64,000 bases of DNA from Piromyces finnis finn (Eukaryota; Fungi; Neocallimastigomycota): the NCBI GenBank assembly GCA_002104945.1, contig MCFH01000066.1, forward strand, positions 124,001 through 188,000, written 5' to 3'. The notes under the pieces were generated by a model. The model saw nothing but the letters and a program-made list of their open reading frames with translations. It was not told the origin of the DNA and did no database searches. A program made the translations under genes and the position numbers. Each line of letters opens with the position of its first letter. Positions within the stretch are counted from its first letter, which is position 1. Shown one piece after another: positions 1-64,000 of this stretch.

Positions 1-38
1 ATTTAAATAATATAAAATAAAAAAAATATTTTTTATTA

Positions 39-60
39 AATAATAATAATAATAATACTG

Positions 61-118
<58 letters not shown>

Positions 119-155
119 TAATAATAACAATAATAATAATAATAATAATAATAAT
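39..155. repeat. (AAT)n microsatellite, slightly imperfect
   Basis: Direct reading; interrupted by a few AAC/ACT units. Confidence 0.95.
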
Positions 156-1225
156 AGAAATGGGGAAATAGATTTTTATTAACAAGGTTAACACAAAAAA
201 TTGCATTGAAAATAAAAACAGCTATAGAATGAGATGTGGGTCTATGCAAACCATAAGGAATAACAAACTCTAAAACACGTAGAAATTACATTTACAGCAC
301 TTTTACCTATTTATATTTTTATAAAATAGACAGGTGTGTTCATAAATAGATGATATAGACATGATGGTTCACAATTATATTTAATACTTTTTTATTATTA
401 AAACGTAATATTCAAGTTAAATAAAAAAAACTTTTAAATAATTATAATTTTATTTCTGTAAATTTTCTTTTTATTATTATTTCCATTATTATTTTTTTTA
501 GATAAAATAATGCATTCATAAATACTTGATAGTAAAATAAATAAAAAAAGTCTTTATTCTTTCATAAATAAATTAATCAACATTAACTATTAAAAAAACG
601 ATGCATTTTTTTTATTATTTTGTCAATTTATTATAATGTTAGAGTTTATTTCAACCTTAAACTTTTACATGTTTTATTATGGATGATACATTTAATCAAT
701 TACAATTACAATACATTTTAATTACATTGAATACACATTTCATTTTCAAATATTCTTTTATTAAAATCTAGGTATTGTTATTCCTAGGTATAAATAATTT
801 GATTTATAGGTGAATACGAGGTTGTATTTATATCTATGTAGATCTATGTATATTCAATGATTTTTAAATTACAATATCAAATTTTACAATTAATATTTAT
901 AATTTTAAATATACCCCATGTTAAAAAGTAGGCTATAATTCATTAAATGTAGGGTTTGATAGCTTTAATAACTATCATTATCTTAATAAAGTTAATGAGA
1001 AAAATGTTATCATTAATTGTTTTATGTTTTGATATTAAATCAAATGATTTTAATTAATGAAAAAGTAGGGTTTTTCACTATTAAAATATAATCTATTTGT
1101 ATATTTATAATTTACTTATTTTTATAATTAAATATAAAAGATTTGATTTTAATTGTGTGTTTTAGATAAGAAATAAGGTTTAACTTTTACTAAAATTGAC
1201 CTAATGAATAACTCTTCAAATAAAA

Positions 1226-1448
1226 TTAGATTTTGTCATTGAAGAAATCAACAGCGGCAGAGAAAAAACCATCTTTTGTTATTTTTTCACCTAACCTATT
1301 TTCCCATTGTTTAAAGTTTGGGTGGTTTGCGATTTGTTTCCATAAACCTTGGTATTCACCATTTTTTATCTGAGGATTGAGCTACTGTTTTTAAATTTTC
1401 AAAAATGTCTGGTCCACTTTGTGCTAATTGAACAATAACTTTTTCCAT
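1226..1448 (-). pseudogene. Possible small (~73 aa) protein gene broken by one extra A in a homopolymer
   Basis: GC-richer island. ATG at 1448 gives MEKVIVQLAQSGPDIFENLKTVAQSSDK; removing one A from the A6 run near 1365 continues NGEYQGLWKQIANHPNFKQWENRLGEKITKDGFFSAAVDFFNDKI*. No family recognised. Confidence 0.3.
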
Positions 1449-2453
1449 TTTTATAAATTGTATATTAAACTACTACTGTTTGTTTATATTTAATGTGAAA
1501 TATTAGTATTTTATTATATTTTGAATAGGTAAAACTATAATAAATATTGGCTTTATTATTTTTTTTTTTTGAAATTTCATTGAAATTTATATTTTTTAAA
1601 AAATTTGATTTTTTTTTTTTTATGTTAAAAAAACTTAATCCTTTTCATCAGTTATTTTCTATTACATCTTTATTATCATCATTAGTATTGTCATTAATGT
1701 TGTTGTTATTACTGTTGTTGTCTTAAATTTTTATATAAACAATTATAAAAAAAAATTAAAAACTCGATTGTCGTAAATTTAAATTTTTAAAAATGTTTCA
1801 TCTATTATATTTAAATTTATTAATGAAAAAAAAAAAAAGGAATTAAATGTTCCGTTTTATATTTCTTTCTTTACAACAAATTATAAATAAATAAATGAAT
1901 GAATATAAAATTAATAAGTTCACTCTATTCATTTCAGTTTATTTTTATTCTAATTTGAGTTTTTAAGAACAAAACTAAAGGAATTTAATTTAAATTTCAA
2001 AAAAAAAACCATTTAAAAAAATTAAATTAAATAATAAAATAAAAAAGTATCATAAAAAAATTCTTTTTTATCTAAAAGTAGCATTAAATTATTATTATCG
2101 ACAACACGTTTACATTTAAAATAAAAAGTACTTAAATATATAAGTACTTTTATTCCTTTTATTATTTTATGATGGAATTTCAATCAGATGAAAATATTCA
2201 TGATTTAAAAGGGTTAGATTTTTACTATTAAAAAAAATTTTTTTTTGTACGGAATGCTTCATTTTTTTTTATAGTAAGCAGAGATTTTGTTGTGTTTATG
2301 AATAAAGAAATGCTTATTTTAATGAAATAGCACTTTGCCTAGTGGAATAGTAAGTTCACTAAATAATGACCTAAAAAAATTATAAAGTGATTATATATAA
2401 CTCTCTTAACCTTGTTGAAAATAGGAATCTTTTAAGAAAAAGTAAAAATTACA

Positions 2454-2570
2454 TTTTTTTCAATACTATTTTCATTATTTACTTTTTATTTTTATTAGGA
2501 TTGTTATTAAATTTTTTTTCAATACTATTTCCATTATTTACTTTTTATTTTTATTAGGATTGTTATTAAA
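2454..2570. repeat. Tandem duplication, period 59 bp, two copies
   Basis: caatactattttcattatttactttttatttttattaggattgttattaaa at 2461 recurs near-identically at 2520. Confidence 0.9.
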
Positions 2571-3259
2571 TACATTTATTTATTTACTTTAATCCTCAGA
2601 CAGGGTTGTACACAAAAGTAATCAATAAACTACTTTATAATTAAATGAAAAAAAAAAAAAAAAAAAACACCATCACAAATATTATTTATGATAAAAATAA
2701 AGTGACCAATGCTACATATTAACATCTACATGGATGATCAAGTATCTTACAATCCTATTTATGTGTCATAATAAATATTTTAATTATTAAAAATCGGTTT
2801 TATAATTGAGTTTGAACCCAAAATAGAATGCTTTAATTAGAAAATGAGGTATCCCTTTTAAAATTATTTTTAATCCATATAATTAGATACAACGTTGTTT
2901 TATCTTTATTTTAAAGCTATTTATATGACATAAACTCATTTATTTTTAATCATAAATTTCATATATTTTTTTATCGTTCACTTATTGTGAAAATAAAATG
3001 CATTCCAAAATAATGTTTTATGTATTTTTTTTATGTATTTATATTTTATAAAATTATAAATTAATAGGATACCACATTTCTTTTATTCTTTGGTTATTTT
3101 TTAAAGATTTAAGAAATTTACAATAGTTAGAGTATAAAAATAAATATAAATACATAAAAGAATATTAAACCCAAATAAAGTGTAAAAGTAAATTTATTTG
3201 ATGACAGATTAAGCGTCTCAATTGCTCCTATATTTTTAAAAAAAATTATTTAATACGTC

Positions 3260-3715
3260 TGAAGAAGGAAATTCTAATGGAATTACTGGATCAGCTCCTA
3301 TGTTCGATCCTACCGTTATGTTAGGAAAGGCCACTTATGAATTAAATAGTAAAAATTTAAAATTTCATAACGTGGCAAATGTTTATGAGGAACATCTTAA
3401 ATTATTATGGTCTTGAAGATTGGGTTGATGAAAACAAAACGCCAAAAATCAAAAGTGACGAAGAAATGGATATAGATGGAAAAGAATATCTAAAGGCTCC
3501 TTTTGAAGTTAATACCTACTATGATAAAAACGTAACTGAAAGTGTCCTGATAACTGACAGGAATATCCAATTTTTAATTAGATATACTCTAGTACCAAAT
3601 ACACAACAAGCTATTCAAGATAGATCCTTAACCAGTTACGAAATATGGAAACTACTAGAAGATATCCATTTAGGGGGGATAAAATAGAAAGGAAGAATAG
3701 ATTCATTAAAAAAAC
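3260..3715 (+). pseudogene. gag: Ty1/Copia-type gag N-terminal fragment
   Basis: ORF 3379-3687 plus frameshifted upstream part: YELNSKN..TWQMFMRNILNYYGLEDWV...YEIWKLLED resembles Copia gag N-termini; truncated. Confidence 0.5.
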
Positions 3716-3830
3716 AAATTCCCAATCTATCTGTTCCTTCTTTGGTATTGAACTTAAGTTGTCTATTCCTTTCCATCATCAGTCAAACGGTCAGACGGAG
3801 AGGGTAAACTCCATTATCGAACAATATTTA

Positions 3831-4811
3831 TGTAATGGCGACACAGAAAGAATAGATTAGGATATCTATTCTATTACAATAACACTAAATTTAAAATAAA
3901 AATAAAAATTGTTTTATTAAAAATATCTTTTATTATAATAGAATTTTAATAATAACAATTACATCGATAAAATGATGAAAAATATCTTCTATTTATATTT
4001 TTCCTAAATACATTTATATTATATTATAACTATTTATTTCTTATATATTATTATTTAAAATCTACACTAATGTAACGAAATATTATAATAATAAACACAC
4101 ACACTCTAATGTATCAAATATATATGTATTTTTTTAATAATGTTTATTTATTAAATTTTATTATTATAATACGACTAACTCGCTAGGTCAGTGTATTATC
4201 AAACTAAAGACGAAACAAAAAAACTAATTTTTATTAATTATTAATAAAAACACTAAAGAACTATTTTATCTTTCTTATTCTCTCTTTTATACATGAAAAT
4301 TATTTTTTTTTTTTTTTAATACAATTTGATAAGTGAATTAATTACTTAATGATTGGTTATAAAAATATAATTATGAAATTTTCATTAATCTAACCTTAAT
4401 GATTTTCTAGTCTAACCCTTATCATTAGATATACCTCATTACAACTAAAATCTTAATTATTAATAAATATTTAAACTATAACTATTTTTAGTAAAATACA
4501 ATTGGCAATTCAAATTAAGTACTATTTAATTTGAATATGTGCCCATGTATTATTGATATATTAATCATTTATTATTTATCTATTTCTATAAAAAAACAAT
4601 ACTAAAACTAGGGATTTAAATTGAGAATATTAATTTACTTGTTAAACATTAAAAATAAATTAATAATTTATTTTGTTTTAAACTTTAATTATTAATAAAT
4701 AAATTATGTCTCATTATCTTTTTCTGAATATAATTTGTGTAACTTAAACAATAATACTTGTGGCTTAAGTTACATTAAAGATATCAAACAGAGGCGTTTG
4801 ATATCTTTACA
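3831..4811 (-). mobile_element. Solo LTR, family X (antisense), with solo LTR Y nested inside
   Basis: TGTAATGGCG...ATCTTTACA termini; 5-bp TSD ATTTA at 3826-3830 and 4812-4816; five more copies in the window. Confidence 0.92.
4071..4443. mobile_element. Solo LTR, family Y (373 bp)
   Basis: TGTAAC...CATTACA termini; TSD ACTAA at 4066-4070 and 4444-4448; the X sequence is continuous across it. Confidence 0.85.
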
Positions 4812-5072
4812 ATTTAAGATACTTCTCAAATTATAAAGATTCAAATTGGAAAAGTTTTCTTAGTCTTGCGGAAATGAGCTATAACAACGTGGTTCAAGAA
4901 TCATCCAAAAATTTCTTCATTTTTCTTGAATTACGGCTTTCATCCAACATATTCACCAGTTATTCCAGATCGATCTAATGTACCAAAAATCGAAGAGTTT
5001 ACAAGAAATTTCAAAACTTTAATTAATACATTAAAAGAAAATCTCAAAGCTGTCGTCGAAATTCAAAAGAAG

Positions 5073-5848
5073 TGTAAAGATATAATGTATATCTTTAGAT
5101 TACTTAAATAACTAATATTTAGTAAAATTGATTATAAAGTTTTTGGAATAAATTTTATGGAATAATTTAATAATAAATTATTTTATAATAATTCCGTTAA
5201 ATTTAAATTAAGATAAATATTTAAATTTAAGGAATAAAAGAATCTTAATTAAATTTAACTATTTCAAATATTTTAAATATTCATAATAATTTTTAAATAC
5301 TTTTTATTTAATTTTAGAATAGATTATACTTTTTTATTTAAATTTAGAATAGTATAATAATTTTAACTTAGTTTTAAAAATAGATTTGTTTATATTTCAA
5401 TAGGAAATATATTAAGAATAGTATTGATATTATTAAACTTATTTATAGATAATACATGGACTTTATTCAATTTTGAGTTTATTCAAATTGAATTAAAAGT
5501 ATAATGAATTAGTTCTAGTTTAGTTCTGTTATTTTATTATTTAATTAGATTAGTGTTGTTTATTTTATATTAAATATATGTTTATTTAAATAGAATAATA
5601 TATTAGAATATAATTATGAAAAAATATAAATACATGTAGTTGTTTGTTCAATCGATGTAATTGTTATTTTTAATTTTTTAATTATTACCTATTATATACT
5701 ATTATATAGTTAATAATATTTTTAAGAGTTTTAAATAAAATGCTTTTTTTTTAAAATAAGAATTTAATGTTTTATTTTTCTAATTTTGTGTTAATAAAAA
5801 TTATTTTGTTTTAAGTATAAAATCTGTTTTAAATTTTATACTTTTACA
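5073..5848 (+). mobile_element. Solo LTR, family Z (relative of the element B LTR)
   Basis: TGTAAAGATATAATGTATATCTTT...CTTTTACA; near-TSD AGAAG/AAAAG; integrase frame resumes after it; carries TATAAATA (5625) and GTAATTGTTAT (5657-5667). Confidence 0.8.
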
Positions 5849-6149
5849 AAAAGTATGATGACAAAATTAAAAAGGAAGCTCTAAATTTTAAAGTTGGTGA
5901 TGAAGTTTGGTTAGATAGTTCTTTAATTATCCACAAAGGAAATAAAAAATTTGTGGATGATTAGATATTATAACACCAAATCCAGGAGTTGGTGTGTTTA
6001 AAACAATTAATAAAATAAAAATTTATTAAAAATGTTAAATAACCGCTTAGAGAATCTTTCTTCAGTTGTCCAAAATTAATTCTATTTATATTTTTCAATT
6101 ATTTTACGGGATAATAAAAAAAAAACTAAATGACCAATCAGTATAAAAT

Positions 6150-6452
6150 TGTAAAAATTTTACAAAAAAACAGATTATAAAATTTTACAATAAAACAAAA
6201 ACACGAAAAAATAATAAAAAAAATAAAAAAATACAAAAAAAGTATCTTTTAAAATTCTCTTTTATTAATTTTATTTAGTTATTAACTAAATTATAGTCAA
6301 TAACAATTACATTCATTCAATTAAGAAATTTTACATGTATTTATATTTTTTATAAAATATATTTTAATATACTATTCTATTTAATTATACATATATTCAA
6401 TATAAAATAAACAAAAACCAATTTAGTACTAATTTAATTAAATAATAAAATA
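6150..6452 (-). mobile_element. Fragment of a B/Z-like LTR (3' half), antisense
   Basis: Matches the reverse complement of 39500-39820 in blocks; approximate ends. Confidence 0.6.
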
Positions 6453-7057
6453 ACAAACGTCACAGATTGATATCTTTAATGTAATTTAAGCCATAAATAT
6501 TATTGTTTAAGTTACACGAATTATATTACAGAAAATGGGACATAATTTATTTATTAATAATTAAAGTTTAAAACAAAATAAATTATTAATTTATTTTTAA
6601 TGTTTAACAAGTAAATTAAAATTCTCAATTCAAACCCCTAGTTTTAGTATTGTTTTGTAATAGAAACAGATATATAGTATATAATTATTAAATGATTAAT
6701 ATATCAATAATACATGGGCACATATTCAAATTGAATAGTACTTAATTTGAATTGCCAATTGTATTTTACTAAAAATAGTTATAGTTTAAATATTTATTAA
6801 TAATTAAAATTTTAGTGTAGATTTTAAATAATAATATATAAGAAATAAATAATTATAATATAATATAAATGTATTTAGGAAAAATATAAATAGAAGATAT
6901 TTTTCATCATTTTGATCGATGTAATTGTTATTAATAAAATTTCTATTATAATAAAAGATATTTTTTTAATAAAACAATTTTATTTCTTATTTTATTCATT
7001 TAGTGTTACTGTAATAGAATAGATATCCTAATCTATTTTTTTTGTGTCGATTTTACA
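6453..7057 (+). mobile_element. Family X 5' LTR (5' end eroded) of a truncated Gypsy element
   Basis: Homologous to 48673-49280; ends TTTTACA and is followed by a PBS and gag, which shows that X is an LTR and fixes its sense orientation. Confidence 0.82.
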
Positions 7058-7068
7058 ATAACAATTAC
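7058..7068 (+). promoter_or_regulatory. Self-priming-type PBS ATAACAATTAC
   Basis: Directly after the LTR; exact complement GTAATTGTTAT at 6921-6931, 36 nt after the start of TATAAATA (6885). Confidence 0.8.
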
Positions 7069-7397
7069 CAAATTACCTCAAGAGTATGTTAGGATATCTA
7101 CCACTGCTAGAAGAAAAATTTATCCAAGAATTGGATTGCTACTATAAAAGAATTTATTGAAGAACTTAGTTGCTACCAAATAGAAATAAAGTATATATAT
7201 TAAATTGATATACAAAATTTGTTCGACACTGTACAACAAGGTGCGTCTAAATAACTTTTTTATTGCTTAATATCACTTATTGTAAAAAAAAATTTTTAAG
7301 ATTACTTACTTGAAACAGTAGGAAGAAAACAATTATTTTTATTTATATTAGTAAGTTGGAGGATTTAATTAGTAAGTTTAAAAGTTTATATTTGGAC

Positions 7398-8510
7398 ATG
7401 AGTGATAGGACTGTGGGTGTTTCTGGGAACTCGGGGAACATTATTAATGTTCCACCGATATTCTCTAGTAAGCAACGTGAATTAGATGTATTTTTAACCA
7501 GAATTGAGTTGGTATTTCGTACTCAACCAGCACTGTATAATACCGATCGAGTCAAGGTCGAGTTTGTTATATCATACTTCTTTGGTAAACCTTTGAAATG
7601 GGCTTCAGTGTTGATGAAGAATAATAGTGGGATTTTAAACCATTATGATGAATTTGTGGATAGGTTGAAGGCTAATTTTGGCAGTTTTATTAAACAAAAG
7701 GTAATTGTTATTGTAAAAGTTTTATAAAAAATTAAAACAGATTATAACATTTTTTACAATAAAACAAAAAACACAAAATAAATAAAAAGAAACAATAAAA
7801 CAAAATATATTTAAAATATCTCTTTTATTGATTTTATTTAGTTATTAATTAAATAATAAGTCAATAACAATTGTTTTAATCAAGAAATTTTACATGTATT
7901 TATATTTTTTGTAAATTATATTTTAATATACTATTCTATTTAATTATACATATATTCAATATAAAATAAACAAAACTAATTTAATACTAATTTAATTAAA
8001 TGATAAAATAATAAAACTAAACTAAAACTAATTAAATACACTTTTGATTCAATTTGAGTAAACTACAAATTGAATACAGTCCATGTATTACCTATATATT
8101 AATTAAATATTAATAATACTATTTATTATATATTTGCTATTAAAAAAATGCTAATTTAAAACTACACTAAAGTTATTAAACTAATTTTAATTAAATAAAA
8201 ACTTTTTAAGATTAAATTTGAATATTTAAAATATTTAAATTTAATTATCCATTAATTTAAATATTCATCCAATTTTCATTTCTAACTTTGATATTTAGTT
8301 ATTATTTAATAATTATTAATTAATTATTAAATAATTTAAAGATATATTTTATATCTTTACAATACCGTTGTAGTTAACGGTAAATTAGATAATCTTCGCC
8401 AAAGGAAACTTGGTCAGGTATTAGATTACATTACTGAGTTTCAACGAATTAGCCAAAATTCAAAATTTAATGATAGCGCATAAATCTACCATGTTTCTGA
8501 AAGGTTTATT
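7398..8510 (+). pseudogene. gag: Ty3/Gypsy gag (family X), interrupted by an antisense LTR
   Basis: VPPIFSSKQRELDVFLTRIEL...KANFG, resuming at 8362 TVVVNGKLDNLRQRKLGQVLDYITEFQRISQNSKFNDSA*; homologous to element B gag (40387). Confidence 0.88.
7686..8361 (-). mobile_element. B-like 5' LTR (8361-7712) plus PBS (7711-7701) and leader stub, antisense, inside the X gag
   Basis: Reverse complement begins TGTAAAGATATAAAAATATATCTTT and ends AAAACTTTTACA|ATAACAATTACC, as at 39821; no TSD and a few gag codons are missing. Confidence 0.8.
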
Positions 8511-8512
8511 AC

Positions 8513-8790
8513 TGTAATGTTTTTATTAGATAAATAATAATATTATTGTATCAATAAAAACTAAATTTTACCACATTAGATATACACTAAAATAAGTAAT
8601 TTGTTTTTTTAGAAAAATAATTTTTTATTAATAAAAATCTGGAAATTAATTTTATTTATTAATTAGTATTTGTATTGTTTTAAATTACTTATTTCTAATT
8701 AATAAAAACAAGAAGAAAAATTTTTTAATGAAAAATTCACTCGTATTTATACTTTTTATAAAAATTTTTAGAATTTCTAAGAATTAATTT
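8513..8790 (-). mobile_element. V-like LTR 3' fragment, antisense
   Basis: TGTAA at 8513; aaattcactcgtatttatac is the reverse complement of the V-family TATA block (tataaatacgagtgaaatt, ~23755). Confidence 0.5.
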
Positions 8791-8791
8791 A

Positions 8792-9345
8792 TTTTTTTTT
8801 TTTTTAACTTCCGAGTGCATTTCTCCCATCGATCAGAGTTAGCTCCAATGGTGGTTCTTAGAGAAACGTTGGCTCATTCCTATTGCTAGGTGGTTGTGAC
8901 CCTCCTGGTCTGTCATACTGTTTCTTCAGCTTCGACGCTCACTTAATCCATGTACATTAGATGCATGTCGTTGTACGATATTTCACAACTACAATGCTAA
9001 GCCTCTTATAGTCAATTTGATCACATGTCAACCGCCCCCTAATGTTTACACTTAAATTGATTAAGGAATATTATGTGTTTTTGGCATAGCCTAAGTCACC
9101 ACTTATTAAGTTCTAATTTGGAATGTACCATGTACACTAGACCCTCTCAGGCCGGCTAGACGAGTGTTATTATCATAGTAGTAAATTAGAAAGTTCATTT
9201 ATACTTACCTGAATATCATAACCCAACCCATGGCAAACCCAGTGGGAAAATCCACAGGCACTGACATCTGCGGGGTCGAACCAGAAGCCTTATGTATGCT
9301 AAGGAAACGCCTTAACAATCAGGATAAAAACTGGAACGACAAGAA
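8792..9345 (-). mobile_element. LINE 3'-end fragment with poly(A) (tail family R, copy 1)
   Basis: Poly-T 8792-8805; homologous to 27509-27850 and 51490-51673; shares GAGCGTC..GCTGAAGAAA-CAGTA..CCAGGAG with the 3' end of the LINE at ~31250-31290. Confidence 0.65.
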
Positions 9346-10032
9346 TTAATTTATATCACAATACATTAACATAAATTTATAAAAAATTTTATTTTATGAT
9401 AAGATAAAGTTTTTGATGATAAAATAAAATTTTAAATTAAATAATTTTTAACCAATAAATATTTTAGATAATAAAAAAATTTTTTTATAAACTAAGCCTC
9501 AAAATTAGAAATAAATAAATTGAATATATGTTTGAAATATAATTAACCATATAGTAAATAAATCAAAATTTTATTTTAAGTTTAGAAAATTCTTTAGTAA
9601 ATAAATTGAATTTAAATAGTTTAATACAAATAATTTCTTTTAATAAATGTATAAATGTAAACAATGTAAAATTATAATATTAAAACATGTATATTAGAAT
9701 TTATTCAATTTATTTAAAAAGTATAAATAAAGAAAATTTTTCAACTATTGAAACGATAGTTGGAAAATCGTATAGGTTAATTTTGTTTAGATAAATTAAC
9801 ATTAGTTTATAATTAGTTTATAGTTTAGATTAATAATTTTAGTTTTAAATAAATATAAATTGATTACCTAGTGAGGGCTCTGGTAAAATATCCTTCACGG
9901 TAAAGTAATCAACGGTTGTTTAGTTAGTATAGTTTTAAAAATAAATAAATAAATAAATAAAAATTATTATTAAAAATAATTAGTTTAATTGTTTAGTGTT
10001 GTATACAAACCTGAACTTTAGAATATTTTACA

Positions 10033-10043
10033 ATTTTCCAACT
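10033..10043 (+). promoter_or_regulatory. Self-priming-type PBS ATTTTCCAACT
   Basis: Exact complement AGTTGGAAAAT at 9758-9768, 36 nt after TATAAATA (9722); the same arrangement occurs at 35302-35312 / 35027-35037. Confidence 0.85.
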
Positions 10044-10517
10044 TGTTAGAATAGGAAGTTCACCTTTGTATACGAATAGTAATAGAAAATAATATTATAA
10101 AAAAAAAAAAAAAAAATTAATTATAGTGAGAATTTAATAATAGAATTAAATTCGGGGATTATATAAAAAATATTAATATTAAAAAAGAAAAAAAAAAAAA
10201 TTTTTTTTTGTTAGAAATTAATTTTAGTTAATTTCGGGGTATTTTAAAATTATTTGGTATAGAATAATTTGTTGTTAAAATAGTTTAATAGTTAATAATC
10301 AATAAATAATAATAATAAAGATATATTAGTTTGGTTAATAACTAGTTGTTAGTTTAGTAGTAGTAAATAATAAAAAGGTTAGTATAGTATAATAATAAGG
10401 TTGTTAAATTATTTATTTAATATAAGAATAAAATAATTAGGAATAGTCAAGTTGAATAGTATAAATAATTGGGATATTAAATATTGGTTGACTATTTGTT
10501 GTTTATTAAGTAGTAAT

Positions 10518-12385
10518 ATGAATACTAGATATAGAATGTTAGACAACCGTGACGATGGAATAGCTGGAGTCAGTGACGCAGGCTCTGAGGCGAGTTCCAT
10601 GATGGATATTGAGGATGAGACTGGTAAAAGCGTTAACACCAGGGGAAAACTCATCCCAAAACCTCCAAGATTTTCGGGAAAAAGAAGTGAACTTCTTTAC
10701 TTCCTGGCAAGATTGGAGAAATACTTTAAATATAACTTGGAAGAAGATGCTACCGACGCCTACAAGCTGGATATCTTGGGATGCTACCTGGAAGGAACCG
10801 CCGCCGAATGGTTTGCCGACTTAGAAAGAGAAGAAAGCCCCCTATTGGATTCCTATGAAGACTTTATTGAGGCAATGAAGGCACATTACAAAACTTGCAA
10901 CAGTGCCGATGTAGCCAATAGTCAACTTGCATAGTTGAAGTCAAGTCAATTCAAGAACGTTATGGACTACTGCGAAGAATTTGAAAAGATGGCTAGAGAC
11001 TCGTCTTTTAACGATGAAGCGAAAATCCATTTCTTTATGGAAGGTTTACCAACTTCAGTCAAGGAAAAAGCTAAGCTCCTTTACCCAAGAATTAGGAAGT
11101 TAACTGAGTTAATTAATGTCGTTGCTGCCAATGTAGAAGTAGAATGGAAAGTCTTTGGAAAGGATCCTATGGATGTCGACGGAAAGAAGAACCGAAGATA
11201 TAATAGAGACTTAGGAACAAGGTACCTCTCTTATGGTGTAAAATATAGAAATTATGTAGACCAAGAAAATCCTACTACCTCAGCTAAACCAAGAAAATAT
11301 TTCTTCTGCATAAGGACTGGACATATTTAGAAGGATTGTCCTCAACTTAAGGATAAGGTTATAAATTGACCAAAAGCATTCATGGCTACTACCGCTGGAA
11401 GAAGAATGTTAAATGTTTACGATATTCTATTACAAGTTAATAGTGGTGTTTATCTTAAGGCTCTTGTTGATTCTGGCTCGGACTTAGACTTTTTGGATTA
11501 GAAAGCCGTGGACAAGTACAAGATCCCATTCCAAAGGATGATGAAGGATAAGTATGTGGAAGGTATAGGTGGTAATGGATTCTTGAAGTATGAAACAATT
11601 CCTGTAATCATGAACATCAAGAATCATAAAGAATCCATTCAATTCTACCTTACCGATCTTCCTTCTGGTATTTCCGTTATTCTTGGAAAAAATTGGTTGA
11701 GAAAGCATGATCCTACAATCAGCTTTAAGGATCAAACTCTTGAATTCAAATCCGAATTCTGTTACTTGAATTGCTGTGCTACTCCAGAAGACATGAAAAG
11801 AAGAAATCAAGAAGCGCAATTGGCAAAAGAAGAGGAAAGAAGAGAAGAAAAGGAACTCATACAAGATATACTTAGCAATTATAAAAATAGTTTAAAAATT
11901 AGAGATAGTGAAATTAAGAACAAAGAAAATATAAAAATTATAGATAAAAATAAGAATTAATGTATTAAAAATAAATGTAGTAAAAATTTAAAATTTAAAT
12001 AAAAAGAATGTTCAAAAGTATATTGTATGCAGTTCTTTCAAATGATGGAAGTAGTGGTGAAGATGTTGAAGAAAGTGTTGTAGAAATTCCTGATGTATAT
12101 AAGGAATTTGAAAGTGTATTTGATGAAGTTGAGTGCAATAAACTACCTCCACATCGAATATACGATTGTAAAATAAGATTGAAAGATAAAGATAACTTAT
12201 TTTATGGTCCGTTATACCCTTTGACAGAGGAAGAAAGGAATACGTTAAAGGAGTATATTTCTGAAAACTTAGAAAAAGGGTTTATTAGACCGTATACTTC
12301 ACCTGCTGGAGCACCTGTGCTGTTCGTTAGGAAAAAGGATGGGACTTTAAGATTGTGTGTTGACTACCGAAGACTCATTGAAAAC
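10518..12385 (+). pseudogene. pol: Gag-Pol pseudogene of A copy 1 (gag, protease LVDSG, RT start)
   Basis: Aligns to the 1140-aa ORF at 35710 but carries several in-frame stops (e.g. 10932 TAG, 11328 TAG, 11958 TAA). Confidence 0.92.
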
Positions 12386-13425
12386 TGTAACAACGCGAGA
12401 GACTCAGGTTAACACAATACTAATTAACTATTTTTTGTATTAATAGTATATTTTATTAATAATTTGATTATTTAATATTATTAATACAAATTAACCTTAA
12501 TACTAATTCTAAAGACTAAATTTACATGAATTTTATAAATTATTTATATTTACTATTTATAAATATTCTTATTTAATAATTATGAATAAACATTATTCAT
12601 ATTGATTGGTAACTTCAATTATTTAAATAAAAAAGAAGAAATAGAAATAGACAAATATTATGGATTAAATATAGCGATTGCTATATTTAATCCATAATAT
12701 AGAGAACCCGGAGTCGAACACATGACAAGTAGGTCAGCGTCCAACAACCTGACGGCGAAGCCAGCTTGGAGAACCCCGAAATACAATGATACGTTGTTAC
12801 TATAAAAATAAGAAATAATAATAAATTATAGGTGAAAATAGGTTAAATTATAATAATAATTTAATTCTTACATTTACGTAATGTAATTAAATATGTACAA
12901 GAATTTATTCAATGTAATATAATTAATAATAGTATTATAGCGGAGTTGAGAGAAATAGATATAGAAAAAAAAAGAAAAAAAAAATATTATAAAAAAAAGG
13001 AGACGTTAATTAGGAAAGATGAAAAAATAAGTTATAAAAAAAAAAGGGAATAAGTAAAACTTTTAGGATTATTTTATTTTATTATATTATTATTTTTTTT
13101 TGGAAGAGAATTATTATTTAGTTGAATAATTCTATATTTTTATTAAAGATATTAAATCTTAGTATTTTACTCTTATTCTTAATTTTACTTATAAACCTCT
13201 TAAAATATTTATTAATAAATAAAGATTAAAAAAAAAAAAAATATGTTATAAAAAAAAACAAATATTATTATTCTAGTTTTAGTGTTATTATAATTTTACA
13301 ATAAATTATTCTTAGTTAATTTTCTTTGTTAGAATATATTACTTTATACTATTCCCACTTGCTTAGTCCTAAAAACAAATAAGTATTATTCTATGTTACT
13401 TTATAAAAATATTGTATCATAATTT

Positions 13426-13442
13426 TGGTGGAGAATCCGGGC
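13426..13442 (+). promoter_or_regulatory. tRNA-type PBS TGGTGGAGAATCCGGGC (probably tRNA-Ala)
   Basis: TGG start, 6 nt after the LTR; the TGGTGGAG prefix fits a tRNA-Ala 3' end (..CUCCACCA). The tRNA identity was not checked. Confidence 0.7.
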
Positions 13443-13732
13443 GATGCAAGATAAAGTAATATGAAAATAATAAAGAAGAATAATTATTAATAATTTTAAC
13501 TATTATTTTTATTATATAAAAGAAATTATTACTTTAATATTAGTTTTATTCGTTTTTTTTTAGATAGTTCTTATTACTAAGATATTTTTATAATTATATA
13601 TATAAAAAAAAAAAAAAAATATTTTTAATAATAAATAAATTATTATATTTAAGTTTATTCATTTTTTTTATAAAACAAATCTCATAATTAAAACATTTTA
13701 TAATTTTAAGTAAATAATTAAATAATAATATA

Positions 13733-14833
13733 ATAGATGCTACAAAACTACAAAGGGTACTTCCTCTTCTCGAAGATTATGGAAAAGATGTCGACAGTTG
13801 GGTGTCTGACTTTTCTAGAATTATGGACTTGCATGACATCACAGATGCAAGAAAACTTTTTAATTGGGTGAAAGAAGCTGTAGAAGAAGAAATTCATGGA
13901 GATTTAGATATCTTGGTAAAAGAAGAAGGAAATAAGAAAATTTATCCAAGTCTTCATGAAATTCAAAAAGCCATTGAAGCTTCGTTAGAAATAACAGAGT
14001 CTGATAAATGCTCTAACCTTAAAACTATAAAGATTAATATGGGTGAAACTATAAGAAAATTTAATTGTAGACATAAAAAGATGTACAACCATCTTAGTGA
14101 GGATTTCAAAAAATTAATCTCTGTAAAAGATTATACAAATGCAATTAATTCCAGATTCTATCCGTGTTCCAGTGTGATTACCTCTCAATGTTCTACCTTA
14201 GATGAAGCTTATAAAGTTGCTGAAATTGCCGAAGGAGCTGAAAGAGAAATTACAGGAACAAATTCTAGCAATAATAATAATGGAACTAATGTTATGCTTA
14301 CTCAAGCTTTTAATAACCAGTACGATAACCCTCTTTTAGGTCACCCGTTCTTTGGAAATTTTAATACTCCCCCTTATTATATAAACCCAAATACTTTAAA
14401 CAATAACTTAATGGACTATTCACAAATTAATAATTATCCTCAAAATAACTTTGGAAACAATAATAACAGAGGAATGAATTATAACGCTAAAAACAATGAA
14501 AGAAGAAATAATAATTTTAATCATAACATGAAGTATGGTCAAGCTAATGTTATGCTGGCAAGAAACAAACCATCTTATAAAAATTGGAACCAATCTCAGA
14601 ATACATACATTGAAAATAATGCTTATCCTAGCATTATTAATAATAATAGTAATCAAAACCATAACAACAATCATAACACCTATCATCAGGATAATAGAAT
14701 CTATAGAGAAAATAAAAATATTACATGCTTTAAATGTAACCAAGTAGGGCACAAATCGCCAAATTGTCCATATAGTTATAAACAGTTAGCTGAAATGGAA
14801 GAGAAAGGATTATTAAAGAAGCCTTTAAACTAA
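13733..14833 (+). CDS. gag: Element C Gag with CCHC zinc knuckle
   Basis: CFKCNQVGHKSPNC; the frame is open from ATA at 13733 (no upstream in-frame ATG seen); ends at the slippery site TTTAAAC-TAA. Confidence 0.85.
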   Translation: MDATKLQRVLPLLEDYGKDVDSWVSDFSRIMDLHDITDARKLFNWVKEAVEEEIHGDLDILVKEEGNKKIYPSLHEIQKAIEASLEITESDKCSNLKTIKINMGETIRKFNCRHKKMYNHLSEDFKKLISVKDYTNAINSRFYPCSSVITSQCSTLDEAYKVAEIAEGAEREITGTNSSNNNNGTNVMLTQAFNNQYDNPLLGHPFFGNFNTPPYYINPNTLNNNLMDYSQINNYPQNNFGNNNNRGMNYNAKNNERRNNNFNHNMKYGQANVMLARNKPSYKNWNQSQNTYIENNAYPSIINNNSNQNHNNNHNTYHQDNRIYRENKNITCFKCNQVGHKSPNCPYSYKQLAEMEEKGLLKKPLN

Positions 14834-17800
14834 TAAATGGAAGAAGGACAACTTCCATTAATCAAACCACTATAATCCACCCTAATAATATAAATAACAA
14901 TATGAAATATAATAATAATAACAATAATAAAAATAATTTGATGACTATTGTTAATGGTGATCAAAATAATTATAATAAAAAACACGATAATATTGATGAT
15001 AATACAAATGTTGAGGATAATTTATTCAATAATAATTACAATACATATATACAAGAAACAAGCACATTACACAGTGGTTATAATAATGAAATTGGTTATC
15101 TCAATAATGATTCTCCTGAAATGGTGGCTGTCGCTACTCGTAGAGAAAAGGATAACAATAATAGAAGTAATCCATACCATAGTGATAAACTAAAATCAAA
15201 ATTGAAAGATAATCCAAGGCCCATACAGACCGATGCAATGAATTATAATGCTAAGTTGCCAGATCTCCATTTTCCAAATACAGACAATTATGAAAATGTA
15301 AGTAATAATAACAAGATTACAAATAATAGCAAGGTCAAAAGCAATGTAGACGTTGGTAGTATAAATATAAATCCCCGTATTGAAGACAATAATAGTAATC
15401 ATAATAAGAATGGTGTTAATGAAAGTGAATTAAGTAATAAAATAGATAGTAATAAAAAATTAAAAAGTGATAAAATAATACCTGTAGAGAAAGAAGATGA
15501 AGACATGGTATTAGAAGAAGACTATAATCAAAGCGAAGAATCAGATATTGAATCTCTCAATAAAACTTACCTTGTGGATAACGATCAATCACAAAACAAT
15601 AGGAGAATAGCAAAGGAAAAGAAAAATCTAAATAAACAAGATGAAAATATTAATAAAACAGAGAAATTAAAATTTTTAGATCCTTCCATAATTGCAAATA
15701 AAAATATAAATAATGTTAAGAAAAAAAATAAACAAGTGAAATTTAAAGAGATGAGTGAAAGAGTAAATGTTAGTAATAATTCTACTAAAAATAGTGATAA
15801 TACTTCAATAAAATTAGTATAAAAAGAATTACCTGAGAAACTGAAAGAAAGACATATTAACCTAATGGAAGATTTTGAAAAATATTATATACAAGATTTA
15901 ATTAAGGAAGTTGCTTCAACCGAAGTAATGACAAAGTTAGCTTACCTATTGGACTTGTTCCCGAAATTTAGAACGGAATTTCTAAAAGCGTTAAAACTTC
16001 AACCTAAAAATACCATTACAAATGTAATGACAACAATAAGTAAAAATAAAATAATTAAAGTCAAAGGAAAAGTTGAAGAAGTTTCATGTAATATTTTTCT
16101 GGACACTTGTGCTAGTGTAAATATTATTACACGTACCGCTCTAAAGAAATATAATATTAACAAACCAGCTGTTGGAAGAATCTCGGAAACGATATTTCAA
16201 GCTTACTCAAACTCTGTTATGGATACTGAGATTTATGATTTAAACATTTCCATTGGTAATATTACTTTCAACGACTATTTTAGGGTAATTGAGAAGGATG
16301 ATCTATTTGATATATTACTTGGTGTAGATTCGTTAAAAAGAAATAGATTTGATATTAATTTAGTGAGTGATTGTTTATATCATATTGATGATAATGGAAA
16401 TTACTTGAAATTAGCAGACCTCACTTACGATATCCAACCAACCTCCACTGTGAATGAGAATACTACTGAATGCAAGGAACCTATTCTATTAACGATCACT
16501 GTCAATAAGGTAGATAATTTTAATAATGGTAATAATGTGAATTTAAAAGAAAATTTAATCAATGATATAATTAATACGGTACCGATTGAAGTTAAAGCAG
16601 AAACCGTTGAACTATTCCAAAAGTATAAGGAGGTAATTGCTGTTAGTACAGATGATTTAGGTGGATCCAATTTATTTCAACATAAAATTGAATTGATTCC
16701 AAATTCACAACCAATTAAGCAACGTGCTTATAGACTCTCTAAATCCCAAATGGAAGCTTTGAAAGGTGAATTATCAAAGCTAATTAAAAACCGATTGATT
16801 GAACCTTCCAGTTCTTCTTGGGCATCTCCTGTGGTTTTAGTTCCTAAAAAGAATAAAAAATGGAGAATGTGTGTTGATTATCGTCAATTAAATAATATAA
16901 CATTAAAAGATTCTTATGCATTACCTTTAATTGACGAGATACTTACTTTTATTAATAAAAATTCAAAAATTCTTTCCACTATTGATTTATTTTCGGGATA
17001 TCATCAAATCCCTATGGATCCCAAGGATAAAGACAAAACTTCTTTCACCACGATGTTTGGCAATTACAACTTCAAGGTCATGCCTTTTGGATTATGTAAC
17101 GCCCCTGCTACATTTCAGCGTGAAATGAACAGGATATTTTTTGACCTTATCGGATCCTGCATGTTCGTGTACATAGATGATTTAGTTATTTTCTCAGATT
17201 CAGTTGAATCCCACATAAATCATCTTTCTAAAGTCTTTCAAATTTTATTAAATAACAAATTAAAAATTAATATTGAAAAATGTGATTTCTTTAAAACAAA
17301 AGTTGAACTACTAGGTCATATACTTACAATTGAGGGTATCTCACCAATTCCAGATAAAATACGTGTTATTAATAATTGGGTCCCACCGAAAAATGTAACA
17401 CAATTAAAATCCTTCCTCGGAGCTATTGGATATTATAGAAAATTTATTAACAAATTTGCTCAGATCGCTAAACCTTTATTTAATTTACTAAAAAAAGACG
17501 TACCTTTCATTTGGACTGATGATTGTACTATTTCTTTTGAAGAATTAAAAAACCGGTTAATGGTAGCTCCTATTCTTTCCTCCCCAGACTATTCCAAACC
17601 TTTCATTATCAGGACAGACGCCTCAAGAGATGGTTTAGGCGGTGTATTATTGCAAAAGAACGAGAATAACGATGAACTTCCCCTTTATTTCGAAAGTAGG
17701 TCCTTGTCAACTTCTGAAGCTAATTACAGCATTACCGACTTGGAAGGTAAAGCTGTATTTCACTGTGTAAAAAAGTTTAAATCTTTTATAACAGGTAACT

Positions 17801-19236
17801 CAATGGTTACTACTGTTATTACTGACCACAAACCGTTGGTTAGTATATTTAAAAAAAGGGAACCTACCAATAGTCGCCATCTCAAATGGGTAACTGAATT
17901 AAGTATATTGAACGTGGAAGTTCAATTTGAGGAAGGGAGAAAAAACGTGATTGCAGACGCATTATCAAGACTGGATACAGTAAAAGAAGGAGAAAACTCT
18001 AAAAATGATAATAATAATGATAATTATGAAACAATTAATATAACTTATAATACTAATGATAATGATAGTCTTAATAATTATATGAGAGAATTTATAAATA
18101 CAAGAATTATTGAGCTGGATGATGCAAAATACTATAAGCAAGGAGATATATTAAGAAAAATTATTGATGATACTAACCTGAAAGCAAATTTAATAAAGGA
18201 TGCTCATCAGATTGGTCATGAAGGTGTTTATAAAACCTATAATAGATTAAAAAAATGTTATTATTGGAAAAATATGAAAAGTGATATAATAAATTATATT
18301 AAGTGTTGCCATAGATGTCAAACCTGTAGGCCTCAATCATTAAACAAATATTCAGAAGATATTGCTACCCCTCCCAGTTATCCATTTTCAAGAGTAGGCT
18401 TAGATTTAATAGGTCCTCTACCTATTACAAAAAATAAAAACAAATATATTATAGTATTAGTAGATTACTTAACTAAATGGGTAGAAGCTGAACCCTTAAA
18501 GTCAGCTGAATCAGAAGACGTAATAAAATTCTTAAAACAGGTTTTTTCTAGACATGGGATACCTGAAATATTAGTAACGGACAACGGACCGCAGTTTACT
18601 TCTGATAAAACAAAAGCCTTCTTAGACCTACATGATGTTTATGTCCATTACATTACTACTTACCACCCTGCATCTAATGGCGAAGTAGAAAATAGGAATC
18701 GTGAAATAGGAAAATACTTACGACTATTAGGGGAAAAATATGACGAATGGGACGAAACTCTTTACAGTGCACTTTGGGCCTTAAGGACATGTAAAAGTGA
18801 AGTTACGAAACACAGTAGTTTTGAACTACTGTACGGAAGAAGAGATTTACAACCCTTCGAATTATCAATCAATATTGAAAAGAAGAATGAATTAGAAAAT
18901 GAAGATGAATATTGGCTACGGAAATTTATTACTCATGATCAATGGATAAGAGAAGCTATAAAAAATATTGAAACGGCAAATAGACTATGGGAAGATCGCC
19001 GTAAACAAATTAAAAGAATGAAAAGTGATTACAAACCTGGAGACTTAATTCTTGTAAAAGTATTTAATAGGAGGAAACTAGACCCGTTCTTTACAGGACC
19101 TTTAGAAATTGTAAAAAGGGAATTAAATACTGTAACCGTTTGTGATCCAATCACAAAGGAAATTGCAGAAAGGAATATTCATTTAAAAAATGTTATTCCT
19201 TATATAACAGAAATTAATCTAGACGAGGAATTATAA
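14824..19236 (+). CDS. pol: Element C Pol (Asn-rich spacer, protease, RT, RNase H, integrase) with one in-frame TAA at 15820-15822
   Basis: FLDTCAS, CVDYRQLN, YIDDLV, RTDAS, HHCC (HQIGH..CHRC), GLDLIG..TDNG..EVE, KLDPFFTGP; ORFs 14902 and 15865 are in the same frame. Confidence 0.92.
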
Positions 19237-20466
19237 AAAAAAAAAAAAATAAAAAAAAAAAAAAAAAAAAAATTTTTAATTTAAAATTCAATATTAATAG
19301 AATAAAATGGTAATACGTACGGAAGAAGAAGATATGAATGAGAATACATAGAACAAATAATATATATATAATCACAACATCCTGAAAATCATTTTTTTAA
19401 TCCTGATGAAATCCATTCAAATTTCAAATTAAAATTTCCAAATTCAAATTTCAGATCACATTTTAAAAATGGTTTGTTTAAATTTCGTTAACATAAGAAT
19501 AAATAAATATATAAATATATAAAAATATATAAATAATAAAATAATAGAAAAATATATATATATAAGAATATGAATATAAAAAAAAAAAATAATAATAATA
19601 ATAATCATTAGATTATAGTTACATCAAATTATAATATATAAATTATATAGTTATTAATATTCAGTTAACTTACCTAAAAAAAAAAAAAAAAAAAAAAAAA
19701 ATAATAAAATAACTTTAATATTAATTCAAGGTATTATGACAAGAACACTAAGCTGGACTTCAGGGGACGAAGTCTAGACTAAGTGAGGGCGTCTTGATAC
19801 GTTGTTACTATAAAAATAAGAAATAATAATAAATTATAGGTGAAAATAGGTTAAATTATAATAATAATTTAATTCTTACATTTACGTAATGTAATTAAAT
19901 ATGTACAAGAATTTATTCAATGTAATATAATTAATAATAGTATTATAGCGGAGTTGATAGAAATAGATATAGAAAAAAAAAGAAAAAAAAAATATTATAA
20001 AAAAAAGGAGACGTTAATTAGGAAAGATGAAAAAATAAGTTATAAAAAAAAAAGGGAATAAGTAAAACTTTTAGGATTATTTTATTTTATTATATTATTA
20101 TTTTTTTTGGAAGAGAATTATTATTTAGTTGAATAATTCTATATTTTTATTAAAGATATTAAATCTTAGTATTTTACTCTTATTCTTAATTTTACTTATA
20201 AACCTCTTAAAATATTTATTAATAAATAAAGATTAAAAAAAAAAAAAATATGTTATAAAAAAAAACAAATATTATTATTCTAGTTTTAGTGTTATTATAA
20301 TTTTACAATAAATTATTCTTAGTTAATTTTCTTTGTTAGAATATATTACTTTATACTATTCCCACTTGCTTAGTCCTAAAAACAAATAAGTATTATTCTA
20401 TGTTACTTTATAAAAATATTGTATCAACAATTTTGGTGAAAGGGTACAAAACCTTTATACGTTACA

Positions 20467-20483
20467 TATACGATTTTCCAACT
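20467..20483 (+). promoter_or_regulatory. PBS of element D, TATACGATTTTCCAACT
   Basis: Directly after GTTACA; contains the same 11-mer as the element A PBS. Confidence 0.7.
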
Positions 20484-21509
20484 GTGAAGATATTAACTGG
20501 ATTTAAAACAAATTCAGATAATATCTATAAATTAATTAAACATAATAATTAGAATTAAATGATCCCAATAATTATTTTAAAACACCTTTAAAAGTCACCT
20601 TTTAAATTTTGGTTCAGTGAAAGGGTTATGATTTCAAAAAATTTAATATCAATACACTATAACCCTTAGCCAAAAATAAACAAATACGAAACAACGCATA
20701 ACTCGCCAAAAACGAACGCTACGGCTGTAAGTATTACGGCTGTGAAACCAAGTTTATTAGAAAGCTTAAGGGAAAAGCTATATTTTGGTATAATCGCGGT
20801 CCTTCTAACTGGTCATTTAAGGAAGATATGATCATTTGAAGATTTTAATAAGTAAATTAAAATTAATATGATATCAAGTATGGATCATAGACATTTCTTA
20901 TGACTTGACGAAAATTAAAAGGATATCAATAGAAATTCTAATTATATTAATTTAATTAATGATAGTGACTGTTACTAAAAATAGAACTAAACCATTTAGG
21001 TGTAACAGTTAACATTTATAAATTAAATAATTTTAATTATTATAAAATAGGTTAATGGATCAAGTGTTTAAATGATTAATCATATGTTTATTTTATTTTA
21101 TGTCATGACAAAACAAACAAACAAACAATCAATCTTATTATGTTATTAATATATTACATGTAATACTTTATTTTTATCAATTTAATAATCTGAACAAAGA
21201 ATATAAAATAGAATGAATTGAATTTGATTTTAATTTGTAAAGATTATAGTTATAATCTTAATTATATAGTTATTAAATATATTATCATTTATATTATTAT
21301 TAATAAATAAATAAAATTTTATAAAAAAAAGTTATTCTAAAGAATAAATATTAATTTTTCATTTGGAAGTTTAAAGGGTTATTTTATATTTAAATTTAAT
21401 TTCTTAAAAACATATTTACTATATAATTGATAACATTCTGACCTGGCCGCATAACCAAATCCAAAAACTTAACAATAATCTTTACCCGCTGTTTAGTGGC
21501 TACTTTAGA

Positions 21510-22541
21510 ATGTTCACTCCAGTTCCTAACTTCCCAGACGAGGTAAACCAACTTAGAGAGGATGCTACTCAGACTGCCAAAGATATCATTGAGGGTATCA
21601 ATGAAAATTTGGTTTTCCGTGAAGATTTTCAAAATTTTTCCAATGATGTGAACAATCGTTTAAATGAAATCATGGGAGTATTAACCAGTATGAATAATAG
21701 TCAAGTTACTCAGAATGAAGATGAGCATCCATTGTTACATACCAACTATGATAGGATAGCTACTCCAAGACCTACTGCCTTTAGAGATGATGAATCTAAT
21801 TCAACAAGATTTGACTTAGATCATGATGTTATCATGAGAGGTCGTTTTGCTACTCCAATTACTCAAGTCTCAGATCCAGGTATGTTTTCCGGTAAGACTA
21901 GTGAGACCGATCTATTTTGTCAATTATGTGAAGATACTTTTAAAACTCTACCAAATCGATCTTTACCAGAAGAAACAAAAATTAATTTTGTACAATCCCG
22001 TCTTCGTGATGCTGCTAGAAATTGGTATCTTGCCAAGTACAAGGATAATATTTATCCAGCTACCATGCAAGAATTATTGGATGGATTAAGAATTGCTTTC
22101 TCCAATGTTGCTAGTTACAAGATAGCTAAAATCAAAATAATTCGTTTAAAACAACAATATGGTAAAATAAATGATTATATCGAAGAATTCCGCTCTCTTT
22201 CACAACAATTTAAATGGAATGAAGAAGCATTATCTTTAATCTTTTACAATGGGTTACATCCAAAATATCAGGAAGAAATTGAAAAGATGGAGGTATTTCC
22301 AACCACTATGGAGTCCATTATAACTAGATGTATTTTGATTGAAAGTTCTCTTTCTACAAAGAATAAGATTACCCAGTCTTCCAGTTCCAAATCTAACAAG
22401 AAAAGAAATTCACATTTCAACCACCACAGACCATACAACAACAATAACAATAACAATAACAATAGCAATAACTTCCAAAAACATAATAATAATTACTATA
22501 ACAACAATTATAAGGCTCAAAAAATTAGTTCAAAAAACTAA
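21510..22541 (+). CDS. gag: Element D Gag (no zinc knuckle)
   Basis: DPGMFSGK..DLFCQLC..AARNWY..YIEEFRSL..FYNGL retrotransposon capsid pattern. Confidence 0.88.
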   Translation: MFTPVPNFPDEVNQLREDATQTAKDIIEGINENLVFREDFQNFSNDVNNRLNEIMGVLTSMNNSQVTQNEDEHPLLHTNYDRIATPRPTAFRDDESNSTRFDLDHDVIMRGRFATPITQVSDPGMFSGKTSETDLFCQLCEDTFKTLPNRSLPEETKINFVQSRLRDAARNWYLAKYKDNIYPATMQELLDGLRIAFSNVASYKIAKIKIIRLKQQYGKINDYIEEFRSLSQQFKWNEEALSLIFYNGLHPKYQEEIEKMEVFPTTMESIITRCILIESSLSTKNKITQSSSSKSNKKRNSHFNHHRPYNNNNNNNNNSNNFQKHNNNYYNNNYKAQKISSKN

Positions 22542-25500
22542 ATAAAGGACTTCCATTGAAGTCCCATCACCACTCGAATATAAAAATATTAAACTACACT
22601 TTTCCCACTATCAATAAAGATAATACATTACCTTCAACATTCTTTACTTTTAATACATATATATTATCCAATAATGGAGGTACAAATAAAATACATAATA
22701 AAACTATATGTACATCACTATTAGATAGTGGATCTTATTGTAATTTTATGTCGTACAAACTATTACGTACATTACAATTACATTCTCACAAAATGAATAA
22801 TGTTATCACTGTACAAGGTATCAGTGGTACTTCAATTGAACTTGATGAATATATCAACCTAAACTTCCAGTTAAAACTATTTATCAACAATAAATTTCAT
22901 TTCATCAATTTCAAAGAAAAATTTTTACTTGCGGATTATATTCCGACAGATTTATTATTTGGAAATATATTCATGTCCAAATATGAAATTCATTATAATT
23001 ACAATAAAAAATATTTATATTCAAATTTAAAATATGATTTTAACAAAAAGAAATTCAATATGAAGCATGCTACTAAGTTTTTAAATTTAGAAAAATTCAT
23101 TTCTTATAATAGAAATAATAAGAATACTACACCTACCACTTCTACAGGTGCAAATAATAATAAAAAATATTCCGCTACTTTTTATAATTTAAAAAATAAA
23201 ATTCATAATTTTTATTTCAGATCCAAAACCTTTAAGAAGAAGAAAAATGGTCGATTCCACAAATTCAAATCTAAACGTTCCAAATTTTCTAAAAAAGTTA
23301 TATTAAATAAAAATAATTATGATGGATATAATTATAATTATTTAATTCATACTTTTTTGTCCGAAAAACCAGAAGAAGTAAGCAATTTAGAAGAACATAC
23401 TATTGAGGATATTCCAGAACCCTATCGAGATTTGGCAAAAGTTTTCAGCAAACAAGAAGCTGATAAACTACCGCCACATAGAATTATAGATTGCAAAATA
23501 GTACTAGAAAAAGATGCTACTCTTCATTATGGTCCCATCTATCCTTTATTGTAACGAATCATAGAAATTAGTAACCTGTCTTAGTGGTTAGTAACTAAGA
23601 CCTTGGTTTGAACTACTCGAGTTCGAAACCTCATTAATATCTTTTTTTAATTATTAAAATATTTTATAACGAAATTTTACCAAAGAAGATAATTTCTGAT
23701 TGGCTTAAAAAATTAAGTTGTAAAATTTTTATAAATTTACTTTTAAAAATTTTTATATAAATACGAGTGAAATTTCTCAAAAAAATTATTTTTAATTCGA
23801 GTTTTTATTAACAAAAAAATTTTATAATAAAAATAAAATTATTAAACACTAACCTGTTATAATTTTGTTAAGTGTTCAATAATAAAATTTTTATTTGCTT
23901 TTATTATTTTCCTTTTTATATATTTGTGTTTTTATTTATTGAACATTAGTTCTTTACATTTATCAGAAGAAGAATCAAAAGTTTTAGAAGAGTATATCAA
24001 GGAAAATTTAGAAAAAGGCTTTATTAGACCATCCGAATCACCCGCAGGATATCCATTGGTGTTTCAGAAAAAGAAAGATGGTACTCTTAGAGTTTGTATT
24101 GATTATAAAAAACTCAATTCTGTAACGATACGTAATTCCTACCCAATACCGCTTATTACCGACATTATAGAACGTGTCAAAGGTGCAAATTATTTCACCA
24201 AGCTCGACTTACGCTCTGCTTATAATTTAGTTAGAATAAGAAATGGTGACGAATATAAAACTGCTTTTCGCACAAAATTTGGTCACTATGAATATTTAGT
24301 GATGCCATTTGGTTTACGTAATGCTCCTGCTACTTTCCAGGCATTTATAAATTCTGTTCTCAGACCTTTCTTAGAAAAATCTGTTATTCTCTATTTGGAT
24401 GATATTCTTATATTTTCAAAAACCTTAGAAGAACACCACCAACATGTACGTGAAGTTCTTTCAAAACTATTAGAAAATAATCTATACGCTAAGCTTCCTA
24501 AATGTGAATTCAACAAACCACAAGTTGAATTCTTAGGGTATGTTATTTCAGGTTCAGGAATTGCTACCGACCCAAAAAAGATAGAATCAATCAAAAATTG
24601 GCTTACTCCTACCACAGTTAAGGATGTACAAAGATTTTTAGGTCTTTGTAACTACTATAGACGCTTTGTAATGAATTTTGCAGACTTGGCTAAACCCCTC
24701 CACAACTTAACAAAAAAGAATGCAAAGTTCAAGTGGTCTACAGAATGTGAATCCTCATTTAACATTTTAAAAACTCGTTTAACTTCCGCACCTATTTTAT
24801 CACATCCTGATCCTCAAAAACAATATATTTTAGAATGTGATGCAAGTAATGTTGCTATTGGTTCTATACTATCTCAATATGATTCAGAAAATCGTTTACA
24901 TCCTGTTGCTTACTATTCCAGAAGTCTCAGTAGTTCTGAAGTTAACTATTCTATAACAGATAAAGAATTATTAGCCATTAAGGATTCTTTCTCTACTTGG
25001 AGGCACCTTCTTCTTGATGCTAAGTACAAAATAAAAGTTTACACTGATCATAGAAACTTACTTTATACTCTTGGAGGAAAGGTAGGTAATCAAAGACAAC
25101 ATCGCTGGTACCTTTTCTTTCAAGAATACGATTTTGAACTTATATACAGACAAGGTCGTAAGAATGGTAAACCTGATAGTCTATCTCGCAGACCTGATTA
25201 CATGGATAAGACTTATGAAGTAAAGCCAGGATTTATTTTAGACTCAAAAAATGTAAAACTAATACCAAGCTTCATAGGTATCATGAGTAACTTCTTGGAA
25301 CAAGTTATTCAATACTTAAAGGACGATGAAACCGCTAAGGATATTATGTTATATTTCAGCCCATATAATGACCAAAAAGCTTATAAACCATTTAGGAAAA
25401 TGAACAAGTTTGAATTAAAAAATAATCTTATTCTATATAACAACTTAGTTTATATTCCTGAAAAACTACGTTTAGATGTTCTTATGAAATATCATGAACA

Positions 25501-26176
25501 ACCCTCTGCTGGACATCTTGGTATAAAAAGAACTTTAGAATTGATAACTCGAAATTTTTGGTGGCCTAAAATTAAAGATGATGTCACTAAATTTGTTAAT
25601 TCTTGTGAAACATGCGCAAGAAATAAAGTAACTAGACATCGTAAGTATGGAAAATTGCAACCCTTAGATACTCCAGAACGCCCATGGAAATCTATAGAAA
25701 TTGACTTTCTTTGTGGCCTTCCTGAGTCTAAAGGATACACCGTTATTATGGTAGTGGTTGACCGCTTTTCCAAAATGATTCACCTAGTTCCGTTTAAACA
25801 AGTTCCAAATGCAGCACAAACTGCTAAAGCTTTTTTAAACAATGTATATCGTCTACATGGTCTCCCTTATGACCTATATACTGATAGAGGCTCACAATTC
25901 ACAAGTGATGTTTGGCTCGAATTTTTGGATTTATTATATATTCATCCAAGAATAGCTACTACTGACCATCATGAAACTGTTGGACAGGTCGAGAGGTCAA
26001 ATTCTTTTATTGAACAGTATCTTAGATGTTATTCCAAGTCTTTTTATCATGATGATTGGGTTGACTGGCTTCCACTTGCAGAATTCGCTTATAACAATGC
26101 TGTTAATGAATCAACCAAAGAAACACCATTCTTCATTAATTATGGTTTTCATCCTCCGATGGAAATAATAAAATAA
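22529..26176 (+). CDS. pol: Element D Pol (PR, RT, RH, IN), interrupted by solo LTR V and 3'-truncated
   Basis: LLDSGS, YLDDIL, ECDAS, HEQPSAGH..CETC, EIDF..TDRG..QVER; the frame is continuous (YPL-SEEE) once 23550-23963 is removed. Confidence 0.92.
23550..23958 (+). mobile_element. Solo LTR, family V (409 bp), carrying Pol III A/B boxes
   Basis: TGTAAC..CTTTACA; TSD TTTAT at 23545-23549 and 23959-23963; homologue at 58845-60275. Confidence 0.92.
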
Positions 26177-27508
26177 AAAGCATTATAAAAAAAAGTCATT
26201 TTTATAATAAAAATGTTAGTAATTTATTATCGCTAATATGTATATATTTTAAAAACTACTTAATAATTAGTTTATTGCTACTATTGTTATATGATGAAAT
26301 ATCAAACATGAAAATATTCAAAATTTAAAGGGTTAGAACTTTTATTATTTTTTTTTTTTATGAAGTGTTTTATCATGATTTTGATTTTAAGCAAAGACTT
26401 TGCTGTGCTTATGGATAAAAGTATATTTTGATGAAATAACACTTTGTTTAGAGGAATACTAGACTAATAAATAATTCTTTACAAAAAAATACAAAGTAAA
26501 TAACTATCTTGACATTATTGAAAATATGAAATATATTCTTTTACTTTTATTATGGATGGTTATAATAAATATATAGAAATAATAAATAAAAAAAGATTCA
26601 ATATTAATATTTCATTTTATTCTGTTGCTAATTACTAATTAATTGTTTTATTGTTTTATATTATATTTAGTTGTTGTTTGAAATGTGAAATGAATACACG
26701 AATTGTTGCTTGCTTAATATAATTTATTTTTTAATTATAAAGCTTAATATACTTTAGCTTTCTTTTTTTTTTCGAATAATTAACAATTGAATAATATTCG
26801 AAATTATAGATAAACAACATTTCTTTCGCAGTATAAAATACATTTATATATATCTTAACCCATAAACAAGGTTGTAGGCAAAAGGAAAACAATACCAAGA
26901 AACTACTTGATAATTAAATGAAAAATAAAAAGGTAAACATAAATTGTTATTACCTCAGTTTAGCATAATTTTAATTTTAAGGATTCGAGTAAAAAATATG
27001 TCTTTTCTTTAATTACTTTTTTTAATTCAATAAGAAAAAGGTTTTTAATTATTCATTTTTCATGATATAAATTCTATGGTAATTATTATAATTAAGATAT
27101 AAAATAAATACTAATTTATGCAAAATAATATAAACAATGTGAAATGACAATATTCTAAAAATGTATTATATAGATAATGCTTATTTATTATTCTACTTTT
27201 CATAATGTTTGCAAGAATTATAGATAATAACAAATGTTAATAAAATGGTAAAAGAAATATTTCTATTTAAGTTTTTCATTTTAAATATTTAAAACAAAAT
27301 ATCCTTTTTAGATTTGCTCTATAAATTTTAGTAATAAAAGGATTAAAAGTAACTTTTCTTTTTAGATAAATAAAACATTTCTTTAAAATATTTGAATGTT
27401 TTAAACAAAGCAACTTTTATCTTTTTAAAATATTATAGGAATAACAAAATGTCAATAATAATAAAAAACTTATATAAAAAATAAATAAGATTTTATACTT
27501 TATTAAAA

Positions 27509-27850
27509 AATAACACTCGTTTAACCGGCCTGAGACTGTCAAAGTGTACATGGTACATTTCAAATTAGAACTTTATAAGTGGTGATTTAGGCTATGTTAA
27601 ATACACAAGCAACATTAGGGGCTGGCACGTGGTCAAATCGAAATATGAAGCTTAACATTATGATTGGAGATATCGTACAACGAATTGCGTCTAATATACG
27701 TGGATTAAATGAGCGTCGAGACTGAAGATTCAGTATGACAGATGACAGACCCTCCTGGTCTGTCACCTAGTAATAGGAAAGAACCAACATTTCTCTAAGA
27801 ACCACCTTACTCTGATTGATGAGAGAAATGCATTCGGTAGTTAAAAAAAA
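27509..27850 (+). mobile_element. LINE-tail family R, copy 2, with short poly(A)
   Basis: Colinear with the reverse complement of 8792-9171; ends GCATTCGGTAGTTAAAAAAAA. Confidence 0.7.
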
Positions 27851-28180
27851 TTAAAAATAGCATCATATATATTTATTTATTACTGAAAATATCAACTTAT
27901 TCAATTATTTAATATTTTTACTAACAACCATATATTTAGCCAAATATCATACAATTATATTTATAAGTAAAAATAAACAATATTTTTTATTAAAAATTAA
28001 TTTTATTAGAAAATTATAAAATATTTTAATTTAGTCTATATAATGGTTTAGTTAAATATTATTTTTAAAATATCTTTTTATTAAATACAAATTAATTTTA
28101 GCTTTATTTGAACAAAATTACTATTTACTTTTAATAATGAATTTCATATTTTCTATAGCTCACATTTACACTTTTTTTAT

Positions 28181-29408
28181 TTATTTATTGATAGATTTTA
28201 ATAATTCATTTATATCTTCTGCTAAAATTGTATTTCCCTTTTTAGTTATATGTGTACGATCATACCAGAAATATTTATTGCAATTTCTTCTTTTGTTCTT
28301 TCTGTTAAATTTACACATTTTATTTATGAATTTGAAATTAAATTTAATACTATTTCTTAATATATATTTGTATTCTTCATGAGTATTATAAACAATGACA
28401 TTGATATTTGAATATTTATTAAATAAAGTTTTAGATTTTTCACTTAATAATGAGTTGAAGTACAAAACTTCTTCTTTATAATAATTATACTTTCCGCTAT
28501 CATTTACTGGGGCTAAATCTATTGGAAATACATTTAAAATCATAAAATTTCTTCCACCAACTTCATACATATTTTCGATTTTTTTAAACATGATATTGAT
28601 AATATCACTTAAATTCTCATTAATTGTTTTATTATTATTTATATAATTAACATCATTAATATCATTAGCACCTAAATATATTGCAAATAATGTATTGGTT
28701 CCGTTCCATTGATCAAAATATTTCTTTCCATGAGACATACGTTCATAAAATAATTCATATTGTTTTATGAAATCAATAGGATAATGGCTCCTATATGTTC
28801 TTTTTTATTTACCAAAAAAATATATATTTTTTAGCAAGAAGAATAAAAATTTATCTATATATAACATTTGAATATTTTATTACATATTTAAATTGATAAC
28901 AGCACCACTTTCTGAAAAATTCCATAGTTTCATATTTCTAATATTAGAGAGGTGCATTGACCAACGATCATGTCGTGAATATGTCTTTTTTTTATTATTA
29001 AAGCATAATTAAATAAAAATATATTTAAAATTTTTCCAATTAGACATTCATATCTTATTAAATTTATTAATCAATATTATTTCAAATAAATTACCATATC
29101 ATTCCAATCTGTCATAGAGTAAGAATGAGAATCACTTTTTTTGACAAGCATAATATATTTTAAAAGGAAAATATAATAAATAAATGAAATGATTTTGTAT
29201 AACCATACAATAATAAAACTTACCCAAATACTATGAGATTCTTTATATTTTCATAATCAAAAATATTATTATCTGACAAAAATAATTCAGAAAAATCTTT
29301 TCCAGAATGACTTAATGCATAGCTCTTAAATAAAAAATACACTGTTACGAAAAATAAGGGAAAATGTATCCTAATATAAATAAATAATATAGATTTATTA
29401 TTATCCAT
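28181..29408 (-). CDS. SGNH/GDSL-family carbohydrate acetylesterase (CE16-like), 4 exons, 314 aa, apparently intact
   Basis: Exons 29408-29224, 29134-29095, 28984-28884 and 28799-28181 (945 nt, all GT-AG, frame-consistent). Blocks: LIVFGDSHS, WNFSESGAV, YLGAND, YFWYDRTH (DxxH); hydrophobic N-terminus. Confidence 0.88.
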
Positions 29409-31159
29409 AATAAAAGTATATTTATTTTTCGATTAATATCAAAAAATATTTTAATAAATCTTAAATCATGTTAAATTATATTCAAAATGTTTTTTTTCTT
29501 TTAGTTATAAAATACTTTTTTTTTTATAATTTTAAAGAATAGCTTTATTATTTTATTAGTCGTATCATTAACATATCAACATTAACACAATTACTAAAAA
29601 TATTCAATTCCATTTATAAAACTAATTTCAAAAATTTGTTTTAACCCTAATTAAAAACAAATTTATTTTTTTATTTTCAAATTAATAATAATAAACAATT
29701 TAATTAGGACTTTATTTTATTTGAATGAATTAATATTGAAAAATAAATCGTACATTCACAAAGTTTAATAATAAAATCAAATTAGTTGAAATCTTCAATA
29801 ATCAACGTTTTTAAAATTTACTTTTTTTGCTTTCCAAGTTTCATTTTATACACTTTATTTTATTCTCAATGGATATAAAATATAACATTTTACTAAGAGT
29901 ACTAACTTTTTTTAAATTTATACAAAAAAATATTTTTAAAGTTTGAAAAAATATAATTTTTTAATTATCAAAATAAAAATATAATATTATTGTTTTAGGA
30001 ATATAAAATGTAAAAAGAATGAAAAATTCTTTAACTCTTTTTCTTTTTTCTTGTTTATAAATTAAATATGCAGTAATTAAAGGTGGAGATTCTTGTATTG
30101 GTATTATTTCTATTGTAATTAAGTGGTACATAAACTTTTAATAATAATTTATTTTAAATTTTGCGTAATAATAAAATAATTCAGTTGCAATTGGGTTTAG
30201 AAACTTTAAGTAATTTTTTAATGTTATTATAAAAAAAAGAGTTGACATGAATAACAATAATTTATCAAGCTATTTGTTAGTTTATAAATTATTGCTGATA
30301 TCTCGAATTGGAAAAAGCTATTAAAACTAATAAATTTTATTATGCTTTGCTTCATTTTAAATATTTTCATGATTTTATAATACTTAAATAAAAGATTAAC
30401 GTAGAAAAGAATAACACTTTATATAATTCTAAACAAAACAAATATATAATATATATGTATTAGTAATGTAGAGTAAAAGGAATATGTAAAACATATTACA
30501 GTTGAGTTTATGATAAAAAAGCATTAAAAATCATAATTATATTAGTAATGTTTTTTTACACTTGTATTCCTTTAAAAAAGTAATTATTATTTAATAATAA
30601 AAAAAGCAATGACACAACAAAACTATTAAACCCCCTAACCCCTTTAAATTTAAATATTTTAAATTTTTGAATTGAAGTCAGTGAAAGTAAATCATGACAT
30701 GGAAAGGAAAATGTAGAAATAAAAAAATATCATTAGCTGAATATTTTATATGAATTATTTGTTTTTTATTAACCATATTTTTACATTACATGTTTTTAAT
30801 ATAAAGTAAAAAATAATAAATTATCAAAAATATTTGTAGGTTATATTTTTATTTTATAATATAGTATTAGATATTATATTATTACATAGCTTAAAAATAT
30901 AATAGTAATTTGTATAGATACTGTTTTTTTTAAACAGCATTAATATACTCTATAATTACTATACTATTTATTAATTTCAATTATTTTAAACTTTATTATT
31001 AATTTAATTAAAATTATAATACATGTAATATAAAAAATTAAAAATAAAAATAAAAAAACATGTTTAAATAAACACAAATGAATAAAAAAAGGGTATAATG
31101 TATACTAGTAATTTTAATTAAAGTAAGAAAGCCACCATTATACTAAAGTATAATAATTG

Positions 31160-33914
31160 TATTTGACTTCCAATATGGGACACCGAGCCAAAGATCAAAA
31201 TTTTATCATGGGACAAAATTATGATCTCCATTGGTTGCGCTGGCTCTCCTGGCCTATCTTACTGTTTCTTCAGCATTGACGCTCTTGGCTGTTGCTTCAA
31301 ACCTTTTGAACATTGACCATTGCTGGCCAATAGCAAAAGGCATGATTTTGGTTAGAAGTTCCGCGGTTACCGTCAAGAATGGTGTTCCTTCGTTAGTGCC
31401 AGATTGAATCTGACACTTGCAAAGCTCTTTCCATTTCCTTGAATTGTAATTGATATTGTTAAAACTTCTTACCCCAAGAAGGAATTTAAATATTTTACTG
31501 CACATACTAGAATAATCATACATTAATATTCACAGTATTATTAGAGCTATTACTATCATTAACTAAATTACTATCTAAATTAGAATTATTATCTTCACTA
31601 TTGCTATCATTACTAATATTATTGTTTCTACTACTATTATTGTTATCATTACTATTGTTATTATTACTATTAATGTTATTGCTATCTCTACTGATATTAA
31701 CATTTTCATTATTATTGATAGGACTGTTTGAATTACGTTGACTGAAAAAATTTAATAGCTGGATTATGAAATCATAATGTTTAATACGGATATCTCTAAA
31801 TGTTGGACAATCTAATAACCAATGTTTAATATTTTGAACACCACACTTACAACATGGATAGTAGTTAGGACAAACTGGATCAACAAATTTAACAGCTTTG
31901 ACAACTCTAGCATCCAACTTGTATCCGCTTCTTGCTTTCAATAGCCAGTAGAAGCCATAGACAAACTCTGGGTACTCATAACATAATTTGATAAAATCTT
32001 TAGTTTCAATAAATTTATTATCATCATAATATTGCGCTTTGATTGAATTCCCTTTGAGATCTTTCCAATAAAAGTTTTTAACTGCTTTAACACCTCCATG
32101 CTTCTTTAGTTTTTTATCAAGTGTCTTACTTGATTTACATCACGTGTATTTTCTAAATTCAGGAATGTAATTGACAAGGTATGAGATAATACAATTTGAG
32201 TTTTTCCATTTGTTAAAACATCTAACCTGAGCTAATGCACATTTGGCTGACAATGGAGGAATATTCAAATCTTTTGAGATAGAGTATAAAGATATAAACG
32301 ATACAGCTTTATGAACTCCGGCAATCCATCGTATTCCTTTGTTAACATGCTTCTGAGCAATCCTAGACCTAGCTTTGTTGGATCCAAGTAATGGTGCAAA
32401 GTATGATACTCTGCTAATCACTTGTAAGTTAAGTACTAGCTTTTTGAAGGGAATAGGAATATTAGGATTTCTTAAGAATTTACTGACTGAAAATAGTCCT
32501 TTCAAAACTTTGTTATTAAGAGTTTTAATAAATGGTTTAAGGGACAGATTCTTATCAAATGGAACACCAAGATAAGCGTAGCAGTCAGTAGTTGGAATAG
32601 GTTGTCCTGCTAAGTAAAATGTTGGATCTCTCTTGTTTTGATTTTCTACTGATTCAGGACGAATCACCATCGTTGAACATTTCTGGATACCAAATTCCAT
32701 TTTATTATACGATGCCCATTCATTAACTCTTCTAAGCATTTTTTTTAAGCATCCTTTTGTTGGAGCACAAATAACTATACCATCTGCAAAAAATCCACCA
32801 CAGCAGCAAGTGTCACCTAAACTGACTCCAAGATCTTCGCACTCTCTAAATATATCATTAATAAAGAGATTAAAGAGAATAGGAGAAAGAGGGCAACCTT
32901 GACGGACTCCTTTCTTCACATCAAAAGATTTCGAGAATTGTCCATCTAATTTGACATTAGCCTTAGATGTTAAATATAAATTTTTGATGAATTGTTAACT
33001 CTTACCTCGGATTCCTAAACAATCTAATTTATAGAGAATATTACCAATTGAGACTGAATCATATGCTTTCCTGAGATTTAAAAAGGCCAAATATGTCTCT
33101 TTATTATCTAATTGACGTCTACGGCATATTTCTTGGATTGAAATGAAAAGACTAATTCTTTCTTCCTTTTTTCGAAAACCAAATTGTTCGGGTCTAATGA
33201 AATTATTCTTTAGACCATATTCTGAGATTCTAGTGGTGACAATTTTTGAAATCAACTTAAAATCATTATTGATAAGTGATATACTTCGATAGTTATCACA
33301 ATCTGTCAAATATCCTTTCTTAGGAATAGAAACAATACTGGATTCATTCCAAGAGCTGGGGAAATCTCCATCCCAAATACGGTTGAATAATTTAAGAATA
33401 AAATTTAAACCATGAGCATCATTATTTTAAGTGGTATTGCCGGAAGAATTATTATCTGTAGCATTATTAGAATCATTACTTGATGGAATTAATGCTTTGT
33501 AAAATTCAATTGGAATACCATCCGGACCTGATGTTTTATAATTTGGAGTTGAGAGGATAGCTGACTTGACTTCATCAATACTAAAATCTTGGTTGATATC
33601 CCACTCATCAAGCATAGGAAGTGAAAAACGTTTATTCGTTGGTTCTTCATACCAATGTTCCAAATCAAGACTTACACCACTTGGATCTGATGCAAGGTTT
33701 TCGAAATGATCATGACACACATCTAGTTGTTCTTCCGTAGCAACAACTAATTCTCCATTTTTATTTTTAATTGGTTGAGCAATAAAGAAAGAATCTTTTC
33801 CAATTTTTGCAGTTTTCTTGATCCATTTCCAGGCCTTCTTAGGATTATGACTCTTCATATTCTCACATCATGTTTTAATCCAATGAAGATACTATTTTAT
33901 TTAATTATACATAT
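31160..33914 (-). mobile_element. LINE remnant 1: ORF2 RT domain, C-terminal Cys/His finger and 3' end, with frameshifts and stops
   Basis: GPDGIP, YRSISL, QFGFR, LRKAYDSV, GVRQGCPLSPILFNLFI, FADG (YADD-like motif altered), YLGV, CCKC..HWLLDC. Clade not assigned. Confidence 0.92.
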
Positions 33915-34514
33915 TGTAACGTATAAAGGTTTTGTACCTTTTCACCAAAATTGTTGATAAATAATTAAATTTATAAATTATGAATTTATAATAATAATAA
34001 TAATAATAATATTAAAACACAGATAGTTAAAAATTAAAATAATTAACATGTATAAAATTATTAAATTAAAAATTATAAATGTAAACTTATTGTTTATTTA
34101 ATTGTTTATAGTTTTAAATTAAATAGTTTATATTTGTTTATAATTATACTTTAAAATAATAATTTTGTATAAATAGTGATAGAATTATTTTATTTTAAAA
34201 GATGTTCCTAATAATCCAGTAAAATTAGATAATAATATTAAATTTTATTAAAATAATAGTTGTGATTATATTTACATACATTCAAGATGTATTAAACCAT
34301 AACATATATATATTTAATAATACAAGAGTTATTAAATATTAAAACTTTATAATTAAATAAAATAATTTTATATTTTAAACTAACAAAGACTTGCAAATGA
34401 ACAAGTATAAAAATCATTCATTCTATTTTTATTTTCTTATTTATTTTTATTTATTAAATTTTAGATACAAATATTATCACTTTCTATATTCATTTATAGA
34501 ATTAAGATAATATC
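33915..34514 (-). mobile_element. LTR fragment whose end matches the element D LTR end, antisense
   Basis: 33915-33955 is the reverse complement of acaattttggtgaaa(a/g)ggtacaaaacctttatacgttaca (20427-20466); the remainder does not match 12386-12786. Confidence 0.55.
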
Positions 34515-35775
34515 TGTAAAATATTGTATTAATAGAACAATGTATTAATACGTATTTAAAATAATGTATAATGTATTAAATTAATGTACCGTAAATTTTA
34601 TTCTTTAATTACAAAAATTTATATCACAATACATTAACATAAATTTATGTAAAATTTAATTTTAGGATAAGATAAAGTTTTTGATGATAAAATAAAATTT
34701 TAAATTAAATAAATTTTAACCAATAAATATTTTAGATAATAAAAAAAATATTTTTATAAACTAAGCCTCAAAATTAGAAATAAATAAATTGAATATATGT
34801 TTGAAATATAATCAACCATATAGTAAATAAATCAAAACTTTATTTTAAGTTTAGAAAATTCTTTAGTAAATAAATTGAATTTAAATAGTTTAATACAAAT
34901 AATTTCTTTTAATAAATGTATAAATGTAAACAATGTAAAATTATAATATTAAAACATGTATATTAGAATTTATTCAATTTATTTAAAAAGTATAAATAAA
35001 GAAAATTTTTCAACTATTGAAACGATAGTTGGAAAATCGTATAGGTTAATTTTGTTTAGATAAATTAACATTAGTTTATAATTAGTTTATAGTTTAGATT
35101 AATAATTTTAGTTTTAAATAAATATAAATTGATTACATAGTGAGGGCTCTGGTAAAATATCCTTCACGGTAAAGTAATCAACGGTTATTTAGTTAGTATA
35201 GTTTTAAAAATAAATAAATAAATAAATAAAAATTATTATTAAAAATAATTAGTTTAATTGTTTAGTGTTGTATACAAACCTGAACTTTAGAATATTTTAC
35301 AATTTTCCAACTTGTTAGAATAGGAAGTTCACCTTTGTATACGAATAATAATAGAAAATAATATTATAAAAAAAAATTAATTATAGTGAGAATTTAATAA
35401 TAGAATTAAATTCGGGGATTATATAAAAAATATTAATATTAAAAAAGAAAAAAAAAAATTTTTTTTTGTTAGAAATTAATTTTAGTTAATTTCGGGGTAT
35501 TTTAAAATTATTTGGTATAGAATAATTTGTTGTTAAAATAGTTTAATAGTTAATAATCAATAAATAGTAATAATAAAGATATATTAGTTTGGTTAATAAC
35601 TAGTTGTTAGTTTAGTAGTAGTAAATAATAAAAAGGTTAGTATAGTATAATAATAAGGTTGTTAAATTATTTATTTAATATAAGAATAAAATAATTAGGA
35701 ATAGTCAAGTTGAATAGTATAAATAATTGGGATATTAAATATTGGTTGACTATTTGTTTTTTATTAAGTAGTAAT

Positions 35776-38700
35776 ATGAATACTAGATATAGAATGTTAG
35801 ACAACCGTGACGATGGAATAGCTGGAGTCAGTGACGCAGGCTCTGAGGCGAGTTCCATGATGGATATTGAGGATGAGACTGGTAAAAGCGTTAACACCAG
35901 GGGAAAACTCATCCCAAAACCTCCAAGATTTTCGGGAAAAAGAAGTGAACTTCTTTACTTCCTGGCAAGATTGGAGAAATACTTTAAATATAACTTGGAA
36001 GAAGATGCTACCGACGCCTACAAGCTGGATATCTTGGGATGCTACCTGGAAGGAACCGCCGCCGAATGGTTTGCCGACTTAGAAAGAGAAGAAAGCCCCC
36101 TGTTGAACTCTTACGAAGATTTTATTGAGGCAATGAAGGCTCGCTACAAGACTTGCAACAGAGCCGATGTAGCTAACAGTCGGTTGGTGAAGATAAAAGC
36201 AGGACAATTCAGGAACGTAATGGACTACTGTGAAGCTTTTGAGAAGATGGCCAGGGATTCGACATTTAATGATGAAGCTAAGATCTACTTCTTTATGGAA
36301 GGACTACCAACATCCGTCAAGGACAAAGCAAGGCTACTATATCCAAAAATTAGAAAACTTACCGAATTGATCAATGTGGTTGCCGCTAATGTCGAAGTTG
36401 AATGGAAAATTTATGGAAAAGATCTCATGGAGGTTGACGGAAAGAAAATTAGAAGATATAATAGACACTTAGGAACTAACAGATATGCTTCTTATGGAAC
36501 CAAGTATAATAACTATGTGGATCAAGAAGACTACCAAAATTCGACCAAACCAAGAAAATGCTTTTTCTGCAAAAGAACAGGACACTTGAAGAAAGATTGT
36601 CCTCAACTTAAGGACAAAATAATAAATCGACCAAAAGCATTTATGGCTACTACCGCTGGAAGAAGGATGTTGAATGTTTATGACATCGTGCTACAAGTCA
36701 ATAATGGTGCTTATCTTAAGGCTCTTGTGGATTCTGGTTCGGACTTGGACTTTTTGGATTGGAAGGCCGTTGATAAGTACAAGATTCCATTCCAAAGAAT
36801 GTTTAAGGATAAATATGTTGAAGGTATAGGTGGTAATGGATTTTTGAAGTATGAAACAATTCCTTTGATAATGAATATCAAGAATCATAAGGAATCCATT
36901 CAATTCTACCTTACCGATCTTCCTTCTGGTATTTCTGTTATTTTGGGCAAGAATTGGTTAAGAAAACATGATCCTACAATTAGCTTCAAGGATCAAACTC
37001 TAGAATTTAAGTCCAAATTCTGTTCTTTAAATTGCTGTGCTACTCCAGAAGAAATGGAAAAAAGAAGCAAAGAAGAAGAATTGTCTAAGGAAGAAGAAAG
37101 AAGAAAAGAGAAGGAACTAGTACAGGAAATACTCAATAATTATAAAAATAGTTTAAAAATTAGAGATAGTGAAATTAAGAACAAAGAAAATATAAAAATT
37201 ATAGATAAAAATAAGAATTCATGTATTAAAAAGAAATGTAGTAAAAACTTAAAATTAAATAAAAAGAATGTTCAAAAGTATATTGTATGTAGTGTTATTT
37301 CAAATGAAGGAAATAAAGGTGAAGATGTTGAAGAAAGTGTTGTAGAAATTCCTGATGTATATAAGGAATTTGAAAGTGTATTTGATGAAGTTGAGTGTAA
37401 TGAACTACCTCCACATCGAATATACGATTGTAAAATAAGATTGAAAGATAAAGATAACTTATTTTATGGTCCGTTATACCCTTTGACAGAAGAAGAAAGG
37501 AATACGTTAAAGGAGTATATTTCTGAAAATTTAGAAAAAGGATTTATTAGACCGTCTACTTCACCTGCCGGAGCACCTGTATTGTTCGTTAGGAAAAAGG
37601 ATGGGACTTTAAGATTGTGTGTTGACTACCGAAGACTCAATGAAAACACAATCAGAGATTCATATCCGTTGCCTCTCATATCAGAATTATTCGATAGATT
37701 AAGGGAAGCAAAAGTCTTTACTAAACTTGATCTCAAGTCTGCTTATAATCTAGTTCGAATAAATGAGGGTGATGAATATAAAACTGCATTTAGGACAAGA
37801 TTTGGTCACTTTGAATATCTTGTCATGCCGTTTGGATTGAAAAACGCTCCTGCAACTTTCCAACATTTTATCAATGATGTTCTCGGGGAATACTTGGATG
37901 AATTCGCTTTTTCTTATATTGATAATATTCTTATCTATTCGAAAAACTTAGAAGAACATCGAAAGCACGTAAAGAAAGTTCTTCAAAGATTAAAAGAAAA
38001 TGGCTTATATGCAAAACTTAGTAAATGCGAATTTGAAACTTCAGAAACTACTTTCTTAGGGCATGTTATCTCAGATAAAGGAATCTCTATGGATCCAAAG
38101 AAGGTTAAAGCTATTATGGAATGGCCTGTACCAACATCTGTTAAAGAAGTGCAATCATTTATCGGATTATGTAATTATTATAGAAGATTTATTCCAAACT
38201 TTGCTGGTATTGCTAAACCGTTACATAATCTAACAAAGAAAGATGTTAAATTTCATTGGTCAGAAGAATGTAATGAAGCTTTTTGTACTTTAAAGAAATT
38301 CTTTACCGAAGAACCAATTTTAATTCATGCTGATCCTGAATTACCTTTTGTGGTTGAGACAGATGCAAGTAATTTTGCAATTGGTGCTGTATTGTCTCAA
38401 AGGTTACCGAATAATAATGAACTTCATCCAATTTGTTATTATTCAAGGGGATTGACTAAATCGGAAAAGAATTATCCTATTTATGATAAGGAACTTTTGG
38501 CTGTTATTGAAGCTTTGAAACAATGGAGACACTACTTAGAAGGAGCCAAGCATCAATTTATGATCTATACGGATCATAAAAATCTTACCTTTCCTAGAAA
38601 GCCTGAACTATTGTCGCAAAGACAAATTCGCTGGAATTTGTTTTTGACCCGTTATGATTTCAAAATACAATATAGACCGGGTAAAGAAGGTGGAAAACCT

Positions 38701-41700
38701 GATGCTTTTTCAAGACGTCCTGATTATGAAGAAGATAAAAGTAATAAAGAAAACGAAGAAGCCTATTCTTGCTTGACAGTTAAAGAAATCGAAGATACTT
38801 TATGTCTTGTGTCTATTCAAGGGAATCTCAAAGAAGATTTAATTAAAGAAATTAAAGAAGATGAAGAAATTAAGGAGTTAATAAATATTCTACAAGGAAA
38901 ATCTACCGCAAGTAAGAAGTATAAGAAGTTAATGAAGAATTTTAAGTTAAGCGAAGAAGGAATTCTTTTGTATAAAAGTTTAATTTATGTACCAAAGAAA
39001 ATGAGAGATATAATAATCTCAATGCATCATGACAATCCAATTCATGGTCATTTTGGTATTATTAAAACAAAAGAATTAATTACAAGAAACTGTAAAGATA
39101 TAAAGTATATCTTTAAATTATTTAATAATTAATTAATAATTATTGAATAATAATTTTGATATTTTAATGAAAAAATTGTTTATAAAATTTATTTATTGTA
39201 TAAATTTTATGGAATAATTAAATAAATATTAATTTTAAAATATCAAAGTTAGAAATGAAATTTGGATAAATATTTAAATTAATGGATAATTAAATTTAAA
39301 TATTTTAAATATTCAAATTAAATCTTAAAAAGTTTTTATTTAATTAAAATTAGTTTAATAACTTTAGCGTAGTTTTAAATTAGCATTTTTAATTATAAAT
39401 ATATAATAAATAGTATTATTAATATTTAATTAATATATAGGTAATACATGGACTGTATTCAATTTGCAGTTTACTCAAATTGAATCAAAAGTGTATTTAA
39501 TTAGTTTTAGTTTAGTTTTATTATTTTATTATTTAATTAAATTAGTATTAAATTAGTTTTGTTTATTTTATATTGAATATATGTATAATTAAATAGAATA
39601 GTATATTAAAATATAATTTACAAAAAATATAAATACATGTAAATTTTCTTAATTAAAACGATGTAATTGTTATTGACTATTATTTAGTTAATAACTAAAT
39701 AAAATTAATAAAAGAGATATTTTTTTAAATATAATTTATTTTCTTGTTTTTTCTTTATTTTGTGTTGTTGTTTTATTGTAAAAAATTTTATAATCTGTTT
39801 TACATTTATAAAACTTTTACAATAACAATTACCTTTATTCTAATAAAACACGTTATAAATTTTTTTAATAAAATATATTTAATAAAATTTTTTTTACTAC
39901 CGCGTTTTAGGGACTCTCTACCTTGCTTTGAAATTTGCTACCGTGTTTAGAAACTAACTACCGCGTTTTAGGGACTCTCTACCTTACTTTGAAATTTGCT
40001 ACCGTGTTTAGAAACTAACTACCGCGTTTTAGGGACTCTCTACCTTACTTTGAAATTTGCTACCGCGTAATAAAGGATTATCTACCGCGTTTTGGTATTG
40101 CTACCGTGTCATTTAGAACGACTACTTTGCTTTAGAGATATCTACCGCGTCCATCATTGTACTTGTATATATTGTGGATCAACTTTATTTAATCTTCCAC
40201 CAACATCTACTATTGTACTGTATTTAATTTTGTTACTATATTTTTAAGAGCTCGTCTAACACCGTTTGATAGGATAGAGTTACGACGACATCTTAATTAA
40301 AATATTGTAAAAAATTAAATAAGTAAATATTAAACATACTGGAAGAAATAAACCAACTTTTATCCAACCTCCACTTAAACGGAAATATGGACCGTCAAGG
40401 GGCGTCTTTGAGGATAGTTAATGATCCTCCAACTTTCTCAGGAAGAAGACAAGAACTAGATGGGTTCTTGACCAGGGTTGAACTAGCCATTGAAGCCAAC
40501 CCTGATAGATTCGCTAATGATGAAGCGAGAGTTCGCTTCTTAATATCTTACTTTGTTAACAGACCTTTAGAATGGGCCGCTCGTTTACGACAGAACAACG
40601 ACGCCATTCTAAGAAACTATGATCAATTTATTGCTGCCCTTCGTACCAATTTCGGGGATCCCAATAATGACACAATTGTTGCAAATGGAAGACTTTGCAA
40701 CATAAAACAAAGAAAGTTTGGCAAAGTGTTTGAATATATTAATGAATTTCAACGCGTTAGCCAAAACTCTAATTTCAATGAAGCAGCGAAGATATATATG
40801 TTCACAAAGGGCCTACATCCAAAAATGCGTGAACATTTAGCAATAGTCAACCCAAATCCTACTCAGCTAGAGCGTCTCTACTCTGATGTCCTTAGCATAG
40901 AAAATCTTACTAAAAGAAATGACATCAGCGAATATTATATGACACACCAAGATAGAAGAAATTATAATCGTGACGATCCAATGGATGTTGACCTATATAG
41001 GATTAGCAAGGGTCAACGAAACGTAAATTACTTCCCATCTCACAGAAGTAATTACGTTGAACCTTCTACTACTAGATCGGATTTAAAGAAAAAAGGGGTT
41101 TGTTTTTCTTGTGGGAAGTCTGGACACATGCAGTTCAATTGTCCAAACAGGAAAAAGCCTAAGAGTGTTAAGATTATTAAAAGGACTATCTCCGAAGAAG
41201 AAGCCAGTTCTTCAACCCCTTCAGTCAAAAGAATTAGACCAACCAAAGATGTTACTGAGAATGATTCAAAATTATATAAAATACACAAAAGTGAAAAGAA
41301 GAACATCATCGATTTTTATATAAAAACAAACGATATGGAAGAAGTGAAAGTCAAAGTCCTTATTGATTCCGGCTCTGATTTAAATTTTATTCATCCTGAA
41401 TTTGCGAGAATTAATAACATTAAGCTTTACAATATCAGGAATCCATTTAAGGTTTCTGGTCTTGGTCAAGGTAATTCCACTGTTAGAAAAGAATCCGAAA
41501 AATGTATTCTCCGTTTAAGGAACCATTACGAAGTAATTCAACTGTACTCGTTAAGGATTCCCGAAGTCGATGTTATTCTTGGAGTACCTTGGATTGAGAA
41601 ACATTGTCCAGTTTATTATCATGATTCCTCAAAAATTGCCTTTAGCTCAGGATACTGTGCTCGACACTGTAATGTAGGCAAAAGGAGAAATAAGGGTACA

Positions 41701-44700
41701 ACCAATATGGATAAGAAATCGATGCCATCATCAAGAAAAGGGAAAGAAGCTGCCTTGGATAACGAAAATGAACAATCCTCTTGCATTGACCGTGGTTTTT
41801 CCGACTATGACGAATCCTTTTGTTGTGACTCTAGTGATGACGAAGAAACTGTTAATATCAGGGGCCGTAGAACCTCCGTTAAAACCATTAGTAACTTAGA
41901 TAGTTGTAATAAAATTAAATTTAGTGATAGTTTAAATAGCAATAATAATAATAATAATAATAATTGTAATTTTAAATGTACATGTAATAATATTAATTGT
42001 ATTGATGATAATTTAAATAAAGATAATAATTCGGTCACTGGACCAAAACAATACTCATTTTCAAAAGAAGTGATTAATAATAACAATTTTTGTGTATTAA
42101 ATTCCGTTAGTAACTGTAATGATTTATCTTGTAATATTATTAATAAATGTAAAACTGAAAATAATAATTTAAATAAAGATAAAAAATCTGTTGAAATCCC
42201 AAATCAATATTTATTATTTAAAGAGGTTTTTAATGAAAAGAATTGTAATATTTTACCCCCACATCGTGAATACGATTGTGAAATCAGATTAAAGGATAAT
42301 TCTAACTTGTTTTATGGTCCTCTTTATCCTTTAACTGAGGCAGAGAGAGATGAATTAAAATGTTATATTAAAGAAAATTTGGAAAAAGGTTTCATTAGGA
42401 AATCTACATCTCCTGCCGGAGCACCAGTTTTATTTGTCAAAAAGAAAGATGGGTCATTAAGACTATGCGTTGATTATAGGAAACTTAATGATATGACCAT
42501 TAGAAATTCATATCCTCTTCCATTAATTGGTGACTTATTGGATAGAGTGAAGGGTGCAAAGTACTTTACTAAATTGGACTTAAAGTCTGCTTATAATTTA
42601 GTAAGAATCAAAGAGGGTGATGAATACAAAACTGCCTTTAGAACAAGATATGGGCATTTTGAATATCTCGTCATGCCTTTTGGTTTAAAGAATGCACCAG
42701 CTACTTTCCAACATTTCATAAATGATGTCCTTAGTGATTATTTGGATGATTTTGCTATATCATATATTGATGATATTCTAATATACTCAAATAGTCTAGA
42801 AGAGCATCATGAACATGTTAAAAAAGTATTGGAAAAATTATTAGAAAATAATTTATATGTAAAGTTAGAGAAGTGTGAGTTTGATGTTTCAGAAACCACT
42901 TTTCTTGGTTATGTATTATCCAAAGATGGTTTGAAAATGGATAGAGATAAAGTTAAAGCTATCCTCGACTGGCCTGTTCCTACAAATGTTAAAGAAGTCC
43001 AATCTTTTATTGGATTATGCAATTATTATAGAATTTTTATTAAAGACTTTGCAAAAATCGCAAGTCCTTTACATAAACTTACTAGGAAAAATGTTCCTTT
43101 TAATTGGGCTTCTGAGTGTCAAAATGCATTTGTTATACTTAAAAGGCTTTTACTTCTGCTCCTATTTTAATGAACCCTGATAGCAACAAACCTTTTATTG
43201 TTGAGACTGACGCTAGTTTGAAGGGAAGTTGCACCCTATTGCTTTTATTTCATCTAGTTTAACCAAGTCTCAAAGAAATTATCAAATTTATGATAAAGAG
43301 TTGCTCGCTATCAAAGTGGCTCTCGAAGAATGGAGACACTATCTGGAAGGTGCAAAGCATCAGTTCGTCATTTATACTGATCATAAGAATTTAACTTTCC
43401 CAAGAAAGCCTGAAATGCTCTCACAAAGACAGATAAGATGGTATGAATTCTTATCTAGATTTGATTTTAAGTTAATATATAGGGCTGGAAAAAAGTGTGG
43501 CAAACCTGATTTGTTATCCAGACGTAGTGATCACATTGAATGTAGTAATTTTAGTTGTAATTTTATTTCATGTAATGTAATTAATACTTTTAATAAAGAT
43601 GATTCTTTAATCAATTCTATTTTATGTTCTTTAAAAAATGATGATTTATATAATAAAGTTTGTGTATTTTTAAATGAAAAAAATTCTTTGTCCCCTCCGA
43701 TTAGGAATATTAATAAAGTTAAAATCAATAAAGAAGGATTTTTACTTTACGGTAATTTAATTTATGTTCCTTCTTCATTAAGAACTAGGGTCTTAGAATT
43801 ACATCATGATTCTATTTCTGCTGGTCACTTTGGTGTTAATAAAACTATTGAATTAATTAGTAGAAATTTTTGGTGGCCAAAATTTAGTTATGATGTTAAA
43901 AAATTTATAAAGTCTTGTGAAACTTGTTGTAAAGCTAAAGTTCCAAGACATAAACCATATGGTTTGCTTTCTCCTCTTTCCACGCCTAATAGAGCTTGGT
44001 CGGAATTGTCAATGAATTTTATTGTCGAGCTTCCAAAATCCAAAGACATGACCACCATTATGGTTGTAGTTGATAGGTTAACAAAAATGGCTCATTTTAT
44101 TCCTTTAAGATGTCTGCCTACTGCTTCTATAGCAGCTGATGTTTTTGTTAACAATATCTTTAAATTACATGGTTTTCCTGATTCTATCATTTCTGATCGA
44201 GGTACTCAATTTACTTCAGACTTTTGGAATCGCTTATGTAATTTGTTAAATATTAAACTTGCTTTTTCTACTGCAAACCATCCTGAAACTGATGGACAAA
44301 CGGAGAGGGTGAACGGGATATTGGAACAATATCTCCGTTGTTTTATTAACGAAAAACAGAATAACTGGGTTGATTTGTTACCTTTTGCTGAATTTGCTTA
44401 TAACAATACTTTACAGCAATCAATCAATCAATCTCCGTTTTTCGCTAATTATGGGTTCAATCCAAAATTCAATCCTGAAATTCCTTCAGCGAATAGACCA
44501 AATAGAGCTGAACAAAGAATTTTGGATATTAATGAAAACATTAAATTTTTGAAAGAAAATCTTGATCAAGCAAAAGAAACCTACAAAAAGTATGCTGATC
44601 AAAAGAGAATGGAATCCCCAAGTTTCGAAGTTGGTAAAAAAGTTTGGTTATTAAAAGGTATTAATCCTTCAAACAAAAATGTTAAAAGAAAACTTGCTGA

Positions 44701-47102
44701 TCAAATGCTCGGACCTTTTGAAATAATCAAGAAGGTAAGTCCTTTAGCATTTGAATTAAAGTTGCCAAATAATTTACGTTGCCACCCTGTTTTTCATGTC
44801 TCGTTATTAGAACCTTATAACGAAAATGAATTTATAAATAGATCAGTAATAAATAAAAGAAAAAATATTAAGTTAACTACTGATACTATTGATAGGATTC
44901 CTGATAAGATTATTCAAGAAAGAAATTATCATGGAAAGAAATCTTTCTTGATGACATGGAAAAATCTTGACGAAAATACTTGGATCCCGGAAGATCAAAT
45001 TTCAGATGTACAATTGATCCAAGAATTTTATAGGAAAAATAAAAAGTCTAGAAAAGAAAGTCAAGATCAAGTTTATACAAGGAATAACAATGGTATGATC
45101 AGACATAGATATCAACCATTTGTAATTGATATTCCTTCAAAGAAATAATCTCGCAGGAGCTCGACTTAAAGGGCGAGATTGTAAAGATATAAAGTATATC
45201 TTTAAATTATTTAATAATTAATTAATAATTATTGAATAATAATTTTGATATTTTAATGAAAAAATTGTTTATAAAATTTATTGTATAAATTTTATGGAAT
45301 AATTAAATAAATATTAATTTTAAAATATCAAAGTTACAAATGAAATTTGGATAAATATTTAAATTAATGGATAATTAAATTTAAATATTTTAAATATTCA
45401 AATTAAATCTTAAAAAGTTTTTATTTAATTAAAATTAGTTTAATAACTTTAGCGTAGTTTTAAATTAGCATTTTTAATTATAAATATATAATAAATAGTA
45501 TTATTAATATTTAATTAATATATAGGTAATACATGGACTGTATTCAATTTGCAGTTTACTCAAATTGAATCAAAAGTGTATTTAATTAGTTTTAGTTTAG
45601 TTTTATTATTTTATTATTTAATTAAATTAGTATTAAATTAGTTTTGTTTATTTTATATTGAATATATGTATAATTAAATAGAATAGTATATTAAAATATA
45701 ATTTACAAAAAATATAAATACATGTAAATTTTCTTAATTAAAACGATGTAATTGTTATTGACTATTATTTAGTTAATAACTAAATAAAATTAATAAAAGA
45801 GATATTTTTTTAAATATAATTTATTTTCTTGTTTTTTCTTTATTTTGTGTTGTTGTTTTATTGTAAAAAATTTTATAATCTGTTTTACATTTATAAAACT
45901 TTTACAGAAACTTTGTTTGGATAAACATGACTCAAGATATAGTTAAGTTTATTGCTTCTTGTAAAGTTTGTGGAGCTGCTAAGGTTGATCGTCATAGACC
46001 TTATGGACTTTTACAGCCGCTACCAACTCCGGAAAGACCGTGGTCTTCTGTTTCTATGGATTTTATAACTGATTTGCCAAAGTCAAAGGAAAAAACAGTT
46101 ATAATGATTGTTGTAGATAGATTAACGAAGATGGCTCATTTTATTCCGTTTAGGATGATTCCTACTGCCCAAATTGCCGCTGATGTTTTCTTAAGAGAAG
46201 TTTTTCGTTTACACGGTCTACCTGATGAAATAATATCGGATCGAGGAACCCAATTTACTTCAGAATTTTGGCAAAGATTATGCACTTTGTTGAACATTAA
46301 GCACAATATTTCGAGTGCTCACCATCCTCAAACAGACGGGCAGACTGAACGTGTAAATAGTATATTAGAACAATTTCTTAGATGTTACATTAACAAAAGA
46401 AAAGATAACTGGATGAATCTTTTGCCTTATGCCGAATTTGCGTATAATAATACACTTCAGCAATCTATAAATCAAACTCCATTCTTTGCAAATTATGGGC
46501 AAAATCCAAGATTTAATACCGATATTCCTGCTGATAGTGACAACAGAAGAGCTAACAGGCACGCCTCTCAGATGCAAGATAATATTAAATTTTTAAAGAA
46601 GAACTTAGAAAAAGCCAAGGAAAGATATAAGAAATACGCCGATTGTATTAGACTTATTGGACCTAAGTTAAAGGTTGGTGACTTAGTTTGGTTAAAGCGT
46701 CCTGATTTACTTCCGAAAGGGCCTCCAAAATTAACAAATAAGAAACTTGGACCATTTAAGATCATTGAAAAAACAGGACCTGTTTCTTATAAATTGGAAC
46801 TACCAGAAAGTTTAAGATGTCATCCCGTTTTTCACATTTCGAACTTAGAACCTTATGTTGAAAGAGAAGTTGAAGTGAATGAATCAACTTCTAGAATTCC
46901 AAACATTGCTACTGATTCTACTGAAGGAAGAATTCCATTGAAGATTGTTAGTGAAAAAGTTGTTAATGGAACTAAGTACTACTTTATGGTTTGGAAAAGT
47001 TTATTACCTTCAGAAAGTACATGGCTTAGAGAAGATGAAATCGAAGATTATCAAATGATCCAGGAATATCTTAAACATAAGTCGCTCAGGGGCTCGACTT
47101 AA
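35776..47102 (+). CDS. pol: Element A single Gag-Pol ORF (35776-39090 joined to 45912-47102) with C-terminal chromodomain; RT motif reads YIDN
   Basis: CFFCKRTGHLKKDC, LVDSGS, ETDAS, HDNPIHGH..ITRN|FVWINM..CKVC, SMDF..SDRG..QTER, IVSEKVVNGTKYYFMVWK..STW; in frame after removing element B and one TSD copy. Confidence 0.93.
39896..40150 (+). repeat. Leader tandem repeat: 61-bp unit x ~2.8, built from ~20-bp CTAC(C) subunits
   Basis: Units start at 39896, 39957 and 40018; CTAC(C) recurs 13 times up to 40142. Confidence 0.9.
40387..45148 (+). pseudogene. pol: Element B Gag-Pol, broken in RNase H (frameshift at ~43143 and a ~12-codon deletion at ~43218); degenerate chromodomain-like tail
   Basis: CFSCGKSGHMQFNC, LIDSGS, YIDDIL, ETDAS|EGKLHP, integrase SMNF (Asp to Asn), IIQERNYHGKKSFLMTWK. 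Confidence 0.92.
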
Positions 47103-47865
47103 GAAGAGGGGCATGTAAAATATTGTATTAATAGAATGTATTAATACGTATTTAAAATAATGTATAATGTATTAAATTAATGTACCGTAAATTTTATTCT
47201 TTAATTACAAAAATTTATATCACAATACATTAACATAAATTTATGTAAAATTTAATTTTAGGATAAGATAAAGTTTTTGATGATAAAATAAAATTTTAAA
47301 TTAAATAAATTTTAACCAATAAATATTTTAGATAATAAAAAAAATATTTTTATAAACTAAGCCTCAAAATTAGAAATAAATAAATTGAATATATGTTTGA
47401 AATATAATCAACCATATAGTAAATAAATCAAAACTTTATTTTAAGTTTAGAAAATTCTTTAGTAAATAAATTGAATTTAAATAGTTTAATACAAATAATT
47501 TCTTTTAATAAATGTATAAATGTAAACAATGTAAAATTATAATATTAAAACATGTATATTAGAATTTATTCAATTTATTTAAAAAGTATAAATAAAGAAA
47601 ATTTTTCAACTATTGAAACGATAGTTGGAAAATCGTATAGTATAGTTTATATAGTTTAGTTTAAGTTAGTTTTTAATAATAAATATTGATTACCTAGTGA
47701 GGGCTCTGGTAAAATATCCTTCACGGTAAAGTAATCAACGGTTGTTTTAGTTTAGTTATTTTAAAATAATTTAATAAATAAAATATAAAAAAATAAAAAT
47801 AATTTAAAGTGTAGTTTAGAATATTGAGTGTATACAAACCTGAACTTAGTTTAGAATATTTTACA

Positions 47866-48672
47866 GTCCTCCTCCAGGATTCGGATACCAGACGAATCTT
47901 TGGGTTCATTTTATGTTTTATTAAATTAATTTTTTAGGCTATATAACTACTATATACTTAAACTATACTAATTGAATTACAATAAAAATAATTTTTTATA
48001 TTATACATTTGATATTAAATACATGCTTAAAGTAAATTTAAAATTTAAGAAAATAAATTTTTTTTTTTTTTAAGAATAAAATTAAAAATAAAATTAAAAT
48101 AAATTAAAATAAAGTTTCCGTTGAAATCATTTCTTTTCGTTGAATTCCTTAAGTAGCTCTGGACAATTCAAATTATTTTCTGGCTCCCAAGATGCTTCAG
48201 ATATCGGATATCCTTTCCATTTAATTAGGTATTGGACTTTACCATAATATCTTCTTTTGTCCAATATCTCCTCAATTTCAAATTCTTCATTATTATCCAC
48301 AATAACTGGTGGAGGTTGCGGTTGCTTTCTTTTGAACTTATCTTCATGGTAGGGTTCCAATTCTGAAACGTGGATGACTGGATGAATACGAATTTCTTTT
48401 GGTAACTCCAATTTGAAAGAAACTGGTGATATTTTTTCAATTATTTTGTACGGACCAAGTTTTCTAGGTTTTAACTTCTTATTACCATTCCGCATTATTA
48501 GAGAACTGTTAATCCAGACCTTATCATTTACCTTGAGTTCAGGAGCTTTACTTCTGTGTTTGTTTGCAAATTTTTCTTGTTGATCAATAGATTTCTTTAA
48601 GTTATCTTTAAGAGTTTTAATTATTTCTTTGAAATTTCTTGTAAATTCATCCGCAATTGGTACATCGGTGCG
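47866..48672 (-). mobile_element. pol: Element E 3' end: integrase C-terminus with canonical chromodomain (48672-48127), 3' UTR and PPT GGAGGAGG (47875-47868)
   Basis: KLKPRKLGPYKI..HPVIHVSELEP..EFEIEEILDKRRYYGKVQYLIKWKGYPISEASWEPENNLNCPELLKEF; the frame is open back to the X LTR at 48673. Confidence 0.93.
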
Positions 48673-49280
48673 TGTAAAGATATCAAACGCCTCAACTTGA
48701 TATCTTTAATGTAACTTAAGCCACAAGTATTATTGTTTAAGTTACACAAATTATATTCAGAAAAAGAAAATGAGACATAATTTATTTATTAATAATTAAA
48801 ATTTAAAACAAAATAAATTATTAATTTATTTTTAATGTTTAACAAGTAAATTAATATTCTCAATTTAAATCCCTAGTTTTAGTATTGTTTTTTTATAGAA
48901 ATAGATAAATAATAAATGATTAATATATCAATAATACATGGGCACATATTCAAATTAAATAGTACTTAATTTGAATTGCCAATTGTATTTTACTAAAAAT
49001 AGTTATAGTTTAAATATTTATTGATAATTAAGATTTTAGTGTAGATTTTAAATAATAATATATAAGAAATAAATAGTTATAATATAATATAATTGTACTT
49101 AGGAAAAATATAAATAGAAGATATTTTTCATCATTTTGATCGATGTAATTGTTATTAATAAAATTTCTATTATAATAAAAGATATTTTTAATAAAACAAT
49201 TTTTTATTTTATTTTTCAAATTTTTGTGTTATTGTAATAGAATAGATATCCTAATCTATTCTTTCTGTGTCACCATTACA
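48673..49280 (+). mobile_element. Family X LTR with non-matching flanks
   Basis: TGTAAAGATATC..CACCATTACA; flanks GTGCG / CACGT; left neighbour is E integrase, right neighbour is LINE RT. Confidence 0.92.
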
Positions 49281-51140
49281 CACGTATACCTAATTTATAT
49301 AACTTTGTAAGGATATTAAAAATAGGAACTGAGTCGTATGCTTTCTTAAGGTCAAGAAAAGCAACATAAGTGGCTTTTCCTTTAAATTTTCTTCTTTGAC
49401 AGATTTCTTTAATGGAAATAAATAAGCTAATGCATTCTTCTTTATTGCGAAAACCAAAATGCTCAGGTTTTATAAAATTATGAGAAAGAGCATACTTTGA
49501 AATTCTATTAGTTACAATTTTTGAAATGATTTTAAGACCTACATTGATGAGAGAAATACCACGATAATTATTACAGTCTGAAAGATCGCCTTTCTTTGGA
49601 ATAGAAACAATGGAAGCAGAGTTCCATTTCAAAGGAAAGGAACCATTCCAGATTTTGTTAAAAATTAATTTAAGACAATTTCCAGCAGACTTATGTTCTT
49701 TTTTTCCAGTTCTTCGCTACAAAAGAAAGCTTTGAAGAATTCAATTGGGATACCATCGGGACCTGGAGTCTTATTATTCTTCATTGACAGAACAGTATTT
49801 CTAATCTCCTCAATAGAGATGGGATCATTAATATTACATACTATTTGATTTATATGATTGAATTGGATGGCTCTTTCCCAGTAACCCCGATTTAAACTAT
49901 AATTTGTAACATCAGATGCAAGATTTTCATAATGTTCAGCCCAACGTTTTAATTGTTCTTGAGGAGTAAATAAATCCTTGCCATTCTTGTCCTTAAGAGT
50001 TGAAACATGAGAGGATAACTTGGTTTGGCAAGTTTTTTAAGGCCTTTCCAACCTTGTCTAAAGCTTATATCTATAGAATGTTTACCGATAGAAACAATAT
50101 TAGCTTTATAGAGATTGAATCTGAATTTACTCTTAACCTTTTTGATAGTATTACATAGATTTTGGTATATGGAGAACTGGTTAAGATAATTTTCCATGTC
50201 AGCACAATCTGAAATGGTTTTAATATTTTTGTAAGCCAGGTGTTTTTTATGTGATAAGTTTTTGATGTATTTAGGGCAATGGAATGCTGGACATTTTAAA
50301 TCTGCAGGCACAATGGCTTTTATTTCTTTACCTATAGTTTTGGAGGTATATCTAAAAATTTGGAAACCATATCGTCAGCCGATAGGCTATCGCAATTTGC
50401 TTCAAGCTCAGAAGCTAGAACAGCAAAGCGATTACTAGTAAGAATGTCAGAACACTTTGTATTACAGATATGACTTGACCATTTAAAGGTCTTATTAGGC
50501 TTTTTGAAACCATCAGAAGAGTCTTTTTTACAAGATACAAGGATCGGTTTGTGATCAGAAACATCGTGAAAAACTTCGCAAACTGAAGATTTGTTTATGT
50601 GTTCTGTCATAGCTTTGTTGTATATAATATGGTCAATGCATGAATATTTAGATCCTTTTTTCCAGGTAAAATTATTATCAGTTAACTCAGCCATAGTCCA
50701 ATCCGGGAAGTGTTGTGAAATATAAGATTTGATTTTAATAGCTGACATATTGAAGTCTCCTACAAGGATAGTTGGGTGGTTGAATTTGTAATGTGTTGTT
50801 AACCACTTATCAAGTTCATCAAAGGCAATTAATCTAGCATCCGGCCATCTAGTTTGCGGAAAGTAAATATTACCTATGGTACATCTCTGGTTCCAAAATG
50901 ACAGTATTGTAACTGAAATAATGTACTTATATAGAAGAGGTTCAGGAGTAAAGGAACAAGAATTATTAACACCAATGTAAAGTCCTCTCATACCTGGAAC
51001 TTTAGGATTAGCACGTCTATGTACTGGTTTATAGTTCGGTAGGCATGGGGAGGAAATTGCATTACCACAGAAGAATTGGCTGTTACCTACTTCTTGAAGG
51101 CAGATACATACAGGTTTGAAAACAGAGATGAAGTATAAAA
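49281..51140 (-). mobile_element. LINE remnant 2: APE-type endonuclease, linker and RT N-terminus
   Basis: ICLQEVG, GNIYFP, LVGDFNM, SCIDHIIY, VSDHKPI, then GPDGIP and YRGISL..LDLKKAYDSV; frameshifted. Confidence 0.92.
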
Positions 51141-51242
51141 TAATATGTTATAAAAGTTGTTAAATCAACTACTATCTAAAATAAGTTGAAGGTGTAAGGG
51201 ATATATGATATAACAACTAACACTCAAATTATCGACTCTATT

Positions 51243-51364
51243 AGCCTAGTACCTTGAGCTTAGTCCTTATAATATTTCCAAATAAATACTAACCAAGTAT
51301 CCATTGCGCAATGCTTGGATTTATTTTCCCTACTCGCTCAGTACCATGAGCATGAGTAGAGCCC
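51243..51364. other. Structured dispersed repeat (three hairpins), copy 1
   Basis: Homologous to 63421-63534; stems gctca-GTACCA-tgagc, ccaag..cttgg and ctactc..gagtag. Confidence 0.6.
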
Positions 51365-51489
51365 CTAGAGAATCATCAAATAGATGAAGACCAGGGTTTA
51401 TAGTCTTTTCCTACAATGCTTCAGAAAAGACGATCCTCTTTCGCTGCTTTGCATGGCGACCTTGAAAGAGGAAATAGCTTTATGGATGG

Positions 51490-51673
51490 AAATATCGTTT
51501 AACGACATACATCTAATGTACATAGATTAAGTGAGCGTTGAAGCTGAAGATTTAGTATGACAGATCAGGAGGGTCACAATTCCTTAACAATAGGAAGGAG
51601 CCAACTTTTCTTTAAGAACCACCATTGGGGCTTACTCTGACTGATGGTAAAAATGCACTCGGTAGTTAAAAAA
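51490..51673 (+). mobile_element. LINE-tail family R, copy 3
   Basis: Colinear with 27670-27850; ends GCACTCGGTAGTTAAAAAA. Confidence 0.7.
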
Positions 51674-52275
51674 TCTTTTTTTTTGTAATTTTTAATAAGT
51701 AAAAAGGAGATAGCGGAAAAAGAACGGAAAACATCTCATGTACAATAGATGAACGAATGTAACTTTTTTTCTGTAGAAAATTAACAACAAATTTATAATT
51801 AGACCATACAAGAGAATCTGACTATCCAGTCATAGAAATATTATTCTGCCCAATATCAAAGTAGGTTAATTGAACTAAAAATGTGTAAATTTTGGAAATT
51901 TTTAAGGTAGCAAAAACCAAATGCTTCGTTACCTTTTTTTACCTTTTTATTGACTTAAATAAATGAATCAACAAGACTCCTATTATTTTATCTATTATTA
52001 TGTAAAGCCACAGCCAAGAATGATAACTCTGTTTAATATTATGAAAGAGCTTAAAGACTATGATTGTGATATAATTATGGATTCAGAAATCTTGAAATAA
52101 TTAAAATGATACTTTATGTTTTTTTTTATTTTATAAAATTTAATTTATAGCATATTAAATATATATACCTTTTTATTTTTTATTATTATACATTTTATGT
52201 TTATTTTAATATGAGAAACATATATATTTACATTTTCAAACATGAATAAATTTAAATTATACAATAACCTTTGAA

Positions 52276-52800
52276 TTATTTTATTGTAGCAAAATTAAAA
52301 CTTTTAGGAGAAAACTTTTCCGATTTAAGCAAAATTTCGGTTTTATTAAATCCATATTTTTTACAAGCAAAAATAAATTTTGAATTTATCCAATTTTTAA
52401 TAATATTAATGTTATTATAGAATTCTGGTATTGAAGATAATTGTATATTACCTTTATTATTAATTCTACCAGGAAGCTTTCCGTCTTCGCTTAATGTGTA
52501 ATCCTCTTCAATATATGGAGTTAAAAATGTTTGCAATTCTTGGATATGAGATTCAAAAATATTTGGATTAAATGCAGAAATTAATACTTCTTTTAAAATA
52601 TTTCGAAATTGTTTAGTATTTTTATAAACTAATTTATCAAGAATTGGTATATTATATGCCCAATCAGCAAATGAGAACGCTACTCTATCTTTTTTTTTAT
52701 ATAATCTAGTTCCATCTTGATTCCATCTTCCTTTTTTTTTATGTATCCATTTTCCAATGCCATTATTAAATGTATAATCATAATCATAATTAATTATTAT
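52276..52800 (-). pseudogene. CotH-kinase-family C-terminal fragment or exon
   Basis: DYDYTFNNG...ILKEVLISAFNPNIFESHIQELQTFLTPYIEED resembles CotH C-termini as I recall them; the upstream part is replaced by Copia sequence; possible acceptor TTATAG near 52802. Confidence 0.5.
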
Positions 52801-54939
52801 GTCTATAATTAGGAAAATCAAAAACATATTTACTTCTATAGAAAAACAAGATATTAAAATCATGAGTGAAGTTGAGAAGGTAAAAATTATTTATCATGCT
52901 CTTCCAAAATGCTTACAAGAAAGAATGACTATCCACAAAAATTAAATATGATGAATTCATTGAAGAAGCTATTGACAAACATTTAATGATCGCATACCTC
53001 AAGGATAAATCAACTATTAGTAAAATTGACAATGTCAAATTGTCAAGTGATGATCAAATGGATATAGATTTTATCTCAAAAGAAAAAATTTTCAATAAAA
53101 CAAAAACAATTCCAAATAACAAATACAAAGGAAAATCTACTAAAAATTATTGCTACATTTGTGAAGCGTATAATCATAGCTTAGATCAATGTAAATTTAA
53201 TATAAAAACAAAAATAGAGATGGAAATAAAAATAGAAATACATCAGAGAAACATTCAAGAAATCGAAAACAAAAGGGTAGAAATTTTAAAAATAATAATT
53301 TTAGATCAAAATCTTCAAGAAATTTTTAAAATATTGAATATTATGAAGAAGATAATAAATATGATAATGTAAGTTTCTATGAATTAAGGAAAATGTATGA
53401 TAAAGACTTTTCTAGTTTCGAAAAAATAAATAATCACAATAAAAAGGAAGAATTTACGAATGATAATAATACTCGAAAATTTCAATTAAATAACTTTGAA
53501 TACGATGCATTAAAAATAAAACTGTATGGACTTTTGACACTGGCGTATCGGAACATATAACTTGCAACAAAGATATTCTTGTTAATTTTATCGAAAAAGA
53601 AATCAAAATGAAGTGTGCAAATAATACATTATGTAAATTTTCAGGCTACGGTTCTTATATTGGAACAATCAATAATAAAAGAATTGTCTTAAATAATGTC
53701 TTTTACTCTAATCAAATCAAAAAGAATTTTTTAAGTGGAATTAAATTGGCTAAAAATGGAATTATAACCAATATTGCTGAAAAAGGTAATAACGTCTATT
53801 TAAGTTTAAAAATAAAAAACAAAAATAAAAATAATAACAAATTTATTGGAAGATTTAAAGCGAATGAAAACAATATTATACAAATTGTGTCAAAGAATAT
53901 AAATACTCCAAAATTATGTATTTCAAGTATGCAACAAAATAATTCATCAAAACTAAATGATGAAAGTAAGTTATTATAGGTTAGGACGTTTTTATCATGA
54001 TAACCTAGAAAAATATTTGGAAATACATAATATTAAACCTATTCAATGTTTACTGCAATATTGCTAAAATAACTAGGAAACCACATAATGGTAATACTTC
54101 AAAAGCTACCCAAATATTAGAAGTTATTCATTCAGATGTAATGGGCCCTATTGAAGAATCAATTACTGGAAAGAAATATATTCTTACTTTTATTGATGAA
54201 TTTTCAAGGAAAAGCTGGATTTTCTTATTAAGAGACAAAAAAGAAATAACAAAAACAACAATTAATTTTCTCACATATTTAAATAATCACTTTGGAAAAA
54301 ACATTAAAGTTTTCAGAAAAGATCAAGGAACTGAATATAACAATGATAAAATCAAAAATTATTGCGTAAAGCGTAAAGGAAGGTATTAATAAAGTTTTTT
54401 CTCCACCTCATAACTCAGAAAATAATGGAATTGCCGAACGATTTAACAGAACTTTAGTTAACTGTGGGAAAACTCTACTAAAATGAGCTAGAATTAATAC
54501 AAATTTCTGGGACTATGCTACTAGATATGCAAACATTTTATACTACATGGCTCCGCATAAAGGTATAAAAAACAAAATTCTAGATGAGGTATTTTATAAT
54601 AAAAAAGTAATTTTAAAATATATTAAAGTGTTCGGATATTTAGCTTATTATAAAGATATTAATCAAAATAAATCAAAATTTCAAAGTAATTCAAAAATGG
54701 GTATTTTTCTTGGCTATAGTTTTGAGTCAAATTGTTATATAATTATGGATTATTATAATTATAATATTCGACTTATTAAAGAAGCAATTTTTGATGAATT
54801 CACACCTGCTGGCTTAGCTAAAGATCAATTTATATTTTCAAGTAATTCAAACAGCAAAATTAACAATAAAATAAACACAAAACTTTTTAATGTTGATAAC
54901 TATATTTTAACATTCCCAGCAAACATTTTCCCAGAACTA

Positions 54940-55164
54940 AATAGTAATAGTAATAGTAATAGTAATAGTAATAGTAATAGTAATAGTAATAGTAATAGTA
55001 ATAGTAATAGTAATAGTAATAGTAATAGTAATAGTAATAGTAATAGTAATAGTAATAGTAATAGTAATAGTAATAGTAATAGTAATAGTAATAGTAATAG
55101 TAATAGTAATAGTAATAGTAATAGTAATAGTAATAGTAATAGTAATAGTAATAGTAATAGTAAT
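54940..55164. repeat. (AATAGT)n perfect hexamer, ~37 units, in frame as poly(Asn-Ser)
   Basis: Direct reading. Confidence 0.95.
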
Positions 55165-56596
55165 AAAATATCATCAAATTTTTATTCAATATAATAATGA
55201 TTTTTCTGAAAATGAAGATACTTATTATAGACATATAAATATTGATTTAAATAATTCAATTAATAATAATCAATCTCTTAATAATAATCTAAATATCTCT
55301 AATAATAATGCTAATGAAACTAATACTATCAATAATCGAATTTATGATAATAACTAATATTAATATGCATAATAATGATAATGAACACAAGAAAGTGCAT
55401 TTATATAATAATGATTAACAATTAAAAATAACAATTTAGAAACACATATAAATACAACTAATATTAACAATGAAAATGAATATATACATATTAACGAAGA
55501 ATCGATTAATTTAAATTTAGAATCTACTAATTATAATACTTTAAATATTACAAATAATAATAATAATGATAATATAAATAATAAAAAACATCACTCTCAA
55601 TTAGATAAAAATATAAGTTAAAATCAGGCTCAAAAAGAAAATGTTCTTTTGATGAAGACTTAAAATACTCTAAAAGAATTGATTCAAAATGTAATAATGA
55701 TATTATCCTTTCTACTAAAAGAAAACATTTTAATCCGGACGATAATACAATTTTTAATAAAAAGATTAAAAATAATTTATACAATGTCAACAATTTACCA
55801 CTTAAAAGATACAACAGTGATCATTCATCTACTCACTCTAAAAGAATAGATCTTAGTAAAAATACAAATAGTGATATTAATAACTACGTTATATTCAATA
55901 TTATTACTGATACATCATTTTCATATAAACAAGCAATTAACTGTAAAGACAAGGATAAATGGATAGATGCTATTCAAAATGAACTTAATTTATATTCAAA
56001 TAAGATTATGACTTTAATAAAAAAACTACCACCTGGAAAAACTCCTATTACAACCAAATGAGTTTTTACAATTAAACACGATGCTCATGGTAATATTGAT
56101 ATATATAAGGCAAGACTGGTTGCTCGCGGTTTTACTCAAACTCAAGGAATGGATTATGATTTAACCTTTCCCCCTACTCTTAATTTAGACTGTTTCAAAC
56201 TAATTTTAGCATTATCTTCTAAACTTAAGTGGAATATTTTTCAATTAGATATTAAGGCAGCATATCTTAATGCTTCCCTAGATTATGACATTTATACTGT
56301 TATTCCTCCTGGTGATCCATACCATGGAAATGGTTACTGGAAACTTAATAAAGCCTTGTATGACTTAAAACAATCTGGCCGCCAATGGAACAATAATTTT
56401 ATTTCTTTCATTAAAAACAACAAATTCATCCAATTGAGTTATGAATCTTGCATTTTTATGAAAAGAAAGGGGGAAAATATTACATATATTATCGGACTCT
56501 ACGTAGACGATTTAATTATTTCAGGATTAAATTATGAAATTAAATGGATTATAAATAGAATTAAAAATAAGTTAAAAATTTCAAAATGTGAACCAA

Positions 56597-57213
56597 TGTA
56601 ATGATGACACAGAAAGAATAGATTAGGATATCTATTCTATTACAATAACACTAAATTTAAAATAAAAAATAAAAATTATTTTATTAGAAATATCTTTTAT
56701 TATAATAGAAATTTTATTAATAACAATTACATCGATAAAATGATAAAAAATATCTTCTATTTATATTTTTCCTAATTACATTTATATTATATTATAACTA
56801 TTTATTTGAAATATATTATTATTTAAAACCTATGCTAAAATCTTAACTATTAATAAAATATTTAAATTATAACTATTTTAGTAAAATTAAATAGGCAATT
56901 CAAGTTAAGTACTATTCAATTTGAATATGTGCCCATGCATTATTTATATATTAATCATTTATTATTTATATACTATTTATCTATTTCTATCAGAAAACAA
57001 TACTAAAACTAAGAAATTAAATTGGGAAATTTAATTTATTTGTAAAACATTAAAATTAAATTAATAATTTATTTTGTTTCAAACTTTAATTATTACTAAA
57101 TAAATTATGTTTTATTTTCTTTTTCTGTAATATAATTTATGTAACTTAAACAATAATACTTGTGGCTTAAGTTACATTAAAGATATCAAGCTGAGGCGTT
57201 TGATATCTTTACA
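56597..57213 (-). mobile_element. Solo LTR, family X, in Copia RT
   Basis: TSD ACCAA at 56592-56596 and 57214-57218; RT continues ..KCEP|INYILGI. Confidence 0.93.
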
Positions 57214-57552
57214 ACCAATAAACTATATATTAGGAATAAAAGTTGAAGAACATAATAAAAAATATTCTATTTCACAAGAACAATTTATAAATAATATGCT
57301 ACAAAAGTTTAACATTACAAATACTAGAAAAGCCAACACTCCTTGCACTGGTAAAAATAAAACTCCATTTGATAGAACGACATACAAAAGTGCAATCGGC
57401 TCATTAATTTATATAGCAAAATGCATAAGACCAGATATATCTTTTTCAGTAGGAAAAGTAGCTAGAAATTCAGAAAATCCTATGGTTAGTGACTGGAAAA
57501 AAGTAATGAACATTTTTAAATATTTAAATAAAACAAAAAGCTATAAAATCAT

Positions 57553-58333
57553 TGTAAAATATTGTATTAATAGAATAAGAATAATGTATTTAATAAGTAT
57601 TTAAAATAATGTATAATGTATTAAATTAATGTACCGTAAATTTTCATAAAATTTATATCACAATACATTAACATAAATTTATGTAAAATTTAGCTTATTG
57701 ATAAGATAAAGTTTTTGATGATAAAATAAAATTTTAAATTAAATAATTTTTAACCAATAAATATTTTAGATAATAAAAAAATTTTTTTATAAACTAAGCC
57801 TCAAAATTAGAAATAAATAAATTGAATATATGTTTGAAATATAATCAACCATATAGTAAATAAATCAAAACTTTATTTTAAGTTTAGAAAATTCTTTAGT
57901 AAATAAATTGAATTTAAATAGTTTAATACAAATAATTTCTTTTAATAAATGTATAAATGTAAACAATGTAAAATTATAATATTAAAACATGCATATTAGA
58001 ATTTATTCAATTTAATTAAAAAGTATAAATAAAGAAAATTTTTCAACTATTGAAACGATAGTTGGAAAATCGTATAGTATAGTTTATATAGTTTAGTTTA
58101 AGATAGTTTTTAATAATAAATATTGATTACCTAGTGAGGGCTCTGGTAAAATATCCTTCACGGTAAAGTAATCAACGGTTGTTTTTAGAATAGATTTTTT
58201 TTAATAAAATTATAAATAAAATAATATTAAAATTAATTAGTTTACTTGTTTTAATTTAGTTTAGTGTACGTATACAAACCTGAACTAGATAGTTTATTTT
58301 ACACCTCCTCGAGGATTCGGATACCAGACGAAT
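57553..58333 (-). mobile_element. A-like (E-type) LTR 57553-58303 plus the E-type PPT motif 58304-58333
   Basis: Homologous to the A LTR along its length; followed by the same 30-mer as at 47868-47897 (29/30); no TSD. Confidence 0.8.
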
Positions 58334-58396
58334 GGAAAAGAACTAAACTAATTTATTAAATATTTAATCGAGTGAAAATTTTTTTTTTTTACATTA

Positions 58397-58844
58397 TGTA
58401 ATGTTGAACATAGAAAGAATAGATTAGGATATCTATTCTATTACAATAACACAAAAATTTGAAAAATAAAATAAAAAATTGTTTTATTAAAAAATTATCT
58501 TTTTTTATAATAGAATTTTAATAATAACAATTACATCGATAAAATGATGAAAAATATCTTCTATTTATATTTTTCCTAAATACATTTATATTATATTATA
58601 ACTATTTATTTCTTATATATTATTATTTAAAATCTACACTAAAATCTTAATTATTAATAAATATTTAAACTATAACTATTTTTAGTAAAATACAATTGGC
58701 AATTCAAATTAAGTACCATTTAATTTGAATATGTGCCCATGTATTATTGATATATTAATCATTTATTATTTATCTATTTCTATAAAAAAACAATACTAAA
58801 ACTAGGGATTTAAATTGAGAATATTAATTTAATTGTTAAACATT
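58397..58844 (-). mobile_element. Family X LTR, truncated by V copy 2
   Basis: TGTAATGTTGAACATAGAAAGAATAGATTAGG start; colinear with the other X copies up to ttgttaaacatt. Confidence 0.88.
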
Positions 58845-58859
58845 TGTAACGAATACTAG

Positions 58860-59357
58860 TGTAAAAGGTGTTTTTATAATATTAGTTAATAAGTTATATA
58901 ATTTAGTTAATTAAGTTAGTTATTACCTCTCTATACGAGTTAATAACTAAACAAAGTTTTATAAAAAATAATAAAAGAAATAAAATAAATATTATAACAC
59001 TAAAATAATTACAAACAAATGTATAAAGATTTGATGAAATAATGTTTACTTAAATAATTCTATATTAATTATATCTTTTATTTATTAATTATAATTATAT
59101 ACATTAATTATTATTATAGTTACTAATTTACTTTAATACTAACGCTAAAGTATTTAACATTAGTTTTAACTATACTATTTAACTATATTAGTTTATTTTA
59201 TTTACCACTTGATTGGGTAAAGCAAATAAACTTCCTATTTAATTAATAACCATTAATATATGGTTATACATATATTTGGCCAATAAATGGTGACCAGAAT
59301 ATATGGTTTCAATTGAAATATTTGTGGGCAAACTTATGGCCACAAATATTTCTTACA
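58860..59357. mobile_element. LTR family U, copy 1 (498 bp)
   Basis: TGTAAAAGG..TTCTTACA, flanked by ACTAG on both sides. Confidence 0.88.
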
Positions 59358-59362
59358 ACTAG

Positions 59363-59857
59363 TGTAAAAGGTTTTTATATTATTAGTTAATAAGTTACTA
59401 ATTAGTTAATTAAGTTAGTTATTACCTCTCTATACGAGTTAATAACTAAATAAAGTTTTATAAAAAATAATAAAAGAAAGAAAATAAATATTATAACACT
59501 AAAATAAATATAAACACTTATATAAATATTTTATGAAATAACTTTTACTTAAATAATTATATTTTAATTATATCTTTTATTTATTTATTATAATTATAAT
59601 ACATTAATTATTATTATAGCTATTAATTTACTTTAATACTAACGCTGAAGTATTTAACGTTAGTTTTGACTATACTATTTAACTATATGAGTTTATTTTC
59701 TTTACCACTTGATTGGGTAAAGCAAATAAACTTCCTATTTAATTAATAACCATTAATATATGGTTATACATATATTTGGCCAATAAATGGTGACCAGAAT
59801 ATATGGTTTCAATTGAAATATTTGTGGGCAAACTTATGGCCACAAATATTTCTTACA
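59363..59857. mobile_element. LTR family U, copy 2 (495 bp)
   Basis: Same termini and ACTAG flanks; many substitutions and small indels relative to copy 1 in the first two thirds. Confidence 0.88.
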
Positions 59858-61413
59858 ACTAGAAATAACTAAATTGTCTTAGTGGTTAGTAGCTAAGACT
59901 TTGAGTCTGAATGACACTAGTTCAAGACCTCATAGATACTATTTTAAAAATTATGATTTTATTTTATTTTTAAATTTTATTTTATATGAAGATTATTGAT
60001 TGGTTAAGAATTTTAAGTTGAAAAAATTTTATAAATTAATTTAAAAAATTTTTAGTATAAATACGTGTGAATTTTCCCAAATATTTTAAAGAATCGAGAT
60101 TTTATTAATAAATAATTATATTATTAAACACTAACTTATTAAGTTAAATTCTATGTGTTTTTAATGATATTTTTATAAATTAATAATTTACAGAATATTT
60201 TAAAGTGTTAATATTACTAAGTTATTTAGTAAATATTATAATTTGTTTTTATTGTTAAAGACACATTTCTTTACAATAAAATCTCCCTATAATATAAAAG
60301 CTTAATACCTTAGTGTTTAAGAAATTGTTATAGATAAAACTTTTAAGTTTTATTGTTGAAGCTTTTCTTTAAAGAAATATTTTTACTTAAAGTAGTAGAA
60401 TTAGTACGCTTTAGAAGCGGTATATAATTCAAACTATAAAAAGTAAAAGATTAACGGGATCGAGTTTAACCTGTACAATAATTGGGTTGGCAGGCTCTGA
60501 GCTATTTTACTTTGAATAAGGAAGTAGGAGAATCCGAGGTACACCACGTTCAAGACGCTGTAATAAGCAAGCTGGCGTGAGATTTATAGTTGTATACTAT
60601 CTTTTGCTGTTTGATTATAGACCGGAAAATAGCCGGAAATGCCTTACTTTAATAAAATAATATTTCTTAATTAATACATTTTAAAATTAAGTTTTCTAAT
60701 AAAACAATTTCTAATTTTTAATTATAATTATTAATTGTTAAGACAATTTATTAAAATTGTAATAATATAAAATATTATTCTTTATAACTCCTTTAGCGTG
60801 AGAAGTTAAACTCTTATACATAATACTTCTACGTTCGGATAAGGTTGATATAGGGAAAGAAAACCTGTAATAATTTTTATTGCTAACAATAAGTTAGACA
60901 CTAAAAAAAATTTTTACACCGTTCCTTTCTTTTATTAATTTAATTAATATTAACAATCGACTTTATACGTGTTATCGTGAAGAGCTACGAAGGACTTATT
61001 ATAAAGAATAAAACAGGTTATATATTTGATGGTTTAACACTATATAATCTGGTTTGTATTATTATTTAATAAAAAGATTTACTCAATTAATAAATATAAT
61101 TAAATACTTTATACTTATCCAGATTTGATTTTAAACTCATTTATAGAGCTGGAAAGAAATCTGGTAAGCCTGATATCTGTCTCGTAGAAGTGATCATTTA
61201 GTGAATAATATTAATCCTAATGTTTCTTGTCTTTCTATTTCGCTACATCATAGCGATAACAAACCGTTAATCGATTTTATTTTATTAGAACTTAAAAATG
61301 ATGATTTGTGTAATTCCATTGTCAAATTTAAAATGAATGATTCTACAGGAAATGCACCTATTAAAAATATTGATAAAGTTATTTTTGATGATGAAGGATT
61401 TTTATTATATAAT

Positions 61414-62007
61414 TGTAATGGCGACACAGAAAGAATAGATTAGGATATCTATTCTATTACAATAACACAAAATTTAAAATAAAATAAAAAATTGTTTTAT
61501 TAAAAAATTATCTTTTATTATAATAGAAATTTATTAATAACAATTACATCGATCAAAATGATGAAAAATATCTTCTATTTATATTTTTCCTAAATACATT
61601 TATATTATATTATAACTATTTATTTCTTATATATTATTATTTAAAATCTACACTAAAATCTTAATTATTAATAAATATTTAAACTATAACTATTTTTAGT
61701 AAAATACAATTGGCAATTCAAATTAAGTACCATTCAATTTGAATATGTGCCCATGTATTATTTATATATTATTTATCTATTCTATGAAAAAACAATACTA
61801 AAACTAGGGATTTAAATTGAGAATTTTAATTTACTTGTTAAACATTAAAAATAAATTAATAATTTATTTTGTTTTAAACTTTAATTATTAATAAATAAAT
61901 TATGTCTCATTTTCTTTTTCTGAATATAATTTGTGTAACTTAAACAATAATACTTATGGCTTAAGTTACATTAAAGATATCAAGTTGAGGCGTTTGATAT
62001 CTTTACA
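61414..62007 (-). mobile_element. Solo LTR, family X
   Basis: TSD ATAAT at 61409-61413 and 62008-62012. Confidence 0.93.
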
Positions 62008-62029
62008 ATAATAATCTTATATTTTCTTC

Positions 62030-62922
62030 AAAACTTTTTCTCTTGAGCACATAGATAAGTTTTTCGATATCTTTATCACTGATTGTATTTAGTCACGTGA
62101 TATAATTTAGCATCACCTTATTTATATCTTTGATTGGATCATCCACCAAAGGGTCAGAGAATTTCTCTTCAGAATTTGAAAAATTTTCTGTATTATATAA
62201 GTCACGTGTATCATCAACATAGACTTGCTCGTTTATGTTGTTGATATTGTGGGTTTGGTTATTATAAATTTTGGAGTTAGAAGGGGAAGATTGAGAACTT
62301 CCCCCATTTAATTTAAATGGTTTTGGGAAAGGAGAGTAGCTATAAACTTATTCATACCAGACATTTCATTAGGGCAAAAACGAGCATCATGACCTCTCTG
62401 ATTACAGCGGTGACAGACATGAATTTTCATCTGGGCAAAACTCTTGGTCAGAGCCTCTATATTGGATTGTTGAAGATCTTGTTGAAGATCGGATTGTTGA
62501 TGAGATTGTTGATTAGATTATTGATTAGATTATTGAATTGATTGTTGATGTTTATTAGAAACTAAAATTTTACGTTTGAGTGTGGAAAAAGTGTATTTGT
62601 GATTCCTTCTACTACGAGCTGAAAAGGAAATTGAGGTAACTGAAAATTTCTTCTTTAACATGTGTAAGATTTTAATACAATCTTTCGATGAACCATGAAC
62701 CTTGGCTAAGAAAAAGTGATCATTGAAAGTGTGAAAATATTTAACATTAATAACTGAATTAAATTTATCTTCCAGAATAACCTCGAGTTTTTCCCATAGC
62801 ATATTAACTGACCATGATCGAATACCACGGATAAATAAGGAACTAATATCATCTAAAGGGATACCATAAGACCGGGTACCACGTCTGATATAATTTTTAT
62901 CTTTAATATAAAGGACTGACAT
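62030..62922 (-). pseudogene. Retroelement ORF1/Gag-like remnant with CCHC knuckle
   Basis: ORF 62922-62530 continues in frame past two TAA codons through Q/S repeats to IEALTKSFAQMKIHVCHRCNQRGHDARFC; LINE versus LTR origin unresolved. Confidence 0.55.
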
Positions 62923-63420
62923 GATAATTAATTCTAATTAAAAAATATTAAATATAAAATAAATACTAATAAAATTATAATTATAACGCATATGGGAAAA
63001 AAAACTAGTTTTGGATTGTTGTTAGTAAATTCGATTCGCTTTTTGACACTAAAATTAATTGACTTTACTTTTCATTAAATATTTAAATTAGTAAAAAAAA
63101 AATTGAATCAAGAATGTCGACACAAGAAAGCTTATGAATAGTATTTTACATGATGTAGAGTGAATCAGTCTCTTACAAGAAACAATAAAACAATAGCTAC
63201 ATGAATATAAAAATATAATGCAAATGCTAAAGTAGACCACATTGGATTCTTACATGAGAAAAGTAGTACTACATGAATACATGAATACATGAATAAAAGA
63301 AAATACTACAGCAACAAAATGTATTACTCATCTAATTAAACATTATACAAACTTACCTGAATACTAAACATTCAACTTGTCCATCAAATACTTAAATTCG
63401 ATGGATAAATGCTTTTAATC

Positions 63421-63534
63421 GCTCAGTACCATGAGCTTAGTTCTTATATTTTTCCTTTAAAGACTAACCAAGCATCCATTGCGTAATGCTTGAATTTGAT
63501 TATACTCTCTCAGTACCATAAGCATGAGTAGAGC
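63421..63534. other. Structured dispersed repeat (three hairpins), copy 2
   Basis: See 51243-51364. Confidence 0.6.
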
Positions 63535-64000
63535 ACCTTGTTTTTTTTTAGACTAGGAAGAGAATACACATCTTTTTTTATTTATTTAATATATGATTTT
63601 ACATAATATTAGGTGATAATACATATTGATATAATAAATAATAAATAAAAATAATAAAATATATATAAATAAAAATATAAATATAAAATAATATAAAATA
63701 ATTATTTAAGTTGCATAAAAGTTCAATGAACTCTGCAATGTACTGTGTGGGATTGGTCCCTACCTAATAAATTAAATGAAATAAAAAAAAGAAGTAACAT
63801 CAGGTATGATAGTGTGGTGTCCACTAAACTTTCCCATGAGTTCATAATGTTTTCATTCAAAGAAATACTAACATTGAACTCTGTGTACGGAACATTGAGA
63901 CTGTTCCTTTGCCATATCGTTACGACGTCGGCGCTCTTGATTACGTTAGGTGTCTTACTAAACCTATCAAAAAGTAGCTTCATAGAGCTACTAATGATAG

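Follow-up and report, generated by a model that had tools for sequence, protein, structure and literature searches.

The LTR at 47114-47865, which has a polypurine tract on both of its sides, is best read as the outcome of an exchange between two LTRs and not as a bidirectional LTR shared by two chromovirus families. LTR polarity is regarded as fixed relative to the genes that the LTRs flank. The sequence-only reading that preceded this analysis had proposed that a convergent family on the minus strand (family E) captured the LTR of a plus-strand family (family A) in inverted orientation; if true, a borrowed inverted LTR in E would change the annotation of LTR elements and the views of LTR exchange between families. 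The window, which is the whole stretch of 64,000 nucleotides that was analysed, is an AT-rich transposon nest (about 24% GC), and the features that bear on the question have been collected in Table 1. All of the landmarks on which the proposal was built were confirmed. On the A side, these are the pol stop TAA (47100-47102), the purine run AAGAAGAGGGG (47101-47111), the CA at 47112-47113 and the TG at 47114 with which the LTR begins; its right end reads ..TTTTACA at 47865. On the E side, the stop of the open reading frame (48127-48129, minus strand) and the purine run were both found, the latter with GGAGGAGG at 47868-47875, then 2 nt, then TGTAAAATATT in the minus-strand reading into the LTR. 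The 11-bp terminal inverted repeat of this LTR is real as well, and it is 9 bp long in the copy at 57553-58303.

Table 1. Features of the window that bear on the LTR with two polypurine tracts
Feature	Position	Strand	Basis or remark
Family A copy 1: 5'-truncated 5' LTR (variant a) and primer-binding site	9348..10043	+	Alignment
Family A chromovirus copy 2: LTR, primer-binding site, gag-pol, polypurine tract, LTR	34515..47865	+	Self-BLAST, alignment, Pfam
5' LTR of A copy 2, 3' end of variant a	34515..35301	+	Alignment
Primer-binding site ATTTTCCAACT of A copy 2	35302..35312	+	Complement of AGTTGGAAAAT within the LTR
A gag-pol with chromodomain	35710..47102	+	Open reading frames and Pfam domains
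Nested chromovirus of family C	39091..45906	+	Inside A copy 2; self-BLAST/alignment, Pfam domains
A polypurine tract and CA spacer	47101..47113	+	Block also in outside A relative
LTR, left part	47114..47640	+	526/526 aligned bases equal to the 5' LTR of A copy 2, plus one 3-nt indel
Imperfect palindrome (hairpin, -13.8 kcal/mol) with self-primer AGTTGGAAAAT at its end	47602..47633	+	Presumed R start in A orientation
LTR, right part, variant b	47641..47865	+	Common to copy 57553-58303, unlike its own 5' LTR
E 3' signature: invariant 21-nt block (47877-47897), then purine run	47866..47897	-	Joint 2 nt short of native ..CCA
3' untranslated region of E fragment	47898..48126	-	Stop-to-signature position as in E relatives
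E integrase C-terminus (SH3) and chromodomain	48127..48672	-	Pfam SH3_Tf2-1 and Chromo
LTR-Y copy	48673..49280	-	No target-site duplication; between E fragment and LINE reverse transcriptase
LINE fragment, endonuclease and start of reverse transcriptase	49281..51147	-	Pfam domains
Copia-type element	52929..57552	+	Ended abruptly by LTR 57553-58303
Solo LTR-Y within Copia-type pol	56597-57213		Target-site duplication ACCAA
Second A-type LTR, variant b	57553..58303	+	No A internal sequence on either side; no target-site duplication
Second E 3' signature	58304..58333	-	Joint 4 nt short of native ..CCA; no alignable E sequence beyond

The A-type LTR is present in four copies in the window, all in plus orientation; on the left, one copy borders a LINE, one a copia reverse transcriptase, one the purine tract and pol of A, and one an inserted GC-rich sequence. 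LTR 47114-47865 combines two variants of this LTR in a hybrid, with a sharp switch at 47640. Up to this position it follows the 5' LTR of its own element, and over the 46-base aligned stretch past it 45 of the 46 bases agree with the copy at 57553-58303, as against 36/46 with the partner 5' LTR. This partner also has 39 extra columns past the switch, which are missing from both 47114-47865 and 57553-58303. The switch falls in a stretch, about 47578-47641, that is identical or nearly so in all four copies. Ungapped identities had suggested a mosaic of U3 variants across the four copies, an appearance that gapped alignment removed. Furthermore, A copy 2 has no target-site duplication (it is flanked by ATATC and GTCCT). 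Ordinary insertions in its neighbourhood carry duplications of 5 bp; that of the family C element, the only element nested in A copy 2, is GAAAC, with LTRs 99.3% identical, and a duplication is also present in two solo LTR-Y copies, one of which interrupts the Copia-type pol together with several frame breaks.

A mosaic LTR with a sharp switch and a missing duplication where ordinary insertions have one are two marks of LTR-LTR exchange, and the lack of a target-site duplication in LTR elements is an accepted sign that unequal exchange has taken place between elements (PMC4668562). The hybrid LTR resembles such products in its sharp switch, and A copy 2, the copy at 57553-58303 and LTR-Y 48673-49280 resemble them in the absence of a duplication; the difference is that one partner LTR here adjoined the polypurine tract of an unrelated family, which mimics a shared LTR. 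Since the LTR is a hybrid and A copy 2 has no duplication, the two polypurine tracts can stem from different parent LTRs. LTR-Y 48673-49280, only 800 nt away, is a second product of exchange between elements, by which the E fragment was joined to the LINE reverse transcriptase. It might be asked whether the hybrid is an assembly join of two loci with a near-identical LTR stretch, as the switch lies just where an assembler could jump. We consider this very unlikely, because a contig that runs for 64 kb through so many repeats points to long reads, and such reads reach across a 750-bp LTR, and because the same joint is found independently at 57553-58303, so that an error would remove only the two-tract picture.

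We infer the following order of events. The left 527 nt of the LTR would be the true 3' LTR of the young A copy 2, and the right 225 nt would derive from a different A-type LTR (variant b) that already abutted the 3' end of the E fragment. These two LTRs of the same orientation would have been fused by homologous exchange, either unequal crossing-over or gene conversion, with deletion of the sequence between them, so that the A tract on the left and the E tract on the right would derive from the two parent LTRs. The two earlier joints between E and the LTR would be scars of A-type insertions at the border between the E polypurine tract and E's own LTR, and each insertion would have lost its far side in later LTR exchanges. 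The copy at 57553-58303 would need one further exchange for its copia left flank; therefore, this account uses more events than a shared LTR does. To the whole account, in which E makes no use of the LTR, we give a probability that stops a little short of even.

LTR 47114-47865 is native to family A, and its polarity is that of A. The assignment follows from an outside A relative (P0270, 68% identical). This relative shares the block near the stop and the purine run, its LTR begins with TGTAAAATA and ends with ..TTTTACA, and it also has the primer-binding site ATTTTCCAACT and an internal hairpin with AGTTGGAAAAT. The self-primer hairpin precedes the LTR end by about 260 nt in an outside A relative (L019) and by 243-275 nt in the copies of the window, and the 11-nt complementarity between the primer-binding site and AGTTGGAAAAT is present in all window copies and in the outside A relative. 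The R-U5 blocks and the self-primer have been kept across species in A's orientation. Between the LTR pair 34515-35301 / 47114-47865, Pfam identified gag, protease, reverse transcriptase, RNase H, integrase and a C-terminal chromodomain, as in a chromovirus; gag-pol is a single gene with one break from the nested insertion, and both of its pieces are otherwise open. Family A is probably a self-priming chromovirus of the Tf1 type, judging from these sequence features. Like Tf1, Tf2 and Tj1, its gag-pol has a Tf2-type SH3 domain and a chromodomain, and its 11-nt primer-binding site abuts the LTR and complements LTR-internal sequence, as in Tf1 and Tj1 (PMC4600332). It differs from these elements in that its priming mode is deduced from complementarity alone and in that its host is an anaerobic gut fungus.

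The description of E as a convergent family stands for the SH3_Tf2-1 and Chromo domains on the minus strand, but what the window holds is only a C-terminal fragment of 181 codons, which has no internal stop and is cut off upstream. Exact look-ups of the window proteins gave no record. In protein searches the fragment is 84% identical to its best match, P0163, and it is 83% identical to an Orpinomyces protein; its integrase is clearly unlike that of A, as had been claimed (the C-termini are 35% identical). Integrase SH3 and chromodomain, then 3' untranslated region, polypurine tract and LTR follow one another in family E as in a chromovirus, and a full-length E relative of 1396 aa carries the same 3' signature. 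The 30-nt motif to the right of the LTR is this conserved 3' signature. Its interpretation as a plus-strand primer-binding site or leader of an A-like family was rejected, since in relatives the motif follows the stop of the E chromodomain, at a distance of 50-290 nt. The first 21 nt of the signature do not vary among the outside E 3' ends found, despite protein identities of only 53-84% to the window fragment, which is of real interest in itself.

All of the distinct outside E 3' ends that could be read onward (7/7) run ..GGACCA and then TGTAAC.., which we take as the start of E's own LTR, and none of them (0/7) runs into an A-type LTR. An unrelated LTR in E had been named beforehand as one half of the finding that would speak against a capture, and this half was obtained, in other genomes only. 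In one E relative the 5' LTR ends with ..GTGTTACA; the outside contigs are short-read assemblies, LTR pairs were not found within any of them, and the native LTR of E is known from its two ends only. Comparison of the outside E-flanking sequences with the window LTR gave, in either orientation, only low-complexity noise (57-62% identity, on both strands), and the split LTR around 12386-12786 / 20439-20465 had no matches among them. A primer-binding site of the type ATTTT(T/C)CAACT, which had been predicted for E, is not carried by E relatives. Scans of the viral and prokaryote genome collections turned up neither the E signature nor an A-LTR block.

The joint between an E tail and an A-type LTR occurs twice, with the LTR inverted relative to E both times. 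As had been noticed, the copy at 57553-58303 (about 91% identical to LTR 47114-47865) has no A sequence at its left and is followed by the same motif, of which the core is 22/22 nt identical at 58312-58333 (0 expected by chance). Its left flank is a copia-type reverse transcriptase. The 2-nt spacing between polypurine tract and LTR holds at 47865, but in the second copy the purine run abuts the LTR directly. In both joints it is precisely the terminal CA of the A-type LTR that meets E, which is what joining by integrase produces, and the joints sit 2 nt apart in E coordinates. Most of the LTR is 97-100% identical between the two loci, and its last 125 nt or so are only about 65% identical; beyond the motif the sequences of both loci could not be aligned. 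The copies of variant b all accompany the E motif and those of variant a the A primer-binding site, though with n=2 copies each this is not significant.

These joints are the ground on which a shared LTR has to be judged, that is, whether a lineage of E swapped its own LTRs for the inverted A-type LTR and replicates with it. Both E tails meet the LTR just where an LTR start is expected after a polypurine tract, the terminal inverted repeat offers the same tip either way round, E's native LTR likewise starts with TGTAA, and the hairpin at about 47602-47633 is nearly palindromic. In addition, the copia flank of 57553-58303 would be a plain E insertion site, which saves events, and the unchanged 22-nt core beside about 125 nt of only about 65% identity could reflect selection on a working signal. 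Against this, no E copy in the window carries a pair of such LTRs, inverted and bounded by a target-site duplication, which had been named as support; no E leader or primer-binding site was found at the other (TGTAAAATATTG) end of the A-type LTR in any of the four copies, and the window contains neither an E leader nor an E 5' end. A 2-nt difference right at the junction is not what one would expect if a single captured LTR had been copied, and the post-motif sequences fail to align although most of the LTR is 97-100% identical. The outside E ends lead to TGTAAC.. instead, the R-U5 blocks and self-primer are conserved in A's orientation, and the sole LTR with two tracts is a hybrid. We therefore regard use of the inverted LTR by E as unlikely, and it is to the same degree doubtful that a single LTR serves two chromovirus families, in both directions, as their promoter, R region and integrase substrate. 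Of the proposed inverted capture, it stands that the LTR is natively A's and lies inverted relative to E at two loci; capture, sharing and bidirectional use were unsupported.

Two further origins of the joints were considered. A single accidental joint between A-type LTR and E tail may have been copied by segmental duplication within the nest, the copies decaying afterwards; variant b and the orientation are common to both joints, and rearrangements are abundant throughout the region. This would require a 2-nt deletion right at the joint and, for the second copy, a breakpoint that coincides with the upstream edge of the E motif, and the motif has 0 changes in 22 nt while the neighbouring LTR end has diverged by about 35%, which leaves it quite unlikely. 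Alternatively, template jumping or end-joining could have linked two natural ends while reverse transcription was under way or shortly after it, and the product would then have been fixed in the genome. The partners would be the E polypurine-tract cleavage site and the first base of A minus-strand DNA; the 47865/47866 joint would be the expected end of the E plus-strand primer, if CA precedes TG as in A, and it is plausible that such ends scatter by 2 nt. The minus-strand order of E tail, inverted LTR, A tract and A pol also mirrors A minus-strand DNA. The E tail has no complementarity to the A primer-binding site, no A internal sequence is found at the second copy, and the hybrid LTR would still require a separate exchange. 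We know of no precedent for such end joining, and this possibility, which is inference only, appears highly improbable.

On the exchange account, in turn, it remains odd that two E tails should stop exactly at the distal tip of an inverted A-type LTR. The 2-nt offset fits two separate joining events better than the copying of one captured LTR, and two insertions of the same orientation 2 nt apart would require targeting, for which no basis was found. The window has no reciprocal joint (the start of an A-type LTR after the start of an E LTR, with a 5-bp target repeat) and no trace of E's own LTR. If the joints are independent, their lying within 2 nt and in one orientation recalls Ty3, Tj1 and DGLT-A; Tj1, a self-priming relative, integrates at a fixed site and in a fixed orientation upstream of pol III genes (PMC4600332). 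The difference is that the target here would be inside another retrotransposon and that no pol III-type sequence was confirmed alongside. A tRNA-like module at the E LTR start was considered as a pol III target, but neither ARAGORN nor Rfam bore this out, even at an E-value of 10. With the same programs no tRNA was found adjoining the E signature in relatives, and no recognisable pol III gene was seen at a fixed distance.

For annotation, these results are a warning that LTR exchange in a dense transposon nest, a well-known process, can mimic a shared LTR. What remains of real interest is that the tail of one family meets the LTR tip of another to the base, twice; the base-exact joints or the invariant E signature may represent a targeting or replication signal in the little-studied retrotransposons of anaerobic gut fungi. 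The signature does not behave as a hairpin, its folding being no better than that of shuffled sequence (z = +1.0), and no self-priming complement was found for the 5' primer-binding region of E in L003. The likeness to the bipartite primer-binding site of Ty3 is a lead only, as neither a tRNA that matches the TGGTATCCGAATCC of E nor a 5' partner for it was found. A portion of the Ty3 tRNA-binding site is kept at the 3' end (PMC5371799). The invariant block of E likewise lies at the 3' end beside the polypurine tract and contains TGGTATCCGAATCC, which has the form of a tRNA-type binding site; the 3' part of Ty3 is in U3, whereas the block of E is upstream of the tract.

The window, with a GC content of about 24%, is a nest of retrotransposons, in which several Ty3/gypsy chromoviruses, a copia-type element, LINE fragments and solo LTRs are found. 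All the features described in the sequence-only reading were present, including the LTR that it proposed to be bidirectional, captured in inverted orientation by family E, a chromovirus, from family A, a Tf1-like chromovirus. The account favoured here makes it a rearrangement of an ordinary kind, with the look of a shared LTR, and the families involved are new, within known groups. The A-type LTR is present in four copies, all in + orientation. The pieces flanking nested insertions were compared separately; sequences were neither joined, repaired nor made into a consensus.

Elements and LTR copies located in the window
Feature	Position	Strand	Remarks
A-type LTR copy	9348-10032	+	5'-truncated
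A-type LTR copy	34515-35301	+	
A-type LTR copy	47114-47865	+	
A-type LTR copy	57553-58303	+	
Element A copy 2	34515-47865	+	gag-pol open apart from one nested chromovirus
Nested chromovirus (C)	39091-45906		LTRs 99.3% identical; target-site duplication GAAAC
Further chromovirus	gag 21510-22541; pol 23924-26176		5' LTR split by nested element 12787-20438
E fragment	48127-48672	-	integrase-SH3 and chromodomain, only 181 codons
21-nt block of E motif	47877-47897; 58313-58333	-	outside: L003, L004, L005, L006, L008, L026, L029, L033
LTR-Y copies (n=6)	3831-4811; 6438-7059; 48673-49280; 56597-57213; 58389-58844; 61414-62007		48673-49280 (608 bp) cuts off E fragment upstream, LINE RT on other side

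Several features of the window copies recur in P0270 (loci L018-L025), a relative of A from outside the window with 68% identity over 96%: the same block and the purine run that follow the pol stop, the LTR start TGTAAAATA, the LTR end ..TTTTACA, another conserved block late in the LTR, and the site ATTTTCCAACT directly after the LTR. In the relative and the window copies alike, a hairpin ends in AGTTGGAAAAT, the exact complement of ATTTTCCAACT; it lies about 260 nt ahead of the LTR end in the relative and 243-275 nt ahead of it in the window copies. A site paired with an internal complement is also described for Tf1 and Tj1, which are self-priming (PMC4600332), and family A resembles them in this respect. 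These common features and the self-priming-type arrangement argue that the LTR is natively A's, with its polarity tied to A's priming. On one contig of the relative (L018 4852-5252), a new gag-like ORF begins only about 400 nt past the pol stop; this gap, far below the length of an LTR plus leader, suggests that the copy is rearranged or mis-assembled. In the further chromovirus, a 17-nt site TATACGATTTTCCAACT (20467-20483), shortly after the LTR end ..ACGTTACA, is complementary to AGTTGGAAAATCGTATA within the family A LTR, so that one self-primer sequence would be common to two families. The first ~100 nt of the truncated A-type copy are replaced by GC-richer sequence (about 9100-9347), tRNA-/SINE-like by eye, for which ARAGORN and Rfam gave no match.

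The integrase of E does differ from that of A, as had been claimed, with 35% identity over the same part. The best match to the E fragment in protein searches was 84% identical; its closest named relative is an Orpinomyces protein (83%), and the other relatives are metagenomic. The likely source of the window is an anaerobic gut fungus (Neocallimastigomycota); looking up the window proteins for exact matches gave no record. Scanning metagenomes with the 22-nt core of the 30-nt motif to the right of the LTR gave four loci, and protein-guided look-ups added more. In every outside case the motif follows an E-type chromodomain ORF, 50-290 nt past its stop codon, and one of these ORFs is a complete 1396-aa gag-pol. 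The first 21 nt of the motif, just upstream of the polypurine tract, are identical in every E 3' end found, the outside ones included, although identity of the attached proteins to the window fragment is no more than 53-84%. The following purine run varies: five distinct ends have it, one has an altered form and one lacks it. In the lineage without it (L033 3230-3262, L034 1809-1841), ..GGACCA TGTAAC comes after the invariant block with no purine run before it, and therefore the polypurine tract earlier assigned to E is not universal in the family. An apparently unrelated LTR on E, which was to speak against a shared LTR, was seen only in the outside relatives: 7 of 7 distinct ends readable onward continue as ..GGACCA, then TGTAAC.. 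(in L003, tagaggaggaccatgtaacgaaag, with the E 5' LTR ending ..GTGTTACA), which is taken as the start of E's own LTR and gave no alignment with the A LTR. These onward readings, together with the position after E chromodomain stops, indicate that the motif is E's 3' signature. Inside the 21-nt block, TGGTATCCGAATCC looks like a primer-binding site of the tRNA type, yet stands at the 3' end, and recalls the 3' half of the bipartite site of Ty3, part of which lies at the 3' end (PMC5371799). No 5' partner or matching tRNA was found for TGGTATCCGAATCC, the signature folded no better than shuffles, and the tRNA-type reading is a lead only. Another E-like integrase fragment, more distant, lies at 3726-5072 (+) and is about 60-65% identical to the E relative P0163; an LTR-Y copy breaks into it, and it is then truncated by a relative of the element C LTR.

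The LTR with a polypurine tract on each side, the 3' LTR of A copy 2, is a hybrid. Over 47114-47640 it matches the partner 5' LTR at 526 of 526 aligned bases, one 3-nt indel aside; starting at 47641 the agreement drops to 36/46 aligned bases, the partner having 39 extra columns, and copy 57553-58303 agrees with this part at 45/46. Informative sites place the switch between ~47578 and 47641. The part after the switch is variant b of the LTR, which, like the outside A LTR, is without a 34-nt segment present in variant a (34515-35301 and 9348-10032), and which is not degenerate. No target-site duplication was found for A copy 2 (flanks ATATC vs GTCCT) or for 57553-58303; 5-bp duplications are present in element C and two solo LTR-Y copies. 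A lack of duplications is the accepted sign of unequal inter-element exchange (PMC4668562). In the simplest reading, A copy 2's own 3' LTR would have fused with a resident variant-b LTR already adjoining an E tail. An assembly join could also create the hybrid, but would leave the second joint unaccounted for.

This second joint, at 57553-58303, again adjoins the E signature, as had been described. Each E tail meets the last base of an A-type LTR, the native CCA being missed by 2 nt at one joint (47866) and by 4 nt at the other (58304); both joints are thus at the exact tip of the inverted LTR, in the same orientation and 2 nt apart in E, which is odd. Beyond the motif the two loci gave no alignment, and E relatives of different lineages are likewise unalignable there. 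We tentatively favour the view that A-type elements inserted where E's tract borders on E's LTR, and that LTR exchanges came later. The exact CA tip and the 2-nt offset agree with this view; it requires targeting, for which no explanation was found. Capture of the inverted LTR by E needs fewer events and would explain the copia left flank of 57553-58303, and its structural part stood, the LTR being A's, inverted relative to E, and the motif E's. The shared function is not supported. Of the direct signs that capture should leave, namely another LTR, a 5' end of E and a primer-binding site to match, none is present in the window, and capture fits poorly with the joint offset and with E's relatives; we regard it as unlikely. 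A single accidental joint, then copied by duplication, seems more doubtful again, and a joint formed between natural ends of reverse transcription is the least probable of these.

The ~610-bp LTR-Y family (TGTAATG..TCTTTACA) is seen in the window only as solo or partial copies, of which two carry the 5-bp duplications and one, 48673-49280, is recombinant and has no target-site duplication. E-type integrase sequence holds two of the six copies, within ~50 codons of each other. Immediately after a truncated LTR-Y, a ~500-bp unit stands in two tandem copies, 94-97% identical (58855-59862). Furthermore, some ORFs amid the transposons, at 52276-52863 (-) and 28181-28738 (-), have domains like those of CotH kinases and GDSL lipases and may be host-gene remnants.
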